DNA of 32,000 bases, taken from the NCBI RefSeq assembly GCF_001598795.1, contig NZ_BCZP01000007.1:90001-122000 (forward strand), read 5' to 3'. Under the pieces are notes generated by a model. The model was not told the origin of the DNA and made no database searches. It saw nothing but the letters and a program-made list of their open reading frames with translations. Position 1 is the first letter of the stretch. Each line of letters begins with the position of its first letter. Of this stretch, positions 1-32,000 are shown piece after piece. This DNA comes from Delftia acidovorans NBRC 14950 (GTDB lineage: Bacteria > Pseudomonadota > Gammaproteobacteria > Burkholderiales > Burkholderiaceae_C). The translations under genes were made by a program, and so were the position numbers.

Positions 1-291
1 GCGCAGCGCGAGGTGCCAGCCATCGGGCTGGCCACGGTGTACCGCAACATCAAGCAGCTGATGGAAGCGGGCGAAGTGCAGGCCGTGGACCTGCCCGGCG
101 AGGCCACGCGCTACGAACTCAGCGGCCGCGCCCACCACCACCATTTCCGCTGCATGAGCTGCAACCGCGTGTTCAACGTGCCCGGCTGTCCGGGCGACAT
201 GCAGCGCATCGCCCCCGAAGGCTTTGTGGTGGAGCGCCATGAGATGACGCTGTACGGCGTCTGCAGCGACTGCCACCAGAACGTGCAATAA
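1..291 (+). CDS. Fur-family metalloregulator (Fur/Zur-like), C-terminal part; 5' end lies outside the window
   Basis: Frame 1 is open from base 1. The translation ...GLATVYRNIKQLMEAGEV...GRAHHHHFRCMSCNRVF...LYGVCSDCH shows the Fur-family recognition segment (ATVYR), a His cluster and two CxxC pairs. Stop at 289-291. Confidence 0.8.
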   Translation, partial: AQREVPAIGLATVYRNIKQLMEAGEVQAVDLPGEATRYELSGRAHHHHFRCMSCNRVFNVPGCPGDMQRIAPEGFVVERHEMTLYGVCSDCHQNVQ

Positions 292-391
292 CAGGGAGCC
301 GCCCGCCTCAGGCTCAGCCTCGGGCCCACGGATCAAGAAGATGACAGCCAGCCTGAACCATGGCTGTTTCCTTTTTCACCCGCCCTTTGCC

Positions 392-1756
392 TCAGCGCCT
401 GCCCGGCCGCACGCGGCCTGCGGCAACACCGCCGGCCAGCAAGGCCAGCGCAGCCACCACCCACAGCATTGCCGTCTGCCCCCAGGCCTGCCGCGCAGGC
501 CGTGGGTTGGCCGTGAAGACGGGCTGGGCTGCAAAATCCTGCGCACCGAATGTGCGGTCCTCAAACAGGTAGGGATAGAGGAAGGCGCGCAGGCGTGCGT
601 GAAAGGCGGCGATGTCGTCCTGATAGGCCAGTTGCGCCAGCAGGTCGGTGCCGGCCTGGCGGTGCAATGCGGCCTGCACGCCCACGCCGGGCAGCAGCCA
701 GCCCAGGCGCCCGGTCCAGGCCTGGCGTGCCTGCAGGCCTGCGCGGTAGGCGGCGAACTGGGATGCGACACTTTCATCGCCGAGCTGCTGGAAGGCGTAG
801 TACCACTTCCAGTGAAAGCCTGCAGGCAGCGGCGCGGTGTCGCGCCATTCGGGGTGGTTGCGGAAAAAGCGCTCCATGGTCTGCTCGCGCGGCAGGTCCC
901 AGGCGCCATGCACGGTCTGGCGCTGGGCCAGCATCAGCTCCACGCCTTGGCTCACGGGGATGGCGCGCGAGAGTGCGGCATTGGCCAGCGTGGGCAGCAC
1001 CAGGGTCAGCACGGCCCAGCAGCCCATGAGGGCCATGGCATTGGCGACCGAGCTGCCGCCCAGCGCGGCAACCACCAGGCACAGGCCACTCCAGAAAACC
1101 ACATAGGCGGTGGCAGACAGCAGCACCGTGGCAAGGGCGCCCGCCGCTGCCCAGCCGGCCAGTGCGCCTGCCAGGGCAGGCAGCGCCACGCAGGCCAGCA
1201 CCAGCACGGAACGCAGTCCCGCGCGGCGCAGCCACAGCCGCCGCCCGGTGCCAGGCATGGCCTGCAGCATGCCCAGGCGACCCGATTCGCGCTCGCCCGA
1301 GACCAGGTCGTAGAGCAGCGCGATCAGGAACAGCGGCACCAGGTAGACCAGCACAAAGGCGAAGTCGAAGCGGCCCGCCAGCGCCAGCTCCGGGTTGAAG
1401 CTTTCGCCTTCATGCAGCTGTGCCTGCAGCGCCAGGGCGCGCACGCGCAGCACATAGGGCGCGGCATCGCGCAGGCCCAGGGCAAGAAAGGCCGTGGACG
1501 ATGGCGCATCCCAGGTGGCGTGAAAGCCGTAATAGGCCACCGAGCCTGCGTCGCCGGACTGCGCATGCCGGCTTGCCTGGGCCGCCATGTCCTGCTGCTG
1601 CAGTTGCGCAAGGCGGTCCAGGGTCAGGCGTTGCGAGGCGATCTCGCGCAGGCCAGACAGCACGGCCAGCGTGGACAGCAGCAACAGCAAGGCCAGGGCG
1701 CACAGCGCCAGGCGCGAGCGCGTCAGAAGACGCCATTCATGCAGGAGCCAGCTCAT
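392..1756 (-). CDS. ABC-2-type transporter permease, DUF3526-like (distal paralogue)
   Basis: The ORF track gives 392..1819. I prefer the ATG at 1756 (MSWLLHEWRLLTRSRLAL...) because it makes an ATGA overlap with the stop of the upstream gene. Multi-pass hydrophobic protein with the same N-terminal layout as the adjacent 475-aa permease. The DUF3526 label is from memory of this gene neighbourhood. Confidence 0.7.
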   Translation of the reverse strand: MSWLLHEWRLLTRSRLALCALALLLLLSTLAVLSGLREIASQRLTLDRLAQLQQQDMAAQASRHAQSGDAGSVAYYGFHATWDAPSSTAFLALGLRDAAPYVLRVRALALQAQLHEGESFNPELALAGRFDFAFVLVYLVPLFLIALLYDLVSGERESGRLGMLQAMPGTGRRLWLRRAGLRSVLVLACVALPALAGALAGWAAAGALATVLLSATAYVVFWSGLCLVVAALGGSSVANAMALMGCWAVLTLVLPTLANAALSRAIPVSQGVELMLAQRQTVHGAWDLPREQTMERFFRNHPEWRDTAPLPAGFHWKWYYAFQQLGDESVASQFAAYRAGLQARQAWTGRLGWLLPGVGVQAALHRQAGTDLLAQLAYQDDIAAFHARLRAFLYPYLFEDRTFGAQDFAAQPVFTANPRPARQAWGQTAMLWVVAALALLAGGVAAGRVRPGRR

Positions 1757-3180
1757 CGCGCCACCCTCCCCAGCCGTTGCGTGGCCAGCAGCAAGGCCAC
1801 CGTCAGTACAGCCAGCCATGCCAGCAGCACATAGGCGGCAGGCGCCGCGCGGCGCAGGGCCGCCAGCGGTGGATCGGGCTCGTGGTGGAAATCGGAGACG
1901 CCGCGCCAGTGCTCGTGGCCGATGCGGTTGTCGCGGCTCGATCGGTCGCCCGCATAGCTGAGCTTGTCCACCTGCAGGCGGTTGAGGGCCTGCACCATGC
2001 GGTAGCGATGCTGCTCGGCCTGCTCCAGAAAGCGCCGGTAGCCTTGCAGGTCGGTCCCGGCCACGGCCATGGACAGGCGGCGCAGCGCGATCACGGGGCT
2101 GATCAGGGCAAATGCGTCAGCCCGGCGCAGTTGCTCGGCCTGCAGATCGAAGCTGGCCTCGGCATGTCGCCTGAAGAGTTCACTCGTCAGCCGCTCGCCT
2201 TCCATGCCGACCAGGCCCTTGTAGTTGATGGGCAGATCCTCGACGCGCGAGACACCGTACTGCGCCAGCACCCTGGCGCGGAAAGCGGCGAAATAGGGAT
2301 CGTCGGGATTGTGGCTGTCGCCCAGCGCCGCCAGCTCGCGCGCGGTGGCGATGTCGGTCTCGAAGCGCGTGGGCAGCGCCAGGGCAGATCCCACCAGCTC
2401 AGGCACCAGACGGGGCAGCAGCACCACGGCGACGGCCCAGGCCGCCAGCAGGGCCAGCAAGGCATCGCGCCCGCGCCGCATGAAGGCCGAGACAGCGACG
2501 ATGCCCACCGCCCAAAGCATCAGCCACAGCACATGGCCTGCCGCCAGCGTGGCCACCAGGCTGATGGGCACCGGCGTGGCCACGGCCATCCAGGCCAGGG
2601 CCAGCAGGGCCGGCAGCAGCACCAGGGCCGCCACGCCCGCCAGCGCCAGCAGCTTGCCGGCCACGAACTGCCGCGTGCCCACGCCCTGGGCCAGCAGCAC
2701 GCGCAGGGTGCCGGCCTCGCGCTCGCGTGCAATGCAGGCATGGCCCATGAAGATCAGCAGCAGCGGCGCCAGCACCTGCAGCACAAAGGCCGGCGTGAGC
2801 TGGCCGAACCGCAGCAGCAGCGAGGACTGGCGCACATCGCCGAAGTTGGCGCTGTTCTGGCGGTGGCCCTCCAGAAACAGCGTATGGCCGGTGTAGGCGT
2901 CGATGCCCGCATCGAAGGCCGCCAGCGGATTGAGCGGGCGGAACACGAAGTGGCCGTAATGCACCATGCGGTGCGGATGGCGGTCGGGCTGGGCTTCGAA
3001 CTCGCTGTCCACCTGGGACTGGTGGCGCTCGCGCTGGGCCTGGGCCGCGCTGCGCTGGTCCCAGGCGGTGAAGGCGGCAGCGGCGCTGAGCAGCAGCCAC
3101 AGCGCCATCCCCAGCACGGCCACGCGGTCGCGCAGCAGCAGGCGCCATTCCTCGCGCGCAATGGTCCAGGCCGCGCTCAT
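1753..3180 (-). CDS. ABC-2-type transporter permease, DUF3526-like (proximal paralogue)
   Basis: 475-aa ORF MSAAWTIAREEWRLLLRDRVAVLGMALWLLL... with several hydrophobic segments. ATGA overlap with the ATPase gene stop at 3177-3180 indicates translational coupling. Confidence 0.7.
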   Translation of the reverse strand: MSAAWTIAREEWRLLLRDRVAVLGMALWLLLSAAAAFTAWDQRSAAQAQRERHQSQVDSEFEAQPDRHPHRMVHYGHFVFRPLNPLAAFDAGIDAYTGHTLFLEGHRQNSANFGDVRQSSLLLRFGQLTPAFVLQVLAPLLLIFMGHACIAREREAGTLRVLLAQGVGTRQFVAGKLLALAGVAALVLLPALLALAWMAVATPVPISLVATLAAGHVLWLMLWAVGIVAVSAFMRRGRDALLALLAAWAVAVVLLPRLVPELVGSALALPTRFETDIATARELAALGDSHNPDDPYFAAFRARVLAQYGVSRVEDLPINYKGLVGMEGERLTSELFRRHAEASFDLQAEQLRRADAFALISPVIALRRLSMAVAGTDLQGYRRFLEQAEQHRYRMVQALNRLQVDKLSYAGDRSSRDNRIGHEHWRGVSDFHHEPDPPLAALRRAAPAAYVLLAWLAVLTVALLLATQRLGRVAR

Positions 3181-3998
3181 GCCGCCGCTCCCTGCGTGTC
3201 GGCTTCAATGTGCGTGTCCGTGCCCGTGCCCGTGTGCGTGCCCGTGCCCACCCCTGCATAGTGGCGGTGCAGTGCGCGCACATCGAAGCGCTCCTCGCCG
3301 CTGGCCGCCACTTCCTCGACCAGGCGCCCGCCTGCGATGAAGCCCATGCGGTCGGCCACGTCGGCGGCCCCCAGCAGGTCGTGCGTGACCATGAGAATGG
3401 CCACGCCCTGCCCGCGCAACTGCATGAGCAGCCGGCTGAACTCGGCCGTGGCCTGCGGGTCCAGGCCCGAGGTGGGTTCGTCCAGCAGCAGTGCCGGCAC
3501 CCTGCGCGCCAGCGCCAGCGCAATCGCCACTTTCTGGCGCATGCCCTTGGAAAAGCCGGAGACTCGCCGGTCGTGCGCGGCAGCGTCCAGCCCTGCGGCA
3601 GACAGCGCCTGGCCGATGGCACCAGCCGTGCCCGGCTGGCCCGCCAGCTCCAGCAGGTAGGCCACGTTCTCGCGCGCACTCAGGTGCTCGTACAGCGCCA
3701 CGTTCTCGGGGATATAGGCGATCAGGGCACGCGCCTGCGCAGGCGCCGTCACCGGGTCCACGCCCTGCACGCGCACCTGTCCGCTGCGCGGCCGCACAAA
3801 GCCCAGCAGCAGGCTCAGCGTGGTGGTCTTGCCCGCGCCGTTGGCGCCCAGCAGCGCATAGATCTCGCCCGCATGCACGGCCAGGTCCAGACCCTGGAGG
3901 ATGGTGCGCTCGCCATAGTCCACCACGGCGCCCAGCGCTTGGAGCACGGGCGTGGAGGCAGAAGTGGGGTTGGAAGAAACAGGAAGGGATGAATGCAT
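3177..3998 (-). CDS. ABC transporter ATP-binding protein
   Basis: Walker A GANGAGKTT, signature-like SGFSKGMRQK, Walker B LLLDEPTSGLD, H-loop VTHD. Start set at the ATG at 3998 (MHSSLPV...), just downstream of the receptor stop at 4007. The GTG at 4064 would overlap the receptor by 58 nt. Unusual GTGTHTGTGTDTH tail. Confidence 0.85.
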   Translation of the reverse strand: MHSSLPVSSNPTSASTPVLQALGAVVDYGERTILQGLDLAVHAGEIYALLGANGAGKTTTLSLLLGFVRPRSGQVRVQGVDPVTAPAQARALIAYIPENVALYEHLSARENVAYLLELAGQPGTAGAIGQALSAAGLDAAAHDRRVSGFSKGMRQKVAIALALARRVPALLLDEPTSGLDPQATAEFSRLLMQLRGQGVAILMVTHDLLGAADVADRMGFIAGGRLVEEVAASGEERFDVRALHRHYAGVGTGTHTGTGTDTHIEADTQGAAA

Positions 3999-4006
3999 GG
4001 CGGGGC

Positions 4007-6211
4007 TCAGAACTTTGCTTGAAGGCCTACGGTGACGGTGCGGGCCGTGCCCGGCGTCACCCACAGCCGGCTGTACGAGCTGGTGTAGTAGGTCTTGTCA
4101 AAGAGGTTGTCCACGTCCAGCGTCAGGCGCAGCGTGGGGCTGATGCGCCAGTAGGCAACCAGCTTGGCCGTGGTGTAGCTGGGCAACTCGAAGGCGGCCT
4201 TGCCGGCATTGGCCTCGGCCTGCGTGCGGGCCTGGCCCAGGCGCTTGCCCATGTGGGTGATGCCGCCGCCGATGCCATAGCGCTGGCCGTTGGAGAAGGC
4301 GTTTTCATAGACGGCCAGCACGCTGCCGTTGACCTTGGGCACGTTGAGCAGGCGCCCGCCCACCTCCAGCGTGTTGTCGCGCGAGATCTCCACATCGTTG
4401 AGCACCAGGCTCGCATTCAGGCGCCAGCGCTGCGTGACCTGGCCGGCGAAGTCGAACTCCAGGCCCCGGCTGCGGATCTCGCCGGCCGAGACCGAGTAGC
4501 CGGCGTTGCCCGGGTCGGCCGTCAGCACATTGCGCTTGCGGATGTCGAACAGCGCAGCCGTGGCACCCATGCGCTGGTCGGCGCTTTCCCACTTGGCGCC
4601 CAGCTCCATCGAACGGCCGGATTCTGGGCTGAAGCCCGCACCGGCCACATCGATGCCCACGTTGGGCCGGAACGAGCGGCCCGCGTTGGCATAGAAGGTC
4701 CATTGCGGCACCGGCAGCCAGCTCAGGCCCAGGCGCGGAGAGGTCGAGGTCGGGTCCTGCTGCGTGGTCGCCCCCGTGCGGCGGTTGTGCAGCGACTGGT
4801 CGTAGCGGTCCATGCGCAGGCCGGCCACCACACGCCATTGGGGCGAGAGCTTGATGGCGTCCTGCAGGTAGAACGCCGTGTTGCGCTGCCGCTCGAAGGT
4901 GTCGGTATTGGCCGTGGGCACGGGGCGCGCACCGCCGTAGATGGGGTTGTAGATGTTGATGGCGTAGGGATTGGCCGCCGTCGGGTTGGCGCGCAGCATC
5001 AGCGTGTCCATCTCGAAGCGAAAGCTCTCCAGGCCCAGCAGCAGTTCGTGCTCGATGGCGCCCGTGCGCACCGTGCCCTGCAGTTCCGCCTGCACGGCGA
5101 TGTCGTCGGACTGGTAGTCGCGAAAGCGCCGCTGGCGCGTGAGGTCGCCATTGGCCAGCAGCGCGTGCGGCTCGGTGGAAAAGCCGTTGATCGAGGTCTC
5201 GCGATAGGACAGGCCCAGGCGGCTGCGCCACTGCGCGTTCCACTCATGCGAGAGGATGAACTGGTGGGTGCGGTTTTCCACCGTCACATCGCCGTCGCCC
5301 GGCTCGCCCAGGAAGCGGCTGCGCGAGATGGCGCCCAGCCGGTCGCCCAAGGCCACCACGCCGCGGTCCAGCGGCGTCTTGTGGCGCAGCAGCTCGCCCG
5401 AGTACTCCAGCACCGTATCGCGCCCCAGCTTCCAGGTGAAGGCCGGTGCGATCACCTGACGGCTGGCGCCTACGAAGTCACGGAAGCTGTCGCGGTCCTC
5501 CACGGCGATGTTGAGCCGGTAGGCAAAGTTCTCGCCCACCGGTCCCGTGGTGTCCAGCGCGCCACGCCGCAGGCCGTAGCTGCCTGCATAGGCTTCCACG
5601 GAATGCGAAGGCGTCCACAGTGGGCGCTTGGAGACCACGTTCAGCGTGCCGCCCGGCTCGCTGCTGCCGTAGAGCGCAGCGGCCGTGCCCTTGAGGAACT
5701 CGATGCGCTCCACGCCGGCCAGGTCACGTGGCGCATTGAAGCCGCGCCCCGAGGAAAAACCGTTGAACAGGGTGGCCATGCCCACGTTCTGGTCGCCGGG
5801 CAGACCGCGGATGACGATGTTGTCCCACAGCCCGCCAAAGTTGTTCTGGCGCGAGACGCCGCCCACGTAGTCCAGCACGTCGTCAAGCTTGGTGGCGCCC
5901 AGGTCGTCCATGGCCTGGCGCGTGATCACGCGCACCGACTGCGGCAGCTCGCGCAGCGGCAGGTCGGTCTTGGCACCGGCCGCCTCGTCGGTGTGATAGG
6001 CGCCCGAGGCCGTTCGGCCCACGACTTCCACGGCAGGCAGCAGCGCCTGCTCCTGCGCGGAAGCGGAAGCGGCGGCAGCGGGGCCGGGGCCGGAGGACGG
6101 ATCCTGACCTTGGGCCAGCGCAGGCGTGGACAGGAAGGCGGCAGCGCTCAGGGCAAGCGGCAGCGGGCGAAGGCGGGGAAGCGGCTTCGCGGGGAAGAAG
6201 AAGGCAGTCAT
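4007..6211 (-). CDS. TonB-dependent siderophore-type outer-membrane receptor
   Basis: Signal peptide ...LSAAAFLSTPALAQG. Plug-domain motifs LPAVEVVG, ELPQSVRVITRQAMDD, ERIEFLKGTAAALYGSSEPGGTLNVVSKRP. Long beta-barrel ending in a terminal aromatic (...TVGLQAKF). Start at the ATG at 6211 (MTAFFFPAK...) rather than the upstream alternative at 6274. Confidence 0.9.
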   Translation of the reverse strand: MTAFFFPAKPLPRLRPLPLALSAAAFLSTPALAQGQDPSSGPGPAAAASASAQEQALLPAVEVVGRTASGAYHTDEAAGAKTDLPLRELPQSVRVITRQAMDDLGATKLDDVLDYVGGVSRQNNFGGLWDNIVIRGLPGDQNVGMATLFNGFSSGRGFNAPRDLAGVERIEFLKGTAAALYGSSEPGGTLNVVSKRPLWTPSHSVEAYAGSYGLRRGALDTTGPVGENFAYRLNIAVEDRDSFRDFVGASRQVIAPAFTWKLGRDTVLEYSGELLRHKTPLDRGVVALGDRLGAISRSRFLGEPGDGDVTVENRTHQFILSHEWNAQWRSRLGLSYRETSINGFSTEPHALLANGDLTRQRRFRDYQSDDIAVQAELQGTVRTGAIEHELLLGLESFRFEMDTLMLRANPTAANPYAINIYNPIYGGARPVPTANTDTFERQRNTAFYLQDAIKLSPQWRVVAGLRMDRYDQSLHNRRTGATTQQDPTSTSPRLGLSWLPVPQWTFYANAGRSFRPNVGIDVAGAGFSPESGRSMELGAKWESADQRMGATAALFDIRKRNVLTADPGNAGYSVSAGEIRSRGLEFDFAGQVTQRWRLNASLVLNDVEISRDNTLEVGGRLLNVPKVNGSVLAVYENAFSNGQRYGIGGGITHMGKRLGQARTQAEANAGKAAFELPSYTTAKLVAYWRISPTLRLTLDVDNLFDKTYYTSSYSRLWVTPGTARTVTVGLQAKF

Positions 6212-6328
6212 GGTGAAAACGGGCACAGGCGCATGCCGCCGGCATCCACAGCCGGCGCGCGCAAACACGGACATGCCGCCAGCACCAACGGGTGCTGGCG
6301 GCAGAGAAGGAGAAAAGTGCTTGCGGGT

Positions 6329-6718
6329 TCAGCGCGGCGGGTCGCGCGATGCAAAGGCCCAGCGGTTCTGCGAGGGGATGGCGCCGCCCACGGTGCGCGG
6401 CGGCACCCTCTCAGGCGGCGCGGCCACGGCCAGCGGCAGGCCGAAGTGCGGCAGCCAGGCCGCCGCATGCGGTGCATGGCCCATGCACCATACGCAGACG
6501 GCTTCGGCGGCTTCGACGACTTCAGCCTTTTCGCCAGCCTGGCCGCGTTGGCCGGCCTGGCCGGTCAGCGCATCATCTTCGCAGCCGTTGAGGCCTGCAA
6601 AAGCCTGGGCAGGCCCGGCCACCGCCTGCCGGATATGCGTTGCGCCGTGCAGGGGCATGCCAATGGCCGTGTTGAAAAACACGGCCAGCAATAGCAGACG
6701 CAAAACAAGCAGACGCAT
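6329..6718 (-). CDS. small secreted Cys-containing protein, first gene of the receptor operon (possibly DUF2946-like)
   Basis: 129-aa ORF with N-terminal signal-like MRLLVLRLLLLAVFFNTAIG and a CVWC pair. It sits directly upstream of a TonB-dependent receptor, as DUF2946 genes often do. The family call is from memory and weak. Confidence 0.45.
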   Translation of the reverse strand: MRLLVLRLLLLAVFFNTAIGMPLHGATHIRQAVAGPAQAFAGLNGCEDDALTGQAGQRGQAGEKAEVVEAAEAVCVWCMGHAPHAAAWLPHFGLPLAVAAPPERVPPRTVGGAIPSQNRWAFASRDPPR

Positions 6719-6742
6719 GAGACGGCGATCTTACTATTGACA

Positions 6743-6758
6743 GTTAAATATCATTAAC
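6743..6758. promoter_or_regulatory. candidate Fur-family operator (GTTAA-N6-TTAAC inverted repeat) in the receptor-operon promoter region
   Basis: gttaaatatcattaac is an AT-rich imperfect palindrome 25-40 bp upstream of the 6718 start. On the coding strand it reads TTAATGATATTTAAC, partly resembling the Fur-box core AATGATAAT. A Fur-family gene lies at the other end of the operon. Confidence 0.3.
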
Positions 6759-6852
6759 AACCCGCCGCCATTTTCTGCACAGGGCCGGGACAGCAGCGCG
6801 GGAATATGCCACCGGCATGTGACAGGCCGATTGGCGATTTTCAGCCTTGCGC

Positions 6853-7467
6853 CTATTTATCTGCCGGTCCCACGCCCCGGAAGAACATGTCGCAGATCTG
6901 GTCCGCCACCTTCTCCAGCGAGCCCTTGCGGGGGTTGAACCAGGACTGTATGGAGTTGATGCTGCCCAGGATCATGATGCGCGCCAAGTGGATGTCGGCG
7001 TCGGCCCGCAGGCGGCCTTCGGCGCGCAGGTCTTCGAGCAGGCCGCTCCAGAATTTCTGGTGGCGCTCGCGGCGCTTGATCTGGCGCTCGCGCACCTTGT
7101 CGGGCAGCTGGCCCAGCAGCCGGCCGTGGGCCAGGGCGAAGTCGCCATGCTTTACCAGCCCCGCCATCTGGCCCAGCACGGCTGCGCGAAAGCGCTGCTC
7201 GGCCGTGGCGTCGGCGCCCAGCGCGGCAAGGCGCTCCTGCTGCTGGCTGATGATGCGGTTACCGCCCTGCTCCATGACCTCGTCCACCAGTTCCTCCTTG
7301 GAGGCGAAGTGGTAGTAGATGCTGGCGGCCTCGATCCCGGACTGCTCGGCAATGTTGCGCATGGTGGTGGCAGAGTAGCCCTGCTCACCGAAGGTGCGGG
7401 CGGCCAGCTTGAGAAGGGTCTCGCGGGTCTCGTTGCCGTCGTGGGCGCTGGTCTGCCTTCTTGCCAT
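6853..7467 (-). CDS. TetR/AcrR-family transcriptional regulator
   Basis: The N-terminal HTH ETLLKLAARTFGEQGYSATTMRNIAEQSGIEAASIYYHFASKEELV is the canonical TetR signature. 204 aa. Confidence 0.9.
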   Translation of the reverse strand: MARRQTSAHDGNETRETLLKLAARTFGEQGYSATTMRNIAEQSGIEAASIYYHFASKEELVDEVMEQGGNRIISQQQERLAALGADATAEQRFRAAVLGQMAGLVKHGDFALAHGRLLGQLPDKVRERQIKRRERHQKFWSGLLEDLRAEGRLRADADIHLARIMILGSINSIQSWFNPRKGSLEKVADQICDMFFRGVGPADK

Positions 7468-8235
7468 GTCTGCCAGGTGGTGGATCGTTGTAGTGCGGCG
7501 ATCCTAACAGGCTGTTGGTAGCGCGCCAATCAAGCGTTCGGTGCCTGCCGCCCGCCGACTGCCGCATGGCCGGGCCGCGAAATCCGTTTCAAGAATCACC
7601 CTTGAAACAACTGCAGGCTGCAATGGCTCCGGCAATCGGGAAGCCGATGCGCTTGTCCTGTATCGACAGAAGGTGCCGCCATTCACCATTCGAAAAATCG
7701 GTCTTTAACAATAAAAAAAACCTATCCTGCAAATCGATTATTCAAATGAAACCACAGGCATCAATCAATGCATTGAATAACTCGATCAAATCACATGTAA
7801 TATATTTTATAAATCGATTTTATGATTTGATTGATAAAATGCAAATGTTGATTGTTTTCCATACCCAAGGCGGAACTTTCGCGGCCAACGTTGCGCACTC
7901 CCCTGAAAAAGCCATGACAGCACGTCGTCTCCAGAGGAGGAAGCACCAACCACAGTGCTCTGCAAATGTAACAACGGCACAACAGCTTTTGTAAAGTGCC
8001 GGTTATCCAGATTGCCCTGGATATAATGCGGATCGCCTTGGAATATGCCCAGGCATGAGAAGAAGCGCCCTACCCTCCATAGAGCGCCAACATCATCAGT
8101 ATTTGTACTTACGGTGAGTTCTTCATCCCCACTGCACATGCACCAGAATTGACCATTCTGCAAAGAGTCCTGGGTCCAGGCTCTTGCTGCGCAGTTTTCA
8201 CACAAATAGCCGCACTTAGAAATTCTTCCATCAAG

Positions 8236-8514
8236 ATGACTACATACCAAGAGCTGATTGCCCAGAAAAAATTGCTCGACCAGCAAATCGACGACGCCCG
8301 CAAGCTGGAGTCCAAAGCGGCCCTGGCATCGGTGCAGGAGCTGGTCCGTGAGTTCGGCTTCACAGCACAACAGGTCTTCCCCTGGAAGCCCGATGGCAAA
8401 AAGAGCGCTCCCGCCAAATACCAGGACCCCGAGTCCGGCAAGACCTGGACCGGCCGCGGCAAGCCGCCGAACTGGATCCTGGGCAAGGACCGCACCCTGT
8501 TCGAAATCAAGTGA
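8236..8514 (+). CDS. H-NS-family nucleoid-associated protein (xenogeneic-silencer type)
   Basis: 92 aa from the ATG at 8236 (MTTYQELIAQKKLLDQQIDDARKLE...). Coiled-coil N-terminus and the C-terminal DNA-binding motif KYQDPESGKTWTGRGKPPNWI, matching the H-NS xTWxGRGxxPxW core. The 8149 start in the ORF track would add a non-homologous extension. Confidence 0.85.
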   Translation: MTTYQELIAQKKLLDQQIDDARKLESKAALASVQELVREFGFTAQQVFPWKPDGKKSAPAKYQDPESGKTWTGRGKPPNWILGKDRTLFEIK

Positions 8515-8521
8515 GTCCCTG

Positions 8522-8561
8522 CCGCGCATGTGCCCGCCCGCTCGGCGGCGCACATGCGCGG
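8522..8561. terminator. GC-rich hairpin between convergent hns-like and ridA-like genes (possible bidirectional terminator)
   Basis: A perfect 12-bp stem (8522-8533 ccgcgcatgtgc / 8550-8561 gcacatgcgcgg) is extended by ccgcc/ggcgg with a one-base bulge and a 5-nt loop. There is no clear U-tract on either side. Confidence 0.45.
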
Positions 8562-8568
8562 ATGAGCG

Positions 8569-8973
8569 TCATGCAGGCACCACCGCCGTGACCTCGATCT
8601 CCACCTTGGCCCGGTCTTCCACCAGATCCGCCACCTCCACCGCCGTCATGGCCGGGAAATGCCGCCCGATCAGTTCGCGGTAGTGCTTTCCAATGGCTGG
8701 ATAGGCAGCCACGTATTCCTGCTTGTCGGTCACATACCAGGTCATGCGCACGATGTGCTCGGGCCTGGCGCCGCCTTCGGCGAGGATGGCGACGATATTG
8801 GCCAGCGCCTGCCGCACCTGTTCCGCAAAGTCGTCCGACTCGAATTGCTGCTGGCCGTTCCAGCCAATCTGGCCGCCGACGAACACCAGCCGGGAGCCGA
8901 CCGTCATCTCGGTCAGGATGCCATTGGCATAGCCTCGGGGCGCCAGCCAGTCCGGGGGTTGCAGAGTCTTCAT
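8569..8973 (-). CDS. RidA/YjgF-family enamine/imine deaminase-like protein
   Basis: 134 aa. GYANGI...VFVGGQIGW...QVRQALANIVAILAEGGARPEHIVRMTWYV...EVEIEVTAV is the typical RidA/L-PSP fold signature. Last gene of the operon. Confidence 0.85.
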   Translation of the reverse strand: MKTLQPPDWLAPRGYANGILTEMTVGSRLVFVGGQIGWNGQQQFESDDFAEQVRQALANIVAILAEGGARPEHIVRMTWYVTDKQEYVAAYPAIGKHYRELIGRHFPAMTAVEVADLVEDRAKVEIEVTAVVPA

Positions 8974-8977
8974 TGCT

Positions 8978-9430
8978 TCATCCTGTTCTCGTTGAATCCA
9001 TAAAACCGTCCTGCGGCACCAGATAGGCCTGCAGGCGCTCGCGCAGATCGGCCGGCAGTGGCGTGGCCTTCATGCTGCGCAAATCCATGGTGACGATGGT
9101 CATGCGCGCACACAGCCGGCGTTGGCCATCTGGCCCTTCGAAACGCACATCGAACTGGAACGATGCCCCGCCGATGCGGCGCACCTCCAATACCTGGCGC
9201 AGCGTGTCGTGCCAGCGGCTGGGCGCCGTGAAATCGCATTGCACCGACACCGTGGGCGTGCCCACCTGGCGCTGTACATGCAGGGTGTGGAATGGCAGGC
9301 CCATTCCCCTGTCGAACCATTCCTCGACCAGGTCGTTGACCATCTCGAAATAGCGCGGGTAAAAGACGATGCCGGCCGGATCGCAATGGCGAAACAGCAC
9401 CTGCACCTGGCTGACGAAGGCGGAGGCCAT
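8978..9430 (-). CDS. hotdog-fold acyl-CoA thioesterase (4-hydroxybenzoyl-CoA thioesterase / YbgC-like)
   Basis: 150 aa. N-terminal VQVLFRHCDPAGIVFYPRYFEMVNDLVEEWF matches the 4HBT-family catalytic-Asp region. Confidence 0.8.
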   Translation of the reverse strand: MASAFVSQVQVLFRHCDPAGIVFYPRYFEMVNDLVEEWFDRGMGLPFHTLHVQRQVGTPTVSVQCDFTAPSRWHDTLRQVLEVRRIGGASFQFDVRFEGPDGQRRLCARMTIVTMDLRSMKATPLPADLRERLQAYLVPQDGFMDSTRTG

Positions 9431-9439
9431 GGCGCGCGC

Positions 9440-11080
9440 TCACGGCATCTTGCGCAGCACGAATCGCTGCAGCTTGCCGGTCTCGGTGCGCGGCAGGGCC
9501 GGCACGAAGACAATGGCGCGCGGGTACTTGTAGGGCGCAATGCTGGCCTTGACGAAGGCCTGCAGCGTGGCGGCCATGTCGTCGCCGGCCGCAAAGCCGG
9601 GCTTGAGCACCACAAAGGCCTTGACCACCTGGCCGCGCTCGTCGTCTGCCGCGCCGATCACGCCGCATTCGGCCACGGCCTCGTGGCGCAGCAGCGCATC
9701 CTCCACCTCGGGGCCGGCGATGTTGTAGCCGGCCGAGATGATCATGTCGTCATTGCGCGCCTGATAGAACAGATAGCCGTCGGCGTCGCGCACAAAGGTG
9801 TCGCCGGGCAGGTTCCAGCCGTTTTGCACAAAGCGCTTCTGGCGCTCGTCGGCAAGATACCGGCAGCCGGTCGGCCCCTTGATGGCCAGGCGGCCGGGCG
9901 TGCCGTCGGGCACGGGCTGCATGTCGTCGTCCACCACCTGGGCCACGTAGCCGGGCACGACCTTGCCGATGGCGCCCGCGCGCACCTCCTCGGGCGGGCT
10001 GGACACGAAGACGTGGATGAGCTCGGTGCCGCCGATGCCGTCGATCATCTCGATGCCCGTGGCCTGCTTCCACAGCTGGCGCGTGGCGTCCGGCAGGGCC
10101 TCGCCCGCCGACACGCTTTTCCTGAGCGACGACAGATCGAAGCGCGCTGCCTGCGCCGCCATCTGCCGGTAGAAGGTGGGCGCGGTGAAGACGATGGTGG
10201 CGCGGAAATCCTGCACCAGCTGCAGCAGCCCTTCGGGCGTGAGCTTTTCGGCCAGCACGGTGCTGGCGCCTACGCGCAGCGGAAAGCACAGCAGCCCGCC
10301 CAGGCCAAAGGTGAAGGCCAGCGGCGGCGTGCCGCAGAAGATGTCGTCCGGGCCCGGCCGGATCACATGGCGCGGGAACAGGTCGCACATGGCCAGCACG
10401 TCGCGGTGGAAATGCATGCAGCCCTTGGGCGCGCCCGTGGTGCCGCTGGTGAAGGCGATCAGGCAGACATCGTCTGCCGCCGTATCGCAGCAGTCGAAGG
10501 TGTCGGGCTTGGCTGCGGCCAGGGCGTCCAGCGCATCGGCTGCGCCGTCGTTGAAATACAGCACGCGCGAAAGGTCCGGGCAATGGTGTTCATGGCCGGG
10601 CTGCAGGCACAGCTGCACTTCGTCCTTGAGGCGCACATCGCACAGCACGGCCTGCACCTGGGCCTTGGCGATGATCTGCTGCAGCTCCTTGGCACGCAGC
10701 AGCGGCATGGTTGGCACCGTCACCAGCCCGGCCTTGATGGCGGCCAGCCAGGACGCGGCCATCATGGCGTTGTTGGGGCCGCGCAGCAGCAGCCGGTTGC
10801 CGGGCACCAGCTGCAGGTCTTCCACCAGCACATGGGCGATGCGGTTGGTCAGCGCCTGCAGTTCGGCATAGGTCATGGCGGCCTGGTCCGCGCCCTGCCT
10901 CCAGCGCAGGGCCACACGGCCGCCCTGGCCGCGCGCCACCATGGCATCGACCAGTTCGGCCGCGCAGTTCAGGCGTTCGGGATAGGCCACGTCCGGTCCG
11001 TCGAGCAGGAACTCGGGCCATTGGTCGGGCGGCGGCAGATTGTCCCGGGCGAAAGTATCGATGTGGGCGGAGGCTTGCAT
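9440..11080 (-). CDS. aryl-CoA ligase (AMP-forming; 2-aminobenzoate/benzoate-CoA ligase family)
   Basis: 546 aa. AMP-binding motif FTSGTTGAPKG, then GTELIH, YLADERQ, RNDDMIISAGYNI and the C-terminal lysine region PRTETGKLQRF. Operon context with an AbmA-like monooxygenase/reductase. Confidence 0.85.
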   Translation of the reverse strand: MQASAHIDTFARDNLPPPDQWPEFLLDGPDVAYPERLNCAAELVDAMVARGQGGRVALRWRQGADQAAMTYAELQALTNRIAHVLVEDLQLVPGNRLLLRGPNNAMMAASWLAAIKAGLVTVPTMPLLRAKELQQIIAKAQVQAVLCDVRLKDEVQLCLQPGHEHHCPDLSRVLYFNDGAADALDALAAAKPDTFDCCDTAADDVCLIAFTSGTTGAPKGCMHFHRDVLAMCDLFPRHVIRPGPDDIFCGTPPLAFTFGLGGLLCFPLRVGASTVLAEKLTPEGLLQLVQDFRATIVFTAPTFYRQMAAQAARFDLSSLRKSVSAGEALPDATRQLWKQATGIEMIDGIGGTELIHVFVSSPPEEVRAGAIGKVVPGYVAQVVDDDMQPVPDGTPGRLAIKGPTGCRYLADERQKRFVQNGWNLPGDTFVRDADGYLFYQARNDDMIISAGYNIAGPEVEDALLRHEAVAECGVIGAADDERGQVVKAFVVLKPGFAAGDDMAATLQAFVKASIAPYKYPRAIVFVPALPRTETGKLQRFVLRKMP

Positions 11081-11121
11081 GCGATGTTCCCTGGCTTTGC
11101 GTTGAATGGGCAGCCTGCCGC

Positions 11122-12291
11122 TCAGGCCTTGAGCAGCTCGCGCGCGATGATGAGTTTTTGCACCTCGGTCGCGCCCTCGTAGATGCGCAGCGCGCGGATC
11201 TCGCGGTACAGCGTCTCCACCGGCATGCCCGAGACCACGCCTGCCCCGCCGAACATCTGCAGCGCGCGGTCGATCACGGCCTGGGCCGATTCAGTGGCCG
11301 TCATCTTGGCCATGGCCGCCTCGCGCGTGGTGCGCGTCTTCTTCACATCGCGCATCCAGGCGGCGCGGTAGGTCAGCAGGGCCGATGCGTCGATGGCCGT
11401 GTCCATGTCGCCCAGCGCGGCCTGGGTCAGTTGCAGGTCGCCCAGGGTCTGGCCGAACATGCGGCGTGACTTGGCGCGTGCCAGGCCTTCATCCAGCGCG
11501 CGGCGCGCAAAGCCCAGTGCGGCGGCGGCCACCGAGGCGCGGAAGATGTCCAGCGTCATCATGGCCAGCTTGAAGCCCTGCCCCGGCTCGCCCAGGCGCT
11601 GCGACACGGGTATGCGGCAGTTGTCGAAGCGGATGGTGGCCAGCGGGTGCGGCGCAATCAGTTCGATGCGCTCGCCGATCGAAAAGCCCGGCGTGTCCGC
11701 ATCGACCACGAAGGCGCTGATGCCGCGCGCCCCGGGTGCCTCGCCCGTGCGGGCGAACACGCAGTAGAAGTCGGCAATGCCGCCGTTGGAGATCCAGGTC
11801 TTGGCACCGTTGAGCACATAGTGGTCGCCTTCGAGCCGCGCCTCGCAGGCCATGGCGGCCACGTCGGAGCCGGCATCGGGCTCGGACAGCGCAAAGGCCG
11901 CAATGGCCTCGCCGCGCGCCACGCGCGGCAGGTAGCGCTGGCGCAGCGCATCCGACCCCATGAGCGATATCGCACCGCTGCCCAGGCCCTGCATGGCAAA
12001 GGCGAAGTCGGCCAGGCCTTCATGGCGGGCCAGGGTCTCGCGCAGGATGCAGACCGCACGCGAGTCCACCTCGGGCAAGGCCCCGCCCCAGGCGCCGCCG
12101 GGGCCAGACGGCACGGCATAGCGCAGCCAGCCGGCCTGGCCCAGGGCCTTCACCAGTTGGCGGCAGGCCGCATCGGCATCGTGGTGGTCCACATCGCCCA
12201 GGGATTGGGCGCACCAGGCGTCGGCCTCATGCGCCAGCGTGCGGTGGGCGTCGTCGAAGAAGGGCCAGTCCAGCCAGGAGGAGTCACGCAT
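11122..12291 (-). CDS. acyl-CoA dehydrogenase
   Basis: ACAD motifs [21 protein letters not shown] and the C-terminal [16 protein letters not shown]. Start at the ATG at 12291 (MRDSSWLD...), preceded by GAAGGAAA. The track's 12306 start is a TTG overlapping the upstream gene. Confidence 0.88.
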
Positions 12292-12292
12292 T

Positions 12293-13150
12293 TCAGTTTC
12301 CTTCAAAGACAGGCTTTTGCTTGGCCACGAAGGCCTCGTAGGCGCGGTGGAAGTCGCGCGTCTGCATGCAGATGGCCTGGGCCTCGGCTTCGGCCTCGAT
12401 GGCCTCGTCCACGCCCATGTTCCATTCCTGGTGCAGCAGCTTCTTGGTTACGCCATGGGCAAAGGTGGGGCCGGCGGCCAGCTGGGCGGCCAGCGCATGG
12501 GCGGCTTCGCCGATCTGCTCGGAGCCGTGCAGGGCATTGAAGAAACCCCAGGCTGCGCCCTCCTCGGCCGTCATGGCGCGGCCCGTGTACAGCAGCTCGG
12601 AGGCGCGGCCCTGGCCGATCATGCGCGGCAGCAGCGTGCAGGCGCCCATGTCGGCACCGGCCAGGCCTACGCGGGTGAAGAGAAACGCCGTGCGCGCGGC
12701 CGGCGTGCCCAGGCGCATGTCGGCCGCCAGCGCGACCATGGCGCCCGCGCCCGCGCAGATGCCGTCCACCGCCGCCACGATGGGCTGCGGGCAGGCGCGC
12801 ATGGCCTTGATCAGATCGCCCGTCATGCGCGTGAAGTCCAGCAGCTCGGGCATGCTCATCTTGGTGAGCGGGCCGATGATCTCGTGCACATCGCCGCCCG
12901 AGCAGAAATTGCCGCCCGCGCCCGTGACCACCACGGCCTTGATGTCGGTGGCATAGACCAGGGCGCGGAACAGGTCGCGCAGCTCGGCGTAGGAGCCGAA
13001 GGTCAGCGGGTTCTTGCGCTCGGGCCGGTTCAGGGTGATGGTGCCGATCTTGCCGTCGGCCGATACCTGCCACACAAAGGTCCTGGCCTCGTAGCCGGCC
13101 AGGGGGCGCTTGTGGTGCTTCATGCTGTGTTCTTCGGGCTGGGTGCTCAT
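12293..13150 (-). CDS. enoyl-CoA hydratase/isomerase (crotonase) family protein
   Basis: [28 protein letters not shown] and [21 protein letters not shown] are crotonase oxyanion-hole signatures. An alternative start at 13123 is possible. Confidence 0.88.
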
Positions 13151-13195
13151 GGTGTCTCCATCAAGAATTCAGAAAACGGGGGGAGTGGACCGGGT

Positions 13196-13999
13196 TCAGC
13201 CGGTCATCACCTCGCCGCCGTCGACGGCAATGGACTGGCCGTTGACCGAGGCGGACGCCGGCAGGGCCAGCCAGGCCACGGTCTCGGCCACTTCCTCGGG
13301 CTGGACCAGGCGGCCCTGCGGGTTGCGTTCGGCCAGCCTGGCGCGGGCCTCATCCGCCGTCATGCCGGTCTTGTCCACGATGTTGGCCACGGCGCCGCGC
13401 ACGATGTCGGTCTCGGTATAGCCGGGGCAGACGGCATTCACCGTCACGCCCTTGCCTGCGGTCTCCAGCGCCAGCGAGCGCGTGAGGCCGATCACGCCAT
13501 GCTTGGCCGCGCAATAGGCGCTGACATAGGCATAGCCGATCAGCCCTGCCGTGCTGGCCACATTGATGATGCGGCCCCAGCGCGCAGCCAGCATGCCCGG
13601 CAGCGCGGCCTGCATGCAGTGGAAGGTGCCTGTGAGATTGACGGCCAGCATCGCCTGCCACAGTGCGGCATCGGTGCGCTCGAACTTCTGGCTGCTGGCC
13701 TGGCCTGCGTTGTTGACCAGCACCTGCACGGGGCCGAAGGCCGCCTCGGCCTGCGCGAAGGCCTGGCGCACCGAGGCCTCGTCGGCAATATCCGCCTGCA
13801 CGGACTGCACCATCTGTGCTGCCTGTGCCGTGCCGCCCAGCTCGCGCACGGCAGCCTCCAGCGCCGCACCATCGCGACCCAGCAGCGTGACCCGCGCGCC
13901 GCGGGCCAGCAGCGCCCGCGCACAGGCCAGGCCTATGCCGCGCGCCCCGCCCGTCACCAGGGCATGGCGCTCTTCAAGAAGATTCAAAGATATGGTCAT
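13196..13999 (-). CDS. SDR-family oxidoreductase (3-hydroxyacyl-CoA dehydrogenase-like)
   Basis: Start at the ATG at 13999 (MTISLNLLEERHALVTGGARGIGLA = TGxxxGIG), then NNAG and YxxxK (YCAAK). The track's 14104 GTG start adds a non-homologous Gly/Ala-rich extension. Confidence 0.88.
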   Translation of the reverse strand: MTISLNLLEERHALVTGGARGIGLACARALLARGARVTLLGRDGAALEAAVRELGGTAQAAQMVQSVQADIADEASVRQAFAQAEAAFGPVQVLVNNAGQASSQKFERTDAALWQAMLAVNLTGTFHCMQAALPGMLAARWGRIINVASTAGLIGYAYVSAYCAAKHGVIGLTRSLALETAGKGVTVNAVCPGYTETDIVRGAVANIVDKTGMTADEARARLAERNPQGRLVQPEEVAETVAWLALPASASVNGQSIAVDGGEVMTG

Positions 14000-14203
14000 T
14001 TCAATCACCCGTGGCGATGCGAGCCACCCGCAACCTATGAAACCGGCGCGCCACACAGCGAGGGACGCCGAGGAAGGGCCTGGGCCGGCCGCGCCGCCCC
14101 GCACCGACGGTATCGCCGGTGGCCCGTATGCCCCCCTCCCGCGAAGCGAGAGAGGGCGCCGTGCACACGGGGGAAGGCGCGAAGCGACTCAGGGGGTGTA
14201 GTT

Positions 14204-16552
14204 TCATTTCGCGTCCAACTGCGCCATGGCGGCGGCGCGTTCGAAGTTGGTTTCCAACTGGCGCTTGCCGGGCTGGTACTGGTTCGGCCAATCCACATCC
14301 TGCGCACCGAGTCTCGCAGCCTCGCGCAGCGTCCAGGCCGCATCTGCCAGGTGCGGGCGCGCCAGCGCGCACAGGTCGGCCCGGCCCGAGGCGATGATGG
14401 CGTTGGCATGGTCGGCCTCGAAGATGGCGCCCACGGCAATGGTCGGTATGCCGGCCTCGTTGCGCACGCGGTCGGCAAACGGCGTCTGGTACATGCGGCC
14501 GTACACCGGCTTCTGGTCGGGGCTGACCTGGCCCGAGGAGCAGTCGATCATGTCCGCGCCCGCCGCCTTGAAGCGGCGTGCGATCTCCACCGCATCGTCG
14601 GGCGTGATGCCGCCTTCCACCCAGTCATGGGCCGAGATGCGCACCGACATGGGCCGGTCCTGCGGCCAGGCTGCGCGCACCGCCTCGAACACCTCCAGCG
14701 GAAAGCGCAGGCGGTTGTCCAGGCTGCCGCCATATTCGTCATCGCGCTGGTTGGTCAGCGGCGAGATGAAGCTGGACAGCAGATAGCCGTGGGCGCAGTG
14801 CAGCTCCAGCCAGTCAAAGCCCGCTGCCGCGGCGCGCCGCGTGGCGGCCACGAAGTCCTCGCGCACGCGGTCCATGTCGGCGCGGGTCATGGCGACGGGC
14901 ACTTGCGAGAGTCCCTCGATATAGGGCAGGGCCGATGCCGACAGCAGCGGCCAGTTGCCCTGCTCCAGCGGATGGTCGATCTGCTGCCAGCCCAGCTGGG
15001 TGGAACCCTTGCGCCCCGCATGCCCCAGCTGCACGCCAATGTGCGCACCGCCCTGCGCGTGCACGAAATCGACAATGCGCCCAAAGGCCTGCGCCTGCTC
15101 GTCGTTCCACAGCCCGGGGCAGCCGGGCGTGATGCGCGCGTCGGGCGAGGTGCAGGTCATCTCCACCATCACCAGGCCCGCGCCGCCCATGGCGCGCGCG
15201 CCCAGGTGCACCAGGTGGAAGTCGCCAGGCACGCCGTCGGTGCAGGAATACATGGCCATGGGCGAGACCACGATGCGGTTCTTCAGCCGCAGGCCGCGCG
15301 CCTGGTAGGGCGTGAGCATGGGCATGGGCGGGCGGCGGCCTTCGGGCACGGTCTCGCCCGCATGCTCGGCAATCCAGCGCTCGAAGCCCTGCAGCCAGGC
15401 GGCATCGCGCAGGCGCAGGTTCTCGTGCGAGATGCGCTGCGAGCGCGTCAGCAGCGAATAGGCGAACTGCTCCGGCTCCAGGCCCGCATAGCGCTCCACG
15501 TTCTCGAACCATTCCGTGGAATTGCGCGCCGCGTTCTGGATCTTGAGCACCTCCACGCTGCGCACATCCTCGTAGTGGCGCAGGCCGGCCTCGATGCCCG
15601 CCGCAGACCGCAGGCTGCGTGCCAGCTCGATCGCATCCTCCAACGCCAGCTTGGTGCCCGAGCCAATCGAGAAATGCGCCGTGTGCGCCGCATCGCCCAT
15701 CAGTACCACGGGCACGCTGCGCGGGCCGCGCGGCGTGTCCAGCGCGTTCCAGTGCACCCAGGTATTGCAGATCACGCGCGGAAAGCGGATCCAGATGGCC
15801 GAGCCGCGCAGGTGCGTGGCATTGCTGACCAGGGCATGGCCGTCCAGCCAGGGGGCGAACAGTTTTTCGCAATAGGCAATGCCCTCTTCCTGGCTCATCT
15901 GCTCTATGCCGGCGGCCTGCCAGGTCTCCTCGGGCGTCTCCACGATGAAGGTGGACATGCCGTCTTCGTAGCGGTAGGCATGGGCCTGGAACCAGCCGTG
16001 CTCGGTCTGCACGAAGGCGAAGGTGAAGGCATCGAACACCTTGGTCGTGCCCAGCCACACGAAGCGGCAGCGGCGCTGGTCGATATCGGGCCGAAAGGTA
16101 TCGGCATAGCGCGTGCGCACCTGGCTGTTGATGCCGTCCGAGGCGATGACCAGGTCGGCGTCGTACTCGCGCGCAATCGCCTGGTCGTCCTGCACGAAGT
16201 TCTCGAACACCAGCTTCACGCCCACGTCCTCGCAGCGCGCCTGCAGGATGTTGAGCAGCTTCTTGCGGCCTATGCCGATGAAGCCATGGCCGCTGCTGCG
16301 CAGGCTGCGGCCCTTGAAGTGGATGTCGATATCGTCCCAGTGGTTGAAGGCGTCACCAATGGTGCGGGCCGATACGGGATCGGCCTCGCGCAGGTTGTCC
16401 ATGGTGGCGTCCGAGAACACCACGCCCCAGCCAAAGGTGTCGTAGGGCCGGTTGCGCTCCACCACCGTGACCTCGTTGGCGGGGTCCTGCAGCTTCATCA
16501 GCAGGCCGAAGTACAGGCCGGCGGGACCTCCACCGATACAGACGATCTTCAT
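14204..16552 (-). CDS. bifunctional flavoprotein: aryl-CoA monooxygenase fused to an Old-Yellow-Enzyme-type reductase (2-aminobenzoyl-CoA monooxygenase/reductase or salicylyl-CoA 5-hydroxylase family)
   Basis: Start [16 protein letters not shown] (FAD GxGxxG), with LVIASDG and [15 protein letters not shown] in the N-terminal hydroxylase half. The C-terminal half [15 protein letters not shown]...HAGRKGS...[20 protein letters not shown] is an FMN OYE TIM barrel. About 782 aa. Confidence 0.85.
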
Positions 16553-16739
16553 ACCGCAAACCCTTTTCTCGCAGGGCGACGGCACAGGACGCCCCAGGTT
16601 CAGAATCCAGGCCCAAGAACTTTAAGCCTGAATAGTTTAGGTTTGAAATATATAGACGAAACGCCGGCACGAACCTAGGGAGAACACGCATGAGCTCCCC
16701 GACAGCCGCTACGATGCCGGATCACCAGGAGGATCTCCC

Positions 16740-16994
16740 TTGGAAAAATACCGGTTCAATGTCTTCGGCCGCATCATCGCCATCGAACGCGCGCAGGCCC
16801 AGTGGCGCTGCTTCAACGTCGGCGCCGACGGCAAGCGCGCGCCCGCCCTGCTGGCCATTCCCTGCGATGTCACCCACGCCGAACTGGCGCAGTACCTCTA
16901 CGACATCTACCACGAGAGCGCAGCCGCATCGGACCAGGACATCTTCGAGATCACCCCCGGCACCACCATCCCCTCACCCAGGAGTTCCTCTTGA
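16740..16994 (+). CDS. small hypothetical protein (84 aa)
   Basis: TTG start 7 nt after a strong AGGAGG (16727-16732). High-GC codon bias in this frame. Its stop overlaps the next gene's TTG start (cTTGA at 16991-16994). No motif recognised. Confidence 0.55.
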   Translation: MEKYRFNVFGRIIAIERAQAQWRCFNVGADGKRAPALLAIPCDVTHAELAQYLYDIYHESAAASDQDIFEITPGTTIPSPRSSS

Positions 16995-17737
16995 ACCAGC
17001 AAACCGAAGTCCGCGAACTGAAGCCGGGCCTCAGCCCCTTTCCCGCCGCCGCCGACATCTTCGTGGCCGACCAGCCCTGGCTGGCCGAGCACCTGCTGCC
17101 GCTGATCTCCATCGACCTGGGCCTGGTGCGGCCCGAACTGGCCGGCACCGTGGTCCACATGCTGTGCCCCGTCGAGCCCTTCGAGGGCTGCATCGGCGAT
17201 GAGACCGAAGCCCACCACAACGCCTTCACCGCCCCCAACTGGTTTGCGCTGGAGCTGACGCCCGACAACCGCTACCGCTTCCTGGGCAACGAAGGCTTCT
17301 TCCAGCGCGCGCCGCAGCATAGCGGCCAGTTCACCAAGGATGCCTTCGCCTGCGAGCACACCGACGAAATGCTGGCCAGCCACGCCAAGGCCAGTGCCTA
17401 CTACGCCGAACACGGCCGCCTGGCCAGCTACTCGCGCTACGGCAAGGGCGAGCCCATGGAGCACGACTACCTGGACAGCCTGGGCGGCGGAATCTGGTAC
17501 GGCAACTGGACCGGCCACCCGCCCATTCCCCCGGCCTTTCAGCTGGACGAAGCGGAAAACGCCGGCATGGGCGATGAACTGGAAGACGACGGCATCCGCA
17601 TCACCCGCGACGGCAAGCCCTTCTTCCACGTGGCCAACGTGGCCGGCTACAACTGGTGCGCCACGGGCGCGGACAGCATCCTGCTGTTCTACGAGCCGGA
17701 AAGCCGCACGGTGCTGTTCACCTTCGACTGGACCTGA
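16991..17737 (+). CDS. hypothetical protein (~248 aa), translationally coupled to the preceding small ORF
   Basis: The frame is open from 16802. I prefer the TTG at 16991, preceded by AGGAG (16980-16984) and overlapping the upstream stop. Acidic, Trp/Tyr-rich soluble protein ending ...SILLFYEPESRTVLFTFDWT. No family recognised. Confidence 0.6.
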   Translation: MNQQTEVRELKPGLSPFPAAADIFVADQPWLAEHLLPLISIDLGLVRPELAGTVVHMLCPVEPFEGCIGDETEAHHNAFTAPNWFALELTPDNRYRFLGNEGFFQRAPQHSGQFTKDAFACEHTDEMLASHAKASAYYAEHGRLASYSRYGKGEPMEHDYLDSLGGGIWYGNWTGHPPIPPAFQLDEAENAGMGDELEDDGIRITRDGKPFFHVANVAGYNWCATGADSILLFYEPESRTVLFTFDWT

Positions 17738-17771
17738 GCCGCCGGCACGGGGCCGCTCAGACGCGCCCAGG

Positions 17772-18158
17772 CTAGGGCGTGACGATCAGATGCGCCAGCA
17801 GCGGCCGGATGCGATCGTCCTGGTAGTAGCCACCGTACTCCGTGTAGCGCAGAAAGGCGGCATTGCAATGGTGGCAGCGCCAGAGCGTGCAGCGGTTGTA
17901 CGGGTGCCAGCCCAGGGCGATGGGGGCATCCGGCGACCACTGGTTCGTGCCCTGTGGGTGGTATTCCTCAAGCAATTCCCGTGTCTCCGGCGTGCCCAGC
18001 GCACCAACCTGCTGCAGATGCGAAGTCTTGTCCGCCCCCGACAAGGACTCCCAGCCCGGCCTCCACAGCACAGCGCAGTCCGTGCATCGCTGCTGCTCGG
18101 CCGCCGCCGCGGCGAAGGCTCTCAATTCGGGTTCAGGAAGGGGGGTTGAAGTTGTCAT
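17772..18158 (-). CDS. hypothetical Cys-rich protein (128 aa; CxxC ... CxxxxCxxC)
   Basis: Start at the ATG at 18158 (MTTSTPLPEPELRAF...). Contains CTDCAV and CTLWRCHHCNAAF, a possible zinc-ribbon-like arrangement. High GC. Same strand as the rhs array and immediately beyond its last cassette. Confidence 0.55.
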   Translation of the reverse strand: MTTSTPLPEPELRAFAAAAAEQQRCTDCAVLWRPGWESLSGADKTSHLQQVGALGTPETRELLEEYHPQGTNQWSPDAPIALGWHPYNRCTLWRCHHCNAAFLRYTEYGGYYQDDRIRPLLAHLIVTP

Positions 18159-18489
18159 GGAACGGTGCCTTGGTTTCCATGGATTGTCCGGCAGGTTTGG
18201 GGGCGGGTTTGGCAGGGGTTCATATTCCGTGGCAAAGCACTGCATCGGGTGCTGACCCGCCTTCGCATCAAAGTACTGGCCCTGGAATCTCAGATGCTCT
18301 TAGACCTCTAGTGGTGATACGCGTGCTGGCAACAGGTGCTGTGCTGGTCTCATATATGGCGGGCCCGGCCTGCTCACCCAGAATGGCCTAGGCACTGGGC
18401 GACAGGCCGCAGTCCATGGGTCTGGCACAGGTGTATTTGATATCTTCTAAATTTCCGAGGATTCTCATCGTTGAGCAACTTATTTTAAT

Positions 18490-18984
18490 TTAATCTTGCC
18501 GCTGCGAATTTCCAGCCTCATATTGATATTTAGTAAATTCCTCCAAAACAAAAATATTATCAGAACTTATCAATACACCCATCTCCATCAAATAGCAAGA
18601 TAATTTAGGGTAGAGAATAATACCACATTCATGAGAATTTATATTCCTTTTCTGTGTCATGGTTTTTTTAACAATGGATTCTTTTTCTTTATTTCTTCTT
18701 AAGTCAAGAAGGCTTAACGCATTTAATTCATTATCAACCCCTGACTTGCATAGCATTGTTGCAAACCCCAGGTCGTCATCATAATTTAAGTAACTTAATT
18801 TGCAAAAATCTGGAATATAAATTTCATAATTATTGATATTAACAATAGAATGTTCGTGAATATTATTATTTTTCGATTTAAATTCAATCAACTGAATACA
18901 TCCAGAGATAAAAAACATTGTCGAGAGCAATAAAATTGCTGCATGAAGTATTTTCTTTATCTTTTTAGAGTGAATATTAATCAT
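18490..18984 (-). CDS. putative lipoprotein, candidate immunity protein of orphan cassette B
   Basis: The ATG at 18984 gives MINIHSKKIKKILHAAILLLSTMFFISGC, a lipoprotein signal with an ISGC lipobox. Very AT-rich. It lies 10 nt downstream of the orphan toxin stop, the position of an rhs immunity gene. Confidence 0.65.
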   Translation of the reverse strand: MINIHSKKIKKILHAAILLLSTMFFISGCIQLIEFKSKNNNIHEHSIVNINNYEIYIPDFCKLSYLNYDDDLGFATMLCKSGVDNELNALSLLDLRRNKEKESIVKKTMTQKRNINSHECGIILYPKLSCYLMEMGVLISSDNIFVLEEFTKYQYEAGNSQRQD

Positions 18985-18994
18985 AGCACCAGAT

Positions 18995-19725
18995 TTATTT
19001 ATGGATTGATTTTTCAAGCGCTCCTCCGGTTAGCGTTGCGGTTACCTTCATGCCACTTTTATATGCTTCACGCATAGCTTCAATAGCTTCTTTTTCGGAT
19101 TCCTCCGCTTGACCATTCATTACCTCAAGATCTTGAGCGGATTTAGGACAATTGGGAGGTGTTGGCACAGCAATACATTTGTATAAATCGACTTTTGCCT
19201 GATTGGCTCTTTCCGTCTTTTGATGTGCATCTGCCACATCTTTCCCAAAATTTGCAGATTTCCTTGCTTTATTAGCTGTACTTGCAGCGGCACCAACACC
19301 TCCTTATCCTTGCAACCCCAGTGAATCTATCCACGAGGGCGGATCTGCTGGGTAGTCATAGTGACTAGTGCCTCCATTCCATCCAATCGAATCCTGATTC
19401 ACATAACTCCCCACCACCGGATCGTAATACCGATGACGGTTGTAATACAGCCCCATTTCCCTGTCATGGTGCTCCCCGGCAGCCGGATCGCCTGGTGGAT
19501 GCCCTGCGGGTTGTATTCCTGCAGCACATTGCCCGAGGGAACCAGCTTTGCAGCCCAGGCCACTTGGCCGGTCTGGTCCGTCAGGGCAATTGGTATGTCC
19601 AGATGGTCGCAGTGGTAGTGGAAGATGGTGATGTGGGCGTGCTGTTCTCTTTCCTGTTTTTGCAGTTTAGGCCTGCATGCCGCTGAGCAGGCCTGTGGTG
19701 CTGTCGGCGGCCTCATTGGCTCGGT
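18995..19725 (-). pseudogene. orphan rhs C-terminal fragment B (core 3' end plus ~100-aa toxin tail), disrupted
   Basis: Minus-strand translation matches the main Rhs core end (ADSTT..LL.GMQA / KLQKQEREQHAHITIFHYHCDHL...ALTDQTGQVAWAAKL...NVLQEYNPQGIHQAIRLPG / HHDREMGLYYNRHRYYDPVVGSYVNQD). It is broken by a 1-nt insertion near 19667-19671, a 1-nt deletion near 19474 and an in-frame TAA at 19304-19306. The junction motif is degenerate (PPSWIDSLGL). Confidence 0.8.
19375..19725 (-). repeat. rhs core 3'-end repeat, copy 3 (orphan B, most diverged)
   Basis: Aligns to the same core segment with scattered substitutions and two single-base indels. Confidence 0.85.
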
Positions 19726-20071
19726 ACCTGGAGAGGGCTTTGTGCGTCTGCGATGGAGTTGGGTTACTGTTCCATCCTGACCATACCCACCCGCGCAACT
19801 TCGCTGTTTCGGACATATCCTCAGCCTATGGAAGCTCTGTATAAATCAAACTTCCGAAAAGCAGGCTGTTAAAAATCAATGACTTTCAATGTCTACAAAA
19901 TAGAAATCGTGCTTTGTGCAGAGGTTCCCTAAGTAAATACCCAGCCTAGCCCCAAAGCACAGTCAATTAATTAGAATAAATACCCTACTTGCGTTAATAG
20001 CAATAAATACACCGAATTCAAAGATATAGATAATCCGCAACAAACCAATCAATGATCTCCTAGCAAGAATT

Positions 20072-20650
20072 CTATTGATAATCAATTTCTACTAAGCAGA
20101 TGTAAGATTGCGATTTATATGGAGTTCTCATGGTCATCCTTGCATGTGTAGGCTTACTTGAGAAAATAGCATTTCTCCCATCAATATCCCTGGAATAGAG
20201 AATTATTTCATCTTTGTTTAAAAGCATATGAATTTGAACATTTTCCAAATTCCTCGATATTTTCTGCCCAATCTTTTTATCAGGGCTATTTATATAAATC
20301 GTTCCACTATTTTTTATTTCTTCCAACAAAACCGATAGCGAATTTTCTTGCCTCCCCTTTGATTCATACTCATTTCTATGTCCGACACCAAATGCATATT
20401 TTACAGGAAGAAAATTACCATTCTTTATTAACCCAGGTTCAACCATCCAAGAATAGTTGATTTCATTTTTTTCATTACTTCTATCATTAATAATCCATAT
20501 TTTTTGATCTTTATCAATGATTTGAAAACTGGCTACAAATTTCTTTGAATCTACGCCAACCAAACATTCTGGCTCTCGATTTTCAATATCTTTGGCGTAC
20601 GATGAAGAAAAATTCAAACAAATAGCAAATACATAAAATAAATATTTCAT
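20072..20650 (-). CDS. secreted (Sec signal) protein, candidate immunity protein of orphan cassette A
   Basis: MKYLFYVFAICLNFSSSYA-KD... is a classical signal peptide. 192 aa, very AT-rich. ATGA overlap with the stop of the orphan toxin ORF (20647-20650). Confidence 0.7.
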   Translation of the reverse strand: MKYLFYVFAICLNFSSSYAKDIENREPECLVGVDSKKFVASFQIIDKDQKIWIINDRSNEKNEINYSWMVEPGLIKNGNFLPVKYAFGVGHRNEYESKGRQENSLSVLLEEIKNSGTIYINSPDKKIGQKISRNLENVQIHMLLNKDEIILYSRDIDGRNAIFSSKPTHARMTMRTPYKSQSYICLVEIDYQ

Positions 20651-21087
20651 CGTCGAGTGCCTCTTGTTCTAGTCCTGATTTTTTGCATCATTTCCAATAT
20701 ATCGTCCGTATCTGCTGTAGGAGCGGTGCCTGGCCCGGTGGGGTCGCTCTTCAGTCGGGATTTATTGCATTTTTCGCCAACTGGCAAAGGCATTGATTTA
20801 GGAGTGGAAGGAATACTATCGTGGCTTCTTGTCAGTGGATTTGAGGGATAGGTGAAGAAATTTACCCCACCCATCAACCCGATCGGATCCTGATTCACAT
20901 AAATCCCCACCACCGGATCGTAATACCGATGCCGGTTGTAATACAGCCCCGTTTCCCTGTCATGGTGCTGCCCCGGCAGCCGGATCGCCTGGTGCAGGCC
21001 CTGCGGGTTGTACTCCTGCAGCACATTGCCCCAGGGGTCCAGCTTTACGGCCCAGGCCACCTGGCCGGTCTGGTCCGTCAGGGCCAT
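20647..21087 (-). CDS. orphan rhs C-terminal fragment A (core 3' end plus ~65-aa tail); open only from an internal Met
   Basis: MALTDQTGQVAWAVKLDPWGNVLQEYNPQGLHQAIRLPGQHHDRETGLYYNRHRYYDPVVGIYVNQDPIGLMGG is near-identical to the main Rhs core end. Homology continues upstream to about 21250 in another frame (SAQAILGEQAEGATRLLSGMQAKLQEQERQQRIAI) because of a 2-nt deletion near 21117. An ATG at 21277 abuts the stop of the upstream immunity gene. Confidence 0.7.
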   Translation of the reverse strand: MALTDQTGQVAWAVKLDPWGNVLQEYNPQGLHQAIRLPGQHHDRETGLYYNRHRYYDPVVGIYVNQDPIGLMGGVNFFTYPSNPLTRSHDSIPSTPKSMPLPVGEKCNKSRLKSDPTGPGTAPTADTDDILEMMQKIRTRTRGTRR

Positions 21088-21250
21088 TGGCGTGCCCAGT
21101 GGGTCGCAGTGGTAGTGGGATGGCGATGCGCTGTTGCCGCTCCTGTTCCTGCAGTTTTGCCTGCATGCCGCTCAGTAGGCGTGTGGCCCCCTCGGCCTGT
21201 TCGCCTAGGATCGCCTGGGCGCTGGGCTGCAGGCTGTGCGCATGGCGCTC
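20866..21250 (-). repeat. rhs core 3'-end repeat, copy 2 (orphan A)
   Basis: Direct visual alignment to 22213-22600. Long identical runs such as ccggatcgtaataccgatgccggttgtaatacagccccgtttccctgtcatggtgctgccccggcagccggatcgcctggtgcaggccctgcgggttgtactcctgcagcacattgccccaggggtccagctt. Confidence 0.9.
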
Positions 21251-21277
21251 AGCATAAAATCGCCCCATCTGGCACAT

Positions 21278-21652
21278 TCAAATTGGTTTATTTTTTATTT
21301 CAAATATGACAAAAATCATAGACGAAATGATGCCAGCAAAAAAACCAAATATCAGATAATAAAAATCGAGAAGATCAATTGCCAAGGATAAATTGAAAAA
21401 TAATTTCTTAATTGTGATGACTGCAAGTGCTCCAATAGTTGCAGAGATACAGAAATAGAAAAATATGCCGTATTTGTTTTTTAAATGCCCAAGAAATAAT
21501 TGAAACAAAAAATTAAGAGGCAGCGAAATTAGAAAAACGAATAAGAAAAAATAAACATAAAGCGATTTATAATCTTTATCCGTCATTAACCCCGTAAAGA
21601 GAAATCCAATAATTACAGATGAAACGATGCTTGGCTGTATTAACTTAATCAT
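21278..21652 (-). CDS. small 4-TM integral membrane protein, cognate immunity candidate for the main Rhs toxin
   Basis: 124 aa with four hydrophobic helices (SIVSSVIIGFLFTGL, LYVYFFLFVFLISLPLNFLF, IFFYFCISATIGALAVITI, FYYLIFGFFAGIISSMIFVIF). ATGA overlap with the rhs stop (21649-21652). Extremely AT-rich. Confidence 0.75.
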   Translation of the reverse strand: MIKLIQPSIVSSVIIGFLFTGLMTDKDYKSLYVYFFLFVFLISLPLNFLFQLFLGHLKNKYGIFFYFCISATIGALAVITIKKLFFNLSLAIDLLDFYYLIFGFFAGIISSMIFVIFEIKNKPI

Positions 21653-24600
21653 TTGCAGCTTTCCGCATATTCGAAGACATTTTTATCAACTTGGCCCCAA
21701 AGTGTGTCTGCAAGTGCACTGTTTATTCCACCCATAGGACCAACACCTTCCCCGAACGTATGCACTGTCACCTCAGTTGCGCTTTCTGAGACCCAACGGC
21801 GTACTATTCCTGGGTAGAGTAGGTGCGAATTTTCCGTAACGTTAACGACCATTGTACGATCTGAATTAACTACATGGCTCACGGGGCCCACAGGAATTGC
21901 GAAACCGCGCTGGCCGTTTTGTATAGGCTCCCCTTTTGCACCTGGAGCTGGATAACGCATTAGTCCTTCGGATACGTTTTTAAGAGTGCAGCCACTTGTA
22001 CTCTTCTTGCAAGAATTCCTCGTGTTGTAACTGTGAAAGTCGTTGTTGCCTTCATCAAAAAGCATTACTCCGTTACTGTCTTCGCCTAGCAATCCGGGGT
22101 AGCTCTTTCTATTGTTGCTTAAATAGCCCCGTTGCGCCATTGTTCCTGGCTCAAGACCAAGCGGGTCGGCCAAATTAACCGGCGAATTTCTAACATATCC
22201 GTAGGGGTTAGTCCCACCCATCAAACCAATCGGATCCTGATTGATATAACTCCCAACCACCGGATCGTAATACCGATGCCGGTTGTAATACAGCCCCGTT
22301 TCCCTGTCATGGTGCTGCCCCGGCAGCCGGATCGCCTGGTGCAGGCCCTGCGGGTTGTACTCCTGCAGCACATTGCCCCAGGGGTCCAGCTTCGCGGCCC
22401 AGGCCACTTGGCCGGTCTGGTCCGTCAGCGCCATGGGCGTGCCCAGGTGGTCGCAGTGGTAGTGGTGGATGGCGATGCGGGCGTGCTGTTCTTTTTCCTG
22501 TTCCTGCAGCTTTGCCTGCATGCCGTTGAGTAGGCGTGTAGTGCTGTCTGCCTGTTCGCCCAGCATGGCCTGGGCACTGGGCGGCAGGCCATGGTCCAGG
22601 GTATGGCGCAGGTGGCGGGCGGCGTCTTGTTGCATGTCGCGCGGCATGGCGCTGAGCATGGTTTGCATGAGGGCCAGGGCCGGCGTGTGGTTGGGGTCGT
22701 CCTGGTCGGGCAAGCCTGCGGTGATGGCCTGCACCAGCAGGTGGGGCTCGCTTTGCGGGTCGCCGCTGGCCGTGGTGCTCAGGCGCACCAGGGGGGTGAA
22801 GCTGCCCGGTTCGTAGATGGTGTGCTCTATGTGGCGCGCGTCGTCGCCATGCTGCAGGCGTTCGGTGTGGATGAGGCGGTCGCCGTCCCAGCCGTAGTAG
22901 TGGGTGTGGGTGGATTCTGTGGAGTCCGCGCTTTCGACCTGCTGCTTGAGCCTGCGGCCCAGGGCGTCGTAGGTGTAGCGGCTGTGGTGGCGCAGTTGCT
23001 CGGCGTTGCCCTGGATCTGGCTGCTGCGCACCGCTATGAGCTGGTGGGCTCCGTCGTAGTGCAGTTGCTGCTGGCTGTGGTCTGCCTGCATTTGCGCGAT
23101 GCGGTTGCCGCAGGGGTCGTAGCGCCAGACGCAGTCTTCGGTGAAGCCGATGCGGTTGTCTTCCCAGCGCTGCACGGGGCCTTGCCGCTGGCCTGCAAGG
23201 TGGGCCAGGCCCATGAGGTTGAAGTCGGTGTGCCGCCAGTGGGCGTGGACCTGGGCGGCCCAGTTGTCCTGGGTGTTCGTCTGGCACGGTGCACCGGGTG
23301 CTGGCAGGCGGTTGCCTGCAGGGTCGATCTGCCAGCGGGTGGTGGTCTGGGGGTCCTGGCTGTCGGTGGCCGCTCTGAGGCGCCCGGCGCTGTCGTAGCC
23401 GTAGCGCAGCAGTTGTGCGGCCTGGCCCGGGGCGCCGGCCTGTTCGATGGCAACGAGCTGGCCCAGGCTGTCGCAGTGGTAGCGACGGCCGAGGATCTGG
23501 CCTATGAGGGGCTGGACCAGGTGGTCCCTGCCTTCCGTGCTTTGCAGGCCCGTGGTGCCAAGGGCCGTGAGGCGGCCCAGGCTGTCCCATTGGCGTTGCA
23601 CCTGCAGGGGGTTGTGTGCGTCTGCTGCAGAGGTGGGTGAGTGCAGGCTGCGGCGGACTTCGCGGTGCAGGTTGTCGCGCTCGAAGTCGATGAGGCTGGC
23701 TCCGTTGAGCTGCAGTCCGTGCACATGGCCTGAGCCGTAGGTGAGCCAGGCGATCTCCCCCAGGCCTTGCAGCTGGCTGTGCTGGCGTGCGCCCAGCGCG
23801 TCCAGGCTGTGGGCGATGCGGTGTTCGTATTCGATCTGCTCTGCGCCCCCGTTGCCGCCCCCGTCCTTGCCTGGGCGGTACAGCTGCTGCACTTCTGCGG
23901 TGATGCGGCCCAGGGCGTCGCGCTCCAGTGCTATGCGGCTTTGCAGTTGGATGGTGTTCTCTGCGGTGTTCTCGCCGGTGTGCTGCCATACGCTGGCCGC
24001 CGTGAGGCGCCCGGCGGCATCCCATTCGTAGCGGTGGGTTTGTGCGGGCGCATGGGGCGTGGCGGGCAGCTGGCGTTCGGCGAGGCGCCCGCCTTCGTCC
24101 CAGCGGTAGTGGCTGCTGCTTTGCTGTGCGGCGTTGCCGTCCGTGGCTTCGAGGAGCTGGCCTGCCGCGTCCCAGCGGTAGCGCTGCAGCCGTTGGTCAA
24201 ACCCTTCTTCCTGCACGAGCCGGTCCAGTGCGTCCCAGGCAAAGCGGCTTTGCGCTCCGTTCTCGTTGACGAGGCGCAGGAGGCGGCCGGCGCTGTCGTA
24301 TTCGAAGGCCAGGGTGAGGCCGCCATGTGTTCGCTGGACCAGCCTGCCCCAGAGGTCGTAACGCAGGTGGATGCTGGGGTCGGCGGTCTGGGTTTCGCTG
24401 GAGGTGCCGGCAGGCTGGGCCGGATCGATGCGCGTGAGGTGGCCTGCACTGTCGTAGTGGTAGCGCTCGATCTGGCCGTTGGGCAGTTCGCTGGCCACGA
24501 TGCGGCCCTGGCCATCGCGCTGGTGGCGTTGGCGCTGGCCCAGGGCGTTGTCCACTTCGATGAGCGCGCCCCAGCGGTCGTAGTGGTAGTGCGTGCTGTG

Positions 24601-26250
24601 GCCCGAGCAGTCGGTGTAGCTGAGCAGTTGGCCCGCGTCGCTCCAGGCCAGCTGTTTGCTGCCACCCTGGGCGTCTTCGATGCGCCGGGGGCTGTCGCAG
24701 GTGAGCGGCGCTTCCTGGGGGTCGGGGTAGTGGTAGCGCTCGGTGCTGCCATCGGCCTGGGTGATCTGGATGAGACGGCCCCAGGCGTCGTATTGGTAGC
24801 CGGTGGTGGCGCCTGCCGTGTCGGTCGCGCTGAGCAGGCGGCCGGTGGCTTCGTCGTGTTCCTGTTGGGTGCTGCGCCCGTCGGGCAGTTGCACGCCGAG
24901 GAGCCGGCCCTGGCCGTCGCGCCTGAGGTGGACGCTGCGCCCCAGCGGGTCGGTGCGCGAAGCCAGCCGGCCGAAGCTGTCGTAGGCCTGCAGCCAGCGG
25001 CTGCCATCGGCCTTGTGGTGGGCAACGAGGCGCGACAGGCCCGCCTCGCCTTCGAAGTAGTAGGTCTCGATGCGATCCAGGCTGTCGCTGACGCGGGTGG
25101 CGGCGCGCGGCTGGCCGTCGGGGTCCGGGGGCTGGGCGAGGTAGTCGAAGCGGTAGGACAGGCCTTCCTGGTTGCTGTGCTCGATGACGCGGGCACCGGG
25201 CTGGGCGCTCTCGTAGCGGTAGCGGTGCCAGGGGCCGCTGGCATGGCGGTGGGCGCTGATGCGGTGGTGGTCCCATTCGAATTCGCGCACGAGCTGGCCT
25301 GCGCGGTCGTGGACGGTGATGAGGTCGCCTGCGTTGCTGTAGCCGTAGCGCACGAGGGCGATGGGGGTGGACAGGGGATGCAACGGGTCCTGCACCAGAT
25401 CCACGCCTGTGACCCGCCAGCCGTCGTCGGTTCCCCACAAACCCAGCGCATCCCTGCCGCCATGGATGCGCTGGTGCAGCAGCCGGTAGCGGCGGCCTGT
25501 GCCGTCGCTCAGCGAGACCAGGCGCCCTGCGGGCACAGCCTCTTTGCTGGCACTGTGGCCGGCCTCGGGCGTGGTGCCGTCGCTGTAGTGGTAGAGCTGG
25601 CGGCGCCCGAAGCGGTCGATCTGGGCCATGAGGAGCCAGGGACCGTCGACAGGTCCACCGGGCGCAGGACCAAAGCCCCAGAGTGTGTCGCCATCGCCGC
25701 TGACCGCGAGGATGGCTTGCGGGTTGCGCACCAGCGCCTGCTCCACATGGCTCCAGCGTGGGTTCGCCGCCCAGGGGGCGGTACCGCCGTCCGGCTCCGT
25801 GCTGCCGCCGCGCAGCAGCCAGATGTCTTCGCTGGCACTGTGCAGCTGGCCGCCCGGCACCAGAGGCTGGTCGAAGGTGATGACGCGGCCGCTGGCATCC
25901 AGCAGCAAGGTGGCCTCTTCCTGCAGGCGGATGCTGAGCTCCTGCAGCAGGTGCCAGCCATGGCCCAGCAGGCCGCAGGCAGCGCCGTGCTCGGGGTTGA
26001 CGTAGCTGCTGTACTGGCGCTGCCAGGCCACAGGCAGCGCAGCCGATGGCAGGGCGAAGTCCAGGTCTTGTGCGCCCAACAGGACCTTGGCGCCCAGCTG
26101 GGGGTTGACGGGGGAACTGACGGTGATGCCACCTGGGCAGACGGAGCAGGCCAGGCCCCCCTGGCTGCCGATGAGCACGGTGAGCGAGCCGGTGACGATC
26201 TTGCCCTTGACGACGCTGTCGGTGATACGGGCTGCGGGTTGGCCACTCAT
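21649..26250 (-). CDS. rhs: T6SS PAAR-domain Rhs effector (1533 aa) with an unrecognised C-terminal toxin domain
   Basis: N-terminus MSGQPAARITDSV...LIGS is a PAAR motif. Dozens of YD repeats (YRYDLWGRL, FEYDSAGRL, YQYDAWGRL, YHYDRWGAL, YGYDSAGRL). Core end HHYHCDHLGTP...DPWGNV...LPGQHHDRETGLYYNRHRYYDPVVGSYINQDPIG, then the PxxxxDPxGL demarcation PVNLADPLGL (about 22153-22182). The 167-aa tail is at 21652-22152. AGGAG lies 10 nt upstream of the ATG. Confidence 0.95.
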   Translation of the reverse strand: MSGQPAARITDSVVKGKIVTGSLTVLIGSQGGLACSVCPGGITVSSPVNPQLGAKVLLGAQDLDFALPSAALPVAWQRQYSSYVNPEHGAACGLLGHGWHLLQELSIRLQEEATLLLDASGRVITFDQPLVPGGQLHSASEDIWLLRGGSTEPDGGTAPWAANPRWSHVEQALVRNPQAILAVSGDGDTLWGFGPAPGGPVDGPWLLMAQIDRFGRRQLYHYSDGTTPEAGHSASKEAVPAGRLVSLSDGTGRRYRLLHQRIHGGRDALGLWGTDDGWRVTGVDLVQDPLHPLSTPIALVRYGYSNAGDLITVHDRAGQLVREFEWDHHRISAHRHASGPWHRYRYESAQPGARVIEHSNQEGLSYRFDYLAQPPDPDGQPRAATRVSDSLDRIETYYFEGEAGLSRLVAHHKADGSRWLQAYDSFGRLASRTDPLGRSVHLRRDGQGRLLGVQLPDGRSTQQEHDEATGRLLSATDTAGATTGYQYDAWGRLIQITQADGSTERYHYPDPQEAPLTCDSPRRIEDAQGGSKQLAWSDAGQLLSYTDCSGHSTHYHYDRWGALIEVDNALGQRQRHQRDGQGRIVASELPNGQIERYHYDSAGHLTRIDPAQPAGTSSETQTADPSIHLRYDLWGRLVQRTHGGLTLAFEYDSAGRLLRLVNENGAQSRFAWDALDRLVQEEGFDQRLQRYRWDAAGQLLEATDGNAAQQSSSHYRWDEGGRLAERQLPATPHAPAQTHRYEWDAAGRLTAASVWQHTGENTAENTIQLQSRIALERDALGRITAEVQQLYRPGKDGGGNGGAEQIEYEHRIAHSLDALGARQHSQLQGLGEIAWLTYGSGHVHGLQLNGASLIDFERDNLHREVRRSLHSPTSAADAHNPLQVQRQWDSLGRLTALGTTGLQSTEGRDHLVQPLIGQILGRRYHCDSLGQLVAIEQAGAPGQAAQLLRYGYDSAGRLRAATDSQDPQTTTRWQIDPAGNRLPAPGAPCQTNTQDNWAAQVHAHWRHTDFNLMGLAHLAGQRQGPVQRWEDNRIGFTEDCVWRYDPCGNRIAQMQADHSQQQLHYDGAHQLIAVRSSQIQGNAEQLRHHSRYTYDALGRRLKQQVESADSTESTHTHYYGWDGDRLIHTERLQHGDDARHIEHTIYEPGSFTPLVRLSTTASGDPQSEPHLLVQAITAGLPDQDDPNHTPALALMQTMLSAMPRDMQQDAARHLRHTLDHGLPPSAQAMLGEQADSTTRLLNGMQAKLQEQEKEQHARIAIHHYHCDHLGTPMALTDQTGQVAWAAKLDPWGNVLQEYNPQGLHQAIRLPGQHHDRETGLYYNRHRYYDPVVGSYINQDPIGLMGGTNPYGYVRNSPVNLADPLGLEPGTMAQRGYLSNNRKSYPGLLGEDSNGVMLFDEGNNDFHSYNTRNSCKKSTSGCTLKNVSEGLMRYPAPGAKGEPIQNGQRGFAIPVGPVSHVVNSDRTMVVNVTENSHLLYPGIVRRWVSESATEVTVHTFGEGVGPMGGINSALADTLWGQVDKNVFEYAESCK
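22213..22600 (-). repeat. rhs core 3'-end repeat, copy 1 (within the main rhs gene)
   Basis: About 390 bp encoding PSAQAMLGEQADSTTRLLNGMQAKLQEQ...YYDPVVGSYINQDPIGLMGG. It is repeated with high identity at 20866-21250 and, more diverged, at about 19375-19725. Confidence 0.9.
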
Positions 26251-26328
26251 GCGAGGCTGCTCCTGGAGAGGTGAGAGAGAACGGGACGGCGGATGCGGGG
26301 AATGCAGGGGCTGCAGGACATGCGGGCC

Positions 26329-28686
26329 TCAGCAGTTGAGCCGGTCCGTGGGCGAGAGAATCTGGATGTCGCCGGGCGTGATGCGGATGGTGCTTTCGCC
26401 GCAGGTCAGCAGGATTTCCTGCTGGGCTTCGAGCCGGATCTTGGCGGCGTTGAGCTCAATGCTTTGCCCATCCATGGTGAGCTGGGAGGCCTTGCCGCCT
26501 CCACCGCTGCCGCTGTCACCACCGCCACCGCCACCGCCACCGGGCGCCGTGATGTTCATGGCCATGCCGCCTCCCGCGCCACCACCGCTGCCGCCACCAC
26601 CTCCGCCACCACCGCCCACGGTCAGCGAGTACTGCGAGCCCACTTCCGTGCTTTGCTTGCTGCCGACCTTGACCTGGCGCTCCTGCCCCACGGTGAGGTT
26701 CTGGCTCATGCCGACCGTGGTCTGCATGGCCACACCGATGTTCTCCATGTAGTTGACGCCGATGTTCATCATCTTCATCACACCCACGTTCTGCATGTAG
26801 GCCATGCCTATGGTCTGGGTCTTGAGCAGGCCGACCGTGACGTGCCAGTTCTGGCCTATCTTGTCGGTCTCGGTCTTGCCGATGGTCTTGCTGCGGTTCT
26901 TGCCGATGGAGATGTTCTCGTCGATGCCGACGTCTTCATTGCGGTTGTCGCCGATGCTGATCTTCTCGTTGTGGTCCACCCGCTCCGTGCGGTTGTTGTG
27001 CACGGTGATGGTCTCGTCGCGGTCCACGGTCTCCGTGCGGTCGCGGTGGATGACGTTGGTTTCGTCACGGTCCACCGTCTTGCGCCGGTCATTGCCCACC
27101 CATTTGTCCTCGTCGTTCTCGACTTCGGTGAGCTGGTCCTTTTGCGCGTGCAGCCACAGCTGTTCGGCGCCGGCCTTGTCCTCGAAGCGGATGGCGTTGG
27201 CGTCGCCCGGGCCGTTCTTCATGCCCGCGCCTGCGGCACCGCCCTTGCTCGATCTGGTCTTGATGCCCGATTGCGTGGCGTTGGCCGGCAGCGCCCAGGG
27301 CGGCATGTTGGCCGCGTTGTAGACGCAGCCCGTGACGATGGGGTAGTCCGGGTCGCCGTTGAGGAAGTCCACCACCACCTCGTGCCCTATGCGCGGGATG
27401 GAGATGGCGCCAAAGCCCGGGCCGGCCCAGTTGGTGGCCACGCGGATCCAGCAGCTGGAGTTCTCGTTCATGCCGCCCAGCCGGTCCCAGTGGAACTGCA
27501 CCTTGATGCGGCCGTATTCGTCGGTCCAGATTTCTTCTCCGGCCGGGCCCACGACGACGGCAGTCTGCGGGCCGGTGGTGCGCGGCTTGGGCGTGGTGCG
27601 CGCGGGCGTGTAGGCAAGACTCGTGGGCTGAGCCTGCAACTCGTAGCGCTGGAAGGAGCCGTCTTCCGCGGCGCTGCCCTTGGCGCCCGGAGCCACGGCA
27701 CTGACGCGGGGGTTCTCCTTCAAGTGGTAGCTCAGGCCCGTGATCAGGTACTGCTGGTTCTGGTCGCCGCGCGGGTAGTTGTAGAGGCTGAAGGTGTAGC
27801 CCGTGGCCAACGCCCGGTGGCAGGACTGGCCCCGCACCCGGCTTTGGCCCGTGAGGCTTTCCTTCAGGCGCACGCGGATGTAGTCCTCACCGTCGCTCAG
27901 CTGGGTGTAGCCGCCCGGCCATTCGTAGATTTCGTGGCCGTCATGGGCGTGGCCCGGTGGGTCGCGCCGCAGGTGGGTGAGGTCGGCCCGGGGTTTCTTG
28001 AAGTCGTAGTCGTCGCTGTAATGGCGGCCCGATTTGATTTCCTGCTCCAGCTGCCAGGCGTGGATGTTTTCCTGATCGCCTGCGGCGGCTTTTTCCGGGG
28101 GATAAAAGGGAATGGAGGCGCCCCCGGGCAATACGCTGTGCGAGGCAATGATGTCGTCGCACAGCACCAGGGTGTGCTGGCCTGAGGCATGCTCGAAGAA
28201 GTAGTAAATGCCTTCGTGCTCCATCAATCGCGATACGAAGTCGCAATCGCTTTCGTTGTATTGAACGCAGTAGTCCCAGCTGCGATACGCACGCGTGAGT
28301 TTCTTTTGCAGGGGATGGCCATAGACGCCCAATACCTGCTCGATGATGTCGGGCACGGTCTGGTTCTGGAAGATGCGAAAGTCGCTCTTGCGCGTGGCCA
28401 GCCACAGCCAGGGGCTCAGGCGCGCCTTGTAGGCGTAGTGGCGGTGGTCCTGGCCCTGCATGCCGAAGCGGGTGACGATGCCGTCAATGAAGCGCCTGCC
28501 GCCGCCCTGGGTTTCTATTTCTATGGTGGCGTTTTTGCCCAATAGGGCCTTGGGATCGATGCTTTCGCTTTCGCTGAGCATTTCCACATCGAGGCTGAAG
28601 AGCTGGCTGATGTTTTCCTGGCCGCGCAATTCACGGAAATGCAGCTGCTCGCCCAATGGCGTGTGTATGGTGACTCGGCGTGTCAT
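26329..28686 (-). CDS. vgrG: T6SS spike protein VgrG
   Basis: gp27-like N-terminus (FRIFQNQTVPDIIEQVL, WDYCVQYNESDCDFVSRLMEHEGIYYFFEH). gp5-like OB region (WAGPGFGAISIPRIGHEVVVDFLNGDPDYPIVTGCVYN). Beta-helix octapeptide-like repeats (DRDETNVIHRDRTETVDRDETITVHNNRTERVDHNEKISIGDNRNEDVGIDENISIG). Gly-rich linker and short C-terminal domain. Confidence 0.95.
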   Translation of the reverse strand: MTRRVTIHTPLGEQLHFRELRGQENISQLFSLDVEMLSESESIDPKALLGKNATIEIETQGGGRRFIDGIVTRFGMQGQDHRHYAYKARLSPWLWLATRKSDFRIFQNQTVPDIIEQVLGVYGHPLQKKLTRAYRSWDYCVQYNESDCDFVSRLMEHEGIYYFFEHASGQHTLVLCDDIIASHSVLPGGASIPFYPPEKAAAGDQENIHAWQLEQEIKSGRHYSDDYDFKKPRADLTHLRRDPPGHAHDGHEIYEWPGGYTQLSDGEDYIRVRLKESLTGQSRVRGQSCHRALATGYTFSLYNYPRGDQNQQYLITGLSYHLKENPRVSAVAPGAKGSAAEDGSFQRYELQAQPTSLAYTPARTTPKPRTTGPQTAVVVGPAGEEIWTDEYGRIKVQFHWDRLGGMNENSSCWIRVATNWAGPGFGAISIPRIGHEVVVDFLNGDPDYPIVTGCVYNAANMPPWALPANATQSGIKTRSSKGGAAGAGMKNGPGDANAIRFEDKAGAEQLWLHAQKDQLTEVENDEDKWVGNDRRKTVDRDETNVIHRDRTETVDRDETITVHNNRTERVDHNEKISIGDNRNEDVGIDENISIGKNRSKTIGKTETDKIGQNWHVTVGLLKTQTIGMAYMQNVGVMKMMNIGVNYMENIGVAMQTTVGMSQNLTVGQERQVKVGSKQSTEVGSQYSLTVGGGGGGGGGSGGGAGGGMAMNITAPGGGGGGGGDSGSGGGGKASQLTMDGQSIELNAAKIRLEAQQEILLTCGESTIRITPGDIQILSPTDRLNC
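26494..26620 (-). repeat. GGN-codon low-complexity tract encoding the VgrG poly-Gly linker
   Basis: The plus strand reads gcc/acc-rich (accgccaccgccaccgccacc, ccgccaccacctccgccaccaccgcc). It encodes GGGGGGGGGSGGGAGGG and GGGGGGGGDSGSGGGG flanking MAMNITAP. Confidence 0.8.
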
Positions 28687-28777
28687 AGTGCGCGCCGCCC
28701 TGGGGGCGGCCTCCCTGCTCTTGGTGAGCGGGGATCATAGACAAGCCGATGGCCATAGGGCAATCAAATGCAGGGCC

Positions 28778-28869
28778 GGATACATCCTGTAAATGTAAGC
28801 AATTGCCTATCTTGGATACAGGCCTGTATTTGAATGGCATGCCACCCATTGATCTTCAATGCCATTCAA
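28778..28869. promoter_or_regulatory. cluster of operator-like palindromes upstream of vgrG
   Basis: GGATACATCCTGTA (28778-28791) and GGATACAGGCCTGTA (28814-28828, within the perfect 14-bp palindrome ATACAGGCCTGTAT at 28816-28829). Also an 11-bp perfect inverted repeat TTGAATGGCAT / ATGCCATTCAA (28830-28840 and 28859-28869, 18-nt spacer). They lie 92-183 bp upstream of the vgrG ATG. Confidence 0.4.
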
Positions 28870-28921
28870 CCCTCCATCGCGCCTTGAATTTCGCCTTGAA
28901 CCGCGAATGCATTGCGCGTGC

Positions 28922-29638
28922 TCACACTCCCAAATACCGTTCCCACAGCGCTCGATCCCCATCCAGCGCGGCCGAGTCTCCGCTCCACACGACCTTGCCG
29001 CGCTCCAGGATGAGGTGGCGGTCAGCCAGGCCCAGCAGGCGCTCCACGTATTTGTCGATGACCAGGATGGTCTGGCCGGCGGCACGCAGCTGGGCCAGGC
29101 AGGACCAGATCTCTTCACGGATGCGGGGGGCCAGGCCCTCGGTGGCTTCGTCCAGGATCAACAGGCGCGGGTTGGTGACCAGGGCGCGGCCTATGGCCAG
29201 CATTTGCTGCTCGCCGCCTGACAGCTGGTTGCCCATGTTGGCGGCACGCTCGCCCAGGCGGGGAAACAGCGCGAACACGCGCTCGGGCGTCCAGGGCTCG
29301 GCCGCACCGGGGCTGCCCGAATTGCGATGGGCCACAAAGGCCGTCAGGTGCTCACGCACCGTGAGGTTGGGAAAGCACTGGCGGCCTTCGGGCACGATGG
29401 CCACGCCGGCGCGGGCGATGCGGTCGGTGGCCCAGCCGGCGATGTCCTGCCCGGCAAACACCATCCGGCCGGCGCGCAGGGGTAGCTGGCCCAGCAGCGT
29501 GCGAAGCAGCGTGGTCTTGCCCATGCCGTTGCGGCCCAGCAGGGTGACGACCTGGCCTGCCTCGATGCGGAGATCCACGCCGAACAGCACCTGGCTGGGT
29601 CCGTAGCCGCTTTGCACGGCCTGCATTTCGAGCATCAC
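28922..29638 (-). CDS. livF: branched-chain amino acid-type (HAAT family) ABC transporter ATP-binding protein, LivF-like
   Basis: Walker A GRNGMGKTT, signature LSGGEQQML, Walker B LLILDEATEGL. Starts at the GTG at 29638 or the ATG at 29635, either overlapping the upstream stop. Confidence 0.85.
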   Translation of the reverse strand: MMLEMQAVQSGYGPSQVLFGVDLRIEAGQVVTLLGRNGMGKTTLLRTLLGQLPLRAGRMVFAGQDIAGWATDRIARAGVAIVPEGRQCFPNLTVREHLTAFVAHRNSGSPGAAEPWTPERVFALFPRLGERAANMGNQLSGGEQQMLAIGRALVTNPRLLILDEATEGLAPRIREEIWSCLAQLRAAGQTILVIDKYVERLLGLADRHLILERGKVVWSGDSAALDGDRALWERYLGV

Positions 29639-30429
29639 GCGCCCTCCTTCACTTCTTCGTCGCCCAGGTAGGCCTGGCGCACGTCGGCGTTGCCACGTAT
29701 CTCGTCGGGCGTGCCGGTGGCGATGATGCGGCCGTAGACCAGCACGGAGATGCGGTCGGCCAGGCGGAACACGGCCTGCATGTCGTGCTCCACCAGCAGC
29801 ATGGCGGCACGGCCGCGCAGGGATTCGATCAGCTCGGTCAGGCGCAGTGTTTCATCAGGCCCCATGCCGGCCATGGGTTCGTCCAGCAGCAGCACGCCGG
29901 GGCGCGCGGCCAGGGCCAGCGCAAACTCCAGCTTGCGCTGCTCGCCATGCGGCAGCGTGCCTGCGGGGCGCTGCAGCAGGCTGGCGTCAATGGCGCATTC
30001 GCGCGCCAGCTCGCGGGCCTGCTCGTAGAGCGCGGTCTCGGCCGCGCGCGAGCGCCAGAAGCTAAAGCTGCTGCCCGCATGCGCCTGCACGGCCAGCACC
30101 AGGTTGTCCAGCACGCTGGACTGCTTGAAGATGTTGGTGATCTGGAAAGACCGCGACAGCCCCGCCGCCACGCGCTGGTGGGCGTTGAGCGCGCTCACAT
30201 CGCGCCCGGCCAGTGCCAGGGTGCCGGCGTCGGCCGCCAGCGTGCCGGACAGCAGATGGATGAGCGTGGACTTGCCCGCGCCATTGGGGCCGATCAGCGC
30301 ATGGATCTCGCCAGGCGCCAGCGACAACGAGACATGGTCGGTAGCCAGCAGCGCGCCAAAGCGGCGCACCAGGCCCTTGGCTTCCAGGGCCGGGGTGGGA
30401 ATGGAGATAGGGTTGGCCGCGCCCCTCAT
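29635..30429 (-). CDS. livG: HAAT-family ABC transporter ATP-binding protein, LivG-like
   Basis: The ATG at 30429 (MRGAANPISIP...) makes an ATGA overlap with the permease stop. Walker A GPNGAGKST, Walker B LLLLDEPMAGM and a LivG-type C-terminal segment. Confidence 0.85.
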   Translation of the reverse strand: MRGAANPISIPTPALEAKGLVRRFGALLATDHVSLSLAPGEIHALIGPNGAGKSTLIHLLSGTLAADAGTLALAGRDVSALNAHQRVAAGLSRSFQITNIFKQSSVLDNLVLAVQAHAGSSFSFWRSRAAETALYEQARELARECAIDASLLQRPAGTLPHGEQRKLEFALALAARPGVLLLDEPMAGMGPDETLRLTELIESLRGRAAMLLVEHDMQAVFRLADRISVLVYGRIIATGTPDEIRGNADVRQAYLGDEEVKEGA

Positions 30430-31388
30430 GCCTGCCTCCCGCGTGCGGGCCACAGGCCCATCAGGCCGCGCGGCGCACCGAACACCACGCACAGCAGCAG
30501 CAGGCCCAGCGGCAGGTGCCAGTACTCGGTCCACATGCGAAGCACTTCCTCCAGGGTCAGCATGACGACGGCGCCGGCCACGCCGCCCCAGCGCAGGCCC
30601 ACGCCCCCTACCAGCACCATGATCAGCAGGTTGGCCGACTGGGTCCAGTGCATGAGGCTGGGGGAGATGAACAGGTTGTGGTTGGCCAGCAGCGCGCCCG
30701 CCAGCCCGGCCACGGCGCCGCTGAGCACAAAGGCTGCCAGCTTGATGCGATAGACCGGGTAGCCCAGCGACTCCATGCGCGACTCGTTCTCGCGCACGCC
30801 CTGCAGCGCCTTGCCGAAGCGCGAATCCACCAGCCGCCCGAACACGGCCATCAGCACCGCGAACAGCACCAGCACCACGTAGTAGAAAGAGACATCGTGG
30901 CCCAGGTCCAGCCCGGGCAGCACGGAATGGCCGGGCAGGTTGAGCCCGTCCTCGCCGCCGTACTGGCGCAGCGAGATGAAGATGTAGAACAGCATCTGCG
31001 CAAAGGCCAGCGTGATCATGATGAAGTACACGCCGCGCGTGCGCAGCGACACGGCGCCCGTGGCGGCGGCCAGCAGCCCGGCCAGCAGCGCGGCGGCCGG
31101 CCAGGCCACCAGGGCCGAGGTCACGCCGTTCATCGCCAGGATGCCCACCGCATAGGCCCCCGCACCGAAGAAGGCCGCATGCCCCAGCGCCACCATGCCG
31201 CCATAGCCCAGGATGAGGTTCAAGCTGGTGGCGGCTAGCGCGTAGATCAGCACGCGGCGCACGAAGGAGATGTAGAAGTCCAGCCCCAGCGCCGGAGCCA
31301 CCAGCGGGAAAATCGCCAGCGCCAGCAGCGCCAGCACGGTCCAGAAGAACCGGGCCTGGAACCTGCCTTGTAATGTGCTGTGTTCCAT
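30426..31388 (-). CDS. livM: HAAT-family ABC transporter permease, LivM-like
   Basis: The ATG at 31388 (MEHSTLQGRFQARFFWTVLALLAL...) lies just after the upstream stop at 31391. Multi-pass, with LNLILGYGGMVALGHAAFFGAGAY typical of LivM. The longer 398-aa track ORF has a non-homologous Arg/Gly-rich leader. Confidence 0.85.
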   Translation of the reverse strand: MEHSTLQGRFQARFFWTVLALLALAIFPLVAPALGLDFYISFVRRVLIYALAATSLNLILGYGGMVALGHAAFFGAGAYAVGILAMNGVTSALVAWPAAALLAGLLAAATGAVSLRTRGVYFIMITLAFAQMLFYIFISLRQYGGEDGLNLPGHSVLPGLDLGHDVSFYYVVLVLFAVLMAVFGRLVDSRFGKALQGVRENESRMESLGYPVYRIKLAAFVLSGAVAGLAGALLANHNLFISPSLMHWTQSANLLIMVLVGGVGLRWGGVAGAVVMLTLEEVLRMWTEYWHLPLGLLLLCVVFGAPRGLMGLWPARGRQA

Positions 31389-31390
31389 GC

Positions 31391-32000
31391 TCAGCCTCGC
31401 GCGGGGAAAAGGCCGGAAGGCCGGTACACCAGCACCACCGCCATCAGCACATAGATGGAAATCGCCGCCAGCGTGGGCCCCACGCTGGATGCCACGGCCG
31501 GGGAGAACACCTGGCGCAGCAGCATGGGCAGAAAGGCCCGCCCCGCCGTGTCCACCATGCCCACCAGCAAGGCGCCAACCAGGGCGCCGCGTATGGAGCC
31601 TATGCCGCCGATGACGATGCACACCAGCACCAGGATGAGGATCTCTTCCCCCATGCCGACCTGCACCGAAGTGATGGGCCCCAGCAGCGCCCCCGCCACC
31701 GCCGCCAGCATGGCGCCCAGCGTGAACACGCCCAGGAACAGCAGCGGCACGCGCACGCCCATCAGCGTGGCCATCTGACGGTTGGAGGCGCCTGCCCGCA
31801 CCAGCACGCCGGCGCGCGTGCGCGTCACGAACCAGTACAGGCCCAGCGCGGCAGCCAGGCCGAAGACGATGATCATCAGCCGGTAGGCCGGGTACATGAG
31901 ATCGGGCAGCAACTGCACGGGCCCGGACAGCGCGGCCGGCATGTTGAGCATCACCGGCGCCGGGCCCCAGACCATCTTGACCAGGTCATTGGCAATGAGG
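31391..32000 (-). CDS. livH: HAAT-family ABC transporter permease, LivH-like (5' end outside the window)
   Basis: The frame is open to the right edge of the window. Hydrophobic multi-pass sequence ...IVIGGIGSIRGALVGALLVGMVDT...LVYRPSGLFPARG is typical of a LivH C-terminus. Confidence 0.8.
   Translation of the reverse strand, partial: LIANDLVKMVWGPAPVMLNMPAALSGPVQLLPDLMYPAYRLMIIVFGLAAALGLYWFVTRTRAGVLVRAGASNRQMATLMGVRVPLLFLGVFTLGAMLAAVAGALLGPITSVQVGMGEEILILVLVCIVIGGIGSIRGALVGALLVGMVDTAGRAFLPMLLRQVFSPAVASSVGPTLAAISIYVLMAVVLVYRPSGLFPARG

Follow-up and report, generated by a model that had tools for sequence, protein, structure and literature searches.

Does a row of repeated rhs core ends, each followed by a toxin tail and an immunity gene, give a bacterium a switch for exchanging toxins, or does it record past displacements of which mainly the immunity genes remain in use? 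The question is raised by a locus of Delftia acidovorans NBRC 14950 that lies within a 32,000-nucleotide stretch of DNA (NZ_BCZP01000007.1:90001-122000), referred to here as the window. Orphan rhs-CT/rhsI modules and “C-terminal displacement” have been described by Jackson et al. (2009, cited through PMC5727410) and by Poole et al. (2011; PMC3150448). [quoted passage not shown] 2014, PMC3967940), the Rhs arrays of the bee-gut symbiont Snodgrassella alvi (Steele et al. [quoted passage not shown] (2017, PMC5361080) describe arrays of orphan immunity genes left by effector displacement. We consider it likely that the Delftia locus is a T6SS-linked rhs gene with a downstream archive of displaced cassettes, which now mostly supplies immunity.

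Results

All features of the array are on the minus strand. A vgrG gene (26329..28686, 785 amino acids [aa]; Pfam Phage_GPD, E = 1.4e-109, with Gp5_trimer_C and Phage_base_V) lies directly 5′ of a full-length main rhs gene (21649..26250, 1533 aa), the two being 78 nt apart. The main Rhs protein contains a DUF6531 domain, YD/RHS repeats in seven stretches (RHS_repeat, PF05593, 2.2e-66; TIGR01643, 9.4e-54), and an RHS-associated core (PF03527, 5.2e-19; TIGR03696 over aa 1289-1366) that ends with NQDPIGLMGG at aa 1337-1346, DPLGL following at aa 1362. Its N terminus (MSGQPAARITD...VLIGSQGG) is PAAR-like, and no PAAR family was matched there in Pfam at E<=0.01. The T6SS sheath gene tssC is found elsewhere in the genome (contig C9; TssC, PF05943, 4.1e-137). 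Taken together, the repeats, the core, the linkage to vgrG, and the genomic T6SS place the main gene among predicted T6SS-associated Rhs/YD-repeat polymorphic toxins, and VgrG would be the T6SS spike that carries the Rhs toxin.

The 187-aa C-terminal tail after the core end, CT-M, lies in a region that is 75% identical to the C termini of full-length Rhs proteins in Paracidovorax oryzae and Acidovorax sacchari and 52% identical to that of a full-length Rhs protein in Burkholderia sola; from its presence on full-length Rhs proteins of other genera, CT-M is predicted to be a genuine toxin domain. The rhs stop codon forms an ATGA overlap with the start of Imm-M (21278..21652, 124 aa, multi-TM), the candidate cognate immunity gene, which occurs in one copy in the genome and whose product matched no Pfam or NCBIfam family. 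None of the CT and immunity proteins of the array matched a known family, and the GC content of the cargo is 27 to 45%, compared with 67 to 70% for the core and the genome.

The three direct copies of the core 3′ end described in the earlier note were recovered by pairwise local alignment, at coordinates that proved accurate to about 15 bp. Copy 1 (22213..22589) lies within the main gene. Copy 2 (20866..21234) belongs to the first orphan and carries a 6-bp and a 2-bp deletion, which disrupt the reading frame 5′ of an ATG at 21087, and copy 3 (19366..19708), of the second orphan, has an in-frame TAA and three indels. Both orphan repeats have the orientation of the main copy and are without the N-terminal delivery region. 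Main and orphan 1 (22589..22213 versus 21234..20866) are identical in 337 of 377 columns (89.4%), main and orphan 2 (22551..22209 versus 19708..19366) in 302 of 345 (87.5%, with three small indels), and the two orphan repeats share 86.5% identity in an alignment of 326 columns. Over their 3′-terminal 253 nt, the main and orphan-1 copies align without gaps at 95% identity; this segment includes the longest exact run, 137 nt (22392..22256 = 21045..20909); the longest exact runs are 32 nt between main and orphan 2 and 28 nt between the orphans. Searched against the whole 6.63-Mb genome, the repeat copies were found with E-values of 1.7e-141 and 1.6e-116, and since the other rhs loci of the genome are just 74 to 78% identical to the repeat, the similarity is far beyond chance. 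Members of the repeat family are spaced 1347 and 1497 bp apart. Every copy ends in ...NQDPIG(L/W)xGG and is followed, as the earlier note had it, by its own low-GC tail and a small immunity-like open reading frame (ORF); the cargo segments, compared with one another, showed no mutual similarity.

The toxin tail of cassette A, CT-A (20647..20865), is a remnant of 72 aa plus a stop codon. Comparison with Delftia deserti L020, and with L021, L039, and L048, all of which have intact alleles, identified it as an in-frame 252-bp deletion form of a 156-aa CT, in which 84 codons are gone, among them those for GIDPTGL, a second DPxGL-like motif. The same deletion allele is present in L026, L041, and L045-47, and the remnant, being widespread and in frame, could retain some function; an AlphaFold2 model of intact CT-A (pLDDT 38.9) was uninformative on whether the deletion removes the fold. 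Imm-A (20072..20650, 192 aa, with a signal peptide) overlaps CT-A by ATGA and is full-length, its homologues being 85 to 98% identical and of equal length.

In cassette B, CT-B (18995..19365) is a pseudogene. A nonsense TAA at 19306..19304, following ...WIDSLGLQG, replaces the CAA (Gln) of the intact alleles in L032 and L033, and beyond this stop another 102 codons can still be read; CT-B is also frameshifted relative to the intact alleles. Imm-B (18490..18984, 164 aa) encodes a predicted lipoprotein (lipobox ...FISGC) and is full-length relative to its homologues (78 to 98% identity), one of which, 81% identical and of equal length, is in L032. Values of dN/dS, each from a single pair of short sequences, were 0.24 for Imm-A (against D. 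deserti), 0.24 for Imm-B, and 0.44 to 0.47 for the CT remnants. Intact CT-A or CT-B was found just in orphan or contig-edge positions and on no demonstrably full-length Rhs. As judged from these comparisons, the two orphan toxins are each defective, while the immunity genes that go with them have kept their full length and are conserved.

The extent of variability at this site became clear from module maps of 14 related loci. The flanks are 96 to 98% identical and the cassette content varies, with at least six array architectures among same-species loci, so that the alternative arrangements for which the earlier note had proposed looking do exist. Two loci from independent metagenome assemblies (L034 and L040) have the same arrangement as the window at 98.5 to 99% identity, and in L045-47 the main gene has a different CT, with cassette M truncated and in a displaced position. 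Compared with the short array in the window, metagenome loci of the species run to nine or more cassettes. The syntenic locus of a sister species (G005) has at least five copies of the core repeat, and its cargo gave no match to that of the window; in D. deserti, a 20-kb region contains at least 11 core fragments. No fusion of the main core to CT-A or CT-B was present among the mapped metagenome loci.

These loci also made it possible to trace the history of the orphan repeats, the parent repeats of which stand apart in related loci. The orphan-1 repeat is a single-breakpoint chimera of the core type that follows cassette M (5′ part) and the type native to cassette A (3′ part): of 49 informative sites, 30 of the first 33 are of the former type (X-type) and all of the following 16 are A-type, which places the breakpoint between 21056 and 21051. 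The orphan-2 repeat joins a “post-A” core (5′) to a “pre-B” core (3′), with a breakpoint between 19442 and 19402 (65 informative sites: 30 of the leading 31 are of the post-A type, and 28 of the other 34 are of the pre-B type). The crossover points can thus be mapped by means of conspecific metagenome loci, one to 6 nt and the other to about 40 nt, both within the core. Comparison with these loci thus shows that repeat-to-repeat crossover shaped the array; with both orphan repeats being chimeras, the short array would be what at least two such events left of a longer one, the direction of these events (deletion rather than insertion, or the reverse) being assigned by parsimony. As to recent exchange between main gene and orphans, we see no clear sign, the identity of the main and orphan-1 copies not exceeding that of core copies between species (88 to 96%).

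Discussion

From its layout we class the array with the orphan rhs-CT/immunity arrays known from “C-terminal displacement”, and the arrangement attributed to it in the earlier note does sit 3′ of a full-length vgrG-linked rhs gene. As in the modules described by Poole et al., a full-length vgrG-linked rhs with its own immunity gene is followed by truncated rhs fragments whose core sequence runs as far as the DPxGL region; every fragment precedes a CT unlike the others and a small immunity ORF, the core sequence that was kept contains stop codons, and the cargo is foreign in composition. Unlike those modules, the present ones are hosted by a member of the Comamonadaceae, with Delftia as the closest labelled relatives, their CT and immunity families are uncharacterised, and both orphan repeats are demonstrable crossover chimeras by way of conspecific loci. 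As in Salmonella LT2, main gene and orphan have the core 3′ end as a direct repeat, and homologous recombination would equip the main gene with the orphan CT at the cost of the main immunity gene. However, the LT2 repeat spans 522 bp at 95% identity and precedes a functional orphan toxin and immunity gene (PMC3967940), whereas here the comparable segment is 253 nt and both toxins are defective. The S. alvi arrays resemble ours in their orphaned toxins with immunity genes, in the rapid recombination of toxin and core between strains, and in immunity genes outlasting the pseudogenisation of toxins, but they are long and many of their orphans are transcribed and toxic (PMC5727410), whereas here the array is short and the two orphans are broken. 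In V. cholerae, according to Kirchberger et al., sequential displacement leaves immunity genes 3′ of the active effector, where they plausibly protect against former or neighbouring toxin types; the arrays as presented there are not Rhs-based and, unlike the Delftia array, have no repeated core as a homology arm.

The observations support a model in which vgrG-rhs would be the expressed gene, with CT-M as its toxin and Imm-M as membrane immunity, and cassettes A and B would be older, each with 340 to 370 bp from the 3′ end of the rhs core, and with the scar of a further cassette after them. In this model the conserved core segment serves as a portable arm of homology: its copies cross over unequally by homologous recombination, presumably with RecA, so that cassettes are deleted or reshuffled, and incoming cassettes recombine at the same core site. 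Imm-A and Imm-B may have been kept as a shield against neighbours still using intact CT-A or CT-B, a threat that would keep the orphan immunity genes useful. A crossover between the main gene and an orphan would now probably give a toxin-less or crippled Rhs and the loss of Imm-M, with no new working weapon.

The earlier note had proposed a live toxin switch. In such a switch, RecA would recombine the main core with one of the orphan repeats, with the loss of 1347 or 2844 bp, and so fit a functional toxin to the expressed gene. The note's view of copy 2 as a good recombination substrate is supported: the 95% identical segment, with its exact run, is adequate for recombination, of a quality like that of its Salmonella counterpart though shorter, and it lies wholly 3′ of the 2-bp frameshift, so that a fusion would be in frame. 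That repeats recombine is borne out by the two single-breakpoint chimeras in this lineage and by the CT at the main position, which varies between strains (L045-47); evolved Salmonella LT2 offers a precedent (PMC3967940). What a switch would deliver is another matter. CT-A is without the 84 codons that include the DPxGL-like motif; the CT-B stop is located 3′ of the last homologous position and so would be carried along in any crossover with the main gene, and exact matches to the orphan-2 repeat reach 32 nt at most. Single-copy Imm-M would go, and in the Salmonella model a duplication had to come first (PMC3967940). With main/orphan-1 similarity not above that of interspecies copies as well, a switch still in use is unlikely. 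That the repeats are chance similarity or an assembly artefact is hardly conceivable; the draft state of the genome (91 contigs) is all that speaks for it, and it is refuted by E-values of 1e-116 to 1e-141 and by the identical arrangement in independent metagenome assemblies.

It is likewise improbable that the orphan cassettes are self-expressed from internal starts, either as intracellular toxin-antitoxin-like modules, as in Salmonella, or as a leader coupled by ATGA to immunity. Orphan 1 does have an open 146-aa ORF with a conserved Met at ATG 21087 and the ATGA overlap with the start of Imm-A, and each of the 14 loci examined has an open frame into Imm-A; the lengths of the internal CT-A indels (252, 12, and 3 nt) are divisible by three, terminator-like hairpins across the array number 0 against 5.5 expected, and internal expression has been documented in Salmonella (PMC7043789). 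However, no Shine-Dalgarno-like sequence precedes ATG 21087, promoter-like matches are at chance level, frameshifts at the core/CT junction in L034 and L040 mean that the Met-initiated ORF is not conserved, and stop codons interrupt orphan B. A related proposal, that dead toxin frames are kept open as leaders driving immunity through ATGA while core and cassette move as a RecA-driven, integron-like unit, strikes us as rather doubtful. Selection on a leader would explain the in-frame indels of CT-A and the widespread deleted allele; were the proposal true, selection would preserve “leader” remnants of displaced toxins, and crossovers would cluster within the ~200 nt at the 3′ end of the core, legible in natural populations as chimeric repeats.

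The archive reading involves no mechanism beyond the known C-terminal displacement and retention of orphan immunity. The locus shows clearly how Rhs loci diversify in nature. In this strain, immunity and not weaponry appears to persist after displacement, and a tidy repeat array in a genome is not by itself a usable toxin reservoir. The three CT/immunity pairs represent uncharacterised families and are candidate antibacterial toxins.

A fourth remnant, overlooked in the earlier note, closes the array. It is part of a composite scar (18249..18433, minus strand) with remnants of two rhs-core families, common to L034, L036, and L040. The first part, 66 nt at 18433..18368, is the 5′ edge of a main-type repeat and is 83% identical to main 22614..22550, so that homology to copy 1 reaches 22614 here; the second, about 50 nt at 18298..18249, belongs to the other core family and reads HLRFQGQYFD.

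Organization of the main rhs locus

The array lies on the minus strand behind a full-length rhs gene (26250..21649) that is preceded, 78 nt upstream, by vgrG (28686..26329, minus strand; Phage_GPD, 1.4e-109). The 1533-aa product of this main rhs gene carries DUF6531, seven RHS-repeat stretches, and an RHS-associated core (PF03527; TIGR03696 at aa 1289-1366). The conserved Rhs protein ends at NQDPIGLMGG (aa 1337-1346), with a DPLGL motif at aa 1362, and is followed by a 187-aa C-terminal tail, CT-M. Overlapping the rhs stop codon is the start of a 124-aa multi-transmembrane ORF, Imm-M (21652..21278, minus strand). A T6SS sheath gene is present in the genome on a different contig. By sequence, CT-M looks sound: it aligns over its whole length with full-length Rhs proteins at their C-termini, with 75% identity in Paracidovorax and Acidovorax and 52% in one Burkholderia protein.

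The CT-M family was also found as the tail of protein matches P0019 and P0016, namely a 2524-aa protein with SpvB and FG-GAP/VCBS-type domains and an Rhs protein bearing a phosphoesterase domain (PF04185), the latter annotated in its source as phospholipase C. The same tail thus sits on more than one kind of delivery scaffold.

Core repeats and the distal end of the array

An earlier note had described three copies of the core 3' end, each followed by its own low-GC tail, as a toxin-switching array. Local alignment bore out the copies, at coordinates correct to about 15 bp. The main gene (22589..22213) and orphan 1 (21234..20866) are 89.4% identical over 377 columns, orphan 1 lacking 6 bp at one place and 2 bp at another; the main gene (22551..22209) and orphan 2 (19708..19366) are 87.5% identical over 345 columns with three indels; and the two orphans are 86.5% identical to each other. 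The 3' 253 nt of the main/orphan 1 pair are 95% identical and ungapped, including an exact run of 137 nt, whereas the longest exact runs in the remaining pairs are only 32 and 28 nt. Genome-wide, the orphan copies gave E-values of 1e-141 and 1e-116, and the two other rhs loci of the genome showed merely 74 to 78% identity in the repeat segment. The note was right about the tails and their immunity genes, too: the GC content of the cargo is 27 to 45%, versus 67 to 70% elsewhere, and the cargo segments of the cassettes have no similarity to one another. All cassette parts are single copy in the genome, and searches of the three toxin tails and three immunity proteins against Pfam and NCBIfam, lenient thresholds included, returned no credible family.

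A fourth remnant, missed by the earlier note, lies distally in the array. Its 66 nt at 18433..18368 are 83% identical to the border of the repeat on the 5' side (main 22614..22550) and are followed by about 50 nt (18298..18249) of a second rhs-core family, which read HLRFQGQYFD and are 84% identical to array copies of Delftia deserti. This composite scar ends the array, and synteny with relatives resumes at about 18207. The main-equivalent coordinates of the scar and orphan 2 abut (22550/22551), and we considered whether the two are halves of a circularly permuted unit; this idea was rejected because orphan 2 keeps weak homology farther upstream and the scar is followed by a separate remnant of the other core family.

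Adjoining the scar is a 132-aa high-GC ORF (17772-18170, minus strand; MTTSTPLPEPELRAF...), which matched no family. It is also found at the distal array end in two related loci, L032 and L036, and the window version ends 5 codons before theirs through a change from E to a stop. This ORF could have served the oldest, erased cassette as its immunity gene.

Orphan toxins and immunity genes

In cassette A, the core frame of orphan 1 is broken by the 2-bp deletion, and the ORF reopens at a conserved Met (ATG 21087) to give 146 aa. The toxin remnant, CT-A, extends 72 aa beyond LMGG and ends in an ATGA overlap with Imm-A, a 192-aa signal-peptide protein. In Delftia deserti and in metagenome loci reached via Imm-A homologues, the upstream toxin tail is 156 aa long, and alignment of the DNA to these intact alleles revealed that the window CT-A lacks exactly 252 bp (84 codons), among them a second DPxGL-like motif (GIDPTGL) and the whole aromatic- and Cys-rich part of the domain. 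The metagenome locus L039 retains the 252 bp in a cassette A whose cargo is 98.9% identical in nucleotide sequence to that of the window and whose CT-A flanks show 100% protein identity. The allele with the deletion is common, occurring also in L026, L041, and L045 to L047. An exhaustive HMMER search with the 72-aa remnant produced three weak matches and no full-length Rhs protein, intact CT-A matched only its own genome among 400 genomes of the family, and an AlphaFold2 model of intact CT-A from a three-sequence alignment was unusable (pLDDT, 38.9).

In cassette B, the core fragment of orphan 2 contains an in-frame TAA and indels. CT-B itself is interrupted by a TAA at 19306..19304, directly after ...WIDSLGLQG and downstream of all homology to the main gene, whereas the intact alleles of L033 and L032 (the latter from a MAG labelled Delftia acidovorans) carry CAA at this position and an uninterrupted 139-aa ORF. 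The immunity gene, Imm-B (ATG 18984), encodes a predicted 164-aa lipoprotein equal in length to its 81% homologue. Across all 76 species of the genus, intact CT-B matched its own genome and otherwise gave marginal matches only. For both cassettes, dN/dS was 0.24 in the immunity genes versus 0.44 to 0.47 in the toxin remnants, values that come from single pairs of short sequences.

Related loci

We traced the cassette context of relatives via the immunity genes, and module maps were drawn for loci from a scan with the Imm-A alignment and for loci reached via Imm-B. The Imm-A scan matched 11 metagenome loci; a scan of the genome collection with the Imm-B alignment yielded no confirmed locus. The conserved distal flank is kept in 7 of the 11 (L038, L039, L041 to L043, L045, and L046), where large flank blocks are 96.6 to 98.5% identical to the window, and these seven loci are therefore conspecific with it. 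The closest labelled sequences are Delftia deserti and the MAG labelled Delftia acidovorans, the latter with about 97% identity in the flank. A genome of 6.63 Mb with a local GC content of about 67 to 70% would also fit Delftia.

The earlier note had suggested a look for alternative arrangements in related strains, and such arrangements exist, in both cassette content and main-position toxin. The window order, shared by L034 and L040, is Rhs, M, core, A with its deletion, core, interrupted B, scar, and flank. L041 has Rhs and M followed by core-X, cassette X, core-A, A, further sequence, and the flank; L045 to L047 have an Rhs protein with a different toxin and immunity gene (CT-Y and Imm-Y), behind which come the 3' portion of cassette M, core, A, further sequence, and the flank. 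L043 and L044 hold nine or more cassettes, among them A, a B variant, M, and a partial M; L038 and L039 have intact A, core, another cassette, core, further sequence, and the flank; and in L032 three additional cassettes come after B. In a sister-species genome (G005), the syntenic locus, with flanks about 90% identical, contains five or more additional core-repeat copies and shares no cargo with the window. In Delftia deserti (L020; GCA_042682365.1), a 20-kb stretch forms a very long mixed orphan array with at least 11 rhs core fragments, which belong to two families (76% and 84 to 95% identical to the window repeat) and are interleaved with small low-GC ORFs.

In L041 (3339-8204), the end of CT-M and Imm-M both read frameshifted; either both members of the main pair have truly been inactivated together, or the contig was misassembled. 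Cassette M also occurs in two complementary pieces, its first ~437 nt in L043 (4256-4976) and positions 445-978 in L045 to L047 (L045:7384-7918), with breaks at a near-identical point within the toxin, which may point to a recombination-prone site in CT-M or to a toxin made of two parts. In L022 (530-1015; metagenome ERZ929229), an N-terminal fragment of vgrG runs straight into a frameshifted segment from the 3' end of the rhs core, followed by a row of immunity-like genes that includes a 58% Imm-A homologue. Almost all of vgrG-rhs has apparently been deleted there, leaving an immunity-only island.

Recombination history

The repeats of the orphans are mosaics of core types that stand separately in relatives. 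At the 49 sites where core-X and core-A of L041 differ, the orphan 1 repeat is X-like at 30 of the first 33 and A-like at every one of the remaining 16, with the changeover between 21056 and 21051. Of 65 informative sites in the orphan 2 repeat, 30 of the first 31 agree with the "post-A" core seen in L038 and L043, and 28 of the last 34 agree with the "pre-B" core, for which L043 was the reference and L032 gave confirmation; the changeover falls between 19442 and 19402. Judged by these sites, both orphan repeats are chimeras. In the simplest reading, two unequal homologous crossovers between orphan repeats would have trimmed a longer array to the present one; an additional, non-homologous truncation is recorded in the scar.

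A test for recent gene conversion between the main gene and orphan 1 gave no convincing signal, with only one unique shared variant (GGCCTGCACC). The 3' 253 nt of the core are 88 to 96% identical among all copies from several species, so the main gene and orphan 1 are not unusually alike, and there is no sign of recent exchange between them.

Proposed toxin switching and the probable present role of the array

The earlier note held that crossover between repeats deletes the intervening DNA and fuses an orphan toxin onto the main gene. As history, deletion by crossover between copies is well supported, and the main-position toxin does vary between strains; as a working toxin switch in this genome the array fails on the CT-A remnant and the CT-B stop codon. 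An intact orphan toxin, which a functional switch requires, was tested for and is absent from this genome. With the best homology located 3' of the 2-bp deletion, recombination between the main gene and orphan 1 would preserve the reading frame but add no more than the 72-aa remnant, and a main × orphan 2 crossover would end the protein at the TAA about 20 codons past the core. Either event would also remove the sole Imm-M gene, a loss that the Salmonella model avoids by prior duplication (PMC3967940). The remnant CT-A, the CT-B stop, the expected loss of Imm-M, and the lack of any sign of recent exchange lead us to read the array as an archive: it stores displaced cassettes, immunity is most likely the function that survives in them, and its repeats remain landing pads for later exchanges.

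It is also possible that the orphans are expressed from internal starts, as is known in Salmonella (PMC7043789), or that the remnant ORF is translationally coupled to the immunity gene. The frame into Imm-A is open in 14 of 14 loci, and each of three CT-A indels is a multiple of three, as expression would favor, but ATG 21087 has no preceding SD and the Met-initiated ORF is interrupted in L034 and L040. The array also contains no intrinsic-terminator-like hairpin (none in window positions 17700-22700, versus 5.5 ± 3 expected from shuffles), which speaks for either of these readings and would allow transcripts starting at rhs to continue through the immunity genes.

Of the features of the "Rhs polymorphic toxin" class, the locus has the YD/RHS repeats, the RHS-associated core, and linkage to vgrG with a T6SS sheath gene in the genome; of those of the "orphan array" class, it has core repeats in one orientation, a distinct tail and small immunity ORF behind each, and comparative evidence of recombination within the core. 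The architecture is that of orphan rhs-CT/rhsI modules (PMC3150448), and the array fits both C-terminal displacement with re-recruitment (PMC5727410) and the Salmonella recombination model (PMC3967940). Retention of immunity genes after toxin loss has already been described (PMC5727410), likewise in Vibrio cholerae (PMC5361080). This kind of locus is already known; the main interest here is in the chimeric repeats, whose breakpoints are sharply mapped, and in three uncharacterized toxin/immunity families.

Neighboring genes

A 1479-aa plus-strand ORF (12239..16678), considered as a second rhs gene, was rejected as a spurious high-GC antisense frame; the real genes beneath it are on the minus strand and include a FAD_binding_3/Oxidored_FMN fusion (14204-16585). 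Between the array and this Oxidored_FMN gene, at about 16711-17735 (plus strand), is a conserved convergent gene pair encoding a small DUF7661 protein and an acidic protein of ~248 aa with no assigned function, and both genes are also present in L032 and L036.

Follow-up and report, generated by a model that had tools for sequence, protein, structure and literature searches.

The locus described here lies within a 32,000-nucleotide stretch of Delftia acidovorans DNA (the window) and comprises a VgrG spike gene, an Rhs effector gene and a small membrane-protein gene, all on the reverse strand (Table 1). The VgrG product is identified by its Pfam matches (Phage_GPD, 1.4e-109; Gp5_trimer_C, 2.4e-50; also Phage_base_V and DUF2345), and its gene, directly upstream of the Rhs gene, identifies the locus as a T6SS effector cluster. 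From the N- to the C-terminus the Rhs protein displays the following layout: a short N-terminus with a PAAR motif, which can be seen in the sequence without a match to the PAAR Pfam model; a DUF6531 domain (2.5e-12 at residues 46-126); a shell of RHS repeats (RHS_repeat, 2.2e-66, in 13 stretches); an RHS core (RHS, 5.2e-19 at 1261-1297); and the C-terminal candidate toxin. The conserved Rhs core ends at the PVNLADPLGL motif, which, going by what is known of other Rhs proteins, would also be the expected boundary of self-cleavage. GC content is 0.68 in the Rhs core, 0.48 in the tail and only 0.28 in the membrane-protein gene, a drop typical of a swapped-in Rhs tip cassette. The two degenerate orphan cassettes further downstream retain RHS core matches on 20647..21087 and have a low GC content (0.29-0.51). 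The Rhs protein accordingly shows the features by which an Rhs/YD polymorphic toxin is recognized: a repeat shell with its core, a boundary followed by a variable tip, and a link to VgrG.

Table 1. Features of the locus (positions in the window)
Feature	Position	Strand	Protein residues or remark	Basis
VgrG spike gene, directly upstream of Rhs	26329..28686	-		Pfam matches, ORF call
Rhs effector gene	21649..26250	-	1533 aa	ORF call
PVNLADPLGL demarcation motif	22153..22182	-	Rhs residues 1357-1366	Position computed
C-terminal toxin domain (candidate), 167 aa	21652..22152	-	Rhs residues 1367-1533; first ~16 residues are linker
START/helix-grip-like folded core (predicted)	21658..22104	-	Tail residues ~17-165	AlphaFold2 secondary structure, Foldseek, conservation
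Candidate immunity gene, 124 aa, four-helix integral membrane protein	21278..21652	-		ATGA overlap, hydropathy, AlphaFold2
Two degenerate orphan Rhs-tip/immunity cassettes	18490..21277	-	Outside the START-like toxin pair	Downstream context

The C-terminal domain and its predicted fold

A preliminary description of this DNA had proposed that the main Rhs protein ends, after PVNLADPLGL, in a 167-residue tail that is soluble-looking, has several Cys and His residues and bears no known toxin signature. The coordinates reproduce this tail exactly, and its composition agrees: the GRAVY is -0.49, the highest mean Kyte-Doolittle hydropathy over 19 residues is 0.67, that is, there is no transmembrane segment, and there are three Cys and four His. 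The sequence searches were equally in line with it. The tail retrieved nothing from Pfam, NCBIfam and PADLOC at E<=1 and nothing among PDB sequences at E<=10, and a profile search of the PDB with the tail family was likewise without a match. Among 54 diverse homologues, scanning against Pfam and NCBIfam gave stray single-member matches at E 0.01-0.1, none of them to a toxin or a START-clan family; in Pfam these amounted to only three, all non-toxin (E~0.08-0.1). Pfam toxin families were absent from the tail at E<=1 and from the 54 homologues at E<=0.1, and the START, Bet_v_1, Polyketide_cyc/2, AHSA1 and COQ10-type profiles matched neither the tail nor any of these homologues. No profile or catalytic motif of HNH/GHH/SHH nucleases, deaminases, ADP-ribosyltransferases, NADases or Ntox/Tox families was found in the tail, and the hallmark of a pore-former, a hydrophobic or amphipathic helical hairpin that spans the bilayer, was found neither by hydropathy nor in the AlphaFold2 model.

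That model is of high confidence (pLDDT 93.3, pTM 0.88), with the exception of the first 10 residues (pLDDT 54). It is mostly β, with two amphipathic helices, and the predicted order of elements is an N-terminal hairpin, a long strand (39-49), a helix (57-66), five further strands and a long C-terminal helix (141-165). Foldseek against the PDB returned 83 matches at E<=1e-3, almost all of them SRPBCC/START proteins, with a probability of 1.0 for PYR/PYL, AHSA1-like and START-like structures; the best is PYL1 (3nmn_C, E 4.8e-6, TM 0.57), and 3q63, 1xfs and 3put are also among them. The resemblance is at the superfamily level only: TM 0.5-0.57, rmsd 4-5 Å and ~10% identity (11-13% for the top PYL1/PYR1 matches). 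Based on the model, the tail very probably adopts a START/SRPBCC helix-grip-like fold. Hence, the confident match to a characterized toxin family that would have spoken against the novelty claimed in the preliminary description did not emerge, and the structural match is instead to this fold. The superfamily contains binders of hydrophobic ligands and cyclases, and the predicted fold thereby fits with a target in the envelope or membrane.

Conservation was counted over 125 domains with a mean identity of ~30%. More than 90% of these keep H40, Y42, P70, N104, T106, H110, R119, a GxGxG loop, N144 and W152; the counts are 122 for H40, 124 for N104, 123 for H110, 115 for R119, 122 for N144 and 124 each for G134 and G136. 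The glycine-rich loop, G134-x-G136-x-G138, is located at the beginning of the C-terminal helix. The family can be summarized by the motif set HxY, CX6C, PAPG, NxT, HxLxPGxVxR and GxGxG. Since the conserved residues show an i/i+2 periodicity in the strands and an i/i+3-4 periodicity in the C-terminal helix, H40, Y42, N104, T106, H110, R119, N144 and W152 may line a putative pocket between the sheet and the helix. The invariant His/His/Arg/Asn/Tyr set resembles a reaction centre. Cys48 and Cys55 covary, with both present in 104 domains, neither in 15 and one alone in 6. A C2H2 zinc site formed by H40, C48, C55 and H110 was considered and rejected: H40 and C48 lie on a single extended strand at a distance of eight residues, and 15/125 members do without both cysteines.

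Distribution of the domain and its downstream membrane protein

An exhaustive HMMER search recovered 405 clusters homologous to the tail at E<=1e-3, and 93 at E<=1e-10, with clusters defined at 50% identity. A word-indexed protein search found 7 close relatives when queried with the single sequence and 14 when queried with a profile, the wider family being seen only by HMMER; tblastn against plasmids gave a single weak match, to a hypothetical protein in Fulvitalea. Judging from these searches, the domain is neither rare nor specific to Delftia; its family, which is unnamed, is large and comprises at least 405 clusters. The domain occurs at the C-terminus of several types of carrier: Rhs proteins, VgrG-Rhs fusions, SpvB-FG-GAP-RHS proteins and CdiA-type proteins. 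Among the 150 matches listed, at least 38 are Rhs/YD carriers by motif. The domain also terminates giant SpvB-FG-GAP-RHS and Ig-RHS proteins and, in Halomonas, a VgrG-DUF6531-RHS fusion, and one further setting is a CdiA/DUF637 context. Some relatives bear a signal peptide; some are stand-alone secreted proteins, and these may not be toxins at all. One apparent array of nine tandem copies (P0138) proved to be a false match, to a protein with InlB B-repeats, and was discarded. Between the toxin genes of two loci (L004 and L003), 103/163 differences fall at third codon positions, and this third-position excess indicates that the toxin domain is under purifying selection.

The 124-residue ORF that follows the Rhs gene starts at the ATG of an ATGA that overlaps the Rhs stop codon. 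Its product has a GRAVY of 1.23 and four hydrophobic segments, and AlphaFold2 places helices at 5-22, 29-61, 63-86 and 94-121, at low confidence (pLDDT 68), with loops of only ~6-8 residues. Overlap, hydropathy and model all bear out the translationally coupled four-helix membrane protein of the preliminary description. The distribution of Lys and Arg, 5 vs 4 on the two sides as read from the sequence, leaves its topology ambiguous. It has 27 close homologues, some of them labelled Delftia acidovorans; when it was scanned against known families alongside the tail and its homologues, no family was assigned. It is the only candidate immunity gene that precedes the next orphan cassette. Elsewhere in the window there are two further candidate immunity ORFs, both hydrophilic, which have either no transmembrane segment or one N-terminal hydrophobic segment.

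The pairing with a membrane protein, which had also been put forward from this one locus, is upheld across the family: the gene right after the toxin codes for a small protein (96-153 aa, 3-4 transmembrane segments) in 23/25 related loci. These include all of the 16 genome loci, where the next gene (96-127 aa, 3-4 TM) either overlaps the stop codon of the toxin gene or abuts it, and seven more distant members, where the adjacent partner is of 114-153 aa and gaps reach up to ~60 nt. The two exceptions are a divergent relative with a soluble exported protein downstream (P0187) and a member with nothing downstream (P0113). At two loci (L001 and L005) the membrane-protein gene is split by a frameshift. 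The pairing spans Rhs, SpvB-RHS and CdiA-type carriers and several phyla; it recurs family-wide and is more than chance or a local accident. In all likelihood, the tail and the 124-residue membrane protein form a toxin/immunity pair. No homology between the immunity subfamilies was detected by BLASTP (E=0.62) or by hhalign (~1% probability), the latter comparing the 4-TM Comamonadaceae group with the 3-TM gammaproteobacterial group and with other groups; a by-eye suspicion of such homology was dropped after these comparisons. Between Delftia and Paracidovorax the immunity proteins are 23-28% identical, vs 75-77% for the toxins. This apparently faster divergence of the membrane protein is odd for a protein that binds a toxin specifically.

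Possible modes of action and immunity

We consider it moderately likely that the tail is a START-fold toxin, probably an enzyme, which hits a membrane lipid or another hydrophobic target and is blocked by the integral-membrane immunity protein. From general Rhs biology, the VgrG-associated Rhs protein would be shot into a neighbouring cell and the tip freed at PVNLADPLGL. The released tip would take up the helix-grip fold with its polar pocket and glycine-rich loop, dock on the cytoplasmic membrane and bind, and most likely chemically alter, a hydrophobic membrane component, candidate substrates being a polyprenyl-phosphate carrier, a quinone or a phospholipid. For this docking, binding and alteration we draw on the fold, on polar residues whose invariance resembles that of an enzyme, and on the small amount of toxin that a T6SS delivers. 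The adjacent membrane protein of 3-4 helices would protect the producing cell, the toxin being intercepted at the membrane or within it, a step suggested by the conservation of the gene pairing. As for the individual elements, a membrane or otherwise hydrophobic target has a slightly better than even chance; an enzyme is preferred over a passive lipid binder with about even confidence; and the periplasmic face is, weakly and at a little under even confidence, the likelier side of action, because Cys48 and Cys55 covary and some relatives bear signal peptides. A more specific scenario is possible, if doubtful: the domain would be the founding START-fold interbacterial enzyme, extracting a membrane lipid into its pocket and inactivating it via the His/His/Arg/Asn/Tyr set, while the immunity protein would occlude the docking face or shield the substrate rather than cap the active site. 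The same three kinds of lipid would serve as substrates in this lipid-extraction scenario, and protection would fall to the fast-evolving, mutually non-homologous membrane proteins of 3-4 helices.

Action in the cytoplasm, with a hydrophobic metabolite that is soluble or bound to a carrier as the target, appears unlikely. Here, the toxin would sequester or modify, for example, an acyl-ACP, a cofactor or a quinone precursor, in the way that the cytosolic START protein Rv0910 sequesters acyl-AcpM, and the membrane protein would tether it to the inner face of the membrane. Cytosolic binders and enzymes do also use the START fold, with Rv0910 and PasT having once been labelled toxins (PMC13525633), and the ambiguous topology of the immunity protein means that its loops could face the cytoplasm. 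Loops as short as ~6-8 residues, however, would offer little surface on which to capture a soluble 18-kDa protein off the membrane; moreover, the covarying Cys pair and the relatives with signal peptides suit an oxidising compartment better, and cytoplasmic action gives no reason for a polytopic partner in nearly all loci. A different kind of activity is suggested by the plant PYR/PYL receptors, which clamp PP2C phosphatases by gate and latch loops: the tip might be a stoichiometric inhibitor that clamps an essential membrane or periplasmic protein in a comparable manner, with or without a small ligand. The top structural matches are indeed closed-lid PYL1/PYR1 complexes, and the conserved R-Y-P-A-P-G and H110-L-L-x-P-G lie, in a by-eye reading, in loops of a similar kind. 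We nevertheless regard such an inhibitor as improbable, given that the Foldseek likeness holds at the fold level only, that the small number of molecules delivered by a T6SS favours catalysis, and that the invariant polar set resembles a reaction centre.

Integral-membrane immunity is a hallmark of the pore-forming colicins and of Tse5/Tsi5, and on this count the tip could permeabilize the membrane, unfolding or oligomerizing in the bilayer like Tse5-CT, the ionophore CdiA-CT(EC93) or the pore-forming colicins, with the immunity protein binding the inserted form. The properties of the tip make this very improbable: it has no hydrophobic or amphipathic hairpin (see the hydropathy maximum and GRAVY above), its model is a compact α/β domain of very high confidence, and its invariant residues are polar and of the pocket type rather than membrane-facing. 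The lack of detectable homology between the membrane proteins of different subfamilies, together with their much faster divergence relative to the toxin, could alternatively mean that the downstream protein is not an immunity protein at all: it might be an export or accessory protein, or a hitch-hiker, with the true immunity located elsewhere or unneeded. This we hold to be most improbable, since its position and coupling match those of Rhs immunity genes (ATGA here, overlapping or directly abutting genes at the 16 genome loci), the pairing holds across carriers and several phyla, and no alternative ORF precedes the next orphan cassette.

Relation to known systems and significance

The locus as a whole is comparable to the Tse5-CT/Tsi5 pair of P. 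aeruginosa and other T6SS Rhs pairs: these share the VgrG-linked shell, the PxxxxDPxGL motif, the low-GC tip and the overlapping downstream immunity gene, and Tsi5 is, like the candidate here, integral to the membrane. Tse5-CT itself, in contrast, is a hydrophobic pore-former that inserts into the membrane, whereas the Delftia tip is hydrophilic and predicted to be compact and START-like with an enzyme-like polar site. With the START/SRPBCC superfamily (PYR/PYL, AHSA1-like proteins, polyketide cyclases, Coq10/PasT) the tip shares the predicted antiparallel sheet around a long C-terminal helix. It differs in that only one helix follows the first core strand, where these proteins have a helix pair, and in an extra N-terminal hairpin; it also has its own motif set and no detectable profile relationship, and serves as the tip of a secreted polymorphic toxin. 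Colicin M and TelC act only from outside the cytoplasm, and immunity to them operates at or outside the membrane. Together with their immunity proteins Cmi and TipC they are possible functional analogues, being soluble enzyme toxins that act on the membrane-embedded lipid II (PMC12419801). Their folds are unrelated, with no sequence or fold match to the Delftia tip, and Cmi is membrane-anchored and TipC periplasmic, neither being polytopic, unlike the 124-residue protein. PasT/RatA of E. coli and Rv0910 of M. tuberculosis share the START fold, and growth inhibition upon their over-expression has been reported; both are cytosolic proteins of a housekeeping type, and their designation as toxins has been questioned or withdrawn (PMC13525633). 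Unlike the tail domain, they have no secretion carrier or membrane immunity protein, and they show no sequence similarity to it.

The closest precedent is one passing sentence on a ‘START-domain-like helix-grip’ tip of ‘Cystatin’ polymorphic toxins (Burroughs, Nicastro and Aravind, eLife 2025, PMC12419801). Those toxins have lipoprotein and Cystatin-like carriers and lipoprotein-type immunity, with related architectures from Bacteroidota in the supplement (PMC12419801). They differ from the present system, with its Rhs carrier and polytopic immunity protein, in the lipobox and Cystatin carrier and the lipoprotein immunity. The earlier claim of an undescribed family consequently stands insofar as the curated libraries do not recognize the domain, and needs qualification in that there is a single earlier mention of a START-like tip, on another carrier (PMC12419801). 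Zhang et al. 2012 make no mention of a START-like toxin domain. In the literature on START, SRPBCC, Bet v 1 or helix-grip domains in connection with T6SS, Rhs, CdiA or polymorphic toxins, we found no characterized example.

The roles familiar for START and helix-grip domains are those of lipid carrier, hormone receptor and polyketide cyclase. No secreted START toxin that has been studied by experiment is listed in a 2026 review of the START proteins of bacteria (PMC13525633). Judged by its sequence relatives, the tail domain belongs to a large, unnamed polymorphic-toxin family, borne here on a T6SS Rhs effector. If the tip is toxic, it would bring to the contact-dependent weapons a fold that is new among them, and probably also a novel chemistry and a novel target, and a single characterization would annotate hundreds of effectors (at least 405 clusters) across four types of delivery system and many lineages. 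The pairing further raises the question of how an almost wholly intramembrane protein can neutralize a soluble toxin. With its predicted fold and membrane partner, the candidate may point to a so far unstudied way of attacking the membrane of a rival bacterium.

The Rhs tip cassette and its setting

The tip lies at the end of an Rhs gene placed about 80 nt downstream of a VgrG gene on the same strand (see table). As the preliminary description had it, the tail past the PVNLADPLGL boundary has exactly 167 residues and is soluble-looking, with several cysteines and histidines (GRAVY -0.49; maximum of 0.67 over 19 residues on the Kyte-Doolittle scale; 3 Cys, 4 His); likewise, the ORF coupled to it by an ATGA overlap codes for a 124-aa membrane protein with four hydrophobic segments (GRAVY 1.23). 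The GC content steps down along the cassette, with values of 0.68 for the Rhs core, 0.48 for the tail and 0.28 for the small gene, a profile that usually marks horizontally exchanged Rhs tip cassettes.

Features of the VgrG-Rhs locus and the adjoining cassettes (window positions)
Feature	Position (nt)	Strand	Description
VgrG gene	26329-28686	minus	785 aa; Pfam Phage_GPD, Gp5_trimer_C, Phage_base_V, DUF2345
Rhs gene	21649-26250	minus	1533 aa; Pfam DUF6531, 13 RHS-repeat matches, RHS core
PVNLADPLGL	22153-22182	minus	Rhs residues 1357-1366
Toxin tail	21652-22152	minus	167 residues past PVNLADPLGL
Candidate immunity ORF	21278-21652	minus	124 aa; ATG within ATGA overlapping the Rhs stop codon
First orphan cassette	20072-21277	minus	frameshifted Rhs C-terminal fragment, directly past the immunity stop codon
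Second orphan cassette	18490-19716	minus	more broken; Rhs core pieces 19304..19456 and 19399..19716, several frames

At the other end of the Rhs protein, the first 45 residues (26116-26250) literally spell out 'PAAR' (MSGQPAARITD...) and also contain a CxxC; DUF6531 starts only ~45 aa into the protein and this N-terminus matches no PAAR model of Pfam at E<=1. It may represent a reduced PAAR-like cap. Long glycine runs near the VgrG C-terminus (26329-26700; GGGGGGGGGSGGGAGGG ... GGGGGGGGDSGSGGGG, followed by a DUF2345-like end) constitute an unusual low-complexity linker immediately upstream of the Rhs gene.

Two more degenerate tip/immunity cassettes occupy 18490-21277 on the minus strand. In the first, whose GC is 0.32-0.45, the ORF 20647..21087 (146 aa) matches the RHS core, and homology upstream is picked up again from ~21277 in a different frame; the PxxxxDPxGL motif there is degenerate and the tip short (just ~60 aa), and a hydrophilic 192-aa ORF (20072..20650) with the signal-peptide-like start MKYLFYVFAICLNFSSSYA overlaps the Rhs fragment. 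The second cassette (GC 0.29), which matches no family, includes an 80-aa ORF (18995..19237) and a 175-aa ORF (18490..19017) whose one hydrophobic stretch, at the N-terminus, closes with the lipobox-like FFISGC. Besides the 124-aa gene the window has two candidate immunity ORFs, both hydrophilic; hence, membrane partners are not general to the locus. Past the cassette array, a 793-aa ORF (14204-16585, minus strand; N-terminal GGGPAG) looks like a fusion of an FAD-monooxygenase and an Old-Yellow-Enzyme-type reductase and appears unconnected with the toxin cassette; the long antisense ORF there (12239..16678) is an artefact typical of high-GC DNA.

A large tip family with a predicted START-like fold

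Searches of Pfam, NCBIfam and PADLOC (E<=1) and of PDB sequences (E<=10) returned zero matches for either the tail or the small protein. A word-indexed protein search with the tail recovered just 7 close relatives, from Delftia and Paracidovorax; exhaustive HMMER searching with it recovered 405 clusters (50% identity) at E<=1e-3, of which 93 reach 1e-10 and 11 reach 1e-30. When 54 diverse homologues were compared with Pfam and NCBIfam, none matched a toxin or START-clan family (stray single-member matches at E 0.01-0.1), and a PDB profile search with the tail family gave no family assignment. Given that homologues are many and none is assignable, these domains define a large, unnamed family of polymorphic-toxin tips. 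The earlier suggestion of an undescribed family holds with respect to the databases, with the qualification that the Delftia tip is not unique.

The domain is C-terminal on Rhs/YD proteins in at least 38 of the 150 matches listed, by a crude motif census. It caps the C-terminus of giants of 2300-3600 aa with SpvB-FG-GAP-RHS and Ig/cadherin-RHS architectures, and is also found: on a VgrG(gp5)-DUF6531-RHS fusion in Halomonas; in a CdiA/DUF637 context; and in short proteins, part of them with N-terminal signal peptides. One homologue of 434 aa (P0181) departs from the Rhs-tip architecture in having the START-like domain at ~112-195 followed by a Hint/intein-type domain at 219-254, the Pfam matches of the latter being sub-threshold (best E 8.6e-7, under the gathering score).

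An AlphaFold2 model of the tail computed from the alignment of 54 tip homologues (pLDDT 93.3, pTM 0.88) displays a small N-terminal hairpin, a long strand (39-49), a single helix (57-66), a long loop bearing RYPAPG, five strands and a 25-residue C-terminal helix (141-165). A Foldseek search of the PDB with this model, a check proposed in the preliminary description, retrieved 83 matches at E<=1e-3, practically every one a helix-grip protein of the SRPBCC/START type. Among them are the PYL1/PYR1 abscisic-acid receptors (3nmn_C, E 4.8e-6, TM 0.57), AHSA1-like proteins (3q63, 1xfs) and, from bacteria, a START-like domain (3put), at sequence identities of 7-13%. On the basis of one model and one search method, the tail is predicted with high confidence to adopt a START-like helix-grip fold.

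Across 125 family domains with ~30% mean column identity, a set of mostly polar residues and glycines is nearly invariant: H40 (kept in 122), Y42 (119), P70 (124), N104 (124), T106 (119), H110 (123), G115 (124), R119 (115), G134 (124), G136 (124), G138 (119), N144 (122) and W152 (116). The i, i+2 spacing on three strands (H40/Y42, N104/T106 and G115/V117/R119) places each set on one side of the sheet, and N144, L147, W152, V155 and V159 form one face of the C-terminal helix in an i+3/4 pattern. The defining feature of helix-grip proteins is a pocket between sheet and helix, which, judging from their spacing, the conserved strand and helix residues would line. The long C-terminal helix has the GxGxG loop at its N-terminal end, a position that could suit anion or phosphate binding. 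The cavities of passive lipid carriers are loosely conserved; judging from the alignment, the invariance of the polar residues looks more like that of a reaction centre. Cys48 and Cys55 covary (both present in 104 domains, neither in 15, one alone in 6), as would suit a structural disulfide that some members can do without, and hence an oxidising compartment.

The membrane partner across the family

The membrane partner is a trait of the tip family. The 124-aa Delftia protein, modelled by AlphaFold2 as four helices at low confidence (pLDDT 68), has 27 close relatives, part of them named Delftia acidovorans. A pattern search through 185,579 species genomes yielded 16 loci, from Delftia, Paracidovorax/Acidovorax, Endobugula, Shewanella, Alteromonas, Halomonas, Halioglobus, one Pseudoalteromonadaceae MAG and two other MAGs. 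In all 16 the ORF overlapping or abutting the toxin stop codes for a small polytopic membrane protein, with four TM segments in Comamonadaceae (124-127 aa) and three in gammaproteobacteria (96-101 aa); in two loci (L001, L005) it is split by frameshifts. Seven more distant members, which share 38-42% identity with the Delftia tip, could be followed to their contigs, and each of the seven has a partner with 3-4 predicted TM segments and a GRAVY between 0.95 and 1.27 (P0052, 114 aa; P0061, 128 aa; P0059, 124 aa; P0070, 131 aa; P0053, 134 aa; P0069, 129 aa, an uncalled ORF; P0067, 153 aa). There are two exceptions: downstream of P0187, whose motifs are degenerate, lies the gene for a soluble 176-aa protein that starts like a signal peptide, and P0113, a stand-alone protein of secreted type, has no downstream partner.

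The partners diverge far faster than the toxins. Between the Delftia pair (window positions 21278-22152) and the Paracidovorax/Acidovorax loci (L003, L004, L006, L007) the toxins are 75-77% identical and the partners 23-28%. Codon differences between L004 and L003 comprise 71 synonymous and 44 non-synonymous changes in the toxin, against 14 synonymous and 99 non-synonymous in the partner; homology between partners of different subfamilies is undetected by BLASTP (E=0.62) and hhalign (~1% probability). This would mean a very small contact surface, or else protection by a general membrane-embedded property instead of tight specific capping.

Several loci show signs of decay or mobility. Delftia acidovorans MMO-42 has two copies with toxin identity of 96-97%, differing in their damage: in one (L001, 629-1504) the membrane gene is broken into a pair of 81-aa ORFs, and in the other (L002, 4001-4875) the toxin is frameshifted (stop at 4381) with the 124-aa membrane gene intact. 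Toxin decay with immunity retained would fit these copies. Bins of unrelated phyla, MAGs labelled Desulfuromonas (L013) and Sphaerochaeta (L014), share identical frameshifted toxin fragments and 101-aa partners, probably through mis-binning of one and the same organism or mobile element. On the chromosome of Alteromonas sp. A079 (L029/L015), a 2329-aa SpvB-FG-GAP-RHS (Tc BC-like) protein carries the tip next to a 100-aa 3-TM partner; the genes flanking it, one for a TrwC relaxase/helicase and, on the opposite side, a GmrSD-like one, suggest an integrative mobile element.

Proposed mode of action and relation to known toxins

We propose that, after delivery, the tip would be released at the PxxxxDPxGL boundary and dock on the cytoplasmic membrane, where its pocket would take up a hydrophobic membrane component, most likely for catalytic modification; interception by the membrane protein would then take place at the bilayer. 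Action from the periplasmic face is slightly more likely, given the Cys pair, the relatives with signal peptides and the exported partner of P0187. From what START-type pockets bind and what is limiting in the cell, our guesses at the substrate are a polyprenyl-phosphate carrier or lipid II, a quinone or a phospholipid.

Beside these pointers to the periplasm, a hydrophobic metabolite of the cytoplasm, which such a pocket might also accept, seems an unlikely target. The structural matches to PYL1/PYR1 raise the idea of a PYR/PYL-style stoichiometric protein inhibitor; set against residues resembling a reaction centre, we regard it as distinctly improbable. The cassette architecture is that of an ordinary Rhs effector/immunity pair, and among Rhs tips with membrane immunity the nearest is Tse5-CT/Tsi5. 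Tse5-CT is a hydrophobic pore former, whereas the hydropathy and predicted structure of the Delftia tip are not those of one, making pore formation more doubtful still. That the neighbouring membrane protein is something other than the immunity factor, as its rapid divergence might hint, is very improbable in view of its recurrence beside the tip. Membrane interception of a membrane-acting tip is the reading we prefer.

The Delftia tip is like START/SRPBCC proteins in predicted fold and fails every sequence-profile test for their named families. Connections between bacterial START proteins and toxins number just three in a 2026 review (PMC13525633): PasT/RatA is now reclassified as a Coq10-like carrier, Rv0910 is contested, and the third is a START-like tip reported in one sentence for 'Cystatin' polymorphic toxins (PMC12419801). 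The related Cystatin architectures in the supplement of that paper are from Bacteroidota and have lipoprotein-type immunity partners; the likeness of their tip to the Delftia tip is drawn from the description. The large polymorphic-toxin survey of 2012 does not mention a START-like tip domain, and the literature searched ties START, SRPBCC or helix-grip to no T6SS, Rhs or CDI toxin.

What the preliminary description observed proves correct throughout. Within the reach of sequence analysis, the interpretation of the pair as a toxin and its membrane immunity protein is supported, and the fold assignment and family-wide membrane partner sharpen it. A familiar delivery and immunity architecture is here combined with an uncharacterised putative toxin family, whose fold still awaits study in interbacterial toxins. 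As a hypothesis this is specific and can be tested cheaply, and a single result would annotate hundreds of effectors.
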